Shown here piece after piece: positions 1-64,000 of a stretch of 64,000 nucleotides of DNA (positions within the stretch are counted from its first letter, which is position 1; each line of letters begins with the position of its first letter). A program made the translations under genes and the position numbers. The DNA is from a virus. The DNA is taken from IMG/VR virus record IMGVR_UViG_3300014720_000016; one strand, given 5' to 3'. The notes below the pieces were generated by a model, which saw nothing but the letters and a program-made list of their open reading frames with translations, searched no databases and had not been told where the DNA came from.

Positions 1-182
1 ACGGCATCCTCTAGCTCTGCACTTTTAATCGGCTTGGCCTTAAGCTCTTTAAAGCAAGCCGTGGCGATGTTAAAAAGCCGCAGCTCATTATTATTCCAAG
101 CCGTCAGCATCTCTTTGCGAAAACGTGGATAATCCTTGGAAGGCAGCTTGATGGTGCCGCGCTCCCACTCGTAACAGCTCAT
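1..182 (-). CDS. hypothetical phage protein, runs off the window (MSCYEWERGTIKLP...)
   Basis: Hand translation from ATG at 182 is open to the window edge; AGGA upstream; not in the ORF track. Confidence 0.7.
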   Translation of the reverse strand, partial: MSCYEWERGTIKLPSKDYPRFRKEMLTAWNNNELRLFNIATACFKELKAKPIKSAELEDA

Positions 183-218
183 TGCTATGTCCTATATGCC
201 TACAGGCATTTTAGAGAT

Positions 219-365
219 TTATTCTTCTACTTCAGGCTCAACTACTTGAAGCCCAAGCTCGGGAAGGGGCATGTTGTCTGCCTTCCGTTCTGGGAGCACC
301 GCCTCTTCCGCGTTCTGAATCACTACCACTTCACCGGGAGAAATATCAAAAACTACGATTGGCAT
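219..365 (-). CDS. 48-aa hypothetical protein
   Basis: Hand translation MPIVVFDISPGEVV...VEE*; GGAGG RBS; half copy of the recurrent motif at 397-413 upstream. Confidence 0.6.
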   Translation of the reverse strand: MPIVVFDISPGEVVVIQNAEEAVLPERKADNMPLPELGLQVVEPEVEE

Positions 366-466
366 GGCTGCCTCCGTGGTGCGGTTGTGCCCGACTGGAT
401 CGGGGCGGCCCGGCCCGCTCTGGCATTCTACCTAATATATTACATAATATTTAGCATCAGATGCCT

Positions 467-1021
467 TCAGTACCTGCACTCGGGATGACGCAAGAATAGA
501 GGGCGATAACCAACGAGCTTGCCATGAAGCGCTTCTGAGGTTGTCCTTCCAACATAGACCCAATGCCACGGTTCCTTGGGCGCGGTATTCACCCAGCCTA
601 ATTCTGGTCCGACGCGAGCAAGCCACCTATAGGTTTCTGATCGGGACCTCTTTCGGCGCTTCTTGCCGCAACGCACGGAGGTATTGGACAGATCAAGCGC
701 AATTCCAGCCTGATGAGAGCTCAGTCCTAATGGAGCTGCCCATCGTCGCCGCTGTCGTAACATGCGCCTCTGCTCACTAGAGCTGCGATAGGCAGAATTG
801 ATTTCCCAGTGAATGCCGTCAGTTTCCGCCCGCGCTACTAATTCCTGGTAAGCATCTGCGGCATCTTGCCGCAGTATGTAGTCCTGGCCATCTGGACCTG
901 TTCCTATTTTCTTTCCCCAGAATGGAGCCTTGTAACCATCGCTATAAGCATCTTCGACATAGCGCAGGTTGTAACCTAGGTCTGCGTAAAACGAAAAGAC
1001 AAGGACAAGATGAAATATCAT
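467..1021 (-). CDS. M15 (VanY-like) D,D-peptidase / peptidoglycan hydrolase
   Basis: SAYRS, SSHQAGIALD and EPWHW motifs; hydrophobic N-terminus. Confidence 0.85.
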   Translation of the reverse strand: MIFHLVLVFSFYADLGYNLRYVEDAYSDGYKAPFWGKKIGTGPDGQDYILRQDAADAYQELVARAETDGIHWEINSAYRSSSEQRRMLRQRRRWAAPLGLSSHQAGIALDLSNTSVRCGKKRRKRSRSETYRWLARVGPELGWVNTAPKEPWHWVYVGRTTSEALHGKLVGYRPLFLRHPECRY

Positions 1022-1023
1022 AA

Positions 1024-1395
1024 CTAGCTCGTAGATGACGAGCCGCCATCTTTGTTAGGAGATAGAGCAGGATTCACAATGAACTGTGATCTTGTTATGT
1101 TCCCTAGCTCATCAAAATGAATGATTGCAGGCCCATCGGTGCGGTGGCACTTGCCATTCACGTAGTACTCAAGAGCGCGAACCGTTCCGTTAGGCCAGAA
1201 CCACGCAGCAGCAGGCCCATGCGTATTCGTTATAAAACCAGTATTAGTTCGCCAGTGAGCAGACTGTATAGTGCCGCGCTCTTTGTAAACAACTAGATAT
1301 GCGCCCTCTTTGGCAGAGTACAGCCTTCCCCAATCCGGGTTCCATACCGCATCAGGAGGCCCGCTTGCTAGGAATTCCAAGAATGCAAGTTTCAT
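1024..1395 (-). CDS. MORN-variant/YwqK-like repeat protein, MKL start
   Basis: HGPA..WPNG and YYVNGKCHRTDGPA repeats. Confidence 0.65.
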   Translation of the reverse strand: MKLAFLEFLASGPPDAVWNPDWGRLYSAKEGAYLVVYKERGTIQSAHWRTNTGFITNTHGPAAAWFWPNGTVRALEYYVNGKCHRTDGPAIIHFDELGNITRSQFIVNPALSPNKDGGSSSTS

Positions 1396-1437
1396 AAATT
1401 ACTGTAAGCCTTACTACTAAAAGGCCTGGAGAAATAC

Positions 1438-1722
1438 ATGATAAAGAAACTTGCAGAAATCGCAAATGAACTGGATGCAGCTGGCGAGATGGCTGCGGCG
1501 GACAGGGTAGACGCCATAATCGACAACCTACGCCAAGCAGCTGCCGGCGACATGAAGCGTCACCCCGATTGGGTGGCGGCAGCCAGCCGGGCCTTACCAA
1601 TGCTGGATTCAGCGATGGATTGTTTTACCGACAAGAATGTCACCCCTCCGGGCGATCTAGTATGGGCAATCGAAGATCTCCGCAAGATTGTGGAGTTCAA
1701 TAAAAAGAACCCCGCTAAGTAG
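1438..1722 (+). CDS. hypothetical protein with IANELD leader
   Basis: N-term MIKKLAEIANELDAAGEMAAADRVD; GGAG RBS. Confidence 0.8.
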   Translation: MIKKLAEIANELDAAGEMAAADRVDAIIDNLRQAAAGDMKRHPDWVAAASRALPMLDSAMDCFTDKNVTPPGDLVWAIEDLRKIVEFNKKNPAK

Positions 1723-1993
1723 ATTTTTTGATTGCAGCTTCTGCAAGCTGTACGGCATCGCAGTAGATGCCAAAGCCTCGAGAATCGGACTCGGCACTAA
1801 GTCGGTTCGACTCAAGCAGCGCACGACAAGCATCTAGAGCCGTATCGCGTTGCCTGCGCATTACGCAGAGGCCGCAAGGTCGATCTGCTGCACACTCATA
1901 GGTAAGCTCACCCGGACCAGCTACCGCGCAACCACCGATCTCAATCTGCCACATTAGGGCCTGGTAGGCCGCCTTCCAGTCTTTGTCTCTCAC
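1715..1993 (-). CDS. hypothetical protein
   Basis: ORF in dense minus-strand run; CxxC motif. Confidence 0.6.
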   Translation of the reverse strand: MRDKDWKAAYQALMWQIEIGGCAVAGPGELTYECAADRPCGLCVMRRQRDTALDACRALLESNRLSAESDSRGFGIYCDAVQLAEAAIKKST

Positions 1994-2004
1994 AAGATCA
2001 GTAC

Positions 2005-2541
2005 CTACTCTTCCCAGTATACCTTCTCTCCCCTTCTATAAAGCCGTAGCTCAGGAGGAGGGCTGTCCAGATTGACAGTAAAGTGCTTATCATAAATAGT
2101 AAAATAGTTATTTGGTAGCAGCCCAAAGTTACCGGCTTCAAGTGCAATCAAGGAAAGGGGCTTGTGTTCCTGAGGGTACCTAGAGAAGCCATCGCTCCAA
2201 TCTATGATAATCCCGGTATGACGAAATAGAAAATTTTCTTTTATTGTCTTTCCAGTTAACCCATCTAGGTACGGAAAATGAGTAGCAGTTATATCGCTGC
2301 CCATGCAACCCCATGGCTCAATTGCCGGCAAGGTATCGGGCACAGCTTTATCCCTCAAAACTGAAAGAGGTAGACCGCTCCAGTGAGCCCCGCTTTGCAA
2401 CTGAACATGAGTAAGCATAAGCTGACCCGGTCTAGCAAATACTCCATGAAGAATTCCCTGGGTCAGTCCAGGTTGCATATCATGGCCGAGATGCTCGTTG
2501 TCTACCCATACGTAGAAATGATGTGGCAGAGCTATATGCAT
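2005..2541 (-). CDS. hypothetical phage protein
   Basis: 178-aa ORF tightly packed in the minus-strand run. Confidence 0.7.
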   Translation of the reverse strand: MHIALPHHFYVWVDNEHLGHDMQPGLTQGILHGVFARPGQLMLTHVQLQSGAHWSGLPLSVLRDKAVPDTLPAIEPWGCMGSDITATHFPYLDGLTGKTIKENFLFRHTGIIIDWSDGFSRYPQEHKPLSLIALEAGNFGLLPNNYFTIYDKHFTVNLDSPPPELRLYRRGEKVYWEE

Positions 2542-2546
2542 CGGGA

Positions 2547-2807
2547 CTACCTCACAACAAATGCGTAGTTACCAGGAGGATACCCGGCTGGTGGGTGGGA
2601 GCGATGGTTCCATACTCCATCGCACCAATAATTCCATGACTCATGACCTTTGACTATTGAGATGCACAACCAATCGCTACTTATCTCTGGATTAGCAGTT
2701 ATCCTCTCAGGTGGCTCAATCCCAATTTCTCGCGAAACTATTCGTACTACCTCGCGCCAATCGCGCGAGGCGGCAGCAGATTGCAAAGCCCAGTCATGGA
2801 GTTTCAT
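2547..2807 (-). CDS. MKL family A small protein
   Basis: MKLHDWALQSAAASRDW..REIGI..YW. Confidence 0.75.
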   Translation of the reverse strand: MKLHDWALQSAAASRDWREVVRIVSREIGIEPPERITANPEISSDWLCISIVKGHESWNYWCDGVWNHRSHPPAGYPPGNYAFVVR

Positions 2808-2840
2808 TATTTGCCTGCATCATTACAGCAGGCTAGATCG

Positions 2841-3317
2841 TCAACTTCCTAGCTGAGCTTCTAGTTCAGCAGTGCGCTTGCGTAGGCGCTCAAGTTCATC
2901 TAGAGCATCTTTGTGCCGCTTAGCTTCCTCTGCCTGCTTGCGCTCTACGTCAGCCTTCTGCTGGCGCGCTAGCTTGTTTGTAAGCTGGCGCCGGAACAAA
3001 GGGCGACTAGGAAACGGAGGAGTTACGAAAACTTCATTATCATACAGCGTATTACCATTAAACACAAACGCAGTATAGTTGACATCGCCCCGGCATTGTA
3101 CGCGAAAGATAACTTCAGGGAATGCCTTGGATAGTGCAAGGGTCACACTGTGGCCTCCCGACCACTTTGTTTCCGGGCTAAAGCGCCGCCAGCACCATGC
3201 AACGAAATTGCCGTCCTGCCTAAAATCAGTAAGCGCATTAGCTTCTGCCGCAATCTGCGCTTCAAGGGTTGGATTCGAATCGGCAATGTCAATGCAAAAA
3301 GAGTAATAACTTCCCAT
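2841..3317 (-). CDS. hypothetical protein with C-terminal coiled coil
   Basis: KW..LSKAFPEVIF; charged helical tail. Confidence 0.7.
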   Translation of the reverse strand: MGSYYSFCIDIADSNPTLEAQIAAEANALTDFRQDGNFVAWCWRRFSPETKWSGGHSVTLALSKAFPEVIFRVQCRGDVNYTAFVFNGNTLYDNEVFVTPPFPSRPLFRRQLTNKLARQQKADVERKQAEEAKRHKDALDELERLRKRTAELEAQLGS

Positions 3318-3775
3318 TATTTTTCCTCGGCTTTTGCAGCCTTTGTGTTATAACCTGACAGTAGGGCGAAGCCCTCGTGACGGGTCCATGTAACAGATGA
3401 TGGCAGTCCGTATAGCGCCTCGGCTTCGCATCGCCCACAGCTAGCCGCGACTGCGGTACAGTCGCCAGAATGATGCGCGGATAGTTGCAGCTTGTGATGC
3501 GACACGAAGGCGCTAAATCCTCCCGGCCAAAGCGCATCCCAGCAATCGCCGTATTCATGCGTATCACTAAATAGTTTCTTCATAAGGCCGGCTACAATTC
3601 CCTCGTAGCGCACCTGAGCATCTCGCGCACTAGCGGAGCCAAGCCCACCCTTTAGATGCATATCAGCAGTAAGCAGCCGGTCATGAACAATGTATTCCAA
3701 GCACCAGCGATAATATGCAGCTCTATGAGCGTCCTCACTAATGTCCGCTGGCGGTGGGCATATGTCGTGGCTCAT
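3317..3775 (-). CDS. hypothetical protein
   Basis: HSGDCT..SCGRC metal-binding-like motif; abuts next gene. Confidence 0.7.
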   Translation of the reverse strand: MSHDICPPPADISEDAHRAAYYRWCLEYIVHDRLLTADMHLKGGLGSASARDAQVRYEGIVAGLMKKLFSDTHEYGDCWDALWPGGFSAFVSHHKLQLSAHHSGDCTAVAASCGRCEAEALYGLPSSVTWTRHEGFALLSGYNTKAAKAEEK

Positions 3776-3892
3776 GTATCACCTTGGTTTTCGCACGGAT
3801 TCTGCCATGGTAGCCATGGCTATCGCAATAATCCAAAAAGGAGCACTGAGGATAAAAGCAGCAAAGATAATAGCTATTTCCAAGTACTTTTC

Positions 3893-4279
3893 CTAGGTTA
3901 AGTGATTCTTGTATACACAATAGCCGCTTGAGAGCGAGCTTCTTGCAAAACCAGCGGCCTCTGCCGCAGCTATTGCCTCTAGAGCCCCTGCGCTCGCAGG
4001 CATATTAAAATTAAGATAAATGGCACCTAACAAACTAGGTGCATCCCACTCGGTATCGCCACCCATAGCAGAAATACCATCTTCTGAAACACCAAGCCTG
4101 TATATCATGAAGGCGCGCCGCGACACCCACTCTATCAGCAGGCTGTCCTCGCGAGCGAGTTGCAGCAGCATGTTAAATGGCACCCCGCATATTTCCTTAG
4201 GAACCGGCAAACCATAATCTGCAATTGATGCGCGGATATACTCATCGCTACCGGCCCACCAGACATTTGCTAATTTCAT
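3893..4279 (-). CDS. hypothetical protein, MKL start
   Basis: Start re-set to MKLANVWW at 4279; ATGA overlap with upstream stop. Confidence 0.65.
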   Translation of the reverse strand: MKLANVWWAGSDEYIRASIADYGLPVPKEICGVPFNMLLQLAREDSLLIEWVSRRAFMIYRLGVSEDGISAMGGDTEWDAPSLLGAIYLNFNMPASAGALEAIAAAEAAGFARSSLSSGYCVYKNHLT

Positions 4280-4815
4280 TTGCCTGCACAGCCGACGCAA
4301 AGCGATTTGATCCATCCAGAATTGACTTCGGCGTCCGCTCGCCCGCCACACTTTTCACAGACATGGCGGGAGACGCCCTCTGCCATGCGCACAAGACCGT
4401 CGATATATCTGTCGCCTCCTACATAGTAAAAGCACAGTACGCCGAACTTTTCTTTTACCTGGGTACACTGTACCTGATATATAGGCTCATGGGGCGTAAG
4501 AAAAGCAGCCTTGGCAATTACTTCATCTACGCGGTCGGCTACTTTAGGGCTGACCTTGAAAGTCGGCACGCCCCAATTAAAATGCTTTTCTAGCGGCCGT
4601 TTATTACCGGAGATGCCTGCTCGCAAGGCGCGATTATACCGCAGGTCTCGAGCACGGATGCTTCGCGAGCCACTGATATGATGTTGAATATTGGTACAGA
4701 GAACGTCAATGATGTTGTACCAGCCATCGCCGCAGCTGATGCCAATAAAGTCATTACCCCTGCGAAAGATGCGCGGGTGATCACGATATAGTTTTTCTTC
4801 CAGCCCAGGCGACAT
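4276..4815 (-). CDS. conserved phage hypothetical protein
   Basis: CGDGWY..LC, QVKEKFGxLxFY, CEKCG pattern common in phage proteins. Confidence 0.75.
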   Translation of the reverse strand: MSPGLEEKLYRDHPRIFRRGNDFIGISCGDGWYNIIDVLCTNIQHHISGSRSIRARDLRYNRALRAGISGNKRPLEKHFNWGVPTFKVSPKVADRVDEVIAKAAFLTPHEPIYQVQCTQVKEKFGVLCFYYVGGDRYIDGLVRMAEGVSRHVCEKCGGRADAEVNSGWIKSLCVGCAGK

Positions 4816-4816
4816 A

Positions 4817-5845
4817 CTACTCTCCTATCTTCAACAGGAACGCATTGTTAATTACCTTGAAGGAAGCCCTGGCTAATCCGGTTCCCAAGTAGCTCGCGAT
4901 AACAGCGGAGTTGCGCTCTCGCGTAGGTCGGATAACAATACCCTCTCGTGGATGCCCGCTATCATAGTTGCCCTCGGCAGCCGCTAAGGCTGTCTCAAGC
5001 GTAATATCAAGCTGCCTGACCCAAAGGATAGGTACTGTTGGAATTGAATAGCGGCTGCAAAATTCTTGGAAATCTTCGAAGTCAAGGTACGCTTGCCCAG
5101 AGATGTCAAACACCTGGAAAGCATAAAATGCCTTGCCACGAATACCCAGACGGTTCCCCTGGATGCTCTCGCCAACAAATTCTCCTTGGACGGCAAACCC
5201 GGCAGGCATATTTTCAAATATACCCAGCTGACGAGCCATGGTCCAGTGAGGAGATCCTTCAATGTCTTTTAGTGCATAATTACGGGTGCAGACAAATTGC
5301 GTCTCGCCCTCGGCGTCACGATGCTTTGCAAAGGTAAGGGACTGGCCATCTAGCTTGACAGCTGCATAGCACTCTACGCCACGCAACTCGTCTAGTACCT
5401 CGGGTACTGATTGCAAGCGAATCTCATCTGTTTTGTTAAACAGGTGAGTGGGAAAATTGCCGGCAATTTCGCGAGCCCCGCTGGTAGATGCAGGCTCCCA
5501 CTTTGTTACGCCAAGCTGGGCAGTGACATCGCTGCCTTCCGCAATAGGGCAGGACTCAGGAAGAACTGATACCGGCAGGGCTAGGCCCTGCGAAAGTACC
5601 CCTCGCATACGCTTGCTGCGCAGCCTAAAATTATCAGGTCGCTTGCCATCTGGCCACAAGAAAGAAAAGATGCTCCTATCAGGCAGGACGGAATCAATCT
5701 CGAAGTAAACGCAACAGTCGCCTGCCTGGAACTCTCCCTTGCGAGATACGAGCTGCCATCCAAGAACCTGGATCTTTTCGACCCTGTCTGCGCCAGGGAT
5801 CGGGGATACTGATATTACCTTCTGGATGCTTGCCAGCTTGCGCAT
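4817..5845 (-). CDS. ATP-dependent RNA ligase, DRB0094/Rnl5 type (N-terminal OB domain)
   Basis: MRKLAS..IPGADRVE..YFEIDS N-terminal domain; nucleotidyltransferase motifs KLDG, QGEFVG, REGIVIR, SFKVIN. Confidence 0.9.
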   Translation of the reverse strand: MRKLASIQKVISVSPIPGADRVEKIQVLGWQLVSRKGEFQAGDCCVYFEIDSVLPDRSIFSFLWPDGKRPDNFRLRSKRMRGVLSQGLALPVSVLPESCPIAEGSDVTAQLGVTKWEPASTSGAREIAGNFPTHLFNKTDEIRLQSVPEVLDELRGVECYAAVKLDGQSLTFAKHRDAEGETQFVCTRNYALKDIEGSPHWTMARQLGIFENMPAGFAVQGEFVGESIQGNRLGIRGKAFYAFQVFDISGQAYLDFEDFQEFCSRYSIPTVPILWVRQLDITLETALAAAEGNYDSGHPREGIVIRPTRERNSAVIASYLGTGLARASFKVINNAFLLKIGE

Positions 5846-5846
5846 G

Positions 5847-6068
5847 TCAGCCCTCCCCCTTGCCGTCCTCCGCGGCAGCGGCCTCAGCATCTTTTTCTTC
5901 AATATACTTGTGGAGAGAATCTGATACAAACCGCGAAAGGACATCAGGAGTGATTTCCGTCACTCCATAAAAAAACTTAATATGTTCAGCTGCTTCATCA
6001 TCATAATTGATGTCAGCTTTTAGGGAGCCGTCCGGCATTTCTTTAAGAGAAAGGATCTCGATCTTCAT
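5847..6068 (-). CDS. hypothetical protein
   Basis: MKIEIL start with GAAGG RBS, downstream of motif copy 6187. Confidence 0.65.
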   Translation of the reverse strand: MKIEILSLKEMPDGSLKADINYDDEAAEHIKFFYGVTEITPDVLSRFVSDSLHKYIEEKDAEAAAAEDGKGEG

Positions 6069-6186
6069 ATTTTTACCTTCATCCCGCCTCGCAATCCGAA
6101 ACGGGCTCTGTCTGGAAGTATTTTGCGGGCGCATAGCACGCGGAGTGCTGTATCTTACTGCTTTTCTGCCCGCCTTCGCCACTAAG

Positions 6187-6209
6187 GGATCAGGCGGGAC
6201 CGGGTTTAG
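6187..6209 (-). promoter_or_regulatory. recurrent oriented motif (putative phage early promoter)
   Basis: GGATC-AGGCGGGA-CCGGGTTTAG. Confidence 0.65.
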
Positions 6210-6242
6210 GCCCGACCCGTGCTGATATAGGGGCGCAAACCG

Positions 6243-6773
6243 CTATCCTAGCCCCTGAGCCGACTGCGCTGCTTGGCGTGTATATTCGTACAGGATTACG
6301 TTGGCAGCTTGCGCGGCATTGATACAAAAGCCCACTCCGGGCATAGGAATGGCAATTATCTCGCTATTAAGTAGAATATCAGGGGGCACGCCAGTCTTTT
6401 CATTGCCAATAACAATACAGGTAGGCGTTTTCATATCAAAGGCATAGCTATGCAAGCTGGCTGCATCGGGATGCAGCTCTGCTGATAGCACCCGCATATC
6501 ATGCGCGGCACAATGCTCTAATAGATCGTGAGGATTAGAAAACTTCCTGATAGTTAGGAAGTCGCTTGTTGATCCTGATAGTTCTCGGAGTACCGCTGGC
6601 GGCGGGCAATCACCGATTATATTAACGGCTCGCGCGCCAAAGCAAGCCGCCGCCCGAATTAGATAGCCTATGTTTTCTTCACAACGGAAATTGACAGTAG
6701 CTACTTCTAGTGGATAGCATATGGCATTGGAAACTTTGGCAGAATATCTTTGTTTGCGAGTTTCACTTCGCAT
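6243..6773 (-). CDS. SpoU/TrmH-family RNA 2'-O-methyltransferase
   Basis: NIGYLIRAAACFG, VIGNEKTGV, IPMPG..INAAQAANVILYE SPOUT motifs. Confidence 0.9.
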   Translation of the reverse strand: MRSETRKQRYSAKVSNAICYPLEVATVNFRCEENIGYLIRAAACFGARAVNIIGDCPPPAVLRELSGSTSDFLTIRKFSNPHDLLEHCAAHDMRVLSAELHPDAASLHSYAFDMKTPTCIVIGNEKTGVPPDILLNSEIIAIPMPGVGFCINAAQAANVILYEYTRQAAQSAQGLG

Positions 6774-6786
6774 TAGTTAAGCGCCT

Positions 6787-7077
6787 TTACTTATCATTGG
6801 TACGCAATGGCGAGCCATTGAGATAATAGAATTCGTTGATTATATTTCCTGCTTCATCATGAACCGTAACCGCCGGCCCATCTTCCCGGTGCAGTAATCC
6901 ATTCTCTAGATAATCGCGATAGCGCAAGACACCGTTTTTAAACGTGAAAATGATTTGCCTGTATTTTGTGGCTGGTGGGTTTTCGTCAATGTAAATAACC
7001 ACATCGCCGTTAACCTTGCAGCGCCAGCCAGGCGGGCAGTTTACTATATAGTCGGCATGATACATCTTCATCGCCAT
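6787..7077 (-). CDS. MORN-variant/YwqK-like repeat protein
   Basis: YLENGLLHREDGPA..YYLNG. Confidence 0.65.
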   Translation of the reverse strand: MAMKMYHADYIVNCPPGWRCKVNGDVVIYIDENPPATKYRQIIFTFKNGVLRYRDYLENGLLHREDGPAVTVHDEAGNIINEFYYLNGSPLRTNDK

Positions 7078-7307
7078 AGTAGTACCTTGTTTTTAATAGT
7101 ACCATATGGCGGGCCTAGCTTGCTAGTTCACATAAGCGGCCTGATGAACAATAACGATCTCATCCTCAGGAACAGATACCTGAATAGAAATTTCATTTCG
7201 GGCAGACCCTGCGGGTGCATTATCAGCGCATGAAGCAATTAGCACAAATGCAATGGCAATAAAAATCTTGATCAAGATACAAACCCTTTCTGTAGAAAAT
7301 GGAGAAA

Positions 7308-7691
7308 TTACCACCACGAAGTATAGAACACAGCCTGCCCGTTGCTAAGTAGCTCACGAGCGGTTGCAATAAAACGCAAATCTTCCTGATCCTGATCATA
7401 GGTATCACGCATGGCCCCAAAGAAAAAGCCATCTGTTTTCGGCAGACAACTGCGCAGGATAACATCTTCTAGCGCCGCCAAATCTTCTTCAGTAAGCCTT
7501 ACTGCTGCGCAGTTGAATTCTTCTTGTCCGCCTTTTGAAATATAAAGGCGCTCCATCCAGCCCTGAAGGCCAGGGTGCTTGCGCCAGTAGGCGAACTCCT
7601 TGGAGTTATCTACTACCAAGTCTTCGAAACCAATCTGCTTGTCACCAAGCAGTTCAGCGGGACAATGACGAGCGTACTGATCCAATCCCAT
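7308..7691 (-). CDS. conserved phage hypothetical protein
   Basis: MGLD..YWRKHPGLQGWM..GFFFG..YTSWW pattern. Confidence 0.75.
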   Translation of the reverse strand: MGLDQYARHCPAELLGDKQIGFEDLVVDNSKEFAYWRKHPGLQGWMERLYISKGGQEEFNCAAVRLTEEDLAALEDVILRSCLPKTDGFFFGAMRDTYDQDQEDLRFIATARELLSNGQAVFYTSWW

Positions 7692-7703
7692 GCTAGTCTC
7701 CAA

Positions 7704-7877
7704 TCAATCTTTGATGTAGCCCTGCTCAAGAAGCTGGACAGCGGTACGACCGTACCAGCCCTGAAGGTTATACGCAGCTCCAGAGTCGTGGAGGTACTGC
7801 CAGGCAGCGATTACCTCTTCCTCGTTATCAACTTCCCGGTCGCCTTCGATAATTGAAACTGCCGAAAAAAGATCCAT
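7704..7877 (-). CDS. small conserved phage protein
   Basis: AWQYLHDSG..LQGWYGRTA pattern. Confidence 0.7.
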   Translation of the reverse strand: MDLFSAVSIIEGDREVDNEEEVIAAWQYLHDSGAAYNLQGWYGRTAVQLLEQGYIKD

Positions 7878-7896
7878 CTTAGATTCCACTGACACG

Positions 7897-8256
7897 CTAT
7901 TCTCCTGGTCCTTCAAGATATTCGAATTGAATTTCTAGCTGTTCGCACTTGGCGCGCAGATCGCGCACATGCTGGATAATAGTTGCATCATCAGGGCAGA
8001 CAGTGCTCCACTTGATACCTAGTGCATTAAGTACGCCTTCTGCAAGGTCTCCGGCCTGCTTGGCGCAGCCTTCGGCATAACTGCTTGCCGCATCCAGCCG
8101 CTTCTGACAGCGGAGTAGATCGTCTAAGATTTCCTTGTTGCAGGATTTCAGGCGTGCCACTTCGTCGCACAGGGCAAGCACATCGGCTGCCGCTCGTGAC
8201 AGATCAACTGATGAGCCACGGTACATTTGACGAATACATTCTTCGTCTAGCTTCAT
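7897..8256 (-). CDS. hypothetical coiled-coil protein, MKL start
   Basis: AGGAAG RBS; 39 nt downstream of motif 8295. Confidence 0.7.
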   Translation of the reverse strand: MKLDEECIRQMYRGSSVDLSRAAADVLALCDEVARLKSCNKEILDDLLRCQKRLDAASSYAEGCAKQAGDLAEGVLNALGIKWSTVCPDDATIIQHVRDLRAKCEQLEIQFEYLEGPGE

Positions 8257-8294
8257 ATCTTCCTTCTTGGAGTGTCGCCGAGCTGCGCCCGCCC

Positions 8295-8317
8295 GGATCG
8301 GGGGCGACCGGGTTTAG
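8295..8317 (-). promoter_or_regulatory. recurrent oriented motif
   Basis: GGATC-GGGGGCGA-CCGGGTTTAG. Confidence 0.65.
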
Positions 8318-8334
8318 GCCGGAGCCGGCCTAGT

Positions 8335-8361
8335 AAAAAGCCCCGCTGCGGGCGGGGCTTT
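8335..8361 (-). terminator. intrinsic terminator
   Basis: AAAGCCCCGC/GCGGGGCTTT hairpin with U-tract on minus strand right after the 8367 stop. Confidence 0.75.
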
Positions 8362-8366
8362 AGGAC

Positions 8367-9125
8367 TCAGTCTTCGCTTTCGGATTCTACTGCTGCCAGC
8401 CTATCTGACATATAGGCTTTAAGCCACTCTACTAGATCGGCAGTCTTGCCTGGATCGGCCTTGATTCCTTTTGCTATAATAGCCAGCTCATCAGCCTTGC
8501 GATGCAGAGCATCGGCTGGCCCGCGCTGTGGCGGTAGGTTTTCCAGCTTATCTAGCAGCTCGACAAAGTTATTTACTTTGTACTTCGCAGCATCAGCAGG
8601 ATCATAATCAAGGCCTATGATGCGCGACCAAAGAGACATTATCTCGCGCTCATCTTCCTGTCGAGCCTCTAGTTGCGACAGTATCATCTCATCGGCGGAC
8701 GCATCCAGTTTAGCAATCTCGCCTCGCAAAAGCTTAATCAGCTGATCATAGTTCTTGTAGTCTACTCCTGGCTTCCATGGGAAAGTAAGATTAATTGCAG
8801 TCCAAGTCCGGGGGTCTCCTACCTTGCCATTCTCAGGAATATCCTGTCCCTCTGAGCGAGGCGTTCGGTTTATGGCTTCAGCAATCTTTAGATACTTGTT
8901 AAGCAGCTTCTGTACCTGTAACATTTGCTGTGACTCTGCTTTGCGCTTAGCAGCTGATCCAGGTTGTTCATTACTAATCGTAGCTCCCTGAGTCATTTTT
9001 ATGTCATCGCCGCCAGCGTCAGTCATAGCTAGGACGATCTTGTCTAGCCTGTCCGCCAGGCCGGTATGGCCGCGGGTATCCAGCTCATTAGCAATCTTTA
9101 TCAAGCTCTTAGCAACACTCCTCAT
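8367..9125 (-). CDS. hypothetical protein with IANELD leader
   Basis: MRSVAKSLIKIANELDTRGHTGLADRLD; GGAGG RBS at 9130-9134. Confidence 0.8.
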   Translation of the reverse strand: MRSVAKSLIKIANELDTRGHTGLADRLDKIVLAMTDAGGDDIKMTQGATISNEQPGSAAKRKAESQQMLQVQKLLNKYLKIAEAINRTPRSEGQDIPENGKVGDPRTWTAINLTFPWKPGVDYKNYDQLIKLLRGEIAKLDASADEMILSQLEARQEDEREIMSLWSRIIGLDYDPADAAKYKVNNFVELLDKLENLPPQRGPADALHRKADELAIIAKGIKADPGKTADLVEWLKAYMSDRLAAVESESED

Positions 9126-9207
9126 GGCGCCTCCCATAGCTTTAAAGTTATCAAATAGTAATAGGCCGGCCATATTATATTGCCGGCCGGCAATCAATCG
9201 GCGCTAC

Positions 9208-9465
9208 TTAGCGGGGATTGCAAACATAGGGACGCAAATGCCGGGCTGCCTCGCAGGCAGCGATATGCTGGATTAGCTGCCCCTCAAACTGCTCAATTAG
9301 TCGAATATGCTCCTCAGGCAGCCGACCCATGTCAAGCGAGCTTACCACTAGCTGGCCGTGAGAGGGCGAGTACCATGTGGTTGCGGGTCGTACATCGCCT
9401 GGCCCAAAATCAAGAACCCAGCCAAAGTCAGGAACGCTAGGCTGCAAAGTAAGGGTGATGCTCAT
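9208..9465 (-). CDS. hypothetical protein
   Basis: GAGG RBS; fits minus-strand run. Confidence 0.6.
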   Translation of the reverse strand: MSITLTLQPSVPDFGWVLDFGPGDVRPATTWYSPSHGQLVVSSLDMGRLPEEHIRLIEQFEGQLIQHIAACEAARHLRPYVCNPR

Positions 9466-9504
9466 GCTTGTCCTCGTAAGTTTCTGCTCCTATTTACAGA
9501 GGAG

Positions 9505-9879
9505 TCACCGTGGCGGAGCATAGGCCCGGACAACAATCTTTTTACCGGGCAGCGCTGCTAGGATGCTCCGCATAGCAGAGGCTCCCACAGGATTATGAGA
9601 ATGGATAAGTATATTGTCTGGGCAGTGATCAGGATTATTAACCAGCCAGCGGGCGGCATCCTTACCCGTTAATTCCCGCACTGTACCGTCCTCCCGGACA
9701 GTGTCAGGGTCGTGCTCAAAGCCCAGATCATGATCGAGGCAAACCATGTCATAAGCACCTGATCGGGCCAGCCCTACGAATTCGCTATAGGTGTATGCAT
9801 GGGCAAGATCGTTGCCTGCCAGAATCTTCTGAAATCCGGCGTGACGTTCTGCATCATCATCAAGAATCAGTGTCTTCAT
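9505..9879 (-). CDS. cyclic-phosphate-processing receiver (cREC-like) domain protein
   Basis: LILDDD, LDHDLG, TG, IHSHNPVGA motifs of this stand-alone receiver clade. Confidence 0.75.
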   Translation of the reverse strand: MKTLILDDDAERHAGFQKILAGNDLAHAYTYSEFVGLARSGAYDMVCLDHDLGFEHDPDTVREDGTVRELTGKDAARWLVNNPDHCPDNILIHSHNPVGASAMRSILAALPGKKIVVRAYAPPR

Positions 9880-10204
9880 TTTTGTCCGTTTGCAGTAATC
9901 GAATTTCTTTTAGCAAAGCACCAGTCATACTGGGATCAGACGACCCTGGCATGACGCCTCGAGTAAGAAGATCAATTGTAGCATCGTCAACCGGAATAGA
10001 TCCTGGGCTGAATAAGTAATTGCCGCCTAGTGAAGAAACCCAGCTACAAATGTCTAGGCTGTCAGGATCAAGGGCTAGCCTGAGCTTTCCGCTGCCAGGT
10101 ATATTAAAAGATACCACTATGCGACTGCCGTTGCGGTAAGCACTGAATCCAGCACCAGCAGGAATAGGATAGCGAAGTAATATCTCCGCATTTTCTAACT
10201 TCAT
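9860..10204 (-). CDS. hypothetical protein, MKL start
   Basis: GAGG RBS; overlaps downstream gene. Confidence 0.65.
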   Translation of the reverse strand: MKLENAEILLRYPIPAGAGFSAYRNGSRIVVSFNIPGSGKLRLALDPDSLDICSWVSSLGGNYLFSPGSIPVDDATIDLLTRGVMPGSSDPSMTGALLKEIRLLQTDKNEDTDS

Positions 10205-10222
10205 AGCGTAGCTGTTCCTCTG

Positions 10223-10456
10223 TTACTGTTTGTTGCCAAAAGTATAGTCGTTCTCAGGATCGTCAGGCACATCTATCTGCTCTGAATCGCCTAGCACGCT
10301 GATGGCATAAATGCTGACAGGCTCCCGATTTTTTCGGAACCTGTAGTTGTGCTGCGCCAGCACTATCCCGAGAATAGCCATATCTTGAGGATAGGGCAGT
10401 CGCAGGACGCACGTTCCCCATCGGTCACGGAATTCATAGGCCTTGATAAGCTTCAT
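10223..10456 (-). CDS. MKL family B small protein
   Basis: MKLIKAYEFRD..IYAISVLGD..I. Confidence 0.7.
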   Translation of the reverse strand: MKLIKAYEFRDRWGTCVLRLPYPQDMAILGIVLAQHNYRFRKNREPVSIYAISVLGDSEQIDVPDDPENDYTFGNKQ

Positions 10457-10606
10457 GGTATTCCTTACCACGGAACGTTTAGCCCGCTAAACCAGCCGGG
10501 CAAATCCCACCACGCTTCCCAAAAGGGGCCTCCGCCCATTATAATCTCGCGCTCTACCAGGCGATGCCAGTCAGAGAAAGGTGCAGCGGGGGTGCAGAAG
10601 TAATAA

Positions 10607-10783
10607 TTACTTTTCCCGGTCGAAGGCGCCACAAGAGCAGTCATGCCAATCCTTCCACCAGCCGCAATCAGAAGCGTGCTCCGCCTCAGGCTCGGAATCC
10701 CCTAGGCTGCAAGGAGCACCAGCGTCATCGGTACCACAGGCAACGCAATAACCATCTCTAGTCCAGCCGGCATGATTGTTCAT
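10607..10783 (-). CDS. 58-aa Cys/His-rich protein
   Basis: Hand translation MNNHAGWTRDGYCVACG..HASDC..DCSCG..*. Confidence 0.55.
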   Translation of the reverse strand: MNNHAGWTRDGYCVACGTDDAGAPCSLGDSEPEAEHASDCGWWKDWHDCSCGAFDREK

Positions 10784-10790
10784 AGGCGCC

Positions 10791-11054
10791 CTACCATGAA
10801 GTAATTGTTGCAGTATTATTTGGACTTACAGTTGAGCTAATATATGAATTGCAGTCAGGCAGCGCCATCATGTAGCACATACCATTGACAAATATCCTAA
10901 TGGCAGCTGGCGCCAGCCGACCGTGCAGTACGTTGTCGGCTACTACCAGGGACGCTGGCGGTGCTAGACCGAACTCACGCGCAGCTATGGCCGCCGCTGC
11001 ATACCAGTGGCGACAAGCGATTGCTTCTGCCATTTCCCACTTCAACAGCTTCAT
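10791..11054 (-). CDS. MKL family A small protein
   Basis: MKLLKWEMAEAIACRHW..REFGL. Confidence 0.75.
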   Translation of the reverse strand: MKLLKWEMAEAIACRHWYAAAAIAAREFGLAPPASLVVADNVLHGRLAPAAIRIFVNGMCYMMALPDCNSYISSTVSPNNTATITSW

Positions 11055-11151
11055 ATAACTTTATCGCGCTTCTATCTCGGGCACGCCGGATTCTAGGACA
11101 ATCTTTGCCAGGGCAAGCCGGGCCATCTCGGCGGACCAAGGCTCGACGATA

Positions 11152-11772
11152 TCACCGCCTTGTTCGGCGATTAGCTTTAGCACTCGCACGGCTTCGGCTA
11201 GTGCGGCTTCCTGTTCGTTTTCCATCGGCTACCTCATCAAGAATATTTACAATCTGGCTTATCATTGCGCCCTGACTACCCTTGGCAAGAGGATAGCTGC
11301 CGAGCAGGGCGCCGTCACTATAAACGGCAAGCATGTTCGTGTATGTGCCGGCGGGATAATCTAGCCTAGCGGAAAATACTTTGGCAAAAAGAGATCGGTA
11401 AGAAACCAACATTTGGTTACGACCGTTGTCGTCCTCCCACTCACCCAGACACAGCTCGCCATAAGGAAGGGACGGCTTTGCCGCCTCTGTATCTTCAAGC
11501 TGCGCGATTGCCTGCGCAAATAGGGCCAGAGCCCTGTTTACCGGCAGAAGCCGCGGGCACACTTTGTTTAGCCTTGCCCTGTGAAACCGCCTGCGAGCCA
11601 GCCTGCTCATCCTACAGCTACCGCTCCACCATCTAGACGCAAGATGGCCATAGATAGTCACGTCGTTCGTGCGGTGCCAGGATGCTCGAGCTAGCGAGGT
11701 ATCTTTGCCGGCCGAGATTCGCAGGTACCCATTCGAATCCTCGGCGATATAAATGTTGTTTGTTTTTGGCAT
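11152..11772 (-). CDS. hypothetical basic protein
   Basis: AGGA RBS before MPKTNN; Arg-rich tail. Confidence 0.65.
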   Translation of the reverse strand: MPKTNNIYIAEDSNGYLRISAGKDTSLARASWHRTNDVTIYGHLASRWWSGSCRMSRLARRRFHRARLNKVCPRLLPVNRALALFAQAIAQLEDTEAAKPSLPYGELCLGEWEDDNGRNQMLVSYRSLFAKVFSARLDYPAGTYTNMLAVYSDGALLGSYPLAKGSQGAMISQIVNILDEVADGKRTGSRTSRSRASAKANRRTRR

Positions 11773-11804
11773 CTGCCCTATCCTTTGTGGCAAGCTGCTG
11801 CCGA

Positions 11805-12176
11805 TTACCTAGAAAAAGAAGCGCCGCAACCACAGGTGCGCCGGACCTCGTCCGACCTGAACTTGAAGCCGCTTTCAAGCAGGGTTCGCAGGTAGTCTAG
11901 GGTTGTCCCCTTTAGATAGGGCTCGCTAAAGCAGTCGATTACAAAATGCAGCCCGCCTACAAGATAAACCGAATCTTCTTCCGGGTCAACGGCATCTTGC
12001 TTGATGAACTCAAGATTGTACATAAAGCCAGAACAGCCTCCGCCTTTTACGCCAATCCTAATCCCGAACACATCGGGATCGGGGTCGTCTGAGTAGGCTG
12101 CCCGGAATTGTAGCAGGGCTTCTCCAGTGATTGTCACTGGGCAAAGCTCGGCACTCTTGATGTCTTGTGCTGTCAT
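11805..12176 (-). CDS. iscA: IscA/HesB-family Fe-S cluster assembly accessory protein
   Basis: IRIGVKGGGCSGFMY, YLKGTTLDY, CGCGASFS; GAGGT RBS. Confidence 0.92.
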   Translation of the reverse strand: MTAQDIKSAELCPVTITGEALLQFRAAYSDDPDPDVFGIRIGVKGGGCSGFMYNLEFIKQDAVDPEEDSVYLVGGLHFVIDCFSEPYLKGTTLDYLRTLLESGFKFRSDEVRRTCGCGASFSR

Positions 12177-12189
12177 GTGATCACCTCAT

Positions 12190-12269
12190 TGGCGCGCCCG
12201 GCTCGATTTGAACGAGCATGGGTCCAGTTATCCTTTCAACGACTTAGAAGGTCGAGGGAATACGGGCGC
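12190..12269 (-). ncRNA. D-armless tRNA-like RNA, anticodon loop CUUCUAA (UCU/Arg), CCA encoded
   Basis: Acceptor GCGCCCG/CGGGCGC+GCCA; T-arm GCTCG-TTCAAAT-CGAGC; CGAC/GTCG stem; only 8 nt where the D-arm should be. Confidence 0.75.
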
Positions 12270-12287
12270 ACAAATAATTACCAGGGG

Positions 12288-12593
12288 CTAGGTAAAAAGC
12301 CTTTGGACTACATAAGGATCCGTCACGCCCTCATCATCCCCTGAAGCCTCTAGCATACGGTATGCCAGCTCTATTGAGCTTTTTGTAATCTTGGCAAGAT
12401 TTGGAGAGAAGTAGGTGCCGGTGACGACTTGTCCACCTATACTTATCTGCTCACCGAACTGGTATATACAAAAGCCAGGCTTAACAACCCAAGCATACAT
12501 CGTGCTATCATCATAGATTCCGGTGAAAGCATCCGTGTATTCGCCAACTACTTCCTGTAGATGTTCGCGAATTTCCCACTCTCTAATCTTCAT
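12288..12593 (-). CDS. MKL family C protein
   Basis: MKIREWEIREHL..GF..YFSPNLAKI; paralogue of 14512-14844. Confidence 0.7.
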   Translation of the reverse strand: MKIREWEIREHLQEVVGEYTDAFTGIYDDSTMYAWVVKPGFCIYQFGEQISIGGQVVTGTYFSPNLAKITKSSIELAYRMLEASGDDEGVTDPYVVQRLFT

Positions 12594-12856
12594 TGCTTCA
12601 TCGCAAACACTACCCGTAGTGCCGGGTGAATGGTGTCTATAAAAGTATTGGAATAAAAACCTTCGCCGTCGCTCCAACTGTAGTACTCTTTGGATCGGTA
12701 CATAACGATCTCATTGCCAGCATAAGGATCGTCTACTACGACTTCAGCAGATGCTGTGTCAAAGTCAATCCCGAACTGCGCCTTAAACAACCTGTATATC
12801 TCGTCCACGTCGCGGCGCTGGAATGCATCTAGCATCTGGTAGTGATCCAGCTTCAT
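12590..12856 (-). CDS. MKL family A small protein
   Basis: MKLDHYQMLDAFQRRD..AQFGI..YSW..GF. Confidence 0.8.
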   Translation of the reverse strand: MKLDHYQMLDAFQRRDVDEIYRLFKAQFGIDFDTASAEVVVDDPYAGNEIVMYRSKEYYSWSDGEGFYSNTFIDTIHPALRVVFAMKQ

Positions 12857-12857
12857 G

Positions 12858-13115
12858 CTATACCCTTAGAGTAATGGCGCAAGATGTGCGACGATTAAAC
12901 TTGGCAAAAGATTTGCCGAAGCCGCTTTCGGCGGTCCATTTATAGTATCCTGGCCCATCCCAAAGGTGGACCGCATCTCCATGAAGATGAGTAGGATGAA
13001 CTTCTACTGACAAGTCTACAATGCTCAGGCCGAAGTGCTCTTGAAAGATCTGCACGGCTTTGTCGGTGTCGGCCTGCTGGAAAGCCTCTAGCATTAGATA
13101 GTGATTTAGCTTCAC
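12858..13115 (-). CDS. MKL family A small protein
   Basis: MKLNHYLMLEAFQQAD..EHFGL..YKW..GF (GTG start). Confidence 0.8.
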   Translation of the reverse strand: MKLNHYLMLEAFQQADTDKAVQIFQEHFGLSIVDLSVEVHPTHLHGDAVHLWDGPGYYKWTAESGFGKSFAKFNRRTSCAITLRV

Positions 13116-13132
13116 GCCTCACCCGCCCCTCT

Positions 13133-13155
13133 GGATAGGCGCGGCCCGGCTTTAG
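13133..13155 (-). promoter_or_regulatory. recurrent oriented motif (variant)
   Basis: GGATA-GGCGCGGC-CCGGCTTTAG; its TAA is the stop codon of the upstream gene. Confidence 0.55.
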
Positions 13156-13436
13156 ACCGGAGCCCGCGCTCTAATTGCCATGGCCCACCACACAGTGATG
13201 CTAGGTTTTGTGTAAGGCGTTATTATTTCAAAGCAAGAAAAGCCATTACGCGAATCCCACACATATGACTTATACCCTGCGTCAACCCTAAGCTGGTCAA
13301 TATAAGGATATGAATCCCTTACTTCTGCCTCGACATTAGGGAGCTTTATGTTAAAGTGTTGCTCGACGCCAGCCTTAATAGCAGGCAGATCCCGCTCAGC
13401 AAAGGCAAGGCGCATCGCATAGTTGTCTAGCTTCAT
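13152..13436 (-). CDS. MKL family A small protein
   Basis: MKLDNYAMRLAFAERD..QHFNI..YVW..GF. Confidence 0.8.
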   Translation of the reverse strand: MKLDNYAMRLAFAERDLPAIKAGVEQHFNIKLPNVEAEVRDSYPYIDQLRVDAGYKSYVWDSRNGFSCFEIITPYTKPSITVWWAMAIRARAPV

Positions 13437-13449
13437 GACTGCGCAACAC

Positions 13450-13968
13450 TCAATCCCAGAACCGATCAAGGGTTTCAATGATGCCAATGAAGTCTGAGAT
13501 AGGAGAGCCGGAGCGAAAGCAGCCGACCTGGTCGGGATGATTACCCCATCGGCAATGGCCGCGGTCAATGTCGTCCTTCATCTGTACCAGTTGCTTGACA
13601 GCCGCTTCCGTAATATAGTTGTGATTAATGTATTGCTGATAGCTATATGTGCCATCGTCTTCGTGCGCAATATTGTCGCAACCGACAACACTTACCTGCT
13701 TGCAAAGACCGAGGTCATAGGGGCTGCTCTTGCGCCACTTGATAGTGGAGAACGTGCCGCCCGCCGGTTCGAGATCGTAGGCAGTGCTCTCTGGATCGGC
13801 ATAGTGAGCTTCGTAAGCAGGGATATCAGGAACCGCTACTGCCTTGTAGTACTTGCCAAGTGTGCCGAAGAAAGGGATATCATCCTGCGAGCAGGAGAAG
13901 TTTACATAAATCTTAAAGCAGTCGCCAGCAGCAACCGGCGGGCTGTAGTCAATCTTGTTAATTTTCAT
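13450..13968 (-). CDS. hypothetical protein
   Basis: 172-aa ORF, MKI start, within run. Confidence 0.65.
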   Translation of the reverse strand: MKINKIDYSPPVAAGDCFKIYVNFSCSQDDIPFFGTLGKYYKAVAVPDIPAYEAHYADPESTAYDLEPAGGTFSTIKWRKSSPYDLGLCKQVSVVGCDNIAHEDDGTYSYQQYINHNYITEAAVKQLVQMKDDIDRGHCRWGNHPDQVGCFRSGSPISDFIGIIETLDRFWD

Positions 13969-14245
13969 GCTGATAATCCCGCTTTCTTATAACGGTTAGT
14001 TGCGGCACTACGTCGCCTAGCCCGGCTGAATAACGATAGGAATAGAAGCCAGTGTCCTGGCTCCATGTATAGCGCTTGTCGCAAATACGCAGAGAAACAT
14101 AGCTGTCATCCACTACGCTGTCTAGGAGTGCGACCTCTGCTTTTGCCTGAAGGGAGCAGCCGTGATGCCTAGCGATGGCAGCAGCCAGACCATCCCAGTC
14201 GCCGCGCTCGATCATAAATATAAGCTCGTAATCTATGAGCTTCAA
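13958..14245 (-). CDS. MKL family A small protein (TTG start)
   Basis: LKLIDYELIFMIERGDW..RHHG..YTW..GF; AGGA RBS. Confidence 0.75.
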   Translation of the reverse strand: MKLIDYELIFMIERGDWDGLAAAIARHHGCSLQAKAEVALLDSVVDDSYVSLRICDKRYTWSQDTGFYSYRYSAGLGDVVPQLTVIRKRDYQHEN

Positions 14246-14246
14246 A

Positions 14247-14525
14247 TCAAATTCCTTTGCAGTAGACAATAGCCATCGGAGTAGGGTAGTTTACTGGGTA
14301 CCGCTCGGAGATCACCTGCCCTCGCCTCCAGTAGTAGATATTGTATTGCCAGCGGATCTGCACCTCTTCCATATCCCAGGCAGGCATTACTGACGTAGAT
14401 ATGCCATGAATGCTAATGGCTTCCTCAATACCCTCGAGTGGGAATAAGGATGCTAGCAGCCGAACAGCTGCTCCCCAGTCCTTTTCCCCAAGGGCAAACT
14501 TAATCGCAATGCTAGCTAGCTTCAT
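14247..14525 (-). CDS. MKL family A small protein
   Basis: MKLASIAIKFALGEKDWGAA..YYW. Confidence 0.75.
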   Translation of the reverse strand: MKLASIAIKFALGEKDWGAAVRLLASLFPLEGIEEAISIHGISTSVMPAWDMEEVQIRWQYNIYYWRRGQVISERYPVNYPTPMAIVYCKGI

Positions 14526-14844
14526 TGGCCGCCCTGAACATATCTGCGATTTCTTCGCAGGCCGATGCCTGCTTCCATGGCAAGCCGGAGCTGCGAACAA
14601 TAACATTTACAGCCGCAGTTATACTATCGTCGCTAATCTTAGTTAGACATGGCTCGAAGTATCCAGACACGCTGCCGTGCACAGAGACTGCTACAGCATT
14701 GCCACGCTGCAAAAAGGCAAATCCATCATTGTGGGGCCAGAGTAGCAGGGCATGATCCCTGGTGCGCCCTGCCCAGAAAACCTCGGGCTCTCTGCCAAGC
14801 AGCTCACTTATATGCCGCTCAATCTCCCATTGTCGCAGCTTCAT
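14512..14844 (-). CDS. MKL family C protein
   Basis: MKLRQWEIERHI..GF..YFEPCLTKI. Confidence 0.7.
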   Translation of the reverse strand: MKLRQWEIERHISELLGREPEVFWAGRTRDHALLLWPHNDGFAFLQRGNAVAVSVHGSVSGYFEPCLTKISDDSITAAVNVIVRSSGLPWKQASACEEIADMFRAANEAS

Positions 14845-14850
14845 AATGCC

Positions 14851-15114
14851 TCAACGATTGCAATCAAATACAGTCACAAGTAGCTTGTAACGCGGCACTA
14901 TGCTGCCGGAATAAAGACCAATTATTTTATCCCAGCCATACACCATGCATTCGGTTTCAATTACTACTTCGGGATGATGATCGCGATCCAGCATAACCTC
15001 AAGGTCGTACCCATCAGGAAGGACAAGTCCATAATGATCCGCAAGGGCAGTCACGGCTAGCTCGTAGTCTGCCGCCATGAACGCTTCTGAGATAGCAACA
15101 GACGCCAGCTTCAT
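14851..15114 (-). CDS. MKL family A small protein
   Basis: MKLASVAISEAFMAADY..DHYGL..YGW. Confidence 0.8.
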   Translation of the reverse strand: MKLASVAISEAFMAADYELAVTALADHYGLVLPDGYDLEVMLDRDHHPEVVIETECMVYGWDKIIGLYSGSIVPRYKLLVTVFDCNR

Positions 15115-15117
15115 ATC

Positions 15118-15616
15118 TCACCTGCCGGCCACAAAGAATGCCGGATCAAACTTGCCGTGGTGATTACCCTCAAAGCGATCAAGGAAATGCTCAGTAATCT
15201 TGCTGGGGGCACCGATGAGTTCGACCATGTCCCTGTTTTTAAGGGTGCAGACCTCGCCCGCATCATCCACATAATGCACGCGAGAAACACCAGCGTTCTT
15301 AAGGCAATGCTGGCAAAGCAAGCATGGCTTGCCGTTCTTATTCTGCCGGGACTCTGCACCCCCGGCATTGTTGAAGCGATAGATAAAAATCTTGCTGCCG
15401 CTTGCCTTGGGTCCGAGCTTGCGGAGCAGGTCCATCTCAGCGTGCATCGAGCAACGGAATACTGATCTGTTCCGGGAGTAACGCAGCTTATTGACACCAA
15501 AGTCAACTGCTACGCCACCCTTTATTGCAAAGGCAACAATCTGATGCTGAAGCTCGTCGTCCCTAAACTGGGTAGCGATAGATTCAGCGAGGTACTACAA
15601 AATCAAGATAACGCAT
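15118..15616 (-). pseudogene. cytidine/dCMP deaminase-fold protein with apparent frameshift near the start
   Basis: HAE and KPCLLC zinc motifs; frame stays open upstream to 15594, but the SD-led ATG at 15616 is 1 nt out of frame. Confidence 0.7.
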
Positions 15617-15619
15617 TTA

Positions 15620-15961
15620 TCAGGCTCCTGTGGTTAGGGTTTGCTGCCGGAAAACTTCTAGAACTGGACGATCACGCAGTTGAGCGCGAGGGTTAGTCTT
15701 TCCATCAGAGTAGTACCTCTGAGCGGATAGTGATGCTATAAAGCCCGTATCGCTGTGCCACTCAAACCTATAACCGTAGATCGGATATAGTAGCAGGGAG
15801 TCCGCTGCCCGCGCAAAGGGAATCTGGAGACTCGTCAGGCTGTAAACCTGAAGTTCATTCAGGCTTACCTCTACATTAAAGTGGCGAGCTATTATGCCCG
15901 CCGCAGTCATCCATTCCCCATCTTCAATAGCTACTAGCATCGCAGCGGTTTCTAGTTTCAT
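15620..15961 (-). CDS. MKL family A small protein
   Basis: MKLETAAMLVAIEDGEW..RHFNV..FEW..GF. Confidence 0.8.
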   Translation of the reverse strand: MKLETAAMLVAIEDGEWMTAAGIIARHFNVEVSLNELQVYSLTSLQIPFARAADSLLLYPIYGYRFEWHSDTGFIASLSAQRYYSDGKTNPRAQLRDRPVLEVFRQQTLTTGA

Positions 15962-15981
15962 AGCGATGCTAGTAGCTTACA

Positions 15982-16404
15982 TCAAAGCGCCGTCACCGCC
16001 AGCTTTGTTGTAACGTGCCCGCGCTCCTTGATCGGAGGCAGGTTTGCCATCAGTACGCGGATGCTTTCCTCGCACTCGGCAATCTCTGGGTAATTTTCCA
16101 GGAGAGTTTCCCGAGCGCTCTTGTCCATTGAAATGGCATCGTGCATACAGCTAAGCAGAACGGCGGTAGCCCGCTCCCGCTGGATGCCCATGCGCTGAAT
16201 GAAAAGTGCCATGACCGCAAGATGGGGCAGGCGAGCAGTAGGAGCCTTCTCGGTATCCTCACCCACCTTAACCTTGCCCTGAACCCGGACAGTAAAGTCT
16301 ACTGCGTGTTCACCGGGCTGCACCTCGTCACGGGCACCGCCAGACTTAATAGATCCAAGAGCAACAATCTCAATCGGGGAAAGTTCGCTAATGCTTTGAG
16401 CCAT
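15982..16404 (-). CDS. hypothetical protein
   Basis: GGAG RBS; 41 nt downstream of motif 16445. Confidence 0.75.
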   Translation of the reverse strand: MAQSISELSPIEIVALGSIKSGGARDEVQPGEHAVDFTVRVQGKVKVGEDTEKAPTARLPHLAVMALFIQRMGIQRERATAVLLSCMHDAISMDKSARETLLENYPEIAECEESIRVLMANLPPIKERGHVTTKLAVTAL

Positions 16405-16444
16405 ATTTACTCCGTGTGTGGTTTGTGCGCTGTGCCGCCGGTCG

Positions 16445-16467
16445 GGATCGGGCCGCGCCGGCTTTAG
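16445..16467 (-). promoter_or_regulatory. recurrent oriented motif
   Basis: GGATC-GGGCCGCG-CCGGCTTTAG. Confidence 0.7.
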
Positions 16468-16482
16468 GCCCGGCCCGTACTG

Positions 16483-17598
16483 TCAGGTCATCTGGCGGAT
16501 GTCGCGGTCATCTACCTGCTCCCATGCCACATTGCGTGGGTTCAGGTGGCGATTGAAATAGTCGAGAGCCGACTCGTAGGTGATCCGGTCGATATTCTTG
16601 AGGAAGGACACCTTCTCGTTCGAAGAGTTAAGGTGCTTGCGGAATCCCGAAGATGCCAGGTTCTGCTCGGCAATGCGGATTGCAATGCGGCGATTTGCCA
16701 TCATCATGTCAAACCGCTCGCGGGTAAAATGCTTCTCCGGGTTAGAGAGCACATCCAGCGTAAGGCCCTTGATGCGATCCACGTTGCTGTCTTTGGTGGA
16801 TGTCGATACAACCATGATGTGGTCGTCGTTCATCTTGTAGGCGCTAGCCGAAACCCAGTAACAAAGACTGGCCTTCTCCCGTAGCTCCTGATACAGCGGA
16901 CTCTTTAGACCATAACCAAGAGTAGCCTGGATAATCTGAAGATGATAAACCCCATCAAGCGGCAGGATGGGTGAGGCGCTCAGGACATTAATGCTGCTAG
17001 GTACAACAGGCGCATCGTGGTTGACGTGACGGAAGCCAGTATAGGTAGCGGCGCTCGTATCAGCAAACTCGGCCTGCACATCGAAGTCATCACGGTCAAT
17101 GACAATAATCTTTGAAGGCTTTGCGAATGCGCGAGCGTGCAGCTCACAAATCTGCTCAAATGTTACAGACTCAATAGCAGCCCGGACGCCGATAGGACCC
17201 ACATAGCCGAAGCGGACGCTGGAATAGTTGGCGAAGCTAGAGAAGCCGCTCTCGCTATAGGCGTCATCATACTCCTGGAGTACGATATTCTTTTCCTTGT
17301 TAAAGTGTTCGAGGGTCGGTCGATAGCTGAGGATGCGCTCTACAAACAGATCGCGGAACTTGGCCAGCTCACTGCTAAGCCCTGACAGGAAGAACACTAC
17401 CTCGTCACCGCCGGTATAGGCATTGTAGGTTAGGCAATGCTCATCTAGCTTTTCTTCAACGTCATCCAGTGAGCAGCAAATCATGTGCTCGAGCAGGTGC
17501 GACATGCCTTTGAGATGCGGATCTTCGTTCTTGACCGGCGACTCGAAAGCAATATAGATCGCGCCCAGCTCGTTGTTGGACTTCTCGAAAATCTTCAT
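16483..17598 (-). CDS. M16 (insulinase/pitrilysin) family zinc peptidase
   Basis: GMSHLLEH inverted HxxEH, NAYT, EKNIVLQE, SPLYQELREK..Y. Confidence 0.9.
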   Translation of the reverse strand: MKIFEKSNNELGAIYIAFESPVKNEDPHLKGMSHLLEHMICCSLDDVEEKLDEHCLTYNAYTGGDEVVFFLSGLSSELAKFRDLFVERILSYRPTLEHFNKEKNIVLQEYDDAYSESGFSSFANYSSVRFGYVGPIGVRAAIESVTFEQICELHARAFAKPSKIIVIDRDDFDVQAEFADTSAATYTGFRHVNHDAPVVPSSINVLSASPILPLDGVYHLQIIQATLGYGLKSPLYQELREKASLCYWVSASAYKMNDDHIMVVSTSTKDSNVDRIKGLTLDVLSNPEKHFTRERFDMMMANRRIAIRIAEQNLASSGFRKHLNSSNEKVSFLKNIDRITYESALDYFNRHLNPRNVAWEQVDDRDIRQMT

Positions 17599-17611
17599 TT
17601 AGTTCCTTTTA

Positions 17612-17950
17612 TCAGGGGTTATAGGACAGGCGGGCGAAGCATCCACAGTGCCACACTCTTGCTTTATCTCGTACTGGTGCCAGCAGCGCGGCAACATTTA
17701 TGTGCGCGCCGCATGTTATTGAAAACTGGTTAGGCTCACCTTCGTTGCCATATGCCGCAAGTCGCTCGGCGCTACGACCTGATACGTATTCGGCCAGGAT
17801 TATGTAATTGCGTTGCCACACGATCTCTTCTATATCGCTGGAGGCTAGCTGGCCGGCAATGGCGTACCAGGCAGGCGGGAATGGTAGATCAATGGCAGTG
17901 TGCCATTCTGCCGGTGCGAGGACGGTAAAGATCTGGTCAGCTAGCTTCAT
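17612..17950 (-). CDS. hypothetical protein, MKL start
   Basis: ORF in run. Confidence 0.65.
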   Translation of the reverse strand: MKLADQIFTVLAPAEWHTAIDLPFPPAWYAIAGQLASSDIEEIVWQRNYIILAEYVSGRSAERLAAYGNEGEPNQFSITCGAHINVAALLAPVRDKARVWHCGCFARLSYNP

Positions 17951-17953
17951 CTA

Positions 17954-18247
17954 TTACCCATCTTCGCGAAAATAGCCCGCCCTCGCCAGAGCAGATATAA
18001 CATCCTCGACTTCGTCATCAGGAAACTTTAAAAATATTCCTGGAGACATTATGTATAGCTCGTGAGTGTATTGCAGGCCTAGACTATACTGGCCGTAGAC
18101 TTTATCCTTGGTATGCAGCTTCTTTGCGTAAAATAAGCTAGCAGTAGTCTCCAACCCGTCACCAGTAACAATATAGGCGTGCTCGGTCCACGGTGAAACC
18201 CATGAGAGGCTCTTTAGCTTGTAGAAAACTATGCTGTCTAGCTTCAT
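17954..18247 (-). CDS. hypothetical protein, MKL start
   Basis: ORF in run. Confidence 0.65.
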   Translation of the reverse strand: MKLDSIVFYKLKSLSWVSPWTEHAYIVTGDGLETTASLFYAKKLHTKDKVYGQYSLGLQYTHELYIMSPGIFLKFPDDEVEDVISALARAGYFREDG

Positions 18248-18288
18248 GCAACTACTCGCTATCTGCTCTGGCGAACAAGCTCCTAACT

Positions 18289-18324
18289 AAAAAAGCAGCC
18301 CCGCTGCTGGTACAGCGGGGCTGC
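18289..18324 (-). terminator. intrinsic terminator
   Basis: 12-bp stem GCAGCCCCGCTG/CAGCGGGGCTGC followed by U6 on minus strand. Confidence 0.85.
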
Positions 18325-18330
18325 CGGGCG

Positions 18331-18573
18331 TCAGCTTGGTGCCGACGTAATCAGGTTGTAGTCTGCATCGAGCAGCACGTCGGTTGTGCGCTCGAAGTCT
18401 ACAGCCTTCTCTGGAGGAACAAGGCCGCGCAGCGAATGTACCTCGGTAAAGATACGAACGGGAGCGCCGCGATAAATCAGGGTTTCCCCGGCGCCCATTT
18501 GTACGTGGTTAGAAGGACGGGCAGTCAGATCGCCACGAGCAAGCATTTCACGAATAATACCATAGAGAGTCAT
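18331..18573 (-). CDS. hypothetical protein, last gene of the AAA/vWA operon
   Basis: Lies between the vWA gene and the terminator. Confidence 0.7.
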   Translation of the reverse strand: MTLYGIIREMLARGDLTARPSNHVQMGAGETLIYRGAPVRIFTEVHSLRGLVPPEKAVDFERTTDVLLDADYNLITSAPS

Positions 18574-18577
18574 CTTA

Positions 18578-19744
18578 TCAGTCCTTCCACTTCACATTGA
18601 CAACATCGCCGAACGGAGCCTTGAAACCATCGTTGTTGACCACGACCCACAGGGTGGTGATCGGACATACGGGTTCGCGGAACAAATAGCCGTCCGTAAA
18701 GCACACAACACCACGATAACCATCGGCAACAGCGAGATCAAAGCCGGGCTGCATGTCAGTGCCGCCACGACCGGGGAAAGCAAGTTGCGCCGAGGGGCGG
18801 AACTTCTTGATCTTGCCATGCACGTCGGCATCGCAAAACACAACGTCAATCTGCATGATGCGAGTCATGAGATTGAGCTGGCCGCCGACATGAGCGAGAT
18901 ACGAATCGCTCATCGAACCCGAGGTGTCAACAATCGCAAGAATCTTATTCTTGACGGTTGTCTTCTCACCCTGGAACGGGAAGCCGAACCGCTTGCTGAA
19001 GCGCTTCCAAGTAAGGCGGCGCTTAGGATCAGCGATGCGAGCCATCCACATGCGGGCCTTGGCGCGCCAGTCGATGTCATGCGATTCCACTGAAAGAATT
19101 TCTTCAATCATGGAATCGGCCATGCTACCGGCCTTGAGCGTGCGGCCACGGTCAGCGTTGCGACCCATCAGGTAGCGGCGAGCCATTTCCTTGACGACTC
19201 GCGTGCCCGTTGTGTCATCTTCTTCGGACCAACCACTGTGGTCGTCCATGCCGTCACCGAACTGATCAGCAACCTCCTGCTCGGAGAACTTTTGCTTCAT
19301 AAGAGCATAGTACTCTTCCGAAGAAAGGCCGGCAGGGAAGTTGAAGCGCGGATCGGTGTGCGAGATACAGCCTTCCGGCAGATCCCAGTTGCCATGCTGT
19401 GGATCGGTGATCAGCTGATTGATCGCCATGTCCTTAGCAATGTTTTCTGTGCGGCGGCGATCTGGCTCCATAGTCAGTCGCGTCGTACAGTGCGAAAGCG
19501 CAACGTGCAGATACTCGTGCACGATAACGCCAATCTTCTCCCGGACAGAGAAGGAGTTCATCATCTTGGGGTTCATAAGCAGCGTGGGCTTGCCATGCTT
19601 TACGAAAACACCCGCTGCGAACTTCATCTCCTCGTCTTCGATAATCGTAGACTGGTGGAAGAAGTAAGCGATGAATGGCTCCTGATCGGTCATCTCCACG
19701 ATTTCGCCCGTGGAGAGGGACTTAAGATTCAAGAGAGAGGTCAT
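18578..19744 (-). CDS. metallopeptidase-like + vWA domain protein (DUF2201-like)
   Basis: HEYLH, NIAKDMAIN, DDH..W, DTSGS MIDAS, GRGGTD, FTDG. Confidence 0.85.
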   Translation of the reverse strand: MTSLLNLKSLSTGEIVEMTDQEPFIAYFFHQSTIIEDEEMKFAAGVFVKHGKPTLLMNPKMMNSFSVREKIGVIVHEYLHVALSHCTTRLTMEPDRRRTENIAKDMAINQLITDPQHGNWDLPEGCISHTDPRFNFPAGLSSEEYYALMKQKFSEQEVADQFGDGMDDHSGWSEEDDTTGTRVVKEMARRYLMGRNADRGRTLKAGSMADSMIEEILSVESHDIDWRAKARMWMARIADPKRRLTWKRFSKRFGFPFQGEKTTVKNKILAIVDTSGSMSDSYLAHVGGQLNLMTRIMQIDVVFCDADVHGKIKKFRPSAQLAFPGRGGTDMQPGFDLAVADGYRGVVCFTDGYLFREPVCPITTLWVVVNNDGFKAPFGDVVNVKWKD

Positions 19745-19824
19745 ACATATCCTTGGGCTTGGGTTTCAAAACGCCTGGTCCAACCAGGAACGGCGCCAAG
19801 AGCTGAGTCTTGGCGCCGATTGTA

Positions 19825-20991
19825 TCAGACACTCTTCTTCTTGCGACCACGCTTTGGCGCATCGTCGCTGTCAGCCGAGTCGGCTGGCGCCTCGGTAGAG
19901 GCAGCGGCGGTGGTACCATCGGCGGCGGGCTTAGCGTAGATCTTAGCCTTCGCATCAAGCAGCGCCCGGACAGCAGCCTTCAGATCAGGGCTCTTGTTGA
20001 TGATGTCACCGTGACGATCATCAAGTGCCTCGAAGAAGGCCGAGAAGGGCTCGTGACCCATGCGGCTGTAGAACAGGGCGGCGTTGATGCGCTGCTCGTC
20101 CTTGATGTCATCGCGGTTCATCACCTCCATGACATCGCGCAGAGCCTGGATAACCTGGGTAAGCTGGAAACCCTTGGGGCTCTTGAGCTTGCCGTTGAAG
20201 ATATCCATGATGTCCAGCGGCTTGAAGTTATCACGAACCCAGCTGGAGAACGTGTTGGCTGCAACCTCGCCAACAAACGGCGCTGAGTAAACCATCAGGC
20301 GGTTGTCGCGGCCAGCAACCTCCGACAGCGAATCACGAGTATCCTCGCGGTTCATCAGGGTACGACCGAGGAAGGTCCAGCTACGGCGGCTGGTGACAGC
20401 CTCGTTCGGAACACCACGCTTACCCTCGGGAATATCCAGAAGGTTCTTGTGCTGCGTGATGAACTGCACAACGGCGGGGTGAACGCCATTGGCAGGGTCG
20501 CTGGCCCAGCTAACCCACTCGGAAGAAGTGGGAGTGAACTCGACAATCGCAAAACGATTGCAGAGAGCCTGGTCGAGCGTAGCAGTCTGGTACTTCAGAC
20601 CGTTACCGGCAGCGAACACAATCGTGCTATCCGGCAGAGTACGACCGCCAGCACGACGGTCAAGGGTCAGCTGCATGGCGAGAGGCTGCATGTCCTCACG
20701 AGCACGGTCAATCTCGTCGAGGAAGAGAACAGCGTTCTCGAGATCGTACCACCAGGTCGGAGCAGCGTAGCGGGTAACGACGGTGCCGTCGGCGAGCTTA
20801 TCGACGAAAGGCATACCGACAAGATCAGCGGGCTCAAGCTCCGACAGGCGGAGGTCAACGACCCGCATGCCGCGCTTCTGAGCAATCATTCGCACCACGC
20901 TGGACTTACCGAGGCCAGCGTCACCAGTGAGCAGGCGAGCCTGCGTGGTGGGGAGGAGCGAATCGAAATCAATGAGCTGCGAGATGTCCAT
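19825..20991 (-). CDS. MoxR-like AAA+ ATPase
   Basis: Walker A GDAGLGKS, DLVGMP, Walker B LFLDEIDRA, AAGN, ALCNRF, SRRSW. Confidence 0.9.
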   Translation of the reverse strand: MDISQLIDFDSLLPTTQARLLTGDAGLGKSSVVRMIAQKRGMRVVDLRLSELEPADLVGMPFVDKLADGTVVTRYAAPTWWYDLENAVLFLDEIDRAREDMQPLAMQLTLDRRAGGRTLPDSTIVFAAGNGLKYQTATLDQALCNRFAIVEFTPTSSEWVSWASDPANGVHPAVVQFITQHKNLLDIPEGKRGVPNEAVTSRRSWTFLGRTLMNREDTRDSLSEVAGRDNRLMVYSAPFVGEVAANTFSSWVRDNFKPLDIMDIFNGKLKSPKGFQLTQVIQALRDVMEVMNRDDIKDEQRINAALFYSRMGHEPFSAFFEALDDRHGDIINKSPDLKAAVRALLDAKAKIYAKPAADGTTAAASTEAPADSADSDDAPKRGRKKKSV

Positions 20992-21175
20992 CTGACTATC
21001 CTTGTTTAGGGGTTAACGTGCGTCCTCTTGGACGGTCGGGTTTGGGAGGACTCTGTGCTACCGACACAACACAGAGCTGTTGAAAAGAACTGGGTACGAC
21101 CCAGACTCCAAGAGCCAGCCACGCTGGTCTTTCCATACTGCCGTTCGAGCGGTCGGCTCGGCGGCTCGACCTTCA

Positions 21176-21198
21176 GGATCGGGCGGGGCCGGCTTTAG
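21176..21198 (-). promoter_or_regulatory. recurrent oriented motif
   Basis: GGATC-GGGCGGGG-CCGGCTTTAG. Confidence 0.7.
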
Positions 21199-21214
21199 GC
21201 CCGACCCGCCCTGC

Positions 21215-21523
21215 CTATTGCCTAGCGAATTTCTTTATGCAAATTCTTTCTGATGGGTTGACGGGGTAAAAGTCGTAATCCGAAAGATCGTACTCACCAT
21301 AGCCACTTAGATCATTCCAGTACCAGCAGCAGGTCCCTATCCACACTTGAATCTCAATCTGAACAAGCGCAACATTGCTTATTATACTGAAAGTAAAAAT
21401 TGGAAACGCTGCAACATTGTGACTGGCAATCTCACCCGTAGAGTTGCGACGTATCAGATCGGCAGCAGCCGCGTAGTTGCTTGCAGCACAGGCCTCGGCT
21501 ATTTCATAGTGTGACAGCTTCAT
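21215..21523 (-). CDS. MKL family A small protein
   Basis: MKLSHYEIAEACAASNYAAA..WYW..GY. Confidence 0.75.
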   Translation of the reverse strand: MKLSHYEIAEACAASNYAAAADLIRRNSTGEIASHNVAAFPIFTFSIISNVALVQIEIQVWIGTCCWYWNDLSGYGEYDLSDYDFYPVNPSERICIKKFARQ

Positions 21524-21541
21524 GTCGCCTGGTCCTCGAGG

Positions 21542-21769
21542 CTAGACCTTTTTGATGTTGCGCTTCTGTAGGAACTCCTCTTCCTTCTTTGTGACATATC
21601 GGTGCTTGTTTCGCATCTCAAGCTCCCATGCTATCTGCATCACTACTTCCTTGAGATCATCAATCTGTTTTTCAAGCTTTCGGATGGTTGCCTGGGTGGC
21701 ATCACTACTATGTGACGTTGTCATATGCTCCTCAATAGACATGGCTTTAGCAAAATGGCTGCATATCAT
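21542..21769 (-). CDS. hypothetical coiled-coil protein
   Basis: ORF in run; start may be the internal ATG after GAGGAG. Confidence 0.55.
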   Translation of the reverse strand: MICSHFAKAMSIEEHMTTSHSSDATQATIRKLEKQIDDLKEVVMQIAWELEMRNKHRYVTKKEEEFLQKRNIKKV

Positions 21770-22059
21770 TTGCCGATGCTATCGCAGTAGATTCTAATAG
21801 CTGGTGGCAGGATAGGCCTTCTAAGTACTACGCATCCCAAGTAACTCTCTGTAGATGACCAGACAGCATACTGCCCATTCCAGCAAATAGAAATAGATTC
21901 TTCTTCGCCGGACACGTCAGATACAGAATAGTCTTTGCCGATTATCAGTTTGTCTGGGTCATCAATGGGCAGACTGTAATGTTGAGCCAGATTAGCTATC
22001 GCAGCAGGCCAGTCTCTGTTGCGAAAAGCTTGCCTCATTAGATAGTCATCCAGCTTCAT
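21766..22059 (-). CDS. MKL family A small protein
   Basis: MKLDDYLMRQAFRNRDWPAA..QHYSL. Confidence 0.8.
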   Translation of the reverse strand: MKLDDYLMRQAFRNRDWPAAIANLAQHYSLPIDDPDKLIIGKDYSVSDVSGEEESISICWNGQYAVWSSTESYLGCVVLRRPILPPAIRIYCDSIGK

Positions 22060-22339
22060 CGAATAGAGCCAGGGCTTCTGCCAGCTGGGCATGGGCCCGC
22101 TGATGTGATCGAGCCAGCAGCCTTAGTCCTGCGTTCGGCCACGGAAATGCAGGGTCATCTAGATAGCTAGGAAGAATGCCCAGGTCATAGAGGGTACTCC
22201 GCGCTGCTTTCAGCAGCGCAGCTACACGCGCGCTCTCTGCCTCCCACGCTCGCCGCGTAACGCAGCCGTGGCACTCGGGAGCAGCCCAATCATAATCGGC
22301 ATCGCATGTTTCGCAGAACTTTGTAGACATGTAAGACAT
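22046..22339 (-). CDS. hypothetical protein with CxxC..CxxC
   Basis: CETC..CHGC; GAGG RBS. Confidence 0.65.
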   Translation of the reverse strand: MSYMSTKFCETCDADYDWAAPECHGCVTRRAWEAESARVAALLKAARSTLYDLGILPSYLDDPAFPWPNAGLRLLARSHQRAHAQLAEALALFDEAG

Positions 22340-22348
22340 ACACTTACC

Positions 22349-22525
22349 TCAGTTGAGGGTGGCCGTCACTGTGCAATCCACAATAGGGGATTGCATGGAT
22401 GTCAGTTCGATCTCGGCCTGCTCGCGGAAAGAATCTACCATGGCATCACGAATAGCCCGGACCTCCTCAGGAGAAAGGCCATCATCAAGGCGGAAGTCAA
22501 GTACGACCGTTACATTCTTGCTCAT
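22349..22525 (-). CDS. 58-aa hypothetical protein
   Basis: Hand translation MSKNVTVVLDFRLDDG..*; ATGA-coupled. Confidence 0.65.
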   Translation of the reverse strand: MSKNVTVVLDFRLDDGLSPEEVRAIRDAMVDSFREQAEIELTSMQSPIVDCTVTATLN

Positions 22526-22818
22526 TTGGAGATCTTCTTTCTTTTGCGGCCATACCGCATAGTTATAGTACCAGGATTACTGATCTTGAAAAAATCACCA
22601 ACGTAGATAAAGCTATAAGCTGGAGACCAGGCAATGCACCCGCCACCTATTAACGCGATCACGATTTCGGGATCATGCTTGTAATCGTGGGTGCCGTCAA
22701 TATAGCGAAACTGACTAAGGTCTAGTTCTGTTCCGGTTTGACGTGCTACTATGGCAGCAGCAGCGAACGGATCGCCACTCCCAATTGCCATTAGGATCTC
22801 GGCCTCATCTAGCTTCAC
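22522..22818 (-). CDS. MKL family A small protein (GTG start)
   Basis: VKLDEAEILMAIGSGDPFAA..IAW. Confidence 0.75.
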   Translation of the reverse strand: MKLDEAEILMAIGSGDPFAAAAIVARQTGTELDLSQFRYIDGTHDYKHDPEIVIALIGGGCIAWSPAYSFIYVGDFFKISNPGTITMRYGRKRKKISK

Positions 22819-23024
22819 TATACCCACCATGCCCAATGGACGACCATGAAATCCTCAAGTGCTTCTTCGTCGCTGCCGTACTGGAAGTTCGGGCGGGCGA
22901 GGAGTGAGGATGCCACAGCGGCACGCTGCCGCGCAATGGCTTCGGCAACGGTCAGAGTAACCGTAACCGGCTCGCCATCTTCGCCCATCTCGTTGTACGT
23001 CAGCATATCGGACAGCGGCCTCAT
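22818..23024 (-). CDS. hypothetical protein
   Basis: TVAEAIA..SDEEALEDFMVVHWA; GAGG RBS. Confidence 0.7.
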   Translation of the reverse strand: MRPLSDMLTYNEMGEDGEPVTVTLTVAEAIARQRAAVASSLLARPNFQYGSDEEALEDFMVVHWAWWV

Positions 23025-23112
23025 TGCTTACCTCTGTTGCTTGTTACCACTATGCGCTATAGCCTTTCTCAGCATGGCGTTTGACCCGTTGCGGCGGGCC
23101 GGTCGCCCCTCG

Positions 23113-23135
23113 GGATCGGGCGGGGCCGGCTTTAG
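23113..23135 (-). promoter_or_regulatory. recurrent oriented motif
   Basis: GGATC-GGGCGGGG-CCGGCTTTAG. Confidence 0.7.
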
Positions 23136-23236
23136 GCCCGCCCCGGCCTGGTAGAAAAACACGGTACTCTGATATTAATCCAGCCGGCATTGAAGAGGTC
23201 AGCGACTGTAAGTAAGCGGGTCAAGAAGGAGATCGA

Positions 23237-24010
23237 ATGAAAATCTCGGTAATCATGCAGTCTTACTTGGGCGAATACCCCGGAGCCCGCAGCAACCCCA
23301 AATATAAATTTGTACGGGCAGTCAACAGTTTCCTGCTCCAAAAGCATCCCGATAAAGAGCTTATCATAGTCTCTGACGGCTGCGAGGACACTAAGGCGCT
23401 GTATGAGAACTGCTTCTCATCTTTTTCTAATATCAAATTCGCTTATGTCGGGCGCGGCGATCTGCCGCGGACTTATGAAGTAAAGGATAACAAGAAGCAC
23501 TTCCGCGGCATACCACGCGAGGTTGGCAGGACGCTCGCAGACGCTGACCTGATAACTTATATGGATGCCGATGACATCATGATGCCATCGCGACTATCGC
23601 ATATAAATGCAGGCTGGCAAAACGCAGATGCGTCCAAGCTGTGGTCATATAGCACGATTGTTCTTGAGCCGAAGAACGAAGCATTCAGTGCCGTCTCAAA
23701 CGATGAGATCGATCTGCGGTTGTTTGGGTTCCCAATCGATACGCCCGTGTCTATACACTCTCTATGTCCTCCCGGACATATGGCATCCGCGCCATGGCTA
23801 ATAGTTCACAGGCCGCAGGTGAAAGCCAAGTGGCAGGATACGTTCGACGAGCTTGACGAGAGCGGAAAGAAGGTTTCTGGTAGTAGCGAAGACGTGCGAT
23901 TCGTAGACGATCTTTACAAAGAATCCAGCGGCCATAAGTACGACTCGCCTACATACGTTCTCTGTCACCGTAAAGCTGCGGCATCGGGCCAAGGTTCTTG
24001 GGATATATAG
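23237..24010 (+). CDS. GT-A (GT2-like) glycosyltransferase
   Basis: MKISVIM..S, ELIIVSDG, R..G, YMDADD, SED; AGGAG RBS. Confidence 0.88.
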   Translation: MKISVIMQSYLGEYPGARSNPKYKFVRAVNSFLLQKHPDKELIIVSDGCEDTKALYENCFSSFSNIKFAYVGRGDLPRTYEVKDNKKHFRGIPREVGRTLADADLITYMDADDIMMPSRLSHINAGWQNADASKLWSYSTIVLEPKNEAFSAVSNDEIDLRLFGFPIDTPVSIHSLCPPGHMASAPWLIVHRPQVKAKWQDTFDELDESGKKVSGSSEDVRFVDDLYKESSGHKYDSPTYVLCHRKAAASGQGSWDI

Positions 24011-24019
24011 AGGAAAGTT

Positions 24020-24793
24020 TTGAGGATCTCAGTAATAATGCAGTCTTATCTAGGCGAGTATCCAGGAGCTAGAAGTAATCCTGGTTATAAGTTCGTGCGG
24101 GCCGTCAACAGCTTCCTACTCCAAAGGCACCCAGATAAAGAGCTTGTCATAGTATCTGACGGCTGCGAAGACACCAAGGCGCTGTACGAAAACTGCTTCT
24201 CGGACTTTGAGAATATAAAGTTTGCCTATGTCGGACGTGGAAATATGCCACGGATGAGACAGGTAAGGGACGGCAAGAGGCACTTCCGCGGCCTGCCGCG
24301 ACAGGTGGGCCGAACCCTGGCATCAGGAGATATAATCACCTACATGGATGCCGACGACCTAATGCTGCCTAATAGATTATCTCAACTCAATAGCGCGTGG
24401 CTACAAGCAGGCCCCGACAAAATATGGGCATACAATACAATGGTTGTCCAACCAAAGACACCTAGCTTTATACTAGCTACAGACTCCCCTATTGATCTGC
24501 GCCTATTTGGTTTTCCTATAAACGAGCCGGTGTACGCCGGCCATATGGCAAAGCCCGGATACATGATTGCATCTCCACCTGCCCTGTCTCATAGGCCAGG
24601 CGTCAAGAGCGAATGGAAAGATACTTACGAAGAGTCTGATGCAAATGGCAGGAAGATCGCTGGAGGCAGCGAAGACGCATCCTTTGTAGATGGACTTCGA
24701 TCAGAAGCTCCCGGCTGCAAGCACGACTCGCCATCGTACGTTGTTTGCCATTACAAAGGCGATCCATCGTGCCCAGGCGGCTGGGACATTTAA
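24020..24793 (+). CDS. GT-A (GT2-like) glycosyltransferase, tandem paralogue
   Basis: Same length and near-identical N-terminal half as 23237-24010; YMDADD. Confidence 0.88.
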   Translation: MRISVIMQSYLGEYPGARSNPGYKFVRAVNSFLLQRHPDKELVIVSDGCEDTKALYENCFSDFENIKFAYVGRGNMPRMRQVRDGKRHFRGLPRQVGRTLASGDIITYMDADDLMLPNRLSQLNSAWLQAGPDKIWAYNTMVVQPKTPSFILATDSPIDLRLFGFPINEPVYAGHMAKPGYMIASPPALSHRPGVKSEWKDTYEESDANGRKIAGGSEDASFVDGLRSEAPGCKHDSPSYVVCHYKGDPSCPGGWDI

Positions 24794-24814
24794 TCAAGGA
24801 TGTAACTGAAAGCT

Positions 24815-25969
24815 ATGACAAAAACAAACTCAAGAAAAGTTCGCATCGCCATAACCATAAACCTTACTGACCCGAACGCCTCCTTCTTTGGGAACGGTCT
24901 GCGCCAGAACGTAGTGACCCTACGCGACCTTTTTGAGAAGTGCGAGAACGTCTCGGACTCCTACATAGTAAACTTCTCTAATACGGTGTTCCCCCCAGAT
25001 TATAATGGTCCATGGAAGCCATACCTCCAGCATCTAATCTCTTTTGAAGATGCGCTAAAGAAATGCGACCTGTTGGTACTGGCTACTGCCAAACCTAACC
25101 CTGCCCAGGATGCCAAGATAAAGGCCGCGGGCATCAAGACGGTCAACCACATCATGGGGCCTGAGTTCGCCATCATGACTGAGCAGATCCTATTTAAGGA
25201 TGAGAAGCGCGGCCTTTATAGCAGGGATCGGGGCAGCGTATCTGCCACATGGATCTCTCCCCATTTCTTTGAGCGAGATCGCTGCCTGTTCGAGACAGTG
25301 AACGACTGCCCTTCTTATGAAGCGCCCTATGTCTGGAGCCCGACATTTATCGAGGCAGACGCACAGCGACTGAAAGACGGCGATCCTGCCAAGTATCCCG
25401 GTAAATACATTCCGGGCCGCAGCGCCAAGCGCATCTCTGTATTCGAGCCAAATATAAACGTCATCAAGACGAGCCTCGTCTCGGTAATGGCTATTGAGCG
25501 TGCCTACCGTCAGTGGCCAGAAGCGATTGAAACATCAAGCATCTTCTGCACATCTGGCATCGCAACCAAGCAGGATACCATAGACTTTGTAGGCGGCCTT
25601 GATGTCTATCGAGCCAAGAAGATGTTTTTCAATAAGCGCTATCCAATTACCTGGGCGCTACAAACCCACACAGACATAGTGCTCAGCCACCAGAACCAGT
25701 GCGAACTTAATTACTTGTGGCTAGATGCCGCTTGGCTAGGCTACCCCGTAATTCACAACAGCCCAATGATGCAAGACCTTGGCTGGTACTACCGGGACAA
25801 TGATATCGCTACCGCAGCCCGGCACATCAAAGACATTGTAGATTCTTTTGATGCTAAGCACGAGGAGTATCTTCATGCTTCTCGCGGATATGCGCGGCGC
25901 TTTATGATCGGCAATCATGCCAACGTACGCGGGTACGAGAAGCTCATCTCTCAGGTCATGGATTCCTGA
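24815..25969 (+). CDS. DUF2827-like putative glycosyltransferase
   Basis: NGLRQN, WSP, FEPNINVIKT, DIVLSHQ..LNY..GYPVIHNS pattern. Confidence 0.75.
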   Translation: MTKTNSRKVRIAITINLTDPNASFFGNGLRQNVVTLRDLFEKCENVSDSYIVNFSNTVFPPDYNGPWKPYLQHLISFEDALKKCDLLVLATAKPNPAQDAKIKAAGIKTVNHIMGPEFAIMTEQILFKDEKRGLYSRDRGSVSATWISPHFFERDRCLFETVNDCPSYEAPYVWSPTFIEADAQRLKDGDPAKYPGKYIPGRSAKRISVFEPNINVIKTSLVSVMAIERAYRQWPEAIETSSIFCTSGIATKQDTIDFVGGLDVYRAKKMFFNKRYPITWALQTHTDIVLSHQNQCELNYLWLDAAWLGYPVIHNSPMMQDLGWYYRDNDIATAARHIKDIVDSFDAKHEEYLHASRGYARRFMIGNHANVRGYEKLISQVMDS

Positions 25970-26011
25970 TCGGGCTGATGTAAAGGGAATGCTCAAGAAA
26001 CGAGGTCAACA

Positions 26012-27283
26012 TTGAAACTGATAGCCGTCTATAATGTGCCAGATCTTCCTAACCTGGAGTTCAACCATCGCAAGTATGCAGACCGCCATGGCTTGCAATT
26101 CGAACGAGTGGTTCTTGGAACTGACAGCCTCGCAGAGAGGTACTCCGCTTATCTAGAGGCACTACAGAAGAATCCGGGCGAAACAATCATGTTCGTTGAC
26201 AATCACACATACTTCGCCAACTTTGACTTCCTGCCACAGCCCGAAGGGGACTGTCTGCTCCAGAAGCATGAAGACACCTACATCACTGGTCTTTTCATAG
26301 TAAAGAGTAATGAGGCCACAGCCCTGTGTTTCGAGCAGGCCCTTATGCTAGTCAACAAGCATGGCTATATGATGGGCGGGTGGCAAGAGATCAAGCGGAG
26401 CAAGATGGTATTCCCGAAAGGCTTCTCTAAAGAATATCCGCATAAACAGGACGGAGTATACCTGTGCGCAACCGTCTATGCTCACAATAACATATTAACA
26501 GTGGCCGATCAAAAGGCGGTGCTCGCGGTCACGTTTGCACACGCAAAGATGAAACCAGACGAGTGCGATTATTACGCAGAGGCTATGTGCAGCAGGCAAG
26601 GCGCATCTCCAGCTATTCCAGCCGAAGGCTTTGAGTGCTTCAACCCAGGCGGCAAGCACGCCTTTGTAACCATGTACACGCCCAATATCGCTGAGATGGG
26701 TATCCTGTCCGAAGAAAATCTAAAACTTTATTGCGCCAAGAACGACATTACCTACTACATCTACCGCGGTGTTCCAGCCGATCTAGCTGCTGCCGGCGTA
26801 GCAGACGCATGGGTCAAGCCCTGGTTAATCCTAAAGCATTTCGATCCGCACGTCACCGTATCATGGATCGATTCAGATATACTTATTGGCCCGGACTGGA
26901 AGTTAGACTTCACCCGCGAAGTAGCCTGTTTCAAAGACCCGCTGTTTACTTTCAATTCAGGCTTTATGATGTTTGCCACTACAGATAAAAATCGTGCGCT
27001 GCTGGATGACGTGATCGCTAGCATCCGCGCAATCAACGGCAAGCTGGAAGGGGTATATAACCATGGCGGCGATCAGCCCCGGTTTATTGATGCCGTGCTC
27101 AAGCACTACCCGGGATATGCTCCGCTAAGCGCGCGCCTCGGCAATACGCATCCGGGCTTTCCAAGCTCGATACCTCCGGCAGCAACAGACAAGATGCTGC
27201 ACTTCATGGGGTATGCAAAGCCGATACGGACAGCGCTTATGGCAGGTTACTCCAGTGTGATGAACCGCAAGTATAAGTGCTAA
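26012..27283 (+). CDS. two-domain GT-A glycosyltransferase (GT34/Mnn10-like)
   Basis: WVKP, WIDSD (DxD), FNSG, GDQ, HFMG; degenerate N-terminal copy. Confidence 0.7.
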   Translation: MKLIAVYNVPDLPNLEFNHRKYADRHGLQFERVVLGTDSLAERYSAYLEALQKNPGETIMFVDNHTYFANFDFLPQPEGDCLLQKHEDTYITGLFIVKSNEATALCFEQALMLVNKHGYMMGGWQEIKRSKMVFPKGFSKEYPHKQDGVYLCATVYAHNNILTVADQKAVLAVTFAHAKMKPDECDYYAEAMCSRQGASPAIPAEGFECFNPGGKHAFVTMYTPNIAEMGILSEENLKLYCAKNDITYYIYRGVPADLAAAGVADAWVKPWLILKHFDPHVTVSWIDSDILIGPDWKLDFTREVACFKDPLFTFNSGFMMFATTDKNRALLDDVIASIRAINGKLEGVYNHGGDQPRFIDAVLKHYPGYAPLSARLGNTHPGFPSSIPPAATDKMLHFMGYAKPIRTALMAGYSSVMNRKYKC

Positions 27284-27314
27284 AAAAGAACCCGCAGCTA
27301 ACGACTGCGGGTTT
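27282..27314. terminator. terminator between convergent genes
   Basis: AACCCGCAG/CTGCGGGTT stem, U6 tract on minus strand. Confidence 0.75.
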
Positions 27315-27720
27315 CTGCTATTTTAGCAGGAGATAGCGCAGGACTACATTCGTCAGCATCTATGCCAATACTGGCAAGTGCCTTGATAAAATCCTGCGTT
27401 TCTGGCAAGTCACCTACGTTGAATACCGGACAGATGCCGGGCATAGTGGCGATAGTATCGCGGTTAGCTCGCCAATGGTAGCCATACCGCTGCCCGTCTA
27501 AGTGACTGGCAGGAATACAAATCGTGTGATGGTAGGCCCAGTTGCCTTCCGCGTCGCCCCACCCGATGAAAATACCAGAGCCATACTTCTTGCTGGAAGT
27601 CCTGGGCACGGATTCTAGTGCAGTCATAAGCTGCTCTAAGTGCGGCCACCTGCTGTCAGGAGGCAGCAACTTGTTTATCTCCAGTATATGAAACTGCATT
27701 GCCCAATCATTTAGCTTCAT
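27298..27720 (-). CDS. MKL family D protein
   Basis: MKLNDWA..ILEINKLLP; paralogue of 32677-33099. Confidence 0.75.
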   Translation of the reverse strand: MKLNDWAMQFHILEINKLLPPDSRWPHLEQLMTALESVPRTSSKKYGSGIFIGWGDAEGNWAYHHTICIPASHLDGQRYGYHWRANRDTIATMPGICPVFNVGDLPETQDFIKALASIGIDADECSPALSPAKIAETRSR

Positions 27721-27994
27721 TTGATCTACTCTTTATAGCGGGCAGCCAGGGCACATCTGCCTCGTTAATTGCGCGATGCAGTTCGTCTATCAGATCAGGC
27801 GGAGTGGGATAATCAACCCAATCTTTTAGTCGGGCAAGTAGATGTATGAGTCGCACATACTCCGCATAGGAAACCGTACAGTTGCATTGGTCCAATGACC
27901 CGCAGGCACTGCATTGCAAATCCATATCAGACCTCGCCTTCTGCGGTTCCGTGTTGCTCAAGTATCCAGGCCACTGCTTCTTCCTCTGAGTCAA
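27707..27994 (-). CDS. hypothetical Cys-rich protein
   Basis: CSACG..CNC; real start probably the internal MDLQC. Confidence 0.5.
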   Translation of the reverse strand: MTQRKKQWPGYLSNTEPQKARSDMDLQCSACGSLDQCNCTVSYAEYVRLIHLLARLKDWVDYPTPPDLIDELHRAINEADVPWLPAIKSRSNEAK

Positions 27995-28316
27995 ATCGAA
28001 GGTTGATTGTGTCAGCCCTATTAGATACCAGCCATTTGCCAGTAGGATCTACACAGGAGCCGCAGCGACAACCCGGACTTGCCACATATTCCATTTCAAC
28101 AGTAAAGCGATAGTCCAGCAGTTCCTCTACTGCTGTCTGCGCGGCAATGCGATCCGGGGCGTGGCCACTTGCTAAAACAGGCCCGCCCTCGATATTGAAA
28201 ACTTCCCAGGAATAATCTCTAGTCACCTGCGCTCGAACCGTGCCTAGCCGGACGCCGTTCGTAAGCGACCACACGTCCCCTTGTTTGCGCCAGTCAGCAT
28301 TATACAAACACGCCAT
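27927..28316 (-). CDS. hypothetical protein
   Basis: GGAG RBS. Confidence 0.7.
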   Translation of the reverse strand: MACLYNADWRKQGDVWSLTNGVRLGTVRAQVTRDYSWEVFNIEGGPVLASGHAPDRIAAQTAVEELLDYRFTVEMEYVASPGCRCGSCVDPTGKWLVSNRADTINLRFDSEEEAVAWILEQHGTAEGEV

Positions 28317-28334
28317 AGCATCTCCGTTCAGATC

Positions 28335-28595
28335 TCAGTGGGTAAATACAGTAAGACGCGGCAAGGCGTGATAGCCAAGGCCATCCTCTATCTTTACCCC
28401 CGAACTCAATGTTGACCAACGCCAGCGAGTTTCGCCATTATCTACAATAACTTCCGGGATATTATTAACGTGTCTATAAACACGGATTTGCCAGTCAAAC
28501 AGTTGAAGGTGCGGGTCGCCGTACACAAGCCTCGCAGCCTCTAGCCAATCCCGCTTCTCGTATGCCTCTCGAATCAAGTAGTTGATTAGCTTCAT
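28335..28595 (-). CDS. MKL family A small protein
   Basis: MKLINYLIREAYEKRDWLEAA..WRW. Confidence 0.8.
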   Translation of the reverse strand: MKLINYLIREAYEKRDWLEAARLVYGDPHLQLFDWQIRVYRHVNNIPEVIVDNGETRWRWSTLSSGVKIEDGLGYHALPRLTVFTH

Positions 28596-28903
28596 TCGTC
28601 GTCACTCGGAAGTGCGCCCAAAGCAATGGCACAGGTGCCGCAATAGCTAGTGCGGTTACAGCCAAACTTGCAGGAAGAAATAATATCCTTTAGGGCATCG
28701 CGCATAGTGGGCGCGGCTGCAATCAGTCGAGCATCCTCGCCCTCGCCTACATATCCACCCCAAACTTCCCCGCTGCTAACGCCCATGGTTGCAACGGTAA
28801 TCTCGAAACCATCCGGTGTATCCTGAATGATCTTTATCCAAGGCGAGCCATCATCTGCGGCAATAACTTCTGCCCGCCAGGGACCAGGTGTATACTTTCC
28901 CAT
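28592..28903 (-). CDS. phage TPGPW/ARLIAAAP family protein
   Basis: YTPGPW..DARLIAAAP. Confidence 0.75.
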   Translation of the reverse strand: MGKYTPGPWRAEVIAADDGSPWIKIIQDTPDGFEITVATMGVSSGEVWGGYVGEGEDARLIAAAPTMRDALKDIISSCKFGCNRTSYCGTCAIALGALPSDDE

Positions 28904-29334
28904 TATTTCTCCAAGGCCGCTTCAACAGCCGCAAGAATATCGTCCACCCTGTCGATTTGACCATCTGCCGAATCCCACCTGTTTAACATACGGCAGCATG
29001 CCGCAAGCAGCGCTGGGGCGGCTGCGATCAGGCGCGCATTAGCAGCGCCGGTATCCGTATGCGGATTGTTCACAGCGGCAATCTGGCCAGCAGCGGAGCT
29101 GATGACGCCGTCGCCATACAACTGCCACGGGCCAGGAGCATGGCCGGTCTCGTATTCCCACTCTGGCATATAACCAAAAAGAAAATCGCTCATCGCCTCG
29201 TCCTCTGACTGAGGAGCGAAGGTTGGATCTAGTGCGGAATCCTTGCGCACAATAGCAATTGCTTCTTCGCGAGTAACACGAACGCGCTCGAAGCCGCCGT
29301 CAGGAAGGGGGCGCCGATAAACCATGTGTCGCAT
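28903..29334 (-). CDS. fusion: 22818-like domain + TPGPW/ARLIAAAP domain
   Basis: TREEAIA..SEDEAMSDF then HAPGPW..ANARLIAAAP; AGGAG RBS. Confidence 0.7.
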   Translation of the reverse strand: MRHMVYRRPLPDGGFERVRVTREEAIAIVRKDSALDPTFAPQSEDEAMSDFLFGYMPEWEYETGHAPGPWQLYGDGVISSAAGQIAAVNNPHTDTGAANARLIAAAPALLAACCRMLNRWDSADGQIDRVDDILAAVEAALEK

Positions 29335-29342
29335 ACGGACTC

Positions 29343-29660
29343 CTACTTGTAGCGGTGGGGCATTGCATTCCACTTAGCAATTGCAAGGCGGCGGATCTCT
29401 GCATCCGTATCTTGCGGAGCATAATCCTCTACTGGAAAAGTTCCCATGAATGTTTTTACCCTGTACTTGCGAGTTACCTTTGGCGCAGGCACATCTACAA
29501 TAGATGCAGAGCCGCCTCGCAATCCGCAATCGGGACAGGCGATGTGAAAACTGGATCTCAATCCGGGACCAAAGCTGTACTCATAGTCAGGCTGGACCTC
29601 GACGTATTGCACATTAGGATTACCACAGTAGTGGCAAGGTGCCGGTTTATCTGATGCCAT
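29343..29660 (-). CDS. Lar-like (restriction alleviation) zinc-ribbon protein
   Basis: PCHYCG..IACPDCG..AIAKWN. Confidence 0.6.
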   Translation of the reverse strand: MASDKPAPCHYCGNPNVQYVEVQPDYEYSFGPGLRSSFHIACPDCGLRGGSASIVDVPAPKVTRKYRVKTFMGTFPVEDYAPQDTDAEIRRLAIAKWNAMPHRYK

Positions 29661-30330
29661 GATCAAGGATCTCCACCCAGCGCTTGGTCAAAAGTTCTAT
29701 ATAATCCGATCCGCTCATATTGCCCCAGCGATAATAGCCTAGAGCCCAACCGTCATTCGCCTCTACTAGCAAGCCACCCGCATCAGTAACACCTACATCT
29801 AGGGCATAGCCGGCTGGGGCATCGCTGTATGCAGCAATCATGCGATGGACGAACTCCATTTCTAACTCGACTTCGTCGTCGCCGTCATCATATCGGGATG
29901 CCCCTACGACGCGCCCGTTGATAATATAGGTGCGAAACTCTGCCAAGAGCTGGATGGGCGGCGAGCACCACACTGGCTCGTTGAGATCTATTGTCTCGTT
30001 TGCATCGGGTGCTATGCCGCCAGTGAATGCTTTAGTTCGCAGGGGCTTACAAAAGAAGCCGGGTGGAACGGCGGAAAACGTACAGCGCTGCACCGGCCTA
30101 CGCAGCGCCCAGCGCAATGATTCGGGATAGGTGTCGCTATCTGGCAAACGGATGCGGTTTAGATCAGCATACCTGCGGACAAACTCTACTGAGCCAACTG
30201 GCACGGTCGCACTAGGATCTGCTACCGGGACCAGTTCATCATAAGTGATAACCGTTCGCTGGTGATCTGTGGCCGCAAAAAGATTGCGCTCATCGCGGCA
30301 GGCCGGTCCTGACTGAATTAAATAATGCAT
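29647..30330 (-). CDS. ATP-grasp protein (R2K clade, DUF4343-like)
   Basis: PVGSVEF, F.KP..KAFTG, EFR, YALDVG, LVEANDGWALG.Y. Confidence 0.8.
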   Translation of the reverse strand: MHYLIQSGPACRDERNLFAATDHQRTVITYDELVPVADPSATVPVGSVEFVRRYADLNRIRLPDSDTYPESLRWALRRPVQRCTFSAVPPGFFCKPLRTKAFTGGIAPDANETIDLNEPVWCSPPIQLLAEFRTYIINGRVVGASRYDDGDDEVELEMEFVHRMIAAYSDAPAGYALDVGVTDAGGLLVEANDGWALGYYRWGNMSGSDYIELLTKRWVEILDHGIR

Positions 30331-30469
30331 ATGCTCCTGCGCACCTACCAGCAGCTACCTCCAGAAGGCGTCACAGGTATAGGCGTTGTCACCCACCTGA
30401 TGGCAAACAACCTCAGGAGTTCGTGGCATAAAGAGGCTGATAAAGATCTTGAAAAGAATAGCAAACACG

Positions 30470-30880
30470 TTAGCCCGCTTTCTTTGGGAAAGTCCATCTG
30501 AACGAGCAGGAATCTCCGAATTGGTATACCCTGATCTTCAGCCATCCTGATTGCCTGGCCGTCGCGACAGAGGCAGCATCCATGCGCAAGTCTGTCAGCT
30601 CGCCCACGTTAATCCTGATCGAAGTTGTTTGCCAAACAGGATCGCTATACCGCTCCCACTTTAGTTCGATCAGCCGCTTAGAGGGCTCAACATAGTACGA
30701 GATAAAGCCCCTTGAGCGGAGGTCTGCTTCACGGGCTGCCGCATCTGCGTACCATGCCTCCAGCTTCTTTATGCGCCTCTGATCAAATAACGCTGGTGGC
30801 AGTTTGTTGTTGGTAAAAAATGTAGCGAGGTTTGCAGAGAGGTTCTCCACTCTGACACTCGGGACGCTATCGAGCTTCAT
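30470..30880 (-). CDS. MKL family E protein
   Basis: MKLDSVPSVR..FFTNNKLPP; paralogue of 38419 and 46495. Confidence 0.75.
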   Translation of the reverse strand: MKLDSVPSVRVENLSANLATFFTNNKLPPALFDQRRIKKLEAWYADAAAREADLRSRGFISYYVEPSKRLIELKWERYSDPVWQTTSIRINVGELTDLRMDAASVATARQSGWLKIRVYQFGDSCSFRWTFPKKAG

Positions 30881-30906
30881 GGCTTCTCCGGGGTTTCTGC
30901 ACGAGC

Positions 30907-30929
30907 GGATCGGGCCGACCCGGCTTTAG
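30907..30929 (-). promoter_or_regulatory. recurrent oriented motif
   Basis: GGATC-GGGCCGAC-CCGGCTTTAG. Confidence 0.7.
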
Positions 30930-30957
30930 GCCCGGCGCGGCTTGCCGCATTCCGTCC

Positions 30958-31245
30958 TTACTTTATAATGGTGATCATGCCCAGCATACCGGGCGAGCCG
31001 GACCTCGCATCTTCCCACGACATATCCTGGGACGCACCAGTCTCTTCGTGCCAGCGCATAGTGCGCCCATCGCTAAACCTTATGCGCATAGACAGGTGCC
31101 TGATGATAGGCCCCCTGTCCCATGCCGTAATCTTAAACTGCGAATGGCGAGCCGGCTCACCGAAGTGATCAAGCAGGGCATCGACAGCGGCCGCGTAGTC
31201 GCCGGCAGCCAGAGCTTGGCGGATTAGAAACGAGCATATCTTCAT
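30958..31245 (-). CDS. MKL family A small protein
   Basis: MKICSFLIRQALAAGDYAAA..DHFG. Confidence 0.8.
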   Translation of the reverse strand: MKICSFLIRQALAAGDYAAAVDALLDHFGEPARHSQFKITAWDRGPIIRHLSMRIRFSDGRTMRWHEETGASQDMSWEDARSGSPGMLGMITIIK

Positions 31246-31595
31246 CCGGCCTCCCACACCAGGGTTCCAGTAACGCGGTCGTCTCTGCGGTAGCAGAAAA
31301 TGCCAACACTATACCTGCCCATCTCCACAGGACCAACCTGAAAGCCAGGAGGCAGGGCAAGGTTAACCTGAGTCATGTCCTCGCTGGTACCACGGTGAAG
31401 TGTATTTTCGCTTGCGCCTAGGCAAACAACACTCGCAGATGTGCAAACAAGAGTCGGGTACTTGCTCTTGCAGTCGAGCTCTACGAGAATAAGGGTTTCT
31501 GAAAAAATGGACACCCAGGCTGAAGCAATCTCGATTACTCCGGGCGTAATGCTTATGCCAACCCTTTCACGAATCTCCCAATCGTGCAATTTCAT
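31242..31595 (-). CDS. MKL-start protein (family C-like N-terminus)
   Basis: MKLHDWEIRERVG. Confidence 0.65.
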   Translation of the reverse strand: MKLHDWEIRERVGISITPGVIEIASAWVSIFSETLILVELDCKSKYPTLVCTSASVVCLGASENTLHRGTSEDMTQVNLALPPGFQVGPVEMGRYSVGIFCYRRDDRVTGTLVWEAG

Positions 31596-31872
31596 GCTGC
31601 GACCTCGTTGTTGTCCAGATTACAGCCCACGTTCCCTGCGCCAGAGATGGACCAGAATAAATACCCACGCCCCTTGTCCATGTGTACTTGCGATGGTTCA
31701 TTGTAATCCCAATAAAGGTTTTTGGCATTCTATAGTAAACATTAATTTTTGAAACGGGCAGGTCATTAGGGGAAGGTGGCGGCACACCATGGCGGGCAGC
31801 GACAGCGACAGCAGCAGCGAACCAGTCGCCTGCCACAATATGCTGCTCAATAGCCCAATCATCTAACTTCAT
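31567..31872 (-). CDS. MKL family A small protein
   Basis: MKLDDWAIEQHIVAGDW..RHGV..YTW. Confidence 0.8.
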   Translation of the reverse strand: MKLDDWAIEQHIVAGDWFAAAVAVAARHGVPPPSPNDLPVSKINVYYRMPKTFIGITMNHRKYTWTRGVGIYSGPSLAQGTWAVIWTTTRSQHEIARLGDS

Positions 31873-32143
31873 TGACCCACCAGACGTTTGCTATCTTTGG
31901 CTTTTTGCCCGGACTTCTCCATTGACCAGGAGGCCCATTCGCACCCGTACGCCACAGATAAACATCAATACCATGATCAACGATTACATTGCAGCCAGTA
32001 GCGGAGGGAGCCTGCCTCCAGCGGATTTCCATGTCGCTGACATCTGCATCTGGTATGCCAAAGTGGCTTAGCAGACCGCGCACAGCAGCACGCCCGTCGC
32101 CAGCATTCAGGGCCATCTGCATTTCAATATCTAGAAGTTTCAC
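31859..32143 (-). CDS. MKL family A small protein
   Basis: VKLLDIEMQMALNAGD..SHFGI..YLW. Confidence 0.8.
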   Translation of the reverse strand: MKLLDIEMQMALNAGDGRAAVRGLLSHFGIPDADVSDMEIRWRQAPSATGCNVIVDHGIDVYLWRTGANGPPGQWRSPGKKPKIANVWWVNEVR

Positions 32144-32646
32144 TCGCTGTCCTGCTTAGCCGCCCATGCCCGTGCGCGCTGAATGTCTACATCAGTCAGC
32201 CCAATATCGGGGTCAGGCGCGAAACGGAAAAGATTACCGGCCGGAGAAAAGTCCTCGCCAGTCGCTCGCCATTCTTCCGCAAGCAACTCTGAGTCATCGT
32301 CAAGCCAGATAATGCGTCTGCCGGTTCGCAGGGCAGCGGCAACAGCTCGCGGCTTCCAAAGCTCATCGCGTTCAGGATAAACGGGCGGAGCAGCAGCTAC
32401 CGGGAAAGGCCCGATGCCTAAGCGGGGACACAGCAGAGTATTTGCTTTATTGTTTTCGTTCCATGTAGTAAGCCAGTGAACCTCGCCAAGCTCTGCAACT
32501 GCGGCAGCGGCGCTACGGCTAAACCAAAGAGGGAAGCCGTCCTCGCGACAAGTGGTCCAGTCAGACCAGCAGGAAGGGGCAGGCGGCTGGGAGCCCGATA
32601 GAGCATTGAGTACGCCATCAAAATCTAGCAGCACTAGCGGACGCAT
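32140..32646 (-). CDS. HAD-superfamily phosphatase (Swiss-army-knife RNA-repair type)
   Basis: LDFDGVL, WLTTW, WK, WLDD, GLT motifs; GGAGG RBS. Confidence 0.8.
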   Translation of the reverse strand: MRPLVLLDFDGVLNALSGSQPPAPSCWSDWTTCREDGFPLWFSRSAAAAVAELGEVHWLTTWNENNKANTLLCPRLGIGPFPVAAAPPVYPERDELWKPRAVAAALRTGRRIIWLDDDSELLAEEWRATGEDFSPAGNLFRFAPDPDIGLTDVDIQRARAWAAKQDSE

Positions 32647-32676
32647 ATTGCCTCCTGTGATCTGTGTGGTTTGCGG

Positions 32677-33099
32677 CTATTTGTTTGGTGCGATATTATT
32701 TTCCAGAACTGGCAGTACAAGCGTCTGCCCCAGAGTAGCGGTCTTGAAACCGAGCGCCGCCATAATCTTCAGAAATTTTTTAGACTCTGCAATATCGCCT
32801 ACATTATAGGTAGGCAGCAGCTGCGCATCTGCGATGTTGTCAAAATCATAATCGCCGTGAAACCCGTGCCTGTTTTCGCATGGACCATTGGGCAGGCATA
32901 CCCCGTGGTGATATGCCCACTTCCAGTCGGTAGTGCGCCAGCCAATATATATCCCAAAGCCCCTGCTCTCAGCAGACATTCGAGGAAACACCTCGAAGGC
33001 CGCGTGCAGTTCTTCCAGCTTGGGCCAGCGGCAACCTAGAGGTAGAAGGTTATTGATGCGCAGGATATCCCAACTCGCCGCCCAATCATTGAGTTTCAT
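32677..33099 (-). CDS. MKL family D protein
   Basis: MKLNDWAASWDILRINNLLP..GIYIGW..WAYHH. Confidence 0.75.
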   Translation of the reverse strand: MKLNDWAASWDILRINNLLPLGCRWPKLEELHAAFEVFPRMSAESRGFGIYIGWRTTDWKWAYHHGVCLPNGPCENRHGFHGDYDFDNIADAQLLPTYNVGDIAESKKFLKIMAALGFKTATLGQTLVLPVLENNIAPNK

Positions 33100-33316
33100 T
33101 GCGCTCACCCGCAGCGTCAAGCAGCTCCTCTGATCTCCACAGGGAAGATGTGATGAAGCCCGCGGCATGGCTAACAAAGCCCGCCTCCGTAAAAGTTGAG
33201 CGAAAATCCGCAAAGTCCTGGTCGCATTCAGCTAGCCCGCTGAAAGCGTCACGAAAGCGGGCGATGATATTTCGGCTAGAGATAACTGGACTACTCATGG
33301 TCGCCTCGTGTTTCAA
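33086..33316 (-). CDS. hypothetical protein
   Basis: ORF in run; start likely MSSPV after GAGG. Confidence 0.55.
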   Translation of the reverse strand: MKHEATMSSPVISSRNIIARFRDAFSGLAECDQDFADFRSTFTEAGFVSHAAGFITSSLWRSEELLDAAGERNETQ

Positions 33317-33639
33317 GAAGCAAGAGCTGCATCAGCCGGATGCAGGTAAATGGTACAGCCGCTGTCCTTGCCCATGAAGATGGAATGTTCTACCAGGATA
33401 GCACCGGGGACCGGTACGTAGTCAGGAACCGACTCCCTGCCAAAAGGGGCAACAGTAGGCGGAGAAAAAACTCGGCCTTCCTGCACCACAACAAAGGTGT
33501 CGCGGCTGCCACCGTCCCAATAGGACAACAGGCGACGCGGGCGGTCGGAAATAACTACGCGAAACTTGCGACCCCTGTAGCCAGGAAAAGCGCGGCGAGC
33601 AAAAGCAGCAAGAGGATGCTTGGAATCAACACGGTCCAT
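33313..33639 (-). CDS. conserved phage hypothetical protein
   Basis: AFPGYRGRKF..SYWDGGSR..HSIFMGKD.G..IY.HP; GGAG RBS; 33 nt after motif. Confidence 0.75.
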   Translation of the reverse strand: MDRVDSKHPLAAFARRAFPGYRGRKFRVVISDRPRRLLSYWDGGSRDTFVVVQEGRVFSPPTVAPFGRESVPDYVPVPGAILVEHSIFMGKDSGCTIYLHPADAALAS

Positions 33640-33974
33640 CGGGTTCTCCGGGGTTGCGGGTTCGTCGGGCTGGATCGGGCGGCACCGGGTTTAGGCCCGC
33701 CCCGGTGTGCCTTCAGGATGCCAGTGCGAATAGCCGCAGCATCTGACAGCACACGCTTGTAGACAAGCATCTCGGGCGCATCATCGGGCACGTCATCATG
33801 GACCAGTGATGCAGGTACTGAGGAGTAAGCAGACGGCTCGTCGCCATGACGCAGGATTACTGAGCCTCCCAATACCGAGCGCCAACAATACCAGCCATCT
33901 ACTTCTTCTCCGTCGAGCAGGTAGTGCCCAGTGAAAAGGCAATAGATGCAGTCGTGACGATACTTCGGTTGCAT
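33555..33974 (-). CDS. hypothetical protein whose 3' end reads through the motif
   Basis: P.YRHDC..C N-terminus; AGGAGG RBS. Confidence 0.65.
   Translation of the reverse strand: MQPKYRHDCIYCLFTGHYLLDGEEVDGWYCWRSVLGGSVILRHGDEPSAYSSVPASLVHDDVPDDAPEMLVYKRVLSDAAAIRTGILKAHRGGPKPGAARSSPTNPQPRRTRWTVLIPSILLLLLLAALFLATGVASFA
33672..33694 (-). promoter_or_regulatory. recurrent oriented motif
   Basis: GGATC-GGGCGGCA-CCGGGTTTAG. Confidence 0.7.
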
Positions 33975-34249
33975 TACTTCCTCCTTTCATTTCCAACGAG
34001 CACATTCCCGCGCCACAGATATGAACCGCCGATGTCCGCGGCAAAGCCCCAGTCATTTACCCAGGAAATATATCCGCCCTCCTTCAGGTAAATAATTATC
34101 TCAGGGCCTGTCGGATCAATATCTCCTACTCGGAACCCGTACCCACTGAAGTCAATCTGCCGTTCAAAATAGCGGGCTACCAACTGGGCAGCCTCAAGCC
34201 AGCGCCGATCTAGCAGAGCCTCGCGCACAGCATAGTCTTCTAGCTTCAT
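33974..34249 (-). CDS. MKL family A small protein
   Basis: MKLEDYAVREALLDRRW..RYF..ISW..GF. Confidence 0.8.
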   Translation of the reverse strand: MKLEDYAVREALLDRRWLEAAQLVARYFERQIDFSGYGFRVGDIDPTGPEIIIYLKEGGYISWVNDWGFAADIGGSYLWRGNVLVGNERRK

Positions 34250-34638
34250 CAATCATACCAGCAGTACAGGTGATTCTTCTCTACAACAAGATCATCAGCT
34301 TCAGCAAACGCAGCCCTGAACCTACGAACCAGTTCATCTGTAACGGGGCCATTATAATCCAGCCCCTCAATGCTTGTGCGGCAGTCCGGGCGTGAATAGT
34401 GGACCGCGTAGCCGTGCGCAAGCATACCTGGATGCGCTGTCATAAAATCCAGAAATTCTGCAATGCTTGGCGAGGCATTCTGGCACTCAGCAGGATCTGC
34501 ATGGCCGCCATCAATAAGAGCCCGCAGCCGTTCGGCATCGAGCCCGTCAAAGTGACAGATGCCACCACCATACTCAGACCCGGACGGAATACGCAGCAGG
34601 GCGTCGCGGTCGAGCTGCTTCACACCTTTGAGCTTCAT
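34249..34638 (-). CDS. conserved phage hypothetical protein, MKL start
   Basis: QNASPSIAEF..HGYAV..R.D.R.SIEG..CWYD. Confidence 0.75.
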   Translation of the reverse strand: MKLKGVKQLDRDALLRIPSGSEYGGGICHFDGLDAERLRALIDGGHADPAECQNASPSIAEFLDFMTAHPGMLAHGYAVHYSRPDCRTSIEGLDYNGPVTDELVRRFRAAFAEADDLVVEKNHLYCWYD

Positions 34639-34657
34639 AGCTTTTCCTTGGAAGGGA

Positions 34658-34966
34658 TTACCAAAAACGCCACCACGGTTTGCGGGACAAGCCTAGCGCA
34701 ATAGGGGCGGCTGAACTTGCAGGAGGAGTAGGGGGAACGGGAACTGCATCAGTGTAGCTAGGCGCAGGCACTGTTGCCAGGCGCAGACGATCTCGCAGCA
34801 GCGCATTTACCACGGCAACGTGGTGTTCGGGTGCTATGCCGGAGAGATCGAACTCGCCGTTTGCGGTGCCTACTATGCTGCCGTGGCTGGTGATAACAAT
34901 AAAGTTTTCTATCACCACCTTGCCTGTACCGGGCACCGTGAGTGATGGCCCGTTAGTAACTATCAC
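34658..34966 (-). CDS. hypothetical protein with KPWWRFW tail
   Basis: GTGA-coupled start; C-terminal KPWWRFW. Confidence 0.6.
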   Translation of the reverse strand: MIVTNGPSLTVPGTGKVVIENFIVITSHGSIVGTANGEFDLSGIAPEHHVAVVNALLRDRLRLATVPAPSYTDAVPVPPTPPASSAAPIALGLSRKPWWRFW

Positions 34967-35208
34967 GGCAGACCCTGCTCGGCCTTTGCGGCATTGTAGA
35001 TCGCAGTCATATCCGCAAGAATCTTTTCTTTGCTGCCGCGCAGACCGAACTCGCGTCGTGCGATGGTGAAGCACGAAGGGGCTTTTGCAGTAAGGCGCAT
35101 ACCGAGCAGTTCCAGCTTCATGCCCCGGACAATAGTGCCGAGGCGGAAAAGGGCAACGCCGTCAGCACCACTGAAAACAACTGCTGACTTGCTAACTTCA
35201 ACTGGCAT
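34963..35208 (-). CDS. hypothetical protein
   Basis: MPVEVS start with GGAG RBS, 47 nt after motif 35255. Confidence 0.7.
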   Translation of the reverse strand: MPVEVSKSAVVFSGADGVALFRLGTIVRGMKLELLGMRLTAKAPSCFTIARREFGLRGSKEKILADMTAIYNAAKAEQGLP

Positions 35209-35254
35209 GGTTACTCCGTTTTGTTTTGCCCGATGGGCCGGGCGGCACCCTCCG

Positions 35255-35277
35255 GGATCGGGCGGCACCGGCCTTAG
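35255..35277 (-). promoter_or_regulatory. recurrent oriented motif
   Basis: GGATC-GGGCGGCA-CCGGCCTTAG. Confidence 0.65.
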
Positions 35278-35342
35278 GCCCGCCCCGGCATAGCTGCTGT
35301 CGGCCTGGCAGCGCATTCGATTTCAAATCCACCTAGCTTCAT
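35274..35342 (-). pseudogene. truncated MKL family A remnant ending inside the motif
   Basis: MKLGGFEIECA.. then frameshifted QADSSYAGA; stop is the TAA of the motif. Confidence 0.55.
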
Positions 35343-35644
35343 GGCGCCCAGTCCACATCTGCCCATATGGTAGCCCTCGTTCTATCGGAAAAGAGAGTTT
35401 CATACTGCATCAGTTCTCGCTTGTAAAAGCACTTGTAAAAGCAAGAGTCATCTTCTTCCCAGACATAGACAACGTCCCCTACGCGCACCTCTATCTCGCG
35501 GCAAGGCTCACATACTCTTTTGATGGCTGTGCATGAGGATAAATCTGGAAAAGTTACTCCGAAGTGCTGCTCCATTATCCTGAGAGCACCAGCCCAATCG
35601 CACTCGTCCAAGGCGCAGCGGATCGCATAACCCTCAAGCTTCAT
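35339..35644 (-). CDS. MKL family A small protein
   Basis: MKLEGYAIRCALDECDW..QHFGV..YVW. Confidence 0.8.
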   Translation of the reverse strand: MKLEGYAIRCALDECDWAGALRIMEQHFGVTFPDLSSCTAIKRVCEPCREIEVRVGDVVYVWEEDDSCFYKCFYKRELMQYETLFSDRTRATIWADVDWAP

Positions 35645-35656
35645 CGCGCCTCCAAC

Positions 35657-35929
35657 CTAAGAAGTGCTGGGCATATAGATGTTGATGACAATACCTGCAT
35701 TATACCAAGCCGTGCCCCTATAGAAGCCCCTGCCCTCTCTCCACGAATAGCAGTCCCTGCCGGCTCCAGTCCAAATCTCTACCTCGGGGACAAACATGGA
35801 GTCCACCAGCAGATCCAGACGGCAGTCATCAGGTATCGCAATTTGAAAATGATCCGCTAGTGCAGCAGCAGCTCCTCGCCAGTCACCAGCTCCTAGGCGA
35901 TCAGCGACCAGGTAGTCCGCTAGCTTCAT
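35657..35929 (-). CDS. MKL family A small protein
   Basis: MKLADYLVADRLGAGDW..DHFQI..YSW..GF. Confidence 0.8.
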   Translation of the reverse strand: MKLADYLVADRLGAGDWRGAAAALADHFQIAIPDDCRLDLLVDSMFVPEVEIWTGAGRDCYSWREGRGFYRGTAWYNAGIVINIYMPSTS

Positions 35930-36198
35930 CGCGTAAATATCCTGGCCAATGGTTTATCTACAAGAACAGACTGGCGACTCCAGAAACCATCGTATTCTTC
36001 CCACACATAGCGATAGCCGTCAGCCAGTATATTAACTTCTAGTGGCGAGCCGTCGCCCGTGAAGGGCTGCCCGGTTTCAAGAACGCTAAAGGGTAGGGCC
36101 GAGAATGGCTGGCCAAAATGATCTGACATTATGCGCAGGACTCGTGGCCAGTCCTTGTCGCCAAAAGCGATCAGCATTTCTGCGGCAGCCAGCTTCAC
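35926..36198 (-). CDS. MKL family A small protein (GTG start)
   Basis: VKLAAAEMLIAFGDKDW..DHFG..YVW..GF. Confidence 0.8.
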   Translation of the reverse strand: MKLAAAEMLIAFGDKDWPRVLRIMSDHFGQPFSALPFSVLETGQPFTGDGSPLEVNILADGYRYVWEEYDGFWSRQSVLVDKPLARIFTR

Positions 36199-36485
36199 AT
36201 ACGCTCCCAAATGTCAAATGCTTGGAAATATTTATACAGTGTGCCGGCATCCCTTGGGCCGTCAAAACCGCTTGTGCTATACCAGTAATATTTCGTATTG
36301 CGATGCACTACAATGATGGCGCACTTGAGAGTATCGTCCGGCGGCAGTCTGTTGATGGCCGGGCTAATGCTACGAGTTACCTCGGCAATCCCCGGCGCGC
36401 AGAAGTGCTCGGCCAAGATACTGCCTGCTGTTACATAATCGGCATCGTTCATAGCGCACAGCATTTTATAGGATAATAGCTTCAT
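36195..36485 (-). CDS. MKL family A small protein
   Basis: MKLLSYKMLCAMNDADY..EHF..YYW..GF. Confidence 0.8.
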   Translation of the reverse strand: MKLLSYKMLCAMNDADYVTAGSILAEHFCAPGIAEVTRSISPAINRLPPDDTLKCAIIVVHRNTKYYWYSTSGFDGPRDAGTLYKYFQAFDIWERM

Positions 36486-36748
36486 GGAACTTTACCCCAT
36501 ATAGCTATCCACTCATTATCATGTCCTGCTTTTACGCTATATCGCGCATCGGGATGCCAGACGTAAACACGGCCTGCTCTAGCGATCCGCACCTGATTAT
36601 TGGTTGCCTTACGAATGCTCATGTCCAGAATGGCGGGCGAGGCAGCGTCGAAACCCTCTAGGTTAAACACATCAGCGACTGCATTGGCTGCCGTTAGCCA
36701 GTCGCCGCGCTCTATCGAATCGCGCACAACCCAGTCCCGTAGCTTCAT
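36482..36748 (-). CDS. MKL family A small protein
   Basis: MKLRDWVVRDSIERGDW..VFNL..YVW. Confidence 0.8.
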   Translation of the reverse strand: MKLRDWVVRDSIERGDWLTAANAVADVFNLEGFDAASPAILDMSIRKATNNQVRIARAGRVYVWHPDARYSVKAGHDNEWIAIWGKVP

Positions 36749-36756
36749 GCTCTGCC

Positions 36757-37062
36757 TCACGGTACGAAAAACATTACGCTGATTCTGCTAGCACCAGGCG
36801 GATCATGTACGACTGCCCCGAAGCCTACACTCTCAGTCCAATAGTATTTGTGTCCACAACAGCGCACCGCAACCTGGCGTGATATCTTCGGGAAAGAGGA
36901 AGCCATTCCATAAGTAATCACATACCGCCCCCGATGACAGAAGTCTGCAAGTTCTTGCCGGACATTGGCGGGCAGGTCGAAGTGATGCGCTAGGGCTGCT
37001 ACTGCTGCCGCATAGTTTTGTTCCGCCAAGGCGGATATGATCGGATAGTCCTCAAGTTTCAC
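36757..37062 (-). CDS. MKL family A small protein (GTG start)
   Basis: VKLEDYPIISALAEQNY..HHFDL..YYW..GF. Confidence 0.8.
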   Translation of the reverse strand: MKLEDYPIISALAEQNYAAAVAALAHHFDLPANVRQELADFCHRGRYVITYGMASSFPKISRQVAVRCCGHKYYWTESVGFGAVVHDPPGASRISVMFFVP

Positions 37063-37348
37063 GGCAGTCCCCATCTAGCGGAGCCCATATGTAAATCGCA
37101 TCATGCGTGCCCCACCAGATGTGAGTCTTGCCGCTAACCCAGGTAAAGGTTTTGCCTTGATAGCAAATCTTTATTTGTGGCGGGATGCTTTGGCCGGGAA
37201 TCCTGCTATCCTGTATTCGCGCTTGCAGTACCATGTCGTGCGATGGCGGCAGTCGGTGCAAGCCGAATAGATCACAGGCTGCGTCAATAGCGGCCGTCCA
37301 GTCATGCCTGGCAAGGGCGTCCGCTATTGCCCAGCTATCGAGTTTCAT
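37052..37348 (-). CDS. MKL family A small protein
   Basis: MKLDSWAIADALARHDW..LFGL..FTW. Confidence 0.8.
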   Translation of the reverse strand: MKLDSWAIADALARHDWTAAIDAACDLFGLHRLPPSHDMVLQARIQDSRIPGQSIPPQIKICYQGKTFTWVSGKTHIWWGTHDAIYIWAPLDGDCRET

Positions 37349-37634
37349 GGCGCCTATGATGTACTACGAACGCGCTATCACCGAGCGTAGTGCCATACTG
37401 GGAAAAGCTCCCATCGTCTGCCCAGAAATAATTCATATAGTTGAAGCGCAACCCGAGCATGTAGTAGGGCTTGTCTTTTTTTACCACAAGGAAATCTGGG
37501 CGGGTGGCAATAGCTAGCCGCACCCCTGCTCGCGCAGTATCCGGCAGATCGAAATGCTCCATAAGGATCTCTAGTGCTGCCTCGTAGTTCTCGCCTTGAA
37601 TGGCGGAGAGTATAGCGTAATTATTTAGCTTCAT
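37335..37634 (-). CDS. MKL family A small protein
   Basis: MKLNNYAILSAIQGENY..EHFDL..YFW. Confidence 0.8.
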   Translation of the reverse strand: MKLNNYAILSAIQGENYEAALEILMEHFDLPDTARAGVRLAIATRPDFLVVKKDKPYYMLGLRFNYMNYFWADDGSFSQYGTTLGDSAFVVHHRRHETR

Positions 37635-37951
37635 GATATTCTATAGGCGTGTTCGTGATAGAGTGGTCTGTCTATGTATGCGCGATTCGTGGCCATACTA
37701 GTCCGCATTACACTAAAGCCGTTGCCTTTTTTCCAGAAGTATGCTGTGCCGTTATGGCGTAGAGTAAAAGTTGCATAAGGAAAAAATCCCTCGTAACTGG
37801 AATCCACATAGTCCGCTCGGCTATCGTACAGGCTTGCGATCTCGCGGGCCTCGCGATCTGACAGGTTGAAGTAGCCTATAACTATGCTTATGGCCATTCG
37901 CCAGTCGCGGGAATCTAATGCATCTGCCATAAGCCACGAGTCCAGCTTCAT
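37631..37951 (-). CDS. MKL family A small protein
   Basis: MKLDSWLMADALDSRDW..YFNL..YFW..GF. Confidence 0.8.
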   Translation of the reverse strand: MKLDSWLMADALDSRDWRMAISIVIGYFNLSDREAREIASLYDSRADYVDSSYEGFFPYATFTLRHNGTAYFWKKGNGFSVMRTSMATNRAYIDRPLYHEHAYRIS

Positions 37952-38160
37952 GCGCTGCCCTCGCTGCCCTCCTGCTTATCGGGCTTGCCGTGAGAGGCAC
38001 CAGACATATAAGCTGCTGTCAGGGCTGCTCGAATCTCCCAGACCGCGAGATCATGGAAGTCCAGAGCATCGCTACGTCGGGTTTGCAGCGTGGCAACCCC
38101 GAGATATTCTTTTGCAATCCGCTCGATCTCTTCGGAAATGTTTGCCATAGTGCACCTCAT
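37948..38160 (-). CDS. small conserved phage/prophage protein
   Basis: IAKEYLG..TL.TR.SD.LDFHD.AVW.IRAAL.AAY..G. Confidence 0.75.
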   Translation of the reverse strand: MRCTMANISEEIERIAKEYLGVATLQTRRSDALDFHDLAVWEIRAALTAAYMSGASHGKPDKQEGSEGSA

Positions 38161-38456
38161 AATTTTATTTCTAGTTGCAGGTCAATCGCCAGCGGGCAGT
38201 AGATCGCGCACCACGGCTTGGTAATAGGATAGGAACGCGGCTCTTCATAAAAGCCTTCATCGTTATCCCACCAATAACTGCGCATCTCCGGCATCTGAAT
38301 AAAGGATTGCCGCAGGCCGGGGAATGCTACTGGGCGCTTCACATCTGCCCGGATCAAAGTAATACCCAGCCCGAAGTGGTCCGACATAAGCCGGACTACA
38401 GCAGGCCAATCTCCGGCGTCAAACGCCGTGTTCATCAGGTAGGTTGCCAGCTTCAT
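38157..38456 (-). CDS. MKL family A small protein
   Basis: MKLATYLMNTAFDAGDW..DHFGL..YWW..GF. Confidence 0.8.
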   Translation of the reverse strand: MKLATYLMNTAFDAGDWPAVVRLMSDHFGLGITLIRADVKRPVAFPGLRQSFIQMPEMRSYWWDNDEGFYEEPRSYPITKPWCAIYCPLAIDLQLEIKL

Positions 38457-38877
38457 CCTTGGAAATATCCCAGTAAAAATCTTTAAGCATCTCAGCAGGA
38501 CCTATTAGGCGGAGACGCATAGTGCTCGCGGTCGCAATCCTGGCTAGGTTTTGCGGACCAACAATCAGGGTGGCTAGGTCGACTAGGTTTGTAGCTACCG
38601 CAGCATCCAGCTTCGCGACGTAGCGCGGTCTATTGTACCAGTAAATAAAAACCTTGAATGCTTCGGGAGCTGGTTCTGCACGAGGTGCCCAGCCCATGAT
38701 ACGGCGAGCCGAGTTCGTGCGATTGATTGCGGCATTGCAACCGGCAAACCACGACAGCGCCGCTTCGGTTCTATGGCCATCTATTGCTGCCGGAGCCAGA
38801 TTATTGCCTGCTATAAAAGCGGCAAAGTTATCCTGTAACACTTGCAGGCGGAACTCGGGCATGGAGTGCAGCTTCAT
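38419..38877 (-). CDS. MKL family E protein
   Basis: MKLHSMPEFR..FIAGNNLAP. Confidence 0.75.
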   Translation of the reverse strand: MKLHSMPEFRLQVLQDNFAAFIAGNNLAPAAIDGHRTEAALSWFAGCNAAINRTNSARRIMGWAPRAEPAPEAFKVFIYWYNRPRYVAKLDAAVATNLVDLATLIVGPQNLARIATASTMRLRLIGPAEMLKDFYWDISKDEAGNLPDEHGV

Positions 38878-38879
38878 GG

Positions 38880-39080
38880 TTACTCGATTGCCTCACGCTG
38901 GAAAATACCCATCCACTGGGTACCGCCGGTATAGTCATCGCCGTGGCAAGCCTTGTCTTCCCAAGGCCATTCCGCAAACCGGGCATCTGCAAAACGGCGA
39001 GCAGCAGCATAACTAGCAGCGATCTCAATAATGCGGCCTTCGCGGGCAGCATCACCTGCCTCTACTACCCATACTGTCAT
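38880..39080 (-). CDS. small 'EGG' family protein
   Basis: MTVWVVEAG..EG.II..AS; paralogue of 48631. Confidence 0.7.
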   Translation of the reverse strand: MTVWVVEAGDAAREGRIIEIAASYAAARRFADARFAEWPWEDKACHGDDYTGGTQWMGIFQREAIE

Positions 39081-39394
39081 GGCATTCTCCTGTAAGGAAC
39101 TCTGCCTTCTACTACAATTAACTTGGCTGGCTTGGCTGGCACCGTGATGACCCGCGCTCCACCAGTAAGGCGCAGGAATAGAGATCCATCTACACAGGTG
39201 AATACAACCGTGTCGTGCGGCGGGCCAAGGCGAACGTGCACACGAAACCAGTAGCTAGCGGGCCAGTAACTAATATCCCAGCCTTCAGCCGCGCCAAAGT
39301 CCTGCCTTGGAAAGTGGCGGGAGAATATTTGCAGAATCCTGGCAACATCGCCTGCCCGTGCTGCGTCCTCTATATCCCAGGCTTCTAGCTTCAT
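39077..39394 (-). CDS. MKL family A small protein
   Basis: MKLEAWDIEDAARAGD..RHFP. Confidence 0.75.
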   Translation of the reverse strand: MKLEAWDIEDAARAGDVARILQIFSRHFPRQDFGAAEGWDISYWPASYWFRVHVRLGPPHDTVVFTCVDGSLFLRLTGGARVITVPAKPAKLIVVEGRVPYRRMP

Positions 39395-39401
39395 GCTGGC
39401 C

Positions 39402-39806
39402 TCAGAAAAGGGTAAGGCGGTATCTGCGGTTGTCGATATGGATTACGCCATTGTGATAGGTCTCATCGGCAGAACAAACTCCGCCATGCTGCATGGCACC
39501 GATAACAACAATATGCTCGCGGGCAACGCTAGTAGCCAGCCGCAGGGTAAGTTCTAGGATGGCAGAAAACGCAACATTCTGTTCAGTGCCAAAGTCAATC
39601 GTGAAGGCATTAGCTACCGTTAGTACGCTACCGCTGCGCCGCAGCGGGTAGTCGAGGCGATCAGCAACCCGCCTAACACCCACATCCTGCCTAACTGCAT
39701 TTAGCTCAGCGAGCCAGATGTCGTCCAGATAATAGTCAATGCCTTCTTTCATGGCATAGAGGTTATGTAGTAGCTGCTTGTCCGATTGCTGAAGAAATGA
39801 ACTCAT
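39402..39806 (-). CDS. hypothetical protein, paralogue of 47295-47705
   Basis: Y.MKEG..Y.L.D.W.AE.N..R; ends IDNRRYRLT. Confidence 0.7.
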   Translation of the reverse strand: MSSFLQQSDKQLLHNLYAMKEGIDYYLDDIWLAELNAVRQDVGVRRVADRLDYPLRRSGSVLTVANAFTIDFGTEQNVAFSAILELTLRLATSVAREHIVVIGAMQHGGVCSADETYHNGVIHIDNRRYRLTLF

Positions 39807-40177
39807 GGCTTCTCACTTTGTTGGTTGCTCCGGGGTTGCTGCTGCGGATCGGGCGGGGCCCGGTTTAGCGCCGGGCCGACACGCAGCGTACCAATAGTAT
39901 CCACTACATGCACGCGCAGTACACTGCCGTCTTGCCAAAAAAGCATCGCCGATATGTTATCACCTATTCTACCTAGGTAGCCGAGGAACCTGCCTGTGCT
40001 GCGCAGTACTCCGCACACATCGCCGTCACTGCTCCGAAAAACCATAGCAGCTTCTGGTCTGGTACAAAAAATATCTACAAATTCTGCCGGCAGGCGCACA
40101 CCGAAATCGCCCTGAATGCAGGCTGCGACTTGCTCGGGGGTGCCATAGCACAGTATGCTTCGCTCATTTAGCTTCAT
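39803..40177 (-). CDS. MKL-start protein whose 3' end reads through the motif
   Basis: MKLNERSIL..GDFGV; tail GPALNRAPPDP is the translated motif. Confidence 0.65.
   Translation of the reverse strand: MKLNERSILCYGTPEQVAACIQGDFGVRLPAEFVDIFCTRPEAAMVFRSSDGDVCGVLRSTGRFLGYLGRIGDNISAMLFWQDGSVLRVHVVDTIGTLRVGPALNRAPPDPQQQPRSNQQSEKP
39846..39868 (-). promoter_or_regulatory. recurrent oriented motif (variant)
   Basis: GGATC-GGGCGGGG-CCCGGTTTAG. Confidence 0.6.
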
Positions 40178-40793
40178 AATTGCTCACAGTAATAGCGGAC
40201 GTGTCAAAGCCCAGCCGACTCGCTACACCCTGGGCAACAAGATTGCGATACAGCTGCGGAAAGTGTTGCGCCCAGATTGTACAGCCGTAGCGGTAGGTAT
40301 CGCTTCCGCGGCCGCCTGTTCCGGTGCAGATGCCAATCGCTTCCAAGACGTCAGTGGCCCGGCAGTTCCAGTGCTCCTTTGACAGGATCTCTCCCTTGAA
40401 ATGGATATTGCAAGAGATGCCGGGATAATAGCTGCGCGGAAAGCCAATGTCGTTGCCCCAGTTTGTGCTGCGGCCACGGGGCGCAGAGTGCGAGTTGCTG
40501 CAATCACCGGTATAAATATCGCTGAATTTAAAATCGGTCAGCGTAGACTTAGCAGCGGGATCGGTCAGGCGAGCAAAGTCCAGGAAGAAAGAGCTGTTGT
40601 TTAGCCAGGCCTCTAGTTCGGCAATGGTGCTGCATTGCACTGCAAACGCATCAGCAGAGGCAATGATACGAGCACGGCGACTGGCATACTGCTGCCTTGC
40701 GCGGCGATCAAGCAAATGCTTGCGGAATTTTTCCCTCTCCAGAAATACAGTGCCGCTAGCACGGCACACCCAAACTGTTTGTTGGCGTCGCAT
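40164..40793 (-). CDS. hypothetical phage protein
   Basis: CSNSHSAPRG..TNW..GTGG; AGGAG RBS. Confidence 0.75.
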   Translation of the reverse strand: MRRQQTVWVCRASGTVFLEREKFRKHLLDRRARQQYASRRARIIASADAFAVQCSTIAELEAWLNNSSFFLDFARLTDPAAKSTLTDFKFSDIYTGDCSNSHSAPRGRSTNWGNDIGFPRSYYPGISCNIHFKGEILSKEHWNCRATDVLEAIGICTGTGGRGSDTYRYGCTIWAQHFPQLYRNLVAQGVASRLGFDTSAITVSNYEAK

Positions 40794-40795
40794 AG

Positions 40796-41434
40796 TTACT
40801 CCTGTAGCGGTGGGTCAGTCCCGTTGTGAGCGGCATCCGATTCACCCGCTGCACGGTCCTGCGGATCGGGCGGGGCCGGCTTTAGGGCCGGGCCGACTGC
40901 CAGCGTACCGGCGCGGGTCAGCAAGGCCTGTAGCTGCTCTTGCTTTGATTTATTCAGTAGCCGCTTCCTGATGCTCCTTATGACACCGCCATAATACTTT
41001 CCTTGAAATTTTGCATCGCGCTCCCGCTTGGAGGTTAGTCGGATGCCGTACAAGGAATGAGCAACCGTAGATTGATTTAGTCCAATCTCCTTGGCGACCT
41101 CTCTCTGAGTCAAGCCCGCACCAAAGTGCAGCCGGACGCACTCCGCCTGCCTAGCGGTACAGCAGGTGTCCACTATATGCAGCAGGAAGGCCCAAAGAGC
41201 TTCCTGGGTCAGCACTGGCAGCGCATCAATCGCGCTGCAATCTGGAGCCAGATTTATTTTTGCTTCTACGGGATCTGGGCTTGTGCACATTGCGGCAAAT
41301 CTATTGCGGCTTACGGCAGCAGCATGACGAATATATGCAGAGCACTTCGGCGAACAATAGCCGCCAGAATTACTGCGATTAGGCCGAGATACAAAAGCCC
41401 CGCAAATGCGACATGAAAAACTCACCTGGGTCAT
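40796..41434 (-). CDS. zinc ribbon + sigma-70 region-4-like HTH protein
   Basis: CRICG..YCSPKC; TARQAECVRLHF..GLTQREVAKEIGLNQSTV. Confidence 0.7.
   Translation of the reverse strand: MTQVSFSCRICGAFVSRPNRSNSGGYCSPKCSAYIRHAAAVSRNRFAAMCTSPDPVEAKINLAPDCSAIDALPVLTQEALWAFLLHIVDTCCTARQAECVRLHFGAGLTQREVAKEIGLNQSTVAHSLYGIRLTSKRERDAKFQGKYYGGVIRSIRKRLLNKSKQEQLQALLTRAGTLAVGPALKPAPPDPQDRAAGESDAAHNGTDPPLQE
40863..40885 (-). promoter_or_regulatory. recurrent oriented motif
   Basis: GGATC-GGGCGGGG-CCGGCTTTAG, inside the 3' end of the HTH gene. Confidence 0.65.
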
Positions 41435-41443
41435 AGCGATTTC

Positions 41444-41761
41444 CTAGGACTGGGACGTGGGATTGGCGTGCCAGTGCAATATCGTAAATGGATGGCCATA
41501 GAAGTGGTTTCGACGCGCAGTAAGCCCCTCGTAGTCGCAGCGATACTCGGTATAGTTATAATTCACGATAACGTGTGCCATCGGATAGTTGCCGCCATAA
41601 TCAGTCAACCAATGTTCGTCTGCGCTAAAGTGGCGTACCGTAGGAGGAGTGTCTATTGAACGCAGCGCCGGCACTCCGAAATGGTCTGCAAAAATTTGCA
41701 GGATTCTGCCCGTGTCACCGTCTGTGGCTGCCAGTTGGATTGCAGCTATTGCTAGCTTCAT
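41444..41761 (-). CDS. MKL family A small protein
   Basis: MKLAIAAIQLAATDGD..DHFGV. Confidence 0.8.
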   Translation of the reverse strand: MKLAIAAIQLAATDGDTGRILQIFADHFGVPALRSIDTPPTVRHFSADEHWLTDYGGNYPMAHVIVNYNYTEYRCDYEGLTARRNHFYGHPFTILHWHANPTSQS

Positions 41762-42021
41762 CCGCCTAGTCTCGGTGGCAGGTACAGGGATGGGCTGTAC
41801 TCGCTAAACATATTAGATCTCACAATCCCGTCTTCCGTCCAGCGCATAAATAGTTTGCGGACAAACAGGCTGGGATTGCGCTGGCCCACAGGGTAGTGCA
41901 CTAGCCAATCGGATGCAGGAACGCCGGCTACCTCCGGGCTATGACGGGCAAAGATAGCTAGTACTGCGGCATGATCTCGCTCAGCCAGGGCGCGCTGCAT
42001 TTCCCAGGTATCAAGTTTCAT
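41758..42021 (-). CDS. MKL family A small protein
   Basis: MKLDTWEMQRALAERD..RHSP..RW..G. Confidence 0.75.
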   Translation of the reverse strand: MKLDTWEMQRALAERDHAAVLAIFARHSPEVAGVPASDWLVHYPVGQRNPSLFVRKLFMRWTEDGIVRSNMFSEYSPSLYLPPRLGG

Positions 42022-42031
42022 GGAACCCTCG

Positions 42032-42316
42032 CTAGCCAATAACGGTAAAGGCCCGCGCAGGCAGGCGAACATAAAGCACATCCCCCGGCTCGACAGTATA
42101 GGAACCAGTGGAAAAGCTCCACTCGGAACTCCAACGATATGCAGCTCCGGCCCTAGCAAGAAACACTACTGCGTCTGATCTCTCGTAATGATGGCTACGA
42201 GAAACCTGCGGGCGCGCTACTGGCTCCAGACCGAAGTGCTTGCACATAAGGCGATAGACGCTGTCGGTGCTGTCCTCATAAAGAGCCATCCACATCTCGG
42301 CATCGCACAGCTTCAC
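42032..42316 (-). CDS. MKL family A small protein
   Basis: VKLCDAEMWMAL..KHFGL..YRW. Confidence 0.8.
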   Translation of the reverse strand: MKLCDAEMWMALYEDSTDSVYRLMCKHFGLEPVARPQVSRSHHYERSDAVVFLARAGAAYRWSSEWSFSTGSYTVEPGDVLYVRLPARAFTVIG

Positions 42317-42633
42317 TGTACTTCCTTTTGGAATGCAAGAAAGATTGAAGTTATTTCCTCGCGAGGGGCAATCGCGATGTCCGCGTCTAGCTTCTGTAGG
42401 TGCACCACACTAAGCTTGTGCTGGTCCGGCCAAAAAGAGGGCAGACATATGCCGGTATCCCACGCATTAAAGCTAACACCGGGCCAGCCGCCATGGACGA
42501 TACAAATGAAGATAGATCTGCCGTACCAATAGGTTGTGCTCGGATAGTGCCTAACGTGCGCTCCAAATTGCGGAGCGATTGCGCCTATCCAATCATCAAG
42601 TGTTAGCTGGATAGCAGCGTCACGTAGTTTCAT
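42313..42633 (-). CDS. MKL-start protein
   Basis: MKLRDAAIQLTLDDWIG. Confidence 0.65.
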   Translation of the reverse strand: MKLRDAAIQLTLDDWIGAIAPQFGAHVRHYPSTTYWYGRSIFICIVHGGWPGVSFNAWDTGICLPSFWPDQHKLSVVHLQKLDADIAIAPREEITSIFLAFQKEVQ

Positions 42634-42832
42634 CGCAGCCCTCTCGCCGGTCAATCTCTGTAAATTCTCCCAGGGTATCTTTGGCCATCAGCCGGAGCGG
42701 CAGCACATGCGAGTACCCGGCTGCAAAAGCGTCAAGGTATGCCTGCATTTTCTGCGGTGATACGGCTTCAAGCCTATACAGCACGCGCCCGTCCCTGTCC
42801 CATATCTCGTAGCAGTCTGTTAGCAGTTTCAT
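42620..42832 (-). CDS. MKL family B small protein
   Basis: MKLLTDCYEIWD..LPLRL..DTLGE..EI. Confidence 0.7.
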   Translation of the reverse strand: MKLLTDCYEIWDRDGRVLYRLEAVSPQKMQAYLDAFAAGYSHVLPLRLMAKDTLGEFTEIDRREGCDETT

Positions 42833-43092
42833 GGCACAGGAGCACCAATTAAATCGAGTTCGGCGATGGAAATAAAATCAGAACTATTGGCCCAGAAATC
42901 AGGCCTCTCTTCCGAGTAGAGGAGAAAACTGCAATCCCACGTAGGATCTTCCCGCAACATCTCTGCTAGCTCGTCAGCCTCAATCTTCAGCAGCACCTCT
43001 ACAGCAGCTAGCGCCGACTCTCGGCTAGCGTGAACGGAGTTCAGGTAGCCGCCCTCGTAGCGGCTACCTTTCATGATTGCGTAGACTTTCAT
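42829..43092 (-). CDS. small 'EGG' family protein
   Basis: MKVYAIMKGSRYEGG..SVHAS. Confidence 0.7.
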   Translation of the reverse strand: MKVYAIMKGSRYEGGYLNSVHASRESALAAVEVLLKIEADELAEMLREDPTWDCSFLLYSEERPDFWANSSDFISIAELDLIGAPVP

Positions 43093-43108
43093 GGTAAAAC
43101 CACTCGCC

Positions 43109-43140
43109 AAAAAGAAACGCTACTTTTAGGAAGTAGCGTT
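43109..43140 (-). terminator. intrinsic terminator downstream of tRNA-Ile
   Basis: AACGCTACTT/AAGTAGCGTT 10-bp stem then UCUUUUU. Confidence 0.7.
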
Positions 43141-43177
43141 AAGTTTATTATTTTTAGTGTAACTTCTAGAAGAATAA

Positions 43178-43254
43178 TGGTAGGCTATCTGGATACTGCC
43201 TCCAGCTCATAACGATTTATAAGATCGCCTGTGACCACTAGCCACCCACAGCCC
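43178..43254 (-). tRNA. tRNA-Ile(UAU), non-canonical T-loop, CCA encoded
   Basis: Acceptor GGGCTGT/ATAGCCT+ACCA; D stem GTGG/TCAC; anticodon arm CGAT-CTTATAA-ATCG; T arm CTGGA-GGCAGTA-TCCAG. Confidence 0.75.
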
Positions 43255-43264
43255 ATGTTTTATT

Positions 43265-44161
43265 TCATTCTTCTAGACTACAGCAACTTTCTGACAAACC
43301 CTTACACCACTCTACAAACTTGTCGAACTCCTCTTTAACAAACTTTGGATTATGCCTGCCCATATCCTTGACGACATAGGACTTGTATCCGTACTTCTCA
43401 ATAACTTTCAGCTTAATCGCATCTCGTGTCTGAACTTGCAAGAGTGAATGCCCTGGCCTTATGCCTTCTTTATAGTGCCAAATGCCATTCCAAAGTACTG
43501 CTACCTTTAGATCAGGGATAACTACGTCTGCGTCCCAGCCGTCAAACATCGGCTCGTTGCAAACTATCGCCCATTTCTCCGCACACATCTCAGAAAAAAG
43601 AATCTCATTCTTACTACGCCTGACCATTTTTTGTGCAGACAAGCGACCTATTATGCTTCCGTATTTCTTTCCAGTAGCGCTGGAGGCGCAAGGCTTTGAA
43701 CAGAACTTCCTATGTCGTCGTCTCCACTCTACCGTAAATATCTTGCCACAAGTTTCACAAGATATATCCTGGTCAAAGTGCCCCCTAGATACTGCAATCG
43801 CTCCCAGTGACTTAGTCAGGCCGGCAGCAATCTTCTGGTTCAATGTAGCCTGGTCTCTGGTTTTTGCCTGTGCGACGTTGGCACATTTCTGTGTACACCA
43901 AGTTTTGGACTCTTTGCCACCAGTCTTGTTCGCAAACTGTTTGCCGCACTCAGGACAAATGCTCAGTACATCTTCGTGTTTCTTTTTATTTCTTATATGC
44001 CCGACATCTATGCCGCGTTCGTCGCAGAACATGCCAAGCTGGTACACACCATTCTTCGTTACTGGAAGACCTAGCTTGGCCAGAGCCTCTCGAAAAGAAG
44101 CTGATGAGGCTATTACATCGCTTAGATCGTGTCTACCCAGCAAGCATTCCCGTACAGTCAT
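43265..44161 (-). CDS. putative homing endonuclease (zinc-ribbon repeats + PD-(D/E)XK/Vsr-like domain)
   Basis: CPECGK..WCTQKC, CETCGK..FCSKPC; SKNE..DADVVIP..AVLWNG.WHY; adjacent to tRNA; AT-richer. Confidence 0.65.
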   Translation of the reverse strand: MTVRECLLGRHDLSDVIASSASFREALAKLGLPVTKNGVYQLGMFCDERGIDVGHIRNKKKHEDVLSICPECGKQFANKTGGKESKTWCTQKCANVAQAKTRDQATLNQKIAAGLTKSLGAIAVSRGHFDQDISCETCGKIFTVEWRRRHRKFCSKPCASSATGKKYGSIIGRLSAQKMVRRSKNEILFSEMCAEKWAIVCNEPMFDGWDADVVIPDLKVAVLWNGIWHYKEGIRPGHSLLQVQTRDAIKLKVIEKYGYKSYVVKDMGRHNPKFVKEEFDKFVEWCKGLSESCCSLEE

Positions 44162-44236
44162 GGCCCCGCCTAAACACCGAGCTACCGTGCTCGCATATGT
44201 TTATTACAGTGCCGTACTGCCGCACGCTATAAAAAC

Positions 44237-44536
44237 CTACTTATATACCCTGTACGGGCCTAGCTTTGGATCGGAGAAGTATACACCTCGGTTTACTGAT
44301 TGAAAGCCGTACAGAGTAGACCATTCGTACACAAAGCGAGTAGACCATATCTGGGCGGCCAATACTCCTTCTTCGTCATCGTCTTGCAGGGCGTAGTCGC
44401 TACGATGGCTATCCATAACGCTTATTACCGGATCAACCGGAACAGCCAAGCCGAAATGCTCGGCAATCCTCCCGATCACTGTCTCATAGCGGCCTTCGCT
44501 AAATAGCAGTAGTATTTCTCCTGTTTCGAGTTTCAT
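44237..44536 (-). CDS. MKL family A small protein
   Basis: MKLETGEILLLFSEGRY..EHFGL..YEW..GF. Confidence 0.8.
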   Translation of the reverse strand: MKLETGEILLLFSEGRYETVIGRIAEHFGLAVPVDPVISVMDSHRSDYALQDDDEEGVLAAQIWSTRFVYEWSTLYGFQSVNRGVYFSDPKLGPYRVYK

Positions 44537-44555
44537 GCCGTCCTTCGCCGCTTCA

Positions 44556-44578
44556 GGATCGGGCCGGTCCGCTTTTGG
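44556..44578 (-). promoter_or_regulatory. recurrent oriented motif (degenerate)
   Basis: GGATC-GGGCCGGT-CCGCTTTTGG. Confidence 0.5.
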
Positions 44579-44593
44579 GGCCGGCCGGTACTG

Positions 44594-45064
44594 CTAGGCC
44601 TCGCCAGTAGCGCGTTCCCGATAAATCTTGGTAGGCGTATAAGGAAAGGTTACTGGTGTGCGGGAGTCGCTATTTACAAAATGCGATTTGTGCCTCTTGC
44701 CTTCGCTGTCAGTAAACCATTCCCAGAAAATAATTCCCTGGGAGTCATATGCCGCATCGCCCCGCTTGAACACATGACTACACCGGCGATTCTGGTATAG
44801 CTTCTGGCCGTCCTCTTCTCCGATCTCATTCCATTCATCATCGTTGCCTGAGAGTGGCAGGATAGGCTTGAAGAGGGCGACTTTAGAGAATAGGTCTACC
44901 GCATATGGCGCGGAGCTGCCTGAGTGACCTTCATCTTCAAAAACTTGGAGTAGCTTTAGTACGTGCTGGCACATAGCTTCCTGCATGCCATCTGCGTATG
45001 AACCGTCATCATTTAGCCAGCCTGCGGCTCGGAATTCTCGTAGTGCGTGATCTGTATAGCTCAT
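44594..45064 (-). CDS. conserved phage hypothetical protein
   Basis: F..EGHSGSSA..PL.G.DDEW..QNRRCS.VFK..VTFPY.P. Confidence 0.8.
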   Translation of the reverse strand: MSYTDHALREFRAAGWLNDDGSYADGMQEAMCQHVLKLLQVFEDEGHSGSSAPYAVDLFSKVALFKPILPLSGNDDEWNEIGEEDGQKLYQNRRCSHVFKRGDAAYDSQGIIFWEWFTDSEGKRHKSHFVNSDSRTPVTFPYTPTKIYRERATGEA

Positions 45065-45089
45065 TAGCCCTTGCCTTCCCTACTAGCGA

Positions 45090-45275
45090 TTACTCCCAGC
45101 CGTATCGTGTGCAGACATACTCCCCGCAAAGTTTTCCTTTGCGCTCGCAAGCCCCACAAGCGTTCTCTAGTGTGTCGGCCTTAGTAGCTGCAATGGCTGC
45201 CACGACGATTGCTGTGGCAGCTAGCGCAGTGAAAAGGCTTCCAAGTAAAAACGGGAGGTTGTCATCCCTATCCAT
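45090..45275 (-). CDS. small membrane protein
   Basis: One hydrophobic segment plus Cys-rich tail; GAGG RBS. Confidence 0.6.
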   Translation of the reverse strand: MDRDDNLPFLLGSLFTALAATAIVVAAIAATKADTLENACGACERKGKLCGEYVCTRYGWE

Positions 45276-45282
45276 GCGTACC

Positions 45283-45495
45283 TCACTTATCGGCGTGTTG
45301 TAGGACGGCTACCATGTCAGCAGCTTCGTCGGGGTCGTAAAATTCCTGTAGATTTTCCCAGCCCCAGAAGGTTCTACGGGATTGCACGCGCCATGCAGTG
45401 ATCCATGTACGGGCTGCTAGGCGGAATTGCTTTACTGGCATTACCCTGTATTTGGGCTTGCCGTACAACGCTGGCACGGCCACACTGGTAATCAT
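45283..45495 (-). CDS. hypothetical protein
   Basis: ORF in run. Confidence 0.55.
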   Translation of the reverse strand: MITSVAVPALYGKPKYRVMPVKQFRLAARTWITAWRVQSRRTFWGWENLQEFYDPDEAADMVAVLQHADK

Positions 45496-45524
45496 ATGCC
45501 GTTCGCCCGTTGCGAGTAGTTATT

Positions 45525-45600
45525 TGGTGGACCCGATGGGGCACGATCCCACGACCTCCAGAATGCAAATCTGGCGCTCTCCCAGCTGAGCTACGAGCCC
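45525..45600 (-). tRNA. tRNA-Ala(UGC), CCA encoded
   Basis: Acceptor GGGCTCG/CGGGTCC with G3:U70; D arm GCTC/GAGC; CCAGA-TTTGCAT-TCTGG; T-loop ATCGTGC. Confidence 0.92.
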
Positions 45601-45734
45601 GTACCTAACTTACTCTTCCGTCTGCAAAAAATAGCCCGTATTTTTACAGACGGGCAAACTGCTTACTCTTTCGTGCCGGGTTTAGCCGTGGTGTTTTTCG
45701 TAAGCGCGGATTCCACACTCAACCGCTGATGCTT

Positions 45735-46442
45735 TCACTTTAGGGCAACCTTGCCATGCTTGAAGCCCTGATCAAGCGCTTCCTGTACAGTAAGCTGGAA
45801 TGAGCCGGTGCTCGTATCAAACTTCTCAGGATTTTTCGCTTTGATGGGCGACAGCTCGTGAGTGCCTACAATAGATGCTCCAAACGGATCGCCTGGGAAA
45901 ATAGTCCAGAGGACTGGAGGATCGCCGGGATTCTGACCAGGTCCGAGCAGCGCGGTTGTCTGCTTGGTCTGTGGCAACTTGGATGGATCCAGCGGAACCT
46001 CTACAGAATAACCGCCGCCCTTAGTTCCATGGGTTCCCTTTGGATCTGAAGCCGTAACTACCATATCTGGAGGAAGAGTAGCGAGGTCTGCCATGCCTAC
46101 GGTGCCGGGGATGTCTGCAACATAGCCTTTAGCCGGGGCGCTGATTGCTGGATGCGAGTATGGCTTCCAGTTGGCGGACTTCAAGCTGCTAGCGGTCTGA
46201 TCTTCGTCAAAGAATGAGCCAAGGCGATTGGGCGAAGAAGGATTGCGCTGGTCGAGGATCTTTGCAAGATAACCGGATTTTTCTGCACCTTCAATTGCAG
46301 AAGCAACAAGCTGTTTAGCATCTGACTCTTCTGCTGTTTGCTCTAGGGCTGCGTCAATCCTGTCGGCTGCCGCGGTAGCACCGGCGGCATCCAGTTCATT
46401 TGCAATAGCGACAAGCTGTCGGGCGATCTGTGTTTTTTTCAT
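45735..46442 (-). CDS. hypothetical protein with IANELD leader
   Basis: MKKTQIARQLVAIANELDAAGATAAADRID; AGGA RBS. Confidence 0.8.
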   Translation of the reverse strand: MKKTQIARQLVAIANELDAAGATAAADRIDAALEQTAEESDAKQLVASAIEGAEKSGYLAKILDQRNPSSPNRLGSFFDEDQTASSLKSANWKPYSHPAISAPAKGYVADIPGTVGMADLATLPPDMVVTASDPKGTHGTKGGGYSVEVPLDPSKLPQTKQTTALLGPGQNPGDPPVLWTIFPGDPFGASIVGTHELSPIKAKNPEKFDTSTGSFQLTVQEALDQGFKHGKVALK

Positions 46443-46494
46443 GTATTCCTTTCAGTAGCGGTTCTCTGAGGCGCCGGATTAAAAGTCGCAGACA

Positions 46495-46911
46495 TCAAAA
46501 TCTCCAGAGAAAATAAGTGCAGTGCCCGGTGGTATTATAGACTCGCACCTTGAAGGCGTGCGCTTGAGAGGCGATGCTACGGCCCAGGGGGCTGAGTCGC
46601 AGGGATCTGATTGACGCAAGGTCTGTCCACTTCCGGGTCTCGATCCAAACGCCATCGTCCTGGGTTGTCCATTGGAGAAAAAGGGATTGCTCATTCTCTG
46701 TAGTAGGTTGCAGCAGGTTAGACCAGCCTGCTGCCCGGCGCTTCTCGTTGGTAATGGCGATGTATTTATTCTGCCATTCCAACCAGCTTACGAGATTACG
46801 GAGTCGGCGCTTGCCGAGCGCGACTGGCTTCAGATCATTAGCGGTGAAAAAATTGGTAAGGGCAGCATCAATAGCGTCAGCACGAACATGCGGAATATTG
46901 GAAAGTTTCAC
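46495..46911 (-). CDS. MKL family E protein
   Basis: VKLSNIPHVR..FFTANDLKP; GGAG RBS. Confidence 0.75.
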   Translation of the reverse strand: MKLSNIPHVRADAIDAALTNFFTANDLKPVALGKRRLRNLVSWLEWQNKYIAITNEKRRAAGWSNLLQPTTENEQSLFLQWTTQDDGVWIETRKWTDLASIRSLRLSPLGRSIASQAHAFKVRVYNTTGHCTYFLWRF

Positions 46912-46956
46912 AGGTACTCCGGGGTTAGTGTTTGGTGCGGGGCGGTTCAGCGGTCA

Positions 46957-46979
46957 GGATCGGGGGCCGCCGGTTTTAG
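46957..46979 (-). promoter_or_regulatory. recurrent oriented motif
   Basis: GGATC-GGGGGCCG-CCGGTTTTAG. Confidence 0.65.
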
Positions 46980-46994
46980 GGCCGGGGCGGGCTG

Positions 46995-47258
46995 CTAGCG
47001 AATCCAGATGTCTGCTGCTGACATACGACTTTCATTACCATGACGGCGATGCCAGGCGGTGAAGCCTTTCGTCTCGCACCATGCATATGCACGCTCGGGA
47101 AGATAAATCTCTACCTGAAACAGATTCATGCCGCGCATTACGTCCATCCTGTATTCGGGCGGCATGTCTACCCCGTAATGGCGGGCGAGGGCGGCAACAG
47201 CAGCGGACCAATCTTTTCGAGAGACGGCTTCTCTGATCTCGTAATCGGCCAGCTTCAC
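46995..47258 (-). CDS. MKL family A small protein (GTG start)
   Basis: VKLADYEIREAVSRKDW..RHYGV..YAW..GF. Confidence 0.8.
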   Translation of the reverse strand: MKLADYEIREAVSRKDWSAAVAALARHYGVDMPPEYRMDVMRGMNLFQVEIYLPERAYAWCETKGFTAWHRRHGNESRMSAADIWIR

Positions 47259-47294
47259 GGGCACTCCGGCGGGGGCTAGGTTTTTGCTAGATGT

Positions 47295-47705
47295 TCAAAC
47301 AGCAGTCAGCTTATACTTCTTGCCATCAATCTCAACAACTTTTCCATCACAAGTATCTGACTTCAACTTTTCAAGCCCGTTATTTTTTAGGGCAAAGTCG
47401 AAGGCTAGGTAGAGGGAGAGGGAGAAGGAGAAGGCGTCGACAAAGTCGAAGGCGAGATCGCACGTGAGGGCGAGATCATTGTTTGCAGCAAAGTCAAAAA
47501 GAAATATGTTACCTTGAAAAAGTTTATCACCTCGGCGAGAAAACTTATGTTCCTGTTTGTTTTTGATGCGTGGATAACCATACTCTTTACGAAGTCGGTT
47601 TGCTTCAGCCCACCAAAAATCATTCAGCACATACTCAACACCTTCTTCCATATTGTAAAAGGTTTCACGAATAGCAGCATCAGTTTGTTCAATAGTGAGC
47701 GACAT
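47295..47705 (-). CDS. hypothetical protein with low-complexity [LF]-x insert
   Basis: AGGAG RBS; paralogue of 39402; ends KVVEIDGKKYKL. Confidence 0.75.
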   Translation of the reverse strand: MSLTIEQTDAAIRETFYNMEEGVEYVLNDFWWAEANRLRKEYGYPRIKNKQEHKFSRRGDKLFQGNIFLFDFAANNDLALTCDLAFDFVDAFSFSLSLYLAFDFALKNNGLEKLKSDTCDGKVVEIDGKKYKLTAV

Positions 47706-47718
47706 TTTATCTCCTGTA

Positions 47719-47973
47719 TCAAAACGGCTTGAAAAAGACTTCAGCCACATCAGCTTTCGGGATTAGCACAAAAGAATCATCTGATGGATCCAATGGGTAA
47801 GGCAAATCGTTACGACTGCCAGCATCAACCGACCACGCATCGCCATGATCGAATTCAGGTACGATATCAAAAGGTTTGTGGTCAGGGGTGCCGGCATAGA
47901 ACTCATGCGTAATTCCGTTTGCAAGACGCAGCCACCAGTAGCCTGTTACTTTTTGGGCGTTAATTCTTGTCAT
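47719..47973 (-). CDS. hypothetical protein
   Basis: ORF in AT-rich three-gene block. Confidence 0.65.
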   Translation of the reverse strand: MTRINAQKVTGYWWLRLANGITHEFYAGTPDHKPFDIVPEFDHGDAWSVDAGSRNDLPYPLDPSDDSFVLIPKADVAEVFFKPF

Positions 47974-48006
47974 ATTTCCCTTGCCACCAAGATAGCGCTC
48001 AATCCC

Positions 48007-48252
48007 TTATCCTACGCTGACGAGTTCAAGATGCTGATCCCAGCCGTGATAGGAAAAGTGCTCTAACTCTCCTGGAGAAAGATAATAGCTGCCGCACTCG
48101 ATCAATTGAATTTCAATAGAACCGTGATTCTCTGCTGAGAGATCTCCCTCCCAGAGGTCAATGCTCACAACCTTGCCAACAAATCTGTCTCCTTTATTAT
48201 GAAAGAAGGAGCCCTTTTTGATGGCAACGAAATCACCAACCTTGATAGTCAC
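48007..48252 (-). CDS. small SH3/KOW-like protein
   Basis: IKVGDFV..GKVVSI; GAGGAG RBS. Confidence 0.6.
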   Translation of the reverse strand: MTIKVGDFVAIKKGSFFHNKGDRFVGKVVSIDLWEGDLSAENHGSIEIQLIECGSYYLSPGELEHFSYHGWDQHLELVSVG

Positions 48253-48261
48253 AAAGACTCC

Positions 48262-48630
48262 TCAATCCGCGTGCCAAAAGATGCGGAGAATTTTGCTGTC
48301 AGCGGGGTCTGTGATCACCAGCGGATCTAGCCCGTCGTTCAGCACATCATTGATGAAATGCCGGCAGTAGCAATCTTCACTAAGCGGCTGCGGATCAAGT
48401 GTGTCATCGAACTCACAGCCCCACGTCGCTTCGCCCGCAGCTAGATCAGCAAGCGACAGCCCGTTGTCGGCCATCATCTTCTTCAGCCGGGATTTAGATG
48501 CGCGCTTCCAGAGTTGAGGATTGGACGCCGCAGCAAACGCAGCGGAATCAGCCGGGTCAAAGCGGGCGTGAACGTGTACGGCAGCATAGCGAATAATCGT
48601 AGGAATAATAGCGGCGGTGCTTAGCTTCAT
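48262..48630 (-). CDS. hypothetical protein, MKL start
   Basis: ORF in run. Confidence 0.65.
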   Translation of the reverse strand: MKLSTAAIIPTIIRYAAVHVHARFDPADSAAFAAASNPQLWKRASKSRLKKMMADNGLSLADLAAGEATWGCEFDDTLDPQPLSEDCYCRHFINDVLNDGLDPLVITDPADSKILRIFWHAD

Positions 48631-48834
48631 TCACTCCACCACTTCGCACTCGGATACTGCAATCCAATCACAGCCGCCGCTCCAACTATCTGGGCCGTCT
48701 TGCCGCTTGTCGGCCCAATGCCATCCTGCAAACGTCTCGGCGGCAATACGCCGGGCAGTCGCTTGAGAGGCACAGATTGCAATGATATGTCCGCCTTCGT
48801 GGGCCTCGCCCTCTTCAACCGTCCAAACTTTCAT
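48631..48834 (-). CDS. small 'EGG' family protein
   Basis: MKVWTVEEGEAHEGGHII. Confidence 0.7.
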   Translation of the reverse strand: MKVWTVEEGEAHEGGHIIAICASQATARRIAAETFAGWHWADKRQDGPDSWSGGCDWIAVSECEVVE

Positions 48835-49085
48835 GGCAACACCTGGTGCGCGTCAATGCGGATAAAATCTACGCAATTTGCCCAGCGGTTCTCGGCCGTT
48901 TGACGCCAGCGGAAATCTGGATCGAGGTCAGGACTGGCTTCGCGGTTGAGTCCCTCTTCATCGGCAAGAAAAGCGCTGACCGCGCCCTTTGCGCCTTCGA
49001 GCGTAGTATGCACGCTGCGCACATGCCCGCCTTCGTAGAGCTCGCCAACGGTAACAATGAAAATATTATTGCGGGTCATGTTCAC
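48831..49085 (-). CDS. small 'EGG' family protein
   Basis: IFIVTVGELYEGG..SVH.T; AGGAG RBS. Confidence 0.7.
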   Translation of the reverse strand: MNMTRNNIFIVTVGELYEGGHVRSVHTTLEGAKGAVSAFLADEEGLNREASPDLDPDFRWRQTAENRWANCVDFIRIDAHQVLP

Positions 49086-49088
49086 TCC

Positions 49089-49304
49089 TTATGCAGCCTG
49101 AATGTCACGGCGAATGCTATTCAGAGTGCTATAGGCTTCCGCGTAGTACTGGAAAGCGGCTTCATAGCTGCTCCAGCCCTTCTCGGCAGCGCGGTCACAG
49201 AAGTCGTCAAACCCGCAACATTCCACGAAATAATCCCAGCCATCGCTCTCATAGTTGTCAAGAGCATACTGGTAAATGCGATCATAAACGGCGCGGTTAT
49301 CCAT
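49089..49304 (-). CDS. hypothetical protein
   Basis: YALDNYE..GWD..VEC; GGAG RBS. Confidence 0.7.
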   Translation of the reverse strand: MDNRAVYDRIYQYALDNYESDGWDYFVECCGFDDFCDRAAEKGWSSYEAAFQYYAEAYSTLNSIRRDIQAA

Positions 49305-49329
49305 GTCGGCTCCAGCTGTTTGTGAGTGT

Positions 49330-49608
49330 TCAATCAGGGAAGGCAGAGGCCATACGGGCAATAATCGAATCATCTGCACGAGCGAGTGCGATCTTTTCTC
49401 CGGCAAGAAACCGTTTAATCATTGACAGGGTAACGCTGCTGGCTTCCATGCCCAGCATCGCCTCAGCCGCCGCTCGTAGTGCGGAATACTGGACAAACGT
49501 AATGCCAAATTCCTGCTTATTATAGCCATCATTGGCAGAGATGCCACTGAATACTGATGCAGTATATGCCCGACGGAATCCAGCGAACTGCTTAGGGGTA
49601 ATCTTCAT
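49330..49608 (-). CDS. hypothetical protein
   Basis: MKITPKQ start after GGAG. Confidence 0.65.
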   Translation of the reverse strand: MKITPKQFAGFRRAYTASVFSGISANDGYNKQEFGITFVQYSALRAAAEAMLGMEASSVTLSMIKRFLAGEKIALARADDSIIARMASAFPD

Positions 49609-49698
49609 TACTGCTCCAGCGCAATAGTAACCGGCGGCAGGACTCGCACCTGCGTCTCCCGTGAACAATACGGGGCTTTGCTACTAAGCTACACCGAT

Positions 49699-49729
49699 AA
49701 AAAAGCGCCCCTTTTTATAGGGAAGGGGC
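49699..49729 (-). terminator. probable intrinsic terminator
   Basis: GCCCCTT/AAGGGGC stem followed by U6 on minus strand. Confidence 0.55.
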
Positions 49730-49740
49730 AAACCCCCTGA

Positions 49741-50157
49741 TCACTTCAGGCGCTCAACAGCAGCGGCCAAGCGATCAGCAAGGCGGTTCACTTCGGCACG
49801 GGCGGCATCGCTGCCGACCTGGGAGTCACCGCCCACCTTTACCGAGAGGCGGTCGGCATTTTCCCGGAGGAAAGCCACACCCTTATCGGTAACGATGAGG
49901 TCGAGAACAATCCCCACGAAGTGAGGAGCGTAGAGGGTAACGGGGAAGGTGGCGTTCACTCCGTAGACGCTGATAGCACCCTTCTCCGAAACCTTGGCAG
50001 AGTAGCCACGGGGAGCGCCCTTGTTCTTCTCTGCTGCATCAGCGCGGGCCTTCTCAGCAGCAAGGGCTGCCTGAGTCTCCTGCAACCGTCGCAGGAGGTC
50101 TGCGAGATCGGGGCTGGTGTTGTTGGCAACGGCGATACCATCGGTCTTGACGAGCAT
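49741..50157 (-). CDS. KVSEKG..FPVTLY family protein (paralogue of 62740-63165)
   Basis: Coiled coil then GYSAKVSEKGAISVYG..FPVTLYA; high GC3; own motif and terminator. Confidence 0.8.
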   Translation of the reverse strand: MLVKTDGIAVANNTSPDLADLLRRLQETQAALAAEKARADAAEKNKGAPRGYSAKVSEKGAISVYGVNATFPVTLYAPHFVGIVLDLIVTDKGVAFLRENADRLSVKVGGDSQVGSDAARAEVNRLADRLAAAVERLK

Positions 50158-50268
50158 GTGCTCTTTCCTTTTTATTTGACATTCCCCTAGCCCCTAACCA
50201 TTAGGGGTTTTGGTTCCTGTCCCTCCGCCACTTGCGTTTGCCGGGGGCGGCGACCGGCTCGACCTTCA

Positions 50269-50291
50269 GGATCGGCCCGCACCGGCTTTAG
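50269..50291 (-). promoter_or_regulatory. recurrent oriented motif
   Basis: GGATC-GGCCCGCA-CCGGCTTTAG. Confidence 0.7.
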
Positions 50292-50314
50292 GGCCGGGCC
50301 GACCTGGGAGGATA

Positions 50315-50617
50315 TCATGTGCTGCGCTGATCTGAACTTGTCCAAACCGTAGCGCTTACTACCTCTACCTTGCTGTAGTCCCGGTCTGCGGGCCAGCCGG
50401 GCGCAGGAGCATAAAAGGCATAGAAGCTACCCGCACACCATTCATAAGGATCTGGACCAACCCAGGCTCTAACGGCAGGGCTGTCATCTTCCACTTCCTT
50501 TATGACGATCTGCACGCCCGGTAAGTTTATGTCAAAATGTTGCAGCAACAGGCGCACTGCCGCTTCATACCGCCCTTCGGATATAGCGGTTTGCAGCAGG
50601 TAGGATTCCAGTTTCAT
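50315..50617 (-). CDS. MKL family A small protein
   Basis: MKLESYLLQTAISEGRY..QHFDI..YEW. Confidence 0.8.
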   Translation of the reverse strand: MKLESYLLQTAISEGRYEAAVRLLLQHFDINLPGVQIVIKEVEDDSPAVRAWVGPDPYEWCAGSFYAFYAPAPGWPADRDYSKVEVVSATVWTSSDQRST

Positions 50618-50620
50618 GAT

Positions 50621-50893
50621 TTATCTTTCGGGCACAGAAGTAATAGCGGCAACCGATCCCGGATAGTGTGCAGCCCTGCGTCGTACTGTGCCGTCACGAG
50701 AATAGGAGATTCTCTTTGATCCCATATAGAATACTACGGCTTTCCAGGTAAAGCTGTTTACGTCCCATACATCCAGCTCTATAGAGGTGTGGGGCGGGAG
50801 CGTGATGCCTAGTTCCGCGGCTACCAGGTGGACCGCCTCTTCGTAATGCTTGCCGGTTATAAGTTCATCAAGGCGGTAGGTCAGTATCTTCAT
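50621..50893 (-). CDS. MKL family A small protein
   Basis: MKILTYRLDELITGKHY..ELGI. Confidence 0.7.
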   Translation of the reverse strand: MKILTYRLDELITGKHYEEAVHLVAAELGITLPPHTSIELDVWDVNSFTWKAVVFYMGSKRISYSRDGTVRRRAAHYPGSVAAITSVPER

Positions 50894-51083
50894 GGGCGTC
50901 CATCTGTTGCTGTAGCCAGGGCCTAATGTAGGTGCAGATCGTACAGCTGATTGGGTGTTCGTTATCCGCATCAGCCCAGTTCGTTAGTCTCCCTACGCCA
51001 TAGTGCTCGATTAGGATTGGGAGCATACGGGAAAAATCCCCGCTGGCGATTGCATCCTGTACGGACCATTCATCTATTTTCAT
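50868..51083 (-). CDS. MKL family A small protein (short)
   Basis: MKIDEWSVQDAIASGDF..EHYGV. Confidence 0.7.
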   Translation of the reverse strand: MKIDEWSVQDAIASGDFSRMLPILIEHYGVGRLTNWADADNEHPISCTICTYIRPWLQQQMDAHEDTDLPP

Positions 51084-51345
51084 TCGGCGTCCATATTACC
51101 ATTGCGGTCAGAGGCCCGTGTCCGCCGGTTCCAATGGCGGAATAGAAGCCGCCATCTTCCCATTCAAACCCGCGGTGGTGCAGCCATATGCGGATAGCGT
51201 AGTTTGTATGCGGAACGCGGGTAACTTTTATTTCTTTTAAAGGCGGGTCTATAGCGTAGCCGTAGGCTTGTGCCAGGATTGTTGCGGCATCCATATGCCG
51301 GCCTTCCCGCAGGGCTTCCCGTATTTGATATGAGGCTAGCTTCAT
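51070..51345 (-). CDS. MKL family A small protein
   Basis: MKLASYQIREALREGRH..AYGY..FEW..GF. Confidence 0.8.
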   Translation of the reverse strand: MKLASYQIREALREGRHMDAATILAQAYGYAIDPPLKEIKVTRVPHTNYAIRIWLHHRGFEWEDGGFYSAIGTGGHGPLTAMVIWTPNENR

Positions 51346-51629
51346 CGTGGATGCCATATCTTCATTGCCGCGAAGGGGGGATTTGCTCCAACATGGCCAT
51401 GCCGATAGCCATACCTAACCGTCCACTCATACCAGTCTCCTTTGACACAGAACAGCAACGAGGAGAGCCCTGTCCGCCTTTCTATCGGCAGATCTGGAGC
51501 CGGCCCTAGCCCGAAGTGCTGGAACAGGATCGCCATTGCTTCCCGGTTATCGGCTGCGGCATCATCAGCTGTACCCCTGCGGGCACGAGCATCTAGGGCC
51601 GAAAGAATCGCAAAAGTATCTAGCTTCAT
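51342..51629 (-). CDS. MKL family A small protein
   Basis: MKLDTFAILSALDA..QHFGL..YEW..GY. Confidence 0.8.
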   Translation of the reverse strand: MKLDTFAILSALDARARRGTADDAAADNREAMAILFQHFGLGPAPDLPIERRTGLSSLLFCVKGDWYEWTVRYGYRHGHVGANPPFAAMKIWHPR

Positions 51630-51648
51630 GCGGCCATGCTCCTACCTA

Positions 51649-51921
51649 TTATACTCGTTTGCTCCAGATCACAGCCCGGGGATCAGTCCGGTAATTGTAG
51701 AATGTGGCATGTCGGAAGCGGCCTCGCTCACTCCATTCATACCAGTATTCTTCTATATAAACTAGTATGCGCGAAGAATCCGACCCTGTGATAGAATTTA
51801 CTTTTATTTCAGCGCTGGGCGGCAGTTCGCTCTGTGCAAAGTTTTGCAATAGAGCATTGCAAGCGCCACGGTAGTCACCAGCAGCCAGCAGGTCAGCAAT
51901 CAGGAAATGCTGTAGTTTCAT
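51649..51921 (-). CDS. MKL family A small protein
   Basis: MKLQHFLIADLLAAGDY..QNF..YEW. Confidence 0.8.
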   Translation of the reverse strand: MKLQHFLIADLLAAGDYRGACNALLQNFAQSELPPSAEIKVNSITGSDSSRILVYIEEYWYEWSERGRFRHATFYNYRTDPRAVIWSKRV

Positions 51922-52175
51922 AGCGGAAACCATATATGTACTAGTGGGGGGGCGAGGCGCCGTGGCAGTCCGCTGCTGCGAAAGCCGGCTGCGGCTGTCC
52001 AGGAATACCACTTCGCATCATAGTAAATCATTTCCGCGATAGGAGCTACGCGCCGGACTATTTGCAAATCCCCCGGCACTTCGCCAAGACCGAAGTGGTG
52101 AAATAGGACTTGTACGGCCCCTACATTGTTGCCGGACTCTAGGGCGTCGATGATTGCAAATTTATCCAGTTTCAT
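51918..52175 (-). CDS. MKL family A small protein
   Basis: MKLDKFAIIDALESGN..HHFGL..YSW..GF. Confidence 0.8.
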   Translation of the reverse strand: MKLDKFAIIDALESGNNVGAVQVLFHHFGLGEVPGDLQIVRRVAPIAEMIYYDAKWYSWTAAAGFRSSGLPRRLAPPLVHIWFPL

Positions 52176-52282
52176 GGCGGCAGAATCCGATTCCTGCCTA
52201 CCAGCCGTTCGGCAATCCGCTCACGGAGCGCAAGCGTAAGGCAAACAAAACCCAAAATCAGTGCAAGCACAGGTGCAGTCAT
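52172..52282 (-). CDS. 36-aa single-pass membrane microprotein
   Basis: MTAPVLALILGFVCLTLALRERI..*; ATGA overlaps at both ends. Confidence 0.55.
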   Translation of the reverse strand: MTAPVLALILGFVCLTLALRERIAERLVGRNRILPP

Positions 52283-52587
52283 TGTGGCCCCTTCCATACA
52301 ACAGCGCGAACTGGTACGGGATTTTCAGGTGGTGTTACTGAGCCGCTATAGCGCGACTTCACGGCTATGCTCCAAAAACTATCGGTTTCAAACCAGGCAT
52401 AGCATCTATTCCAATGCGGACCTGCAATAATCTCGATGCCCCATTCTACGCCCCAGGCTTCGGGGCCTTGTGCCTCGATGCGATCTATGTGCAGGTCTAG
52501 CTCGAAGTGCGCCTGTAGTAGTGCGGCTGCGGCAGCATAGTCGCCGGAGATCAGGGTATCCCGCATCAGCCAATCGTCCAGCTTCAT
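52279..52587 (-). CDS. MKL family A small protein
   Basis: MKLDDWLMRDTLISGDY..AHFEL..YAW. Confidence 0.8.
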   Translation of the reverse strand: MKLDDWLMRDTLISGDYAAAAALLQAHFELDLHIDRIEAQGPEAWGVEWGIEIIAGPHWNRCYAWFETDSFWSIAVKSRYSGSVTPPENPVPVRAVVWKGPQ

Positions 52588-52874
52588 GTAGCGCCTGCTG
52601 GGTGCCAGAGATTTATATAAATTTGCAGTACATCGTAGTCATACAGGGGATAGCTGTGTGATCCGGTAGTAAAGCCGTGGATGCTGTGCCATGCATACCA
52701 GTCATCGTTGACCCAGACGCACAGCTCGGTTTCATTGCCCCGGCCTGTGTAGTTGCGTATCTTTGGCAGGTGCTCTACCTGTGGCAGCCGGAAATAGCGC
52801 AGCAGGATACGTACGGCTCCATAGAGATCGCCCGTAGCAATAGCCTCTCGTATTTCGAATGATTCTAGTTTCAT
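52584..52874 (-). CDS. MKL family A small protein
   Basis: MKLESFEIREAIATGDL..RYFRL..YAW..GF. Confidence 0.8.
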   Translation of the reverse strand: MKLESFEIREAIATGDLYGAVRILLRYFRLPQVEHLPKIRNYTGRGNETELCVWVNDDWYAWHSIHGFTTGSHSYPLYDYDVLQIYINLWHPAGAT

Positions 52875-52922
52875 TGGATTACTGCGACAGTAAGCTGCGC
52901 AGTAATTATTACATTCCGGGGA

Positions 52923-53198
52923 CTACCAGACAGTGCCACGCTGTGCCAGGGTAAAGGGGTAGCGACAGATATCTTCCACAAATCCGTCATCCCTGTGAGA
53001 AATAATATAGATATCTGAGGCATGGTAGATGCGGACAGAGATCCATGCTCGCGGGAAGTTCTCACGATTTCGTAGGGTTCTTTCGTCTGCAATCTTATGC
53101 GGCAGCGGTATGCGGAAGTGATCGGCAACTAGCTGGATTGCGCGGGTGGGATTGCCGGCTTCTAGTGCTTCAGATATACCCCAGCTAAGTAGCTTCAT
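52923..53198 (-). CDS. MKL family A small protein
   Basis: MKLLSWGISEALEAGN..DHFRI..GF. Confidence 0.8.
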   Translation of the reverse strand: MKLLSWGISEALEAGNPTRAIQLVADHFRIPLPHKIADERTLRNRENFPRAWISVRIYHASDIYIISHRDDGFVEDICRYPFTLAQRGTVW

Positions 53199-53491
53199 GC
53201 CGTTTGCCTCCAGGCTCCTGGAAAGAATATTGTGTTTTGTTTCGGTGGAAAAGCCAATGGGTCCCGATGGAAAGCGCCTGCGGGTATTGCCCATGCATTC
53301 CGTAAGGCATATGTGTACGTGTAGCCAGGGACATCTAGGCGAATATACGTCATCCACCTAATTGCCTCAACCTCCCACTTCTCATCTAGGCGGTTGTGTA
53401 GTTCGGGAAAAGCTTTAGCAAATATTTCCACTACAGCACGCAGGTCGCCGCGCTCTACCGCATCCTGGATTGCCCATGACGCCAGTTTCAT
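53195..53491 (-). CDS. MKL family A small protein
   Basis: MKLASWAIQDAVERGD..KAFP. Confidence 0.75.
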   Translation of the reverse strand: MKLASWAIQDAVERGDLRAVVEIFAKAFPELHNRLDEKWEVEAIRWMTYIRLDVPGYTYTYALRNAWAIPAGAFHRDPLAFPPKQNTIFFPGAWRQTA

Positions 53492-53706
53492 GATTTGTAA
53501 TCCGCTAGCGGGATCTCAGTCTTGCCCCCTAGTGCGTCAATGGCAAATAGCCGCAGCGGAAGCGTTACATGGGGAGAATCGCGATACATTTGCGCGTATC
53601 GAAGGGCTATACGACGAGCGTGCTCGATGCCGCGTACATCTGGTGTTGTTTTGAACATGTACCTGCTGTCAGAGTCCAGCACAAAATAACTCCTGATTAG
53701 CTTCAT
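53488..53706 (-). CDS. MKL family B small protein
   Basis: MKLIRSYFVLD..LPLRLFAIDALG..EI. Confidence 0.75.
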   Translation of the reverse strand: MKLIRSYFVLDSDSRYMFKTTPDVRGIEHARRIALRYAQMYRDSPHVTLPLRLFAIDALGGKTEIPLADYKS

Positions 53707-53718
53707 ATACCCTCTGCT

Positions 53719-53928
53719 CTAATCAAGCTCCACTTCACGCCGCTCACCTAGGGCATCTACCTGAATGAAACGCAGTGGCAGCATACGCTGGCGCTCATAG
53801 TAAGAGATTCCCCGTAAAAAACTTGCGCTTATTCCTGCGCGCGTACCCCTATCAAACAGCGAGGGCGGGATACTGCCTAGCAGGCGGTTGCGGTTATCGT
53901 AGACTAGGTAATGCTGGATTAGCTTCAT
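53719..53928 (-). CDS. MKL family B small protein
   Basis: MKLIQHYLVYD..LPLRFIQVDALGE..EV. Confidence 0.75.
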   Translation of the reverse strand: MKLIQHYLVYDNRNRLLGSIPPSLFDRGTRAGISASFLRGISYYERQRMLPLRFIQVDALGERREVELD

Positions 53929-53941
53929 GATCCCTTGTGGA

Positions 53942-54223
53942 CTATTTCTCCATCGTCGGTTTCCATTCTGCTGGCAACCATAGGACAACAACATCTTCAT
54001 CCCCGTAAAAATCCGAGAAATATCCAGGTGGGCTGCCATCAAACCACTCGGCGACCGCGCCATCAACTACGATCTCAATACCTAGTATTCGGTTAGCGCG
54101 CTTTATACGTTCCGCACAGGCGTCTGGTACTGGGATGCCGAAGGCGGCACAGAGCAGCCGCTCGGCGGCAGCATAGTCCCCGGCTTCTAGGGCGGTTTTG
54201 ATCTGGTATGATTCGAGTTTCAC
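53942..54223 (-). CDS. MKL family A small protein
   Basis: VKLESYQIKTALEAGDY..AAFGI..EW. Confidence 0.8.
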   Translation of the reverse strand: MKLESYQIKTALEAGDYAAAERLLCAAFGIPVPDACAERIKRANRILGIEIVVDGAVAEWFDGSPPGYFSDFYGDEDVVVLWLPAEWKPTMEK

Positions 54224-54226
54224 TCT

Positions 54227-54574
54227 TCATCCACTGAAAGGAGATTTCTTTGATTTCTTTTTTGCGGGCGCTACATGCGATAGCACGTATTTCAGATCTG
54301 AGCGTAGCAGTTCTACTTCTGCCCGCAGGTCCTGTAGTTGTCTAAGAATATCTGCTTCAGCAGGACTAGGGGCTTGCGGGGGCGGCAGGACTAGGGATAC
54401 CCCGCATTTAGGGCAAGCCTCGCCCGTAGTAAGGGTACTGCACGCGCCACAGCACCGGATCAGCGTGGTAGCAGGGAGTGTGGTCGTATTAGGCAGGGGA
54501 TAGGTGCCAGTGCCATCGGTAATGCGGAAGCAGTACTAGCAAAACACGCCCGGCAGATGGTTGCAGAAGCTCAT
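54227..54574 (-). pseudogene. zinc-finger/coiled-coil gene with an in-frame TAG at codon 13
   Basis: MSFCNHLPGVFC*YCFR..CCGAC..CPKCG..; ATGA-coupled start; fills the gap exactly. Confidence 0.6.
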
Positions 54575-54759
54575 TCTTTTTCCCCTGGAGTTATATTCAG
54601 CGCATCCCCTAGTGCGTCTATCTCGTATAGTGCCAGGGGTGTTTGTGTAATAGCCGCAACCCATGCAAAGTCTACAATCGCATCATGCTGCGGCGGTATC
54701 TTGCCCACTACTTCACCGGTGCCTTTTATCCGTATTTCGTAATGGCGGATTAGCTTCAT
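54571..54759 (-). CDS. MKL family B small protein
   Basis: MKLIRHYEIR..PLALYEIDALGD. Confidence 0.75.
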   Translation of the reverse strand: MKLIRHYEIRIKGTGEVVGKIPPQHDAIVDFAWVAAITQTPLALYEIDALGDALNITPGEKE

Positions 54760-54949
54760 GACCCATCTCCAGAATATGCAAATCACCTAGGGCATCTACG
54801 GCGGCTATATGTAGCGGGGTGAGGTGCTTGTAGATTATGCTATAGAGATCCCGCATATGGCACATATGCTGCTCGGATGCATCATCGCCAAACCGGAGCA
54901 CAAGACCCCGGTTTGCATCCACCAGTAAGTATTCTGTAAATAGTTTCAT
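54713..54949 (-). CDS. MKL family B small protein
   Basis: MKLFTEYLLVD..PLHIAAVDALGD. Confidence 0.75.
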   Translation of the reverse strand: MKLFTEYLLVDANRGLVLRFGDDASEQHMCHMRDLYSIIYKHLTPLHIAAVDALGDLHILEMGHEANPPLRNTDKRHR

Positions 54950-55368
54950 GCTCCAGCCGAGGTATTCCAGATTATGTCATTCAGCATATCTGCTGGCACT
55001 TCTGTAATTCCTGATAGGCGGCGTGTGATAGTAATGCTGCCATCGCTATGCACTTTGCCTTCCCATAGCTTTGGTGGTACGAAATTGGTTTTATTTACTG
55101 GGGCGGGCGGTGATGACAGTTCGGTTGCAATGAACGCATCTACTTCCTGTTCGGTAGCAGGCCGGAGTAGCTGCCCCTTGATAGGGTGGCCGCTCTTTAC
55201 TTTGTTATTTACGGTTGGCACAGAACAGCAAAAGGCCTTAGCGGCAGCGCCAGCATTTATAAAAAACTGTCCATTGCTGGAAACCAGCGGGTGGCTTGGC
55301 TTGCCTTGCGCGCCTAGTACGCGAACCTTTACGACGCCCGCTTCAACAATCTTCTCTAGTTTGTTCAT
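54946..55368 (-). CDS. putative NUMOD1/HTH-like DNA-binding protein
   Basis: NGQFF.NA..AAK.F.CS..TV..KG pattern. Confidence 0.5.
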   Translation of the reverse strand: MNKLEKIVEAGVVKVRVLGAQGKPSHPLVSSNGQFFINAGAAAKAFCCSVPTVNNKVKSGHPIKGQLLRPATEQEVDAFIATELSSPPAPVNKTNFVPPKLWEGKVHSDGSITITRRLSGITEVPADMLNDIIWNTSAGA

Positions 55369-55453
55369 GTTTTCCCCTGCTTGTTTTTGTTATGACTGGT
55401 TGGCTAACAAGCAAGCTTTACAACAAACTTTAGCATTGTTTTTTTCTAAAACA

Positions 55454-55657
55454 TTACTGATCGCCAATATTCACAAACTTGAAGCCGGCATCCAGGTCAT
55501 AGGCGGTTAGCGGAGCATCCTCGGAATAGTTCCAGGTTTCGGCTGCCATCAGCGAACGGGCGGCAGCTTCGCTGATTGCGATAGCAACATTGCAGCCCCG
55601 CCAGCCGAGGTTCTGAATCCAAAGCCGCATTTTTTGACACTCGTTGCTAGTAGTCAT
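55454..55657 (-). CDS. hypothetical protein
   Basis: AGGA RBS; in run. Confidence 0.55.
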   Translation of the reverse strand: MTTSNECQKMRLWIQNLGWRGCNVAIAISEAAARSLMAAETWNYSEDAPLTAYDLDAGFKFVNIGDQ

Positions 55658-56015
55658 AGCAATCCTTTTCGTTCTTGAAGTCTACGCCAACAGAATAGTA
55701 ACCATTAGAGCTGCCGGACCAGCGGATTGTGACATAGCCACGGATCGTGGCGAACTTATAGAAAGTCCAGCCGGTCAGCCCTTCGTCATCATCGACCAAT
55801 CTCTGGAACACAACCTCTGCGGTAAGCAGAGGGACTCCAATCAGATCGGCAATATCGCCATCGATCTGCTCGATGCCTACGCTCTCGCAGCAGTCCTGAT
55901 GGTGATACATGCGGAAGATTTCGCCATCGCTGCAATGGAAGCGTACATCATCTTCCTCAATGCCAGAAATACGCGTAAGGGTTTTTCCACGGATAGGCAG
56001 GGCGTCAGCGGTCAT
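55647..56015 (-). CDS. conserved phage hypothetical protein
   Basis: MYHHQDCCESV..WTFYKFAT..IRW.G.SNGYYS. Confidence 0.8.
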   Translation of the reverse strand: MTADALPIRGKTLTRISGIEEDDVRFHCSDGEIFRMYHHQDCCESVGIEQIDGDIADLIGVPLLTAEVVFQRLVDDDEGLTGWTFYKFATIRGYVTIRWSGSSNGYYSVGVDFKNEKDCYDY

Positions 56016-56659
56016 GGCAGCTCCACTATGCCGCCGGTAGTATAGGCAGCATTGCTATAGATTGTGTCTATTATGCGAATCTGAGAATAAGAGGCTTGGT
56101 GAACGTGGCCAAACAGGGCAGCCTGAAAGCGGTGCGTGCGGTATTGCAGGGCAGTGGCCAGCGCAGGAATACCGTAGTGGACTCCTGGTCTATCTGAATC
56201 AAAGATGCCTGCTGGCGGGGCGTGGCTCAGTAGGATGTCACCGGGTGCAGACAGGCCTGAGTCCCCGTCAAAAATATCCGAGATTATCGCAGCCATCTCG
56301 GGTGTACGCACTTCGCCAGCCCATTCGCCTGCAATGTATGGTATCTCTCGGAATCCAATCCATTGCAGTCCGGCTACCTGTACGGGTGTCAGGTCTGCTC
56401 GGGTAGCTGGTAGAAAATCTGCAAGTTCTATATAGTCGTGATTACCAGGGACGTAGATTAGCGGGCGGTTGCCTAGCCAGGTACGAATAGGATTGAGAAA
56501 TCGCTGTAGCCAAGCGGTTTGGAACGGGACTTCCCTCTCAATAATACCGCGTGTGCTATTCGGGAACAGGTCGCCTGTATGGACCACTACGTCCACATCG
56601 GGCAACGGGTTGTCCCAGAAGCCCCAGCCATGCGTATCGGAAAGATGATAAATCTTCAT
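56012..56659 (-). CDS. calcineurin-like metallophosphoesterase
   Basis: DTH, GD, GNHD, SH.PP, FGHVH motifs. Confidence 0.9.
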   Translation of the reverse strand: MKIYHLSDTHGWGFWDNPLPDVDVVVHTGDLFPNSTRGIIEREVPFQTAWLQRFLNPIRTWLGNRPLIYVPGNHDYIELADFLPATRADLTPVQVAGLQWIGFREIPYIAGEWAGEVRTPEMAAIISDIFDGDSGLSAPGDILLSHAPPAGIFDSDRPGVHYGIPALATALQYRTHRFQAALFGHVHQASYSQIRIIDTIYSNAAYTTGGIVELP

Positions 56660-56683
56660 TCGCGCTCCGTTCGGCAAGCCCGA

Positions 56684-56706
56684 GGATCGGGGGCGACCGG
56701 CTTTAG
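56684..56706 (-). promoter_or_regulatory. recurrent oriented motif
   Basis: GGATC-GGGGGCGA-CCGGCTTTAG. Confidence 0.7.
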
Positions 56707-56742
56707 GCCCGACCCGGCCTATTAATTGGTGCAGCTAGCTGT

Positions 56743-57567
56743 ATGAAAAAACTAGTTACCCGGATTGTTGAACTTGCTCATTACGCAGACCGTCACGGCT
56801 ATTATAAAATAGCAGAAGATTTAGATGAGTTAAGCTCCTCGATGATCGACGAGACCAAGACTGGCCCTGCTACAAAGCTGAGCGATCTACCTGACTGGGA
56901 AGCAGGCGGGGGCTACAACAATATCATATCGCTCCTAAAGAGCGCTACTCCAGCGGAAGTAGATTACTGGCGCAACTGGTACGGCAATGCGCGACAAGAC
57001 GTAGAGGCTCTAGCGGCTAAATACGGCGAACCTTTTGAGCGGGTAGCGGCTGTCGTGGCCGTGCTTAGTCCGGGCAACAAATGGGCATCTAATCTGCGGG
57101 CAGCCGAGACTATCCTGCTAGAAGTGCATGGCGAGCCAGGTGTCGGAGTGGTACCGCGCAAGGGCAAAGGGGCCGGCACGTCAGACATCTACCGGGATTT
57201 CATTGCTGAAGAATTTCCGTCAAATGTTCCATACCGGGATGTGTCTGCTTATCCTGCCAATGCACGAAAGGCGCGGGATATCCTTGTGACGGGAAATATC
57301 GGCCAAAGCCTGTCGGGTCCAAAGGTTACTGTATTCTATGACAGTCTTGTGCATCCTGAGTGGGCGCGGGACCGCATGGTTCTGGACGGCCATGCGATAA
57401 ATATCTGGCGTGGCGTCAAGGTACCACTAAAAGGGCTGACTGCTCCTAGTAAGGAGGAGCGGGCGGCTATGCTAGCAGACTACCGCCGGGCTGCTGCGGA
57501 TAGCGGTCTAAGCGTGCAGGAAGTACAGGCGATTACCTGGTTCCTTTGGAAGAATATAGAAGAATAG
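56743..57567 (+). CDS. IANELD-like leader fused to a helical DNA-glycosylase-like (DUF7178-like) domain
   Basis: LAHYADRHGYYKIAEDLD leader; WY..A, VAVLSP..W..N, SGPKV..F, LDGHA, VQAITW. Confidence 0.6.
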   Translation: MKKLVTRIVELAHYADRHGYYKIAEDLDELSSSMIDETKTGPATKLSDLPDWEAGGGYNNIISLLKSATPAEVDYWRNWYGNARQDVEALAAKYGEPFERVAAVVAVLSPGNKWASNLRAAETILLEVHGEPGVGVVPRKGKGAGTSDIYRDFIAEEFPSNVPYRDVSAYPANARKARDILVTGNIGQSLSGPKVTVFYDSLVHPEWARDRMVLDGHAINIWRGVKVPLKGLTAPSKEERAAMLADYRRAAADSGLSVQEVQAITWFLWKNIEE

Positions 57568-57582
57568 TTTTTATAGCCGGCC

Positions 57583-57990
57583 TTAGGGCCGAGGCGGGCC
57601 AGTATAGATCAGCTGCAAAGTAGAGAAGCCTACTACTGCCGGAATACGCAGACGCCGGCCCGACTCCGAACAAGTAACAAAAACCATACTGCCATTTGCA
57701 TCTACGAGATCGGTGTGAGTAGGAGTGGTATTATACACATCTAGCCGGCGCACATGATTGCTAAACCGGATAAAGGTGCCTTCAATAGCAATACTGGTAC
57801 CAAGAAAGTTCTGTAGCATGTTGACTAGGGGAGCAGCCAGTCCACCTAGCTCCACAGGCACATCCGGGCTATCTACTGTAGCAACATGGGAAAAAGTATA
57901 TGTTCCGGCAGGATTGCAGGCGGCTGGAGGCTGCGGCACAGGTGCGCTGCAACCGCTTGCCAACAGGACCGCGGCTAGGATTTTTTTCAT
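57583..57990 (-). CDS. putative lipoprotein
   Basis: MKKILAAVLLASGC lipobox-like signal; GAGG RBS. Confidence 0.7.
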   Translation of the reverse strand: MKKILAAVLLASGCSAPVPQPPAACNPAGTYTFSHVATVDSPDVPVELGGLAAPLVNMLQNFLGTSIAIEGTFIRFSNHVRRLDVYNTTPTHTDLVDANGSMVFVTCSESGRRLRIPAVVGFSTLQLIYTGPPRP

Positions 57991-57996
57991 TTTTCC

Positions 57997-58083
57997 TCAG
58001 AAGAAGGGAGCAAGAACCATAATTCCAATAAAAAAGATTACCGTACCGGCAATCATAATGTCAAGCGGTTCAGCGTCTCTCAT
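57997..58083 (-). CDS. 28-aa membrane microprotein
   Basis: MRDAEPLDIMIAGTVIFFIGIMVLAPFF*; AGGAG RBS. Confidence 0.5.
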   Translation of the reverse strand: MRDAEPLDIMIAGTVIFFIGIMVLAPFF

Positions 58084-58091
58084 GGTTTCTC

Positions 58092-58283
58092 CTAGGCGTG
58101 AGCAGCCGGCACATACCGGGCAACGTCTGCAATAAGTAGTTCATAAGCGGCATCAAACCGTTCGGGCTGGAACGGCTCTCCGCTATTGAATGCATTCATC
58201 AGAGCTTCATCCGTTTCCCGGAAGCCGTGCATGAGTGCAATATTGAGGAAAAAGTTTGTCATTTCTTTTGCTTCATTCTTCAT
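58092..58283 (-). CDS. hypothetical protein
   Basis: MKNEAK start after AGGAG. Confidence 0.65.
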   Translation of the reverse strand: MKNEAKEMTNFFLNIALMHGFRETDEALMNAFNSGEPFQPERFDAAYELLIADVARYVPAAHA

Positions 58284-58605
58284 TGTTACTCCTGGGGTCA
58301 GCGGAAGCGGCAATGGCACGGTGCATTGCACGGGTTGCGGCGTGTCTGGTAGCATGGGCTTGGAAGTCGCCGCATGTAGAGAAGCCGCTTTGGAAGGAAA
58401 AACAGCGAACATTATACATGCGGGGGCCTCGTGATGAGGCCTCACTAGAGACAAACCACAGCCGGCCCCTGCCGTCTTTTAGACCTGACTGGGGCAGGCG
58501 TGTACGGAAGAAGCGCATAGTACTAGGACTGAACCAGTAACTGCCGGTGCTGTCAACAGCAGCCCGGATAGAGTCCATGGAAATGCTTTCGACGTGCATG
58601 ATCAC
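58273..58605 (-). CDS. conserved phage hypothetical protein
   Basis: G.YWFSP.TMRFF.TR..FVSSE..R.Y.VR; AGGAG RBS. Confidence 0.75.
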   Translation of the reverse strand: MIMHVESISMDSIRAAVDSTGSYWFSPSTMRFFRTRLPQSGLKDGRGRLWFVSSEASSRGPRMYNVRCFSFQSGFSTCGDFQAHATRHAATRAMHRAIAASADPRSNNEE

Positions 58606-58650
58606 TCCTTATAGCCACGCCCGGTTGCGGGTCAAGTGGTGTGCTGTTGC

Positions 58651-58673
58651 GGATCGGGCGGAACCGGGTTTAG
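58651..58673 (-). promoter_or_regulatory. recurrent oriented motif
   Basis: GGATC-GGGCGGAA-CCGGGTTTAG. Confidence 0.7.
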
Positions 58674-58754
58674 GGCGGGGTCGACCTGGCAGTCTAGGGT
58701 GTCAATGCTTGCAGGCCGGGCCAGCTTCGTGTCTAGTTCTGGGAAAACCTGCGC

Positions 58755-58976
58755 TCAGTAATCCCAACCACGCTCTGCCCGGTTAGCGCAGGTATCACAC
58801 TGATAGCCACGCGCCCGGTCAGCAGGCGTTAGGCGGTTAGGAGCTTTGCAGTTAGGACAAGGAAGATTTCGGGGATTATCCGCTGTAGCAGCTCGGAGCG
58901 CAGAGCCACCGCCTGGATCTGCAAAGTCGCAGAGATAATCCTCATCCTCATAACCGAAGTCATCATCATCGTACAT
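58755..58976 (-). CDS. small zinc-finger protein
   Basis: FADPGG.SALRA..PCPNC..YQCDTCA. Confidence 0.75.
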   Translation of the reverse strand: MYDDDDFGYEDEDYLCDFADPGGGSALRAATADNPRNLPCPNCKAPNRLTPADRARGYQCDTCANRAERGWDY

Positions 58977-59017
58977 ACTGCTTCCGTTGCTAGAGGTTGG
59001 TCGCTAGTAAGAATCTT

Positions 59018-59203
59018 TTATTTTCCTGCAAGCCAGTTCAGGGCTGCACCCAGTCTGCGGGTTGACAGGACGAATTCCCCATCAGATGTGCAGCAAAGAA
59101 AGGCATCATCTCCCGGGTCATGAATCACAACCCAATCACCACGAACCCAACGGGTGTGGGATGGCTGTATGCCGTTGTCTATAATGCGAACAGAAATGTC
59201 CAT
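59018..59203 (-). CDS. hypothetical protein
   Basis: GAGGAG RBS; 31 nt after motif. Confidence 0.65.
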   Translation of the reverse strand: MDISVRIIDNGIQPSHTRWVRGDWVVIHDPGDDAFLCCTSDGEFVLSTRRLGAALNWLAGK

Positions 59204-59233
59204 GGCCTGCTCTCCTCGGTCGTTCGGCCTTCA

Positions 59234-59256
59234 GGATCAGGGGACACCGGCTTTAG
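59234..59256 (-). promoter_or_regulatory. recurrent oriented motif
   Basis: GGATC-AGGGGACA-CCGGCTTTAG. Confidence 0.7.
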
Positions 59257-59270
59257 GCCGGACGGGACTG

Positions 59271-59528
59271 CTATCGTGACCGGATGTTGATTTGATTCGA
59301 AAGATACCTAGGAACGCAACTAGATCGGAATCCCTCGAACTCAAGCCAAGAATAACGGGCCGAAGGCATATCTACTGTTACTTCTAATAGGTAATGCGGG
59401 TGGCAGTAGATGTGCCTTGTGTATTCTGGCGGTATGATTATGCCGAAATGTTCTGCAAGAATGGCAATAGCTGCGGGCCAATCTTTATTGGAAATAGCCT
59501 CTCGCACCGCATAGCTAGCTAACTTCAT
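59271..59528 (-). CDS. MKL family A small protein
   Basis: MKLASYAVREAISNKDWPAA..EHFGI..YSW..GF. Confidence 0.8.
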   Translation of the reverse strand: MKLASYAVREAISNKDWPAAIAILAEHFGIIIPPEYTRHIYCHPHYLLEVTVDMPSARYSWLEFEGFRSSCVPRYLSNQINIRSR

Positions 59529-59530
59529 AC

Positions 59531-59752
59531 CTAGCCTTGCCGTGCAAGGGCCTGCACGGCGACAGCGTAGGCCGCATCCAAGTCGCGTGGCAGATCTAGC
59601 GCCATAGCATCGAGCAGCCCGCGCAGGGCTGCACGCAACTGCTCATTCTCCTGCCGTAGTTGTTCCTTTTCCTGCCGCAGCAAATGGGCGTCAAAGAGGG
59701 CAGCGTCTCGCTCGTCGCTAACAATAGCGAGACGGTCATGAATGGCAGGCAT
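59531..59752 (-). CDS. small coiled-coil protein
   Basis: LRQEKEQLRQENEQL heptad repeat; GGAG RBS. Confidence 0.65.
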   Translation of the reverse strand: MPAIHDRLAIVSDERDAALFDAHLLRQEKEQLRQENEQLRAALRGLLDAMALDLPRDLDAAYAVAVQALARQG

Positions 59753-59809
59753 GATTCAACTCCCGGTAAAAAAGCGCACGTTTTTATCTGGAACGTGCAA
59801 ACCAGTAAG

Positions 59810-60415
59810 TCAACGACGAACCGAACGGGGCTTCCAGCTAGGGTCGAACACACGGGTGGTAGTCTCACCCTTCGGGCTCATGACAGTACGGCTAACCGTG
59901 TTGCCGCCAACGTCTGCCCAATCCTCGCTCTTACGACGGCGGAACATAGGAGCCGGAAACCGATTAGGAATCTTGGCACCAGTCTCCGGGTCACGGGCCT
60001 CACAGACGTTCCAGCTCTGAAGCACGCTATTGTATTTGCAGAAAACACGCCGACCATCCGCGTGCTGGACAACACGGTGAAGCTGACCACGCTCACCCCG
60101 GCTACCAAGAAGCGGATTACCCGCCGGACGCTGGTAGCCTTCCCACAGGATAATCTTGCCGTCAATATCCGGCTCACGGCTAATGGGAGTAACAAAATCC
60201 AGGATTTCTGGACACTTGACAATGTCGCCATACTGGACAGCCAGGGCAGACACCTTGCCATCCATGTGCTGTTGGAGAATGGCCTGCACACGGGCAGTCT
60301 CGGTAATCTGCTCCATGAGAGTGCGAATCTCCTGCATGATTGCAAAGGAGGCACTCAGGTTGCTGCCAACGCGGCTACGAACAGTCTCACCAATCTGGGG
60401 AATACGCTCGGTCAT
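59810..60415 (-). CDS. hypothetical protein
   Basis: GGAG RBS; 36 nt after motif. Confidence 0.7.
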   Translation of the reverse strand: MTERIPQIGETVRSRVGSNLSASFAIMQEIRTLMEQITETARVQAILQQHMDGKVSALAVQYGDIVKCPEILDFVTPISREPDIDGKIILWEGYQRPAGNPLLGSRGERGQLHRVVQHADGRRVFCKYNSVLQSWNVCEARDPETGAKIPNRFPAPMFRRRKSEDWADVGGNTVSRTVMSPKGETTTRVFDPSWKPRSVRR

Positions 60416-60450
60416 ACACGCTCCGTGGTTTGCTGCGGTTGTGGCTAAGG

Positions 60451-60473
60451 GGATCGGGCGGCACCGGGTTTAG
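60451..60473 (-). promoter_or_regulatory. recurrent oriented motif
   Basis: GGATC-GGGCGGCA-CCGGGTTTAG. Confidence 0.7.
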
Positions 60474-60508
60474 GCCCGCCCCGACTAGCAGGGGTTGCCC
60501 CCTGCCGC

Positions 60509-60987
60509 TCAGAAACGCTTGGTCAGTGGAATAAAGTTCGTATTTTCTTCACCGTCTTCGGTGATCTCACAATCCGTATCTGCATCCATGTCACGGCAAT
60601 CATCGGCAATCATCCTGCCGTCATCAAAGGTGGCACAGCCTGTGAATGCCATGCCGCTCTCCTCATAGAACAGGCGGAAGTGGAGACTGGGGAACCGTTC
60701 TGCTAGGCGGGTCATCACTCCAAGCGGGGGACTCCAAGCGGGGGACTCCATGCCGTGTCAAAGACTACAGAAAGAGTACCATCTGAATGCAGGTTCACAT
60801 CGAAACAGTCTGCATCCCACTTGGTACCCCAGTTGGCTACACGCCAGTCATAGGCGTCAACGCCATCTGGAAGGGGATGGATGGACTGAAAAGGGGTATC
60901 ATTGTCAACCAGCAAGGCAGCGACGCCAGCAAGGTCACGCTCAGATCCGCCGCAGATTTCCAGGATATTGTTGCACCAGTTAGGCAT
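60509..60987 (-). pseudogene. DUF1281/YubB-like ferredoxin-fold protein split by a 14-bp tandem duplication
   Basis: MPNWCNN..WR..NWGTKWD..FDTAWSPP then frameshift to L..RFP.L.F.L.YEE.G..F.G. Confidence 0.8.
60717..60750. repeat. tandem repeat ACTCCAAGCGGGGG x2.4
   Basis: Units 60717-60730 and 60731-60744, partial 60745-60750. Confidence 0.95.
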
Positions 60988-60996
60988 AAACACTCC

Positions 60997-61518
60997 TCAG
61001 AGAATGGACATTTCGTTGGAAGCTGGGGTATAAGAACCACGAACACGGAGCCAGTTCTCCATGCCAGCAAGATCATGAAAGAAAAAACGCTTGTCGCAAA
61101 CAATGGTATGGTATGGGGCTACTGTGTGATCGACAACACTAGGAACACGCAGCATCAGGTTCATGACATTGAGCAGAGCGCCATAGCCACACTCCTGCTT
61201 CTGACCCTTCTTGACAAGCGGGTGTTCCTCGGGGGAATCAGTAGGCAGCAGTTGCAGTTGCAGCCCGTCGCCCTCTTTCAAGCGACCGTCAAAGAACTCG
61301 AACACTGTGCGGCAGATAACCGCCGGGTCGCGGACATCGGGCATACGGAAGTCAGGATTAGCAGCGGCAGTATCCCGCAGGTGGGAGACAACCGCTTCCG
61401 TCAGGGCATCAGCCAGGAGCAGGTAGACGCTAAACCACCTGCCATGAGCCTCGGCTTTTTCAGGAGCAATACCGGGCAAGCGGGCAAACGATGCGACAGC
61501 GTTATCATACAGGCTCAT
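60997..61518 (-). CDS. hypothetical protein
   Basis: GGAGG RBS. Confidence 0.75.
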   Translation of the reverse strand: MSLYDNAVASFARLPGIAPEKAEAHGRWFSVYLLLADALTEAVVSHLRDTAAANPDFRMPDVRDPAVICRTVFEFFDGRLKEGDGLQLQLLPTDSPEEHPLVKKGQKQECGYGALLNVMNLMLRVPSVVDHTVAPYHTIVCDKRFFFHDLAGMENWLRVRGSYTPASNEMSIL

Positions 61519-61530
61519 GGCAATACCTCC

Positions 61531-61836
61531 TCAGTTGCGGTCACGAAAAACCGAGAAACTTACCCAGAGAACGTCCTCAAACTCCTTGATTGAGAACAGG
61601 TGAATGCCACGGCCTCGCACTCCGGCATCCTCTTTCAGTTGGCAGACCGGCTGGATGCCAAACACTCGGCGTACATCATCCGGCTCTTGACCTGCAATGT
61701 ACCGGAAGAAAGCCGCGCCAAAGTTTGGATTGTTTCTAATCCAAGCCTCACGGGTGCTCTCAGCACGCATCCAGTTGCGAATATCAGCGATGGTGCCGGT
61801 ATGAGCCGGCTTCTCTGCAACAATCACGAGACTCAT
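61531..61836 (-). CDS. hypothetical protein
   Basis: GAGG RBS; 30 nt after degenerate motif. Confidence 0.7.
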   Translation of the reverse strand: MSLVIVAEKPAHTGTIADIRNWMRAESTREAWIRNNPNFGAAFFRYIAGQEPDDVRRVFGIQPVCQLKEDAGVRGRGIHLFSIKEFEDVLWVSFSVFRDRN

Positions 61837-61865
61837 GGTATCCCTCGTTCGGTGGTTGCGGTAGA

Positions 61866-61888
61866 GGAGCGGGGTGACCCGGCATTAG
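61866..61888 (-). promoter_or_regulatory. recurrent oriented motif (degenerate)
   Basis: GGAGC-GGGGTGAC-CCGGCATTAG. Confidence 0.5.
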
Positions 61889-61964
61889 GCCCACCCGGTA
61901 TAACAGAGCGCAACCCGCTCTGCTACGCACTCGCCGTGTGCGGCGAGCGGCGTTCTGCACTTCA

Positions 61965-61987
61965 GGATCGGGCCGCACCGGCTTTAG
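61965..61987 (-). promoter_or_regulatory. recurrent oriented motif
   Basis: GGATC-GGGCCGCA-CCGGCTTTAG. Confidence 0.7.
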
Positions 61988-62270
61988 GCCCGACCCCGTC
62001 TGTCAGAATACCGCTTGTCACTAACAGCAATCAACAAACTTCTACCAGCTAAAGCAACAGAGTGCTGGCACATATCCCGCAGACAGCAAGCAGGTATGTA
62101 GTATATACCCGTACATACAGGTATATACCCGTAAAGAAAAGAAACTCTCTCCCTAGCGGTGTCGGGCGGTTTCACCTATATCCTTTCCGAAACTACCACC
62201 AGACAGAAAACTTTTGCAAAAAAACACGTCTAGCGATTATGTCAACCGGCATCTGGAGGGAAGGGAAAGG

Positions 62271-62565
62271 GGATCGTTTTCTACCGGCTTTAGGATCGCA
62301 ATAGTCAGAAAAAAAAGAAAACTGCTACAGGATCAGTTCCCACCGGCTTTAGTGCCAATAAGAAAATAAAGACACACCTATCCCGTCCCCGGTTGTCCCG
62401 TTGACACGCACGCAGGAGGATCGGTTTCCACCGGCTTTAGGCCAGATCCCGTTTGTCATGTACCAGCAAAGAGCAACCGCTAGGGGATCACAGGACACCG
62501 GCTTTAGGCCCAATGCCAGCTACCAGCAAGCCAACCCGATAAGGATCAACCCGCACCGGCTTTAG
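62271..62565 (-). repeat. cluster of five direct copies of the GGATC-N8-CCGGCTTTAG motif
   Basis: Copies start at 62271, 62330, 62418, 62485 and 62543 in A-rich non-coding DNA. Confidence 0.9.
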
Positions 62566-62739
62566 GCCAGATCCCGTCTGTCAGAATACAACTAGGAGAG
62601 ACAGCTACCAGGCAAAAAAAAGACAATAGTGCACCCGCCCCCGGTCGTCCCGTTGGCAAAAAAATGCAGGTTATTACCACTAGGGGCTTTCCCCTAGCAG
62701 GGGAAGGGAGCCGGGTTGCCCCGGCCCCCTCCCATCCGG

Positions 62740-63165
62740 TCACTTGACCTTGGCAACAACCGCTGCAAGGCGGTCGGCAAGGCGAAGCACCTCGGCACGG
62801 CTGGCTTCGGTACCAGCGGTACCTACCCCGTCAATCTTGACGGAGAGGCGGTCTGCGTTCTCACGCAGGAACTCAACACCCTTGTCAGTCAGGATGAGGT
62901 CCAGCGTCATCCCCACAAAGTGCGGGGCGTAGAGGGTGGTTGGGAAGCGGGCACTGGTCCCGTAGATGCTAATGCACCCCTTCTCTGAAACCTTGGCTGA
63001 GTACCCTCGTACCCCGCCAGCCTTGGCCTTCTCAGCGGCATCGGCTCGCGCCTTCTCCGCTGCCAGTGCGGCCTGAGCCGCCTGCAACTGGGCAAGCAGG
63101 GCAGCCACATCCGGGCTGGTGGCAGTGTTATTGGCGACGGGCGTTCCGACCTTGATGAGCGTCAT
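62740..63165 (-). CDS. KVSEKG..FP.TLY family protein (paralogue of 49741-50157)
   Basis: MTLIKV start after GGAG; GYSAKVSEKGCISIYG..FPTTLYAPHFVG. Confidence 0.8.
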   Translation of the reverse strand: MTLIKVGTPVANNTATSPDVAALLAQLQAAQAALAAEKARADAAEKAKAGGVRGYSAKVSEKGCISIYGTSARFPTTLYAPHFVGMTLDLILTDKGVEFLRENADRLSVKIDGVGTAGTEASRAEVLRLADRLAAVVAKVK

Positions 63166-63266
63166 GGTGCTCTCCCTTGTATTCAGGCTCCACAGGCTAC
63201 CCGACCACCGGGCACCCCGCTTCACCTTTGCGACCCCATGTGTGGGGGCCGCCGTTCTGCTCAAGA

Positions 63267-63835
63267 GGATCGGGCCGCACCGGCTTTAGGCCCGACCCCG
63301 ACTGTCAGGAAACAATCGACAAAATATCATATGCAAACCTGCAAACCTGTCAGGTGCCAGATGCCATCCCCTAAGAAAACCCAAAGGGGATCAATCAGCA
63401 CCGGCTTTAGTGTCAGTAAAAAAATAACAAGTTATCACATGCCAAACCCTAGCAGGATCACATACCACCGGCTTTAGTACCAAGTGACAGCGACAATAGT
63501 AGCCCCGCCCCCGGTTGTCCCGTTGGCATAATCAAAAAAAGATAACAGCCACACCATGTAGGTGCTGGTAGTATAACAGGCTATAGCCTGCCGCATAGGT
63601 TTATAAGTATGCCTCTACCCGTAGGGAGACAGATCGCGCACACATGAGGATCGTTTTCCACCGGCTTTAGTCCCGGTCACAATATCAGAAAAACTTGCAA
63701 ACCCTAGCATGTCTAGTCAAATGATTATGGTTCTCAACCTCACTATCCTTTCCTAGCTAATAGCAGATACACCCCTCCCGCCCCCGTTTGTCACGTTGGC
63801 ACGCACGCATGAGGATCGTTCGCAACCGGCTTTAG
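63267..63835 (-). repeat. cluster of five direct copies of the motif
   Basis: Copies start at 63267, 63388, 63455, 63648 and 63813. Confidence 0.9.
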
Positions 63836-63847
63836 GCCCGGCAGCCG

Positions 63848-63875
63848 TACCATATGTGACAGGCCGCATATGGTA
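63848..63875. repeat. inverted repeat at the motif orientation switch
   Basis: TACCATATG-N10-CATATGGTA. Confidence 0.85.
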
Positions 63876-63899
63876 TGCCACTGTCAGACCGGGTCGGCA

Positions 63900-63922
63900 C
63901 TAAAGCCGGTCGTTCCTGATCC
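63900..63922 (+). promoter_or_regulatory. recurrent motif in the opposite orientation
   Basis: CTAAAGCCGG-TCGTTCCT-GATCC, the only inverted copy seen. Confidence 0.75.
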
Positions 63923-64000
63923 TACAAAGAAAAATGGCCTGTATGTCAGAAAAAAAGACAATAGTACGCCCGCCCCCGCTTGTCGCGTTGGCCACACACA

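What the first reader, a model, noticed from the sequence alone, without database searches (positions are those of the whole stretch)
12190..12269. D-armless tRNA-like RNA with encoded CCA and a long variable region
Seen: perfect 7-bp acceptor stem, canonical T-arm and a 4-bp stem with loop CUUCUAA (UCU in anticodon position). The D-arm is replaced by 8 nt (UAUUCCCU). A 22-nt variable region (UUGAAAGGAUAACUGGACCCAU) contains a D-loop-like AACUGG and an AGGAUA that could pair with the 5' linker. Inference: a rearranged tRNA mimic in which the D-loop function is supplied from the 3' side. It could be a decoy for anticodon nucleases or tRNA-sensing defences, or a substrate or cofactor of the RNA ligase. 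tRNA scanners may miss it or call it a pseudogene.
Basis: partly seen in the sequence, partly recalled or inferred. Interest (0 to 1): 0.7.

Follow-up and report, generated by a model that had tools for sequence, protein, structure and literature searches.

The report
Phage arginine tRNA with rewired D-arm
This 80-base gene of an uncultured giant phage is most likely a working arginine tRNA (anticodon UCU) whose D-arm is not missing: it is assembled from two strands lying on either side of the anticodon arm, a non-cloverleaf layout shared by many unrelated phages, invisible to standard tRNA finders, and not described in any paper I could find.

Summary
On the minus strand at 12190-12269 lies an 80-nt tRNA-shaped RNA gene with a perfect 7-bp acceptor stem, a canonical T-arm, a CUUCUAA anticodon loop, G73-CCA and no D hairpin. 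ARAGORN and Rfam do not call it.

I first read it as a broken tRNA-Arg gene, because it is absent from the one related phage I could reach. Notes from earlier follow-ups of this scan, on other DNA, pointed to a class of "rewired" phage tRNA-Arg, and I tested that claim here.
- A covariance model built from this sequence alone finds a full-length match in Felix O1 and 74 matches (64 distinct sequences in all) in IMG/VR contigs.
- A structure-blind alignment shows covariation in all four helices. That includes a 3-bp D-stem between nt 11-13 and the 3 nt just 5' of a conserved UAAYUGGA (93.8% paired, 20 haplotypes).
- A family model built without this sequence scores it at 83.9 bits, against about 30 bits for canonical tRNA-Arg(UCU).

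Most members sit among canonical tRNA genes. None is called by ARAGORN. The Felix-type copy occurs in 263 GenBank phage records and is almost never annotated.

Most likely function: an AGA/AGG-decoding tRNA. The decoy and ligase-cofactor ideas have no support. The scan had found this class before.

The parts
12263..12269 (-). Acceptor stem, 5' strand (nt 1-7, GCGCCCG)
   Evidence: Pairs perfectly with 12194-12200. Pairing probability 0.9-0.99. All 7 pairs covary across the family and 99.6% of cells are paired.
12261..12262 (-). U8 A9 (nt 8-9)
   Evidence: Invariant in 64/64 family members. These positions were not specified in the search pattern.
12257..12260 (-). D-stem strand that takes the place of canonical 22-25 (nt 10-13, UUCC)
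   Evidence: U11-A39, C12-G38 and C13-G37 pair. Family covariation at the three pairs: CG49/UA7/GC6/AU2, GC24/UA18/CG15/AU7, and CG31/GC17/UA3/UG1/other12. There are 20 haplotypes.
12239..12256 (-). Position-26 equivalent (nt 14) plus the anticodon arm (nt 15-31). Stem is U.U + CGAC/GUCG, loop is CUUCUAA, and anticodon UCU lies at 12246-12248.
   Evidence: An 18-mer is identical to the anticodon arm of annotated phage tRNA-Arg(UCU) genes, and the 15-nt stem-loop CGACCUUCUAAGUCG to that of E. coli argU. All 5 stem pairs covary in the family.
12234..12238 (-). Linker from the anticodon stem to the D-stem (nt 32-36, UGAAA)
   Evidence: Variable in length across the family (3-10 nt, mostly 5 or 8) and unpaired.
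12230..12233 (-). D-stem strand that takes the place of canonical 10-13 (nt 37-40, GGAU)
   Evidence: Partner of nt 10-13. The signal lies on the diagonal only: slid registers pair in 37-45% of cells, against 97% for the real register.
12223..12229 (-). Open 'D-loop' strand (nt 41-47, AACUGGA), read as A14 A15 C16 U17 G18 G19 A20
   Evidence: The family motif is UAAYUGGA. This motif was part of the search pattern, so its invariance is partly due to how members were selected. The one isoleucine-anticodon member has U at the A20 place.
12218..12222 (-). Connector to the T-arm (nt 48-52, CCCAU), ending in a near-invariant A-U
   Evidence: A is present in 62/64 and U in 63/64 members, and neither was in the search pattern. 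I infer these are the A21 and U48 equivalents.
12201..12217 (-). T-arm (nt 53-69, GCUCG UUCAAAU CGAGC)
   Evidence: Pairing probability 0.98-0.99. Four of the 5 pairs covary in the family.
12190..12200 (-). Acceptor stem 3' strand (CGGGCGC), discriminator G73 and encoded CCA
   Evidence: CCA is encoded in 40/64 members, and the discriminator is G in 37 and A in 20.
12288..12593 (-). Upstream neighbour: a 101-aa gene of unknown function. It is context only, not part of the RNA.
   Evidence: Homologues of 101 aa set the start codon. There is no Pfam or PHROG hit.
11805..12176 (-). Downstream neighbour: an IscA/HesB-type Fe-S cluster assembly protein whose start lies 14 nt after the CCA. It is context only.
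   Evidence: Pfam PF01521, E 1.3e-12.
13133..13156 (-). Nearest upstream copy (2 mismatches) of the phage's CCTAAA-N13-GATCC motif, the probable promoter of the unit that contains the tRNA
   Evidence: 38 matches against 15.5 expected by chance. No separate promoter or terminator lies next to the element.

Best explanation
The element is a tRNA-Arg(UCU) gene of a phage-borne family with a transposed D-arm half.

Chain order. In a cloverleaf the order is 8-9, D-stem 5' strand (10-13), D-loop (14-21), D-stem 3' strand (22-25), 26, anticodon arm, variable loop, T-arm. Here the order is U8 A9, then the 22-25 strand (UUCC), 26, the anticodon arm, a short linker, the 10-13 strand (GGAU), and then the D-loop nucleotides (AACUGGA) as an open strand running into the T-arm.

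Consequence. The D-stem still forms and stacks on the anticodon stem, but it encloses the anticodon arm.

Inferred fold. The nucleotides that build the tRNA core and elbow are all present, so the RNA can fold into the usual L shape. They are U8-A14, A15 with the U before the T-stem, and G18G19 for the T-loop. A20 is available for arginyl-tRNA synthetase.

Inferred life cycle. The RNA is transcribed inside a polycistronic unit from the phage promoter near 13133-13156. RNase P cuts its 5' end (U at -1, an intact acceptor/T minihelix and GCCA). The 3' end is trimmed to the encoded CCA. The host ArgRS charges it (A20-equivalent A47, C35, U36, G73). It then reads AGA, and AGG by wobble. Together these codons make up about 25% of arginine codons in the window's open reading frames.

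Shown versus inferred. Family membership, the four helices and the conserved positions are shown here. Folding, processing, charging and decoding are inferred.
For: 1. Homology to tRNA-Arg(UCU). The acceptor stem and G73-CCA match E. coli argU except for a double, compensating change at pair 7:66. The anticodon arm is identical. Model R1 aligns full-length to a canonical phage tRNA-Arg with a 12-nt gap at the D-arm and a 16-nt insert after the anticodon arm.
2. The family is real and wide. R1, built from this sequence alone, hits Felix O1 at 25951-26032 with 36.7 bits. It also gives 74 full-length matches in 80 IMG/VR loci, 64 distinct sequences in all. The nearest members are only about 71% identical, and no flanking similarity is shared with the window.
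3. Covariation on a MAFFT alignment that was not fitted to the structure. 97.1% of cells pair, against 63% in shuffles and 37-45% in slid registers. The rewired D-stem pairs in 93.8% of cells, with changes on both sides at all three pairs. It shows 20 haplotypes. R1 and the search pattern did not include these pairs.
4. Leave-one-out test. Model R3 gives 83.9 bits for this element, against 30.6 and 29.8 for canonical tRNA-Arg(UCU) genes.
5. tRNA context. 48 of 63 members have at least one canonical tRNA within 2 kb, and some have up to 16. In the Felix O1 tRNA cluster ARAGORN finds Arg(ACG) but no Arg(UCU), so the rewired gene fills that slot.
6. Positions outside the search pattern are conserved: U8 and A9 in 64/64, and the A-U before the T-stem in 62/64 and 63/64.
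7. Other anticodons occur on the same scaffold: ACG, CCU and GAU. The Ile (GAU) member alone lacks the A20-equivalent.
8. Demand for the tRNA. AGA is 8.9% and AGG 16.5% of Arg codons in the window's ORFs. The related phage G001 carries a different atypical UCU-anticodon tRNA in the same neighbourhood.
Against: No expression, processing or aminoacylation data exist for any member.

This copy is not in a tRNA cluster. It lies between two protein genes without its own promoter or terminator.

It is absent from the only related genome I could read, G001. There it is missing at both flanks and genome-wide with R1 and R2. Conservation at this locus is therefore unshown.

The thermodynamic fold of the central domain is ambiguous: the 4-bp anticodon stem has probability 0.27, the 8-12/37-41 register that overlaps the D-stem strands has about 0.45, and the overall z-score is -1.9.

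The anticodon stem has only 4 Watson-Crick pairs plus a U.U.

The family was collected with a pattern that fixed CUUCUAA, UAANUGGA and GUUCRA, so the invariance of those motifs is partly due to selection.
Confidence: 0.75

Rival explanations
1. A tRNA mimic that is not used in translation. It would act as a decoy or sponge for a host tRNA-directed defence nuclease, for ArgRS or for a modification enzyme, or as a partner of the phage's RNA-repair enzymes.
For: The window encodes an RNA ligase (PF09414), a SpoU methylase and a cyclic-phosphate receiver-domain protein at 4817-9879. The rewired core could change how nucleases or enzymes that read the D-arm recognise the RNA. In the collections I searched the layout turned up only in phage DNA. 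Bacterial genomes were searched only for an exact 21-mer of this copy, which found nothing, and not with the family model.
Against: A decoy would not need several anticodons on one scaffold, the ArgRS identity nucleotides, or a place inside tRNA clusters. No RNA-repair gene is shared in the flanks of other members. The ligase lies more than 6 kb away.
Confidence: 0.12
2. A dead copy. The family may be functional elsewhere, but this gene is a recently acquired, non-functional remnant sitting at a rearrangement junction.
For: It sits exactly at a synteny breakpoint with G001: the upstream gene maps to G001 at 31.9 kb and the downstream gene to 50.7 kb. It is absent from G001. Its T-loop is canonical, whereas the phage's conserved tRNAs have odd T-loops, which suggests recent import. 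There is no private promoter or terminator.
Against: Every family-defining pair and conserved nucleotide is intact. It scores 83.9 bits against a model that excludes it, as high as any score R1 gave another member. A decaying copy should show mismatches in its 20 pairs, and the only non-standard one is the U.U at 27:43, a position that is often unpaired in the family.
Confidence: 0.08
3. Primarily an mRNA punctuation signal. The acceptor/T minihelix would serve as an RNase P cleavage site that separates the upstream message from the Fe-S gene message. The excised RNA would have no role of its own.
For: It is embedded in a polycistronic unit and ends 14 nt before the next start codon. The acceptor/T minihelix with GCCA is the robust part of the fold. 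That such minihelices are RNase P substrates is established knowledge, not something tested here.
Against: Punctuation would not require the conserved anticodon loop, the covarying D-stem or the D-loop nucleotides. Most family members lie among tRNAs, not between protein genes.
Confidence: 0.05

Closest known systems
Canonical bacterial and phage tRNA-Arg(UCU), e.g. E. coli argU (NC_000913.3 564723-564799) and the Escherichia phage ECBP2 tRNA-Arg (NC_018859.1 67613-67685)
   Same: Acceptor stem and G73-CCA (6 of 7 pairs identical to argU, the seventh changed on both sides). Identical anticodon stem-loop CGAC-CUUCUAA-GUCG. U8 and A9. D-loop-type sequence with GG followed by A. 5-bp T-stem with a UUCRAAU loop. 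Nearly the same total length (80 vs 76-77 nt).
   Different: The 10-21 segment (D-stem 5' strand plus D-loop) lies after the anticodon arm instead of before it. There is therefore no D hairpin, and the 'variable region' is 22 nt long. Rfam RF00005 and ARAGORN do not recognise it.
Rewired-D-arm phage tRNA-Arg noted earlier in this scan (reference copy Felix O1 NC_005282.1 25951-26032; also phi92-like and jumbo coliphages)
   Same: The same order of parts, the same covarying 3-bp D-stem next to UAAYUGGA, the same CUUCUAA loop and the same A-U before the T-stem.
   Different: This copy belongs to a subgroup with a 5-nt UGAAA linker (80 nt in total). The Felix type is 82 nt with an 8-nt linker, and identity to it is about 53%. 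This copy comes from an uncultured ~370-kb phage and stands alone between protein genes rather than in a tRNA cluster.
D-arm-lacking mitochondrial tRNAs (e.g. metazoan mt tRNA-Ser(AGY/AGN))
   Same: No D hairpin. A short connector follows the acceptor stem.
   Different: Those tRNAs truly lack the D-stem and D-loop nucleotides and have short variable regions. Here both are present in a different order. ARAGORN's mitochondrial modes do not call it. The context is a phage of bacteria.
Circularly permuted tRNA genes of Cyanidioschyzon merolae and relatives (PMC3978253)
   Same: A tRNA gene whose parts are not in cloverleaf order along the DNA.
   Different: In those genes the 3' half precedes the 5' half, and processing through a circular intermediate restores a normal tRNA. 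Here the termini are the normal acceptor ends, and the mature RNA itself would keep the altered order.
Allo-tRNAs and other tRNAs with 8/4 or 9/3 acceptor/T branches (Mukai et al. 2017, PMC5389517)
   Same: Non-standard tRNA architectures found in bacteria and phages by metagenome mining and missed by default tools. Some carry Arg AGA/AGG anticodons.
   Different: Those keep cloverleaf connectivity and change helix lengths. This one keeps the 7/5 branch and changes connectivity (one search shows that paper describes nothing like it).

Membership tests
Rewired-D-arm phage tRNA-Arg family (defined here by alignment A11 and model R3) | Significant full-length score against a family covariance model that excludes the candidate | tested here: met
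   R3 gives 83.9 bits, E 2.7e-20, model positions 1-80. Canonical tRNA-Arg(UCU) genes score 30.6 and 29.8 bits.
Rewired-D-arm phage tRNA-Arg family (defined here by alignment A11 and model R3) | U8 A9 followed directly by a strand whose nt 11-13 pair with the 3 nt immediately 5' of UAAYUGGA, so that the helix encloses the anticodon arm | tested here: met
   U11-A39, C12-G38 and C13-G37, followed by UAACUGGA.
Rewired-D-arm phage tRNA-Arg family (defined here by alignment A11 and model R3) | 7-bp acceptor stem, 5-bp T-stem with a UUCRA-type loop, 7-nt anticodon loop C-U-NNN-A-A, and A-U just before the T-stem | tested here: met
Rewired-D-arm phage tRNA-Arg family (defined here by alignment A11 and model R3) | Location among canonical tRNA genes of a phage | tested here: not met
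   It is isolated between two protein genes, and the nearest ARAGORN-called tRNAs lie more than 33 kb away. This feature is typical of the family (48/63) but not universal.
Rewired-D-arm phage tRNA-Arg family (defined here by alignment A11 and model R3) | Mature RNA is aminoacylated with arginine and decodes AGA | not testable with these tools
   No experimental data are available for any member.
Canonical tRNA (Rfam RF00005 / ARAGORN cloverleaf) | D hairpin at positions 10-25 between the acceptor and anticodon arms | tested here: not met
   Only 8 nt separate the acceptor stem from the anticodon stem.
Canonical tRNA (Rfam RF00005 / ARAGORN cloverleaf) | Score at or above the Rfam gathering threshold, or an ARAGORN call | tested here: not met
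   No RF00005 match even at E<=10. No ARAGORN call at default or 90% thresholds.
D-armless (mitochondrial-type) tRNA | D-stem and D-loop nucleotides absent, variable region short, detected by armless-tRNA models | tested here: not met
   A D-stem and D-loop nucleotides are present in another order. The region after the anticodon arm is 22 nt. ARAGORN -mt and -mtx find nothing.
tRNA pseudogene or fragment | Disrupted essential helices and no conservation of the disrupted form | tested here: not met
   The same 'disrupted' form is conserved with compensatory changes in 64 distinct sequences.
tmRNA tRNA-like domain, or YrlA/Y RNA | A match to the respective models, plus a tag ORF with pseudoknots (tmRNA) or a Ro-binding stem (YrlA) | tested here: not met
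   ARAGORN finds no tmRNA. Rfam gives no hit of any family at E<=10 in 12000-12500.

The most novel reading that the evidence does not exclude
The transposed D-arm is not a neutral oddity but an adaptation. By changing the chain path through the tRNA core while keeping the L shape, phages would obtain an arginine tRNA that host tRNA-directed defences (or the phage's own host-tRNA-degrading enzymes) cannot recognise or cleave, yet ArgRS, EF-Tu and the ribosome still accept. That would make it the first non-cloverleaf elongator tRNA working on bacterial ribosomes. It would also show that tRNA function depends on the three-dimensional core and not on cloverleaf connectivity.
Probability: 0.25. 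Interest if true: 0.9.

Novelty: new variant of a known kind. Interest (0 to 1): 0.75.

Why it matters
All elongator tRNAs known to work on bacterial ribosomes follow one chain order, and gene finders are built on that rule. This family would show that a conserved tRNA can keep every functional part while threading the chain differently through the core.

Practical consequences:
- Phage tRNA inventories are under-counted. The Felix-type copy is unannotated in almost all of the 263 GenBank records that hold it.
- Codon-usage arguments that phages 'lack' an AGA tRNA may be wrong.
- tRNA search models need a second topology.

Consequences for RNA biology:
- The family offers a natural test of which tRNA features ArgRS, RNase P, EF-Tu and the ribosome really read.
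- It offers a new scaffold for orthogonal tRNA design.

This instance extends the family to an uncultured ~370-kb phage and to a location outside tRNA clusters.

Tried and rejected
1. Decayed tRNA-Arg pseudogene. This was my leading reading through, because the element is absent from relative G001, sits at a synteny breakpoint and has a weak central fold. I rejected it once conserved, covarying homologues were found.
2. G001's Fe-S leader as a deletion remnant of the element. A gap-tolerant alignment is no better than shuffles (159/500).
3. A segment-swap origin test. 367 of 13,234 adjacent-segment swaps give an ARAGORN tRNA-Arg(tct) call, against a mean of 60 in 250 linker shuffles (3/250 reach the observed number). 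At 110% thresholds the figures are 22 vs 0.9 (1/250). This fits a transposed D-arm half. It describes origin, not decay.
4. An intron-containing tRNA. ARAGORN -i at 80% thresholds gives a spurious Thr call with a poor acceptor stem.
5. Mitochondrial-type armless tRNA, tmRNA and YrlA. No model matches.
6. Other copies in the window. There are none.
7. Exact-pattern searches for close relatives found nothing in viral contigs, metagenome contigs or genome contigs.
8. Protein-anchored searches for the same locus in relatives. Only G001 was found. The metagenome and viral scans made with alignments were swamped by generic IscA hits. The genome-contig scan found only a distant bacterial IscA.
The DNA around the closest protein relatives (P0121-P0127 at 82-90% identity, P0001 at 93%) could not be read.
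10. Searching the protein database with the spurious ORF that overlaps the element, to reach that DNA indirectly, gave no hit.
11. Literature searches found no description of this layout.

Full report
**What is there.** On the minus strand, window 12269->12190 reads GCGCCCG UA UUCC C U-CGAC-CUUCUAA-GUCG-U UGAAA GGAU AACUGGA CCCAU GCUCG-UUCAAAU-CGAGC CGGGCGC G CCA. It lies in a 111-nt gap between two genes. Upstream is a 101-aa gene of unknown function (12288-12593), whose start is set by 101-aa homologues. Downstream is an IscA/HesB-type Fe-S gene (11805-12176, PF01521) that starts 14 nt after the CCA. ARAGORN calls only tRNA-Ala and tRNA-Thr in the window. It does not call the element in bacterial, mitochondrial or 90%-threshold modes. 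Rfam gives no tRNA match even at E<=10. In the thermodynamic ensemble the acceptor and T helices are near certain (0.98-0.99), while the centre is ambiguous. The MFE is -26.6 kcal/mol with z = -1.9.

**Genomic setting.** The window is part of an uncultured giant phage.
- One relative is reachable: IMG/VR contig 3300035212_003113 (G001, 371,675 bp, with terminal repeats). Its Fe-S protein is 88% identical and its 101-aa protein 74% identical.
- In G001 those two genes lie 18.5 kb apart, and neither flank holds the element. BLAST and two covariance models find no copy anywhere in G001.
- tblastx shows the element sits exactly where colinearity with G001 breaks.
- The nearest upstream copy of the phage's CCTAAA-N13-GATCC motif is at 13133-13156 and the next is at 8295-8318. 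No private promoter or terminator lies beside the element. It is therefore probably transcribed within a polycistronic unit, as the window's other tRNAs appear to be.

**First reading, later overturned.** The element is clearly derived from tRNA-Arg(UCU).
- An 18-mer is identical to the anticodon arm of annotated tRNA-Arg genes of phiEco32-like coliphages.
- The acceptor stem plus G73-CCA equals E. coli argU except for a double change at pair 7:66.
- Relative to canonical genes it lacks about 12 nt at the D-arm and has 16 extra nt after the anticodon arm.
- Because it is absent from G001, which does conserve the window's tRNA-Thr and an atypical tRNA-Ile-like gene with compensatory changes, I first favoured a freshly scrambled pseudogene.
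- A swap test pointed the same way. 367 of 13,234 exchanges of adjacent segments turn it into something ARAGORN calls tRNA-Arg(tct), against a mean of 60 for 250 composition-matched controls (3/250 reach the observed number). At 110% thresholds the figures are 22 vs 0.9. D-arm information is therefore present but displaced.

**The turn.** A word search of this scan's earlier notes returned several follow-up reports on other genomes. They claim a phage-borne class of arginine tRNAs whose D-stem forms from strands on either side of the anticodon arm, with Felix O1 named as a carrier. I treated this as a lead and tested it.
- My model R1, built from the window sequence alone with only the acceptor, 4-bp anticodon and T pairs, hits Felix O1 at 25951-26032 (36.7 bits, full length). 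The hit lies inside the phage's tRNA cluster and is not called by ARAGORN.
- The two sequences share the order of parts and the motif UAAnUGGA. Their putative D-stem strands differ in a compensating way: UCC/GGA here, CUC/GAG in Felix O1.

**Family and covariation.**
- R1 found 74 full-length matches in the 80 loci returned, 64 distinct sequences including ours.
- A MAFFT alignment that does not know the structure (A10) was scored with the count of structure pairs. 97.1% of cells pair, against 63.1% in shuffles (0/500 reach the observed value) and 37-45% with partners slid by 1-3 columns. 19 of 20 pairs show changes on both sides.
- The helix that matters, columns 11-13 with 42-44, is 93.8% paired. 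Pair 11:44 is CG 49, UA 7, GC 6, AU 2. Pair 12:43 is GC 24, UA 18, CG 15, AU 7. Pair 13:42 is CG 31, GC 17, UA 3, UG 1, other 12.
- There are 20 distinct haplotypes of the D-stem strand pair (4-nt strands, columns 10-13 with 42-45). These pairs were in neither R1 nor the pattern, so their covariation is independent of how the set was collected.
- My own position-by-offset matrix shows the signal only on the diagonal.
- A leave-one-out model (R3, 63 sequences without the window's) scores our element 83.9 bits (E 2.7e-20). Canonical tRNA-Arg(UCU) of phage ECBP2 and E. coli argU score 30.6 and 29.8 bits.

**Structural reading (inference).** Map GGAU-AACUGGA onto canonical positions 10-13 and 14-20, and UUCC-C onto 22-25 and 26. 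This gives the chain order 1-7, 8-9, [22-25], 26, [27-43], linker, [10-13], [14-20], a short connector ending in A-U, [49-65], [66-72], 73, CCA.
- The D-stem (G10:C25, G11:C24, A12:U23, U13.U22 in canonical numbers) can occupy its usual place stacked on the anticodon stem.
- The D-loop nucleotides leave it towards the elbow as usual, but continue into the T-arm instead of returning.
- From established tRNA structure, the three points where the chain is re-joined (9 to 22, 43/44 to 10, 20/21 to 48) are neighbours in the canonical core. There, 9 contacts 12:23, 45 contacts 10:25, and 21 and 48 contact 8:14 and 15. An L shape is therefore plausible.
- Nucleotides that were not part of my search pattern support this. 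U8 and A9 are invariant (64/64). The A-U before the T-stem is present in 62/64 and 63/64.
- The invariance of UAAYUGGA, CUUCUAA and the T-loop is partly imposed by the pattern.

**Why a working tRNA is the best explanation.**
- 48 of 63 members have at least one canonical tRNA within 2 kb, and some have up to 16.
- In Felix O1 the cluster contains Arg(ACG) but no canonical Arg(UCU).
- The same scaffold carries ACG, CCU and GAU anticodons. The single Ile (GAU) member has U where all arginine members have the A20-equivalent, the main ArgRS identity nucleotide in E. coli (established knowledge).
- C35, U36 and G/A73 are kept.
- In the window's ORFs AGA and AGG make up 8.9% and 16.5% of arginine codons.
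- G001, which lacks the rewired gene, has a different atypical UCU-anticodon tRNA 0.8 kb from the orthologous 101-aa gene (31033-31107). It keeps cloverleaf order, its best Rfam hit is tRNA-Sec at 22 bits, and ARAGORN does not call it. Both phages thus seem to need this decoder and supply it differently.

**What argues for caution.**
- There are no expression or charging data.
- This copy is solitary, sits at a rearrangement junction, and is not shown to be conserved in close relatives.
- Its canonical T-loop contrasts with the odd T-loops of the phage's conserved tRNAs, which suggests recent import.

**Annotation and literature.**
- The Felix O1 RefSeq record has no RNA feature at 25951-26032, and an HNH endonuclease CDS is drawn over its 3' end.
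- BLAST of the Felix copy finds 263 GenBank phage records of 85-383 kb genomes (Escherichia, Salmonella, Klebsiella, Serratia, Streptomyces). Of the 40 rows listed, one is annotated 'tRNA-OTHER' and the rest carry no RNA feature.
- None of the 64 members is called by ARAGORN.
- Full-text searches found no description of this layout. The paper on novel cloverleaf tRNAs describes changed helix lengths, not changed connectivity.
- The scan itself had found the class before on other DNA. This report adds an independent derivation starting from a single sequence, a leave-one-out membership test, and a new host lineage and genomic context.

**Verdict.** The element is a member, with high confidence, of a phage family of tRNA-Arg with a transposed D-arm half. 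It is most likely (about 0.75) a functional AGA/AGG decoder.

Noticed in passing
window 43178-43254 (-): A tRNA-Ile(UAU)-like gene with T-loop GGCAGUA and an encoded CCA, not called by ARAGORN or Rfam. It has a homologue in G001 (36674-36737, 82% identity). The anticodon loop and the odd T-loop are conserved, and the acceptor stem shows compensatory changes, so it is probably a functional atypical tRNA.
   Followed up: partly
L304:1501-1575 (= G001 31033-31107): The related phage carries a 75-nt UCU-anticodon tRNA in cloverleaf order but with no 8-9 spacer and a long acceptor-type helix. Its best Rfam match is tRNA-Sec at 22.3 bits, below threshold, and ARAGORN does not call it. It may be an allo-tRNA-like (8/4 or 9/3) arginine tRNA.
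   Followed up: partly
window 45525-45600 (-) and 49629-49698 (-): The window's ARAGORN-called tRNA-Ala and tRNA-Thr have non-standard T-loops, AUCGUGC and UGCGAGU. tRNA-Thr is conserved in G001 with compensatory changes in the acceptor and anticodon stems.
   Followed up: partly
L198:4753-4832 (-), L229:1313-1389 (+), L205:8934-9013 (+): The same rewired scaffold carries other anticodons in other phage contigs: ACG (Arg), CCU (Arg) and GAU (Ile). The Ile copy has UAAUUGGU, with U in place of the A20-equivalent.
   Followed up: partly
L299 (Felix O1 NC_005282.1 25300-26700): The annotated HNH endonuclease CDS Felix01p088 (26003-26395) overlaps the last 30 nt of the unannotated rewired tRNA-Arg (25951-26032). 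The CDS start is probably drawn too far upstream.
   Followed up: no
window 4817-9879 (-): RNA-repair-type genes lie close together: an RNA ligase with a PHA02142 OB domain (4817-5944), a SpoU methylase (6243-6773) and a cyclic-phosphate-processing receiver domain protein (9505-9879). R2K ATP-grasp (29647-30330) and metallophosphoesterase (56012-56677) genes lie elsewhere in the window.
   Followed up: partly
window 12288-21009 vs G001 30.6-47 kb: The region upstream of the element is a mosaic relative to G001. Blocks from G001 30.7, 31.9, 34.5 and 40.7 kb are interleaved, whereas 16483-21009 and 7305-12197 are colinear with G001 42.7-47 kb and 50.6-59.9 kb. The tRNA gene sets of the two phages also differ.
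   Followed up: partly
window, minus strand, 6187-63836: CCTAAA-N13-GATCC occurs 38 times with up to 2 mismatches, against 15.5 expected by chance. Nearly all copies are on the gene strand, with a dense array at 61.8-63.9 kb. Earlier notes of this scan read it as the phage's promoter.
   Followed up: no

Follow-up and report, generated by a model that had tools for sequence, protein, structure and literature searches.

Giant phages that lack a recognizable RNA polymerase of their own depend on redirecting the host enzyme, by means that are, to our knowledge, largely unknown. The window (the whole 64,000-nt stretch of viral DNA analyzed here) ends in a conserved control region of an uncultured phage of ~370 kb. 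Most of the region is non-coding, and about a dozen copies of a promoter-like motif (M1) are packed there together with five small conserved hairpin elements (M2). The question raised by this locus is what such an array is for. We regard it as a compact, conserved and testable handle on host-polymerase redirection.

Architecture of the locus and its relatives

The original prediction described ten co-oriented motif copies in A-tract-rich, largely non-coding DNA, followed by a palindrome and a lone copy in the opposite orientation, and read the whole as the center of a divergent early region that might serve as an origin, a packaging or terminus site, or a promoter battery. Its inventory held up: we recovered the ten copies (62271-63835), added an eleventh at 61965, and found both the palindrome and the sole opposite-orientation copy as described. 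The promoter battery is the best fit among the three proposed functions. The prediction had not included M2, which is present in five window copies, all in one orientation, with 0 expected. The features, in window coordinates, are as follows:

61965-61987, minus strand: M1 of the GC-rich, gene-associated type, heading a 101-aa gene (61531-61836) and the long early arm
61990-62262, minus strand: conserved 270-nt non-coding leader, between the last putative array promoter and the M1 at 61965
62271-62293, 62330-62352, 62418-62440, 62485-62507 and 62543-62565, minus strand: five tandem M1 copies, 58-88 nt apart start to start
62382-62405, minus strand: M2 type b (variant with a GUC...GAC outer stem), starting 35 nt after the CTAAA of M1 62418-62440
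62634-62657, minus strand: M2 type a, past the 3' hairpins of the 141-aa gene and between a T7 run and a T8 run
62740-63165, minus strand: the only gene inside the array, 141 aa, with 68 homologues
63267-63289, 63388-63410, 63455-63477, 63648-63670 and 63813-63835, minus strand: five further M1 copies
63504-63527, minus strand: M2 type a, preceded by a terminator-like hairpin and T7 run (63534-63570)
63777-63800, minus strand: M2 type b, starting 35 nt after the CTAAA of M1 63813-63835
63848-63875, no strand assigned: palindrome TACCATATG-N10-CATATGGTA, between a back-to-back M1 pair
63900-63922, plus strand: single inverted M1, the only full inverted copy in the window
63969-63992, minus strand: M2 type a, sense GCCAACGCGACAAGCGGGGGCGGG, followed by ACTATTGTC and a T7 run

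The array architecture recurs in at least seven independent assemblies, among them a complete 371-kb genome (G001), which rules out the assembly artefact that had been raised as a concern. The relatives compared were L037, L040, L043, L044, L046 and G001. The closest is L037, whose embedded protein is 92% identical and whose aligned array positions are ~88% identical; its local order matches that of the window, palindrome and inverted copy included. No near match to the window was found among GenBank phages.

These relatives also bear on the claim of a divergent center. In L037, 21 more same-orientation M1 copies lie beyond the inverted copy, and the genes called there all keep to the same strand. 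The predicted strand switch is likewise missing in L040, L043, L046 and the complete G001, where ~20 further same-orientation copies each stand before a small gene. The divergent center is therefore refuted. The array lies at the head of a long minus-strand early arm that makes up the rest of the window, and M1 is co-oriented with transcription over about 140 kb.

In five genomes the array is a sharp composition boundary, with 62-65% GC upstream and 48-55% downstream; the upstream block, which lies beyond the window end, consists of about 20 single-gene units of small same-strand genes. Such a boundary is consistent with a genome end, packaging site or injection stop, in which case the GC-rich mini-genes would form a terminal repeat, or the segment that enters first, and the array would be its edge. 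Models exist in the repeat- and palindrome-rich locus that ends the first-step-transfer DNA of T5 and in the host-takeover module in the terminal redundancy of SPO1, and the ~20 small upstream genes, each apparently with its own promoter and terminator, resemble the latter. The window end is apparently the contig end as well, and the L044 assembly breaks just upstream of the array, ~480 nt before its inverted copy. However, the G001 assembly closed into a circle (127-bp overlap), the L037, L040, L043 and L046 assemblies pass straight through the array, and repeats can themselves cause contig breaks. We consider a genome end highly improbable.

The description of the region as largely non-coding was borne out: it holds one real gene (62740-63165), and in relatives, non-triplet indels disrupt the other small ORFs. 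We also rejected a 22-codon ORF that follows the inverted copy: most of its changes are non-synonymous, it lacks a ribosome-binding site and it is missing from G001, L040 and L044. The 141-aa protein has an Ala-rich helix at the N-terminus plus a small alpha/beta domain (AF2 model, pLDDT 76), belongs to no Pfam or PHROG family and gave nothing at E <= 0.001 in Foldseek searches of PDB and BFVD; a paralogue closes the upstream GC-rich block in relatives.

Identity in the non-coding DNA outside the motif cores is 0.84-0.91, compared to 0.74-0.88 at third-codon positions of the embedded gene, and is the higher of the two in 6/6 genome pairs; the four closest genomes share recent ancestry, and the excess is therefore modest evidence of constraint. 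Within the 270-nt leader, 86-90% of columns are invariant over most of the length (4 genomes). It contains an extended -10-like TGACATAAT at 62236-62244 and two copies of CGGGTATATAC / palindromic GGTATATACC at 62101-62131 (2-4 copies in relatives), its thermodynamic stability is no better than that of shuffles, and an Rfam search returned only a sub-threshold mir-10 match, at the GGTATATACC palindrome. The A-tracts were likewise confirmed: positions 62000-64000 carry seven A-runs (A6 or longer) on the plus strand and zero T-runs, compared to ~0.7 per 2 kb elsewhere in the window. On the gene strand all seven are therefore sense T-runs (>=6), most of which come after weak hairpins, the T7-T8 runs being preceded only by weak or AT-rich stems, as would be expected of the ends of short transcripts.

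M1 as a candidate promoter

M1 reads GGATC-N7-NCCGGCTTTAG on the plus strand and CCGGnCCTAAA-N13-GATCC(T) on the gene (minus) strand, the sense reading in the 62271-62565 group being CCTAAAGCCGGTG-N6-GATCC; the strictly kept spacing is GGATC-N7-NCCGG, which is the same as the N8 originally described. Allowing at most one mismatch, the 11-mer core matched the window 28 times against 0.78 expected. There are 30 copies in the plus-strand reading and 1 inverted copy in the window, and 77 and 2, respectively, in G001. Conserved sequence extends from CCGG (about -35) to TAGR at the inferred start, and the motif is bipartite: of the 13 nt between CCTAAA and GATCC, the first 4-5 are conserved and the remainder is variable. 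Positions within the 62271-62565 group are kept in L037, L043 and L046, with single-copy gains and losses; the copy at 63267 heads the 141-aa gene.

M1 is most likely a phage-specific promoter because it is placed after terminators and 30-90 nt before start codons on the gene strand. Our reasoning draws on the following: (i) gene-associated copies lie 15-50 nt past the upstream stop and, for the most part, 27-46 nt ahead of the start codon that follows; (ii) the upstream block of L037 has 13 strong terminator hairpins on the same strand, each 25-55 nt before an M1; (iii) sigma-70 sites (TTGACA / 16-18 nt spacer / TATAAT) number 2 against 1.3 expected at 61500-64000 of the window and 2 against 2.4 expected at L037 1-11400, where they are not enriched, and none coincides with M1 in either; and (iv) the genes of the L037 upstream block would be promoterless without M1. 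The layout suggests a bacterial-type promoter. Its upstream box would span roughly -35 to -25, the hexamer GATCCT is -10-like in retaining the A of position 2 and the T of position 6, and we place the start ~7 nt downstream; M1 is probably read by the host RNA polymerase with a phage or host specificity factor. Counting against a promoter is the CCTAAA-GATCC gap, which at 13 nt is too short for a classic -35/-10 pair, and counting against a battery is that simultaneous occupancy of all promoters is not possible at spacings of 58-67 nt. M1 does not have the form of a promoter for a T7-type RNA polymerase: it is bipartite and lacks the ~23 bp of contiguous conservation (-17 to +6) of that class.

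A Pfam search of G001 found no polymerase or factor that would read M1. There was no match to T7-type RNA polymerase (PF00940), but control genomes were equally silent; there was none to Rpb2_6, and none to MotA or AsiA (PF09158, PF09010), where the controls were silent too. A 262-aa protein of G001 (177,957-178,745) gave a weak sigma region-2 match. The T4 late-promoter TATAAATA is not enriched in G001. Among 185,579 species genomes there were 21 single scattered M1 matches and no locus with two copies, which gives no host clue and no sign of a bacterial consensus, and a literature search on the motif returned unrelated papers only, with no description of M1.

Spacers of the array copies proved AT-richer than those of gene-associated ones, as had been noted (GC of 0.49 over the ten in the array and of 0.89 over 20 gene-associated ones; p = 4e-5, Mann-Whitney), and would melt more easily. 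A covarying GC hairpin at gene-associated M1 was rejected as a fixed structure, with 58.8% of cells pairing compared to 58.2% in shuffles; a flank-swap test of the same hairpin was marginal (z = -1.9, 5/200), and the stem is mostly the conserved G-rich/C-rich consensus.

The array holds 11 high-quality M1 sites in 1.9 kb, the majority of them without a gene, and this would also be expected if M1 were bound by a phage protein (a specificity factor, a repressor or a partition-type protein) for which the array is a sink or nucleation site, its transcripts having no role. Stoperator-type oriented repressor sites and centromere-like repeat arrays provide models for protein loading or titration, and M1 is asymmetric and strictly co-oriented with transcription, like L5-type stoperators. 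Nevertheless, this explanation leaves the fixed M1-M2 spacing, the covarying M2, the sense T-runs and the terminator-M1-gene units unaccounted for, and the cognate protein was not identified. We think it decidedly unlikely.

M2 hairpins, the inverted copy and the role of the array

Across the 371 kb of G001, M2 is found in the array only and in a single orientation, and a pattern search of viral contigs recovered G001 and two unrelated contigs only. M2 is an 8-position stem (3+3 pairs around a tandem A.G) with a GACAA pentaloop, the pentaloop of P22 boxB (PMC12550061). In the stem C-N-N[GACAA]N'-N'-G, 92% of cells pair, 3/6 pairs change on both sides and the covariation score was reached by 0/500 shuffles, in a set of only 13 distinct sequences; U.G pairs occur on the gene strand only. 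Folding energies of M2-containing segments are no better than those of shuffles (z 0 to -1), and the structure therefore rests on covariation. Three of the five window copies begin ~35 nt past a putative promoter copy, one of these copies presumably lying just beyond the window end, and the other two do not adjoin one; wherever M2 adjoins a putative promoter, in each of the genomes, it starts 29-35 nt past the M1 CTAAA. We infer that M2 is the 5' hairpin of a transcript and a protein-binding or stabilizing RNA element.

The array module of each of 7 genomes contains exactly one inverted M1, which faces a forward M1 across an M2 element, and the order of forward M1, 29-35 nt, forward M2, 66-70 nt and inverted M1 is fixed in 7/7. 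By analogy with the relatives, the forward partner of the window's inverted copy would start just beyond the window end. The inverted copy would fire rightwards over M2 63969-63992, and its RNA would be antisense to that made from the next forward M1. The palindrome at 63848-63875 is possibly an operator. The four closest genomes (the window, L037, L043 and L046) are the only ones to keep it; G001 and L044 lack it, and L040 has two CATATG sites but no TACCATATG-N10-CATATGGTA-type palindrome.

We favor the possibility that the array is a tandem promoter battery that gives rise to short structured leader or non-coding RNAs and includes a sense/antisense pair, a reading of the sequence to which we assign an even chance of being right. 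The battery would mark the boundary between the GC-rich mini-gene block and the long minus-strand early arm. M1 copies are stacked 58-130 nt apart, so several promoters would supply the same short leaders, the embedded gene and then the early arm. M2 would fold at the 5' end of the transcript, where it might tag the polymerase for read-through in the manner of nut or put sites, and antisense RNA from the inverted M1 over one M2 unit could act as a sense/antisense or convergent-transcription switch.

The same features might instead belong to a transcription-activated origin, in which M1 non-coding RNAs would form R-loops at the G-cluster of M2 (GGGGGCGGG, non-template strand), which T/A-runs follow, and these R-loops would prime replication or open the DNA for it. 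The inverted copy would supply the antisense RNA that controls initiation, and binding sites would be provided by M2, by the CATATG palindromes and by the GGTATATACC repeats. There is precedent for origins linked to transcription: the primary origin of T7 combines tandem phage promoters with an AT-rich stretch, T7 has the replication promoters phiOL and phiOR, and other models are the T4 oriF/oriG R-loop origins and ColE1 RNA II / RNA I. Consistent with an origin, the dense array and M2 are found at a single place per 371-kb genome, the non-coding DNA is constrained, repeats are co-oriented, short palindromes vary in copy number, T-runs are strand-asymmetric, and the convergent sense/antisense pair is kept in 7 genomes. 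In G001 the array (361.8-365.4 kb) is also 5-9 kb from a local cumulative GC-skew minimum; however, that minimum (353-357 kb) is off the array and skew there tracks gene orientation. Further points against an origin are that M2 copies, although co-oriented, are irregularly spaced (192-870 nt), unlike iterons, that there is no recognizable initiator gene nearby, that the array is not AT-rich overall (GC 0.52-0.58), that the palindromes are lost in more distant genomes, and that a tandem-repeat cluster at G001 350,329-350,627, at the true gene-orientation switch, is an equally good candidate. The regular tandem repeats, AT-rich unwinding element and initiator of an iteron-type origin were not found. 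We view a transcription-activated origin as unlikely, though a serious rival to the battery.

The locus combines a promoter-like motif unlike any consensus tested, arranged in a dense battery with easily melted spacers, with a genome-unique hairpin that has a boxB-type loop and a conserved candidate antisense promoter. Should M1 prove to be a promoter, whatever reads it would represent a new specificity system for transcription, and if the hub is an origin, it would be a first candidate origin for this ~370-kb lake phage lineage. M1 also has a practical use: being strand-specific, it marks the limits of the early arm in this group's metagenomic contigs.

Comparison with known systems

Assuming that M1 initiates transcription, the array resembles the promoter sets of T7 (A1-A2-A3, phiOL/phiOR, and the primary origin with phi1.1A/1.1B and its AT-rich stretch) in that stacked, co-oriented strong promoters lie in non-coding DNA heading the early region and some have no gene of their own. 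It differs in that M1 fits neither a sigma-70 nor a T7-type consensus, in copy number (11 or 12, against 2 or 3 in T7), and in its location inside a co-oriented region rather than at a mapped genome end; in addition, no single-subunit RNA polymerase gene was detected in G001, in a search whose control was silent.

A second parallel is with T4 middle promoters (MotA box at -30, -10 element, sigma appropriation). M1 is likewise bipartite, with no -35 hexamer at canonical spacing, and its box is centered near -28 with the -10-like hexamer about 13 nt downstream, but the box sequence differs. AsiA and MotA homologues were not detected in G001 by searches whose controls were silent. The G001 polymerase is DnaE-type and there was no Gp23 Pfam match (control silent), so kinship to T4 is not confirmed. 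With the host-takeover module of SPO1 and the early regions of T4 and T5, the locus shares dense, small early genes in one orientation, each with a terminator and what would be a strong promoter, although the M1 consensus is unrelated to the host sigma-70 type. We know of no described counterpart in SPO1, T4 or T5 to a non-coding hub with M2 and an antisense promoter.

M2 is most like the lambdoid nut (boxB) and HK022 put RNAs, which are short hairpins just downstream of early promoters with a conserved loop and covarying stem. The M2 loop is identical to that of P22 boxB, and M1 would be the early promoter. This likeness underlies a further possibility, namely that the locus is an RNA control hub with a new promoter class, in which boxB-like M2 would load a factor for antitermination or another modification and anti-M2 RNA, made from the single conserved antisense promoter, would shut the system off. 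M2-loaded polymerase would run through the hairpin-studded ~130-kb early arm, the UUGUC loop of the anti-M2 RNA could kiss all M2 copies, and the hub would time when the early arm takes over from the GC-rich pre-early block. Compared with nut sites, the M2 stem has 3+3 pairs around a tandem A.G rather than 5 pairs, and M2 is present in 5-7 copies, two of which in the window are not promoter-adjacent. Inspection by eye found no boxA-like sequence conserved across genomes between GATCC and the M2 hairpin, and, among the neighbors, the 68-aa and 101-aa proteins have no arginine-rich N-terminus of the N type. Antitermination is putative and we rate the hub as a whole unlikely.

Returning to the sense/antisense pair of the battery, ColE1 RNA II / RNA I and R1 CopA/CopT likewise involve convergent promoters that yield complementary RNAs, which here would be ~66 nt long, complementary throughout, and present the matching hairpin loops GACAA and UUGUC. 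In contrast to those systems, the target hairpin is present in 5-7 copies, and a replication role here is putative. Finally, the stoperators of cluster A mycobacteriophages are, as M1 is, asymmetric sites of ~13-23 bp present in dozens of copies in short intergenic gaps and oriented with transcription. Unlike stoperators, M1 follows terminators and precedes every gene of the monocistronic block, and this arrangement therefore argues for initiation rather than blockage of transcription.

Features of the array and its surroundings

A recount bore out, in all particulars, what had first been described at the largely non-coding end of the window: copies of the promoter-like motif M1, one inverted copy, a palindrome, AT-rich spacers and A-tracts. 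These are listed with the sole gene inside the array and the copies of a second, hairpin-forming repeat, M2, which that first description had passed over.

Features of the array in the window
61965, 62271, 62330, 62418, 62485, 62543, 63267, 63388, 63455, 63648 and 63813, + strand: M1, in the form GGATC-N7-NCCGGCTTTAG (motif search of 61,900-64,000)
63900-63922, opposite to the other array copies: inverted M1, the single such copy in 61,900-64,000
63848-63875: palindrome TACCATATG-N10-CATATGGTA
62382, 62634, 63504, 63777 and 63969, all in one orientation: M2, + strand form CCCGCCCCCGGTTGTCCCGTTGGC
62740-63165: gene for a 141-aa protein

Across the window, the 11-mer core of M1 has 28 matches with at most one mismatch (0.78 expected), the full bipartite pattern is found 30 times on the + strand and once inverted, and M2 has its five copies against 0 expected. 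Mean spacer GC is 0.49 in the array copies versus 0.89 in 20 gene-associated copies (p = 4e-5). On the + strand, the last 2 kb contain seven A-runs of at least six and zero T-runs, compared with ~0.7 A-runs per 2 kb in the rest of the window. A degenerate M1-like copy (61866-61888, sense CCTAATGCCGGGTCACCCCGCTCC), which is kept in close relatives, lies downstream of the good M1 at 61965 and 30 nt ahead of the start codon of a 101-aa gene.

The window had no near match among GenBank phages. A motif scan led to a complete IMG/VR contig, G001 (371,675 bp), considered a circular assembly because of its 127-bp terminal overlap. Searching with the 141-aa protein, which has neither a family nor a fold match, returned 68 homologues, and their contigs supplied six more independent assemblies covering the array (L037, L038, L043, L046, L040 and L044). 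The 141-aa protein of L037 is 92% identical to that of the window, and aligned array positions are ~88% identical.

Window genes are small and almost all on the minus strand, and include an RNA ligase, a MoxR ATPase with a VWA partner and HNH nucleases. Two tRNA genes, Ala-TGC (45525-45600) and Thr-TGT (49629-49698), lie on the minus strand of this long gene region, the early arm. A + strand island (23237-27283) of four opposite-strand genes, including a GT2 glycosyltransferase and a DUF2827 protein, has no M1 in its own orientation and is thus presumably transcribed from another promoter class.

By its offsets, the window appears to stop at a contig end (position 64000), and the L044 contig begins just upstream of its own array, ~480 nt ahead of the inverted copy. 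Such breaks may be caused by the repeats or by a real coverage or terminus feature; we consider it very improbable that the array is a physical end or injection-stop site.

Orientation and conservation of the array

The original prediction placed the array at the centre of a divergent region, with motifs and genes switching strand beyond 64,000. The relatives instead keep the same orientation, the very result it had named as refuting. L037 shares the local order of the window, including the palindrome, the inverted copy and the GATCCTACAAAGAAAAATG that follows it; beyond the inverted copy, 21 further M1 copies follow at intervals of 110-630 nt without a change of orientation, and every gene called there keeps to the same strand. 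Orientation also continues beyond the array in L040, L043, L046 and G001, where the upstream copies have the variant form CCTAAAAACA...GATCCTGTTAG. Gene orientation in G001 switches near 350.7 kb, 11 kb further on from the array, and the local minimum of cumulative GC skew lies at 353-357 kb, away from the array.

Exactly at this switch and at the most negative GC skew, just before the first M1 of a GC-rich block, G001 has four tandem copies of an ~80-100 bp repeat (350,329-350,627; L034:10329-10627), a candidate alternative origin, terminus or packaging site. The block, which is ~10 kb long and lies beyond the window end, holds ~20 very small genes, each with its own M1 and typically a strong terminator (L037:1-8700; L040:1-9700; L043:1-4700; L046:1-6500; G001 350.7-361.3 kb). 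Its GC content is 62-65% versus 48-55% in the adjoining early arm (five of five genomes checked), and its make-up recalls that of a host-takeover or pre-early module.

Seven of seven genomes combine a dense M1 run and several M2 copies with the 141-aa gene and just one inverted M1, within a module whose order is always M1> (29-35 nt) M2> (66-70 nt) M1<, then ~70-210 nt, then M1>. The inverted copy therefore stands back-to-back with one forward copy and faces another, and two convergent transcripts would share a ~66-nt overlap containing M2. The convergent forward M1 of the window probably lies just past 64,000; the window ends ...GTTGGCCACACACA, and the matching DNA in L043 runs on as GGAGGATCGGGCGGGACCGGCTTTAGG. 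The palindrome, at which orientation was supposed to switch, is retained only in the four closest genomes (the window, L037, L043 and L046) and so the structure does not pivot on it: in L040 two CATATG sites occur without such a palindrome, and G001 and L044 have none.

Among these four genomes, non-coding positions outside motif cores are 84-91% identical and third-codon positions of the embedded gene 74-88%, with the non-coding value higher in six of six pairs. This excess, together with array indels that are not multiples of three, indicates that the non-coding DNA is constrained and not coding. At 62101-62131, CGGGTATATAC, with the palindrome GGTATATACC inside, is repeated ~20 nt apart (two copies in the window, 2-4 in close relatives, one in L040, none in the G001 and L044 arrays); it looks like an iteron or operator. 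An extended -10-like TGACATAAT (minus strand, 62236-62244) falls within a non-coding leader of 270 nt, most of which has 86-90% invariant columns in the four genomes, and might be a host-type promoter of an unannotated RNA.

M1 as a probable promoter

On the minus (gene) strand, M1 reads CCGGnCCTAAA-N13-GATCC(T). Gene-associated copies are 15-50 nt past the upstream stop and mostly 27-46 nt ahead of the next start codon. G001 has 77 copies of CTAAA-N13-GATCY on the gene strand and two on the opposite strand, only from ~350.7 kb through the contig start to ~123 kb, where genes are co-oriented almost throughout. In the L037 block upstream of the array, a 5' leader and then a small gene follow every M1, and 13 strong same-strand terminator hairpins are each placed 25-55 nt ahead of an M1; the region shows no enrichment of sigma-70 consensus sites (2 found versus 2.4 expected). 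Were M1 not a promoter, these genes, bounded by terminators, would lack one. If transcription starts ~7 nt past GATCCT, then GATCCT would span about -12 to -6, retaining A2 and T6, the best-conserved positions of a -10 element, and CCGGnCCTAAA would span about -35 to -25. At the stringency applied, none of 185,579 species genomes had M1 as a bacterial consensus (21 single matches only). We rejected, as a fixed structure, a covarying GC hairpin around gene-associated M1, which showed no covariation in a fixed register and marginal copy-specificity only.

A Pfam search of G001 gave 0 matches to T7-type RNAP, Rpb2_6, AsiA and MotA, but the control genomes were silent for phage-specific families, making the negatives for those families weak; Gp23 had no Pfam match either, and its control was silent. 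Together with the DnaE-type polymerase, this result did not confirm a relationship to T4. G001 encodes a 262-aa protein that matches sigma region-2 weakly (177,957-178,745), adjoining Rad50-like and Cas4-like genes, as well as a DnaE-type Pol III alpha (188,780-192,229) and a full-length Lon protease (134,540-136,960).

M2 and the function of the array

The most economical reading, to which we give roughly even chances, is that the array is a tandem phage-promoter battery with M2 leader hairpins and an antisense or convergent copy. Tandem promoters with easily melted spacers would drive short leaders and one gene, followed by the early arm; several of these transcripts would begin with M2 as an RNA hairpin element, and the lone inverted promoter would supply antisense RNA or convergent interference. 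This reading coincides in part with one of the three functions originally offered, the promoter battery. The main rival, a transcription-activated replication origin, draws on the same observations (non-coding promoters, a G-cluster immediately past the putative start, T-runs, repeats unique in the genome and an antisense partner) but finds no support in GC skew, iteron spacing or an initiator, and we regard it as unlikely. A pure protein sink is weaker and more doubtful still, and what probability remains goes to other readings.

The gene-strand form of M2, GCC AA CGN GACAA N'CG GG GGC GGG, fits the structure (((..(((.....)))..))) with 92% pairing across 35 copies (13 distinct sequences). Two-sided changes affect three of six pairs (inner stem GG/CC, GC/GC, GU/AC and UC/GA; outer stem C-G to U-A), and the covariation score exceeded all 500 shuffles and all slid controls; folding energies by themselves were not significant. 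U.G pairs form only with the gene strand folded, suggesting that it is the sense RNA, or else the gene strand of the DNA, that folds. Two window copies start 35 nt past the CTAAA of an M1, and the copy at 63969 should be placed likewise relative to the putative M1 beyond 64,000, putting all three promoter-adjacent copies within a few nucleotides of the predicted start of a transcript; each of the remaining two follows hairpins and is flanked by T-runs. Across the whole of G001, M2 is confined to the array. Rfam gave no match. Tandem A.G pairs are possible in the AA/GG internal loop of M2, and its terminal loop, GACAA, is the pentaloop of P22 boxB (PMC12550061).
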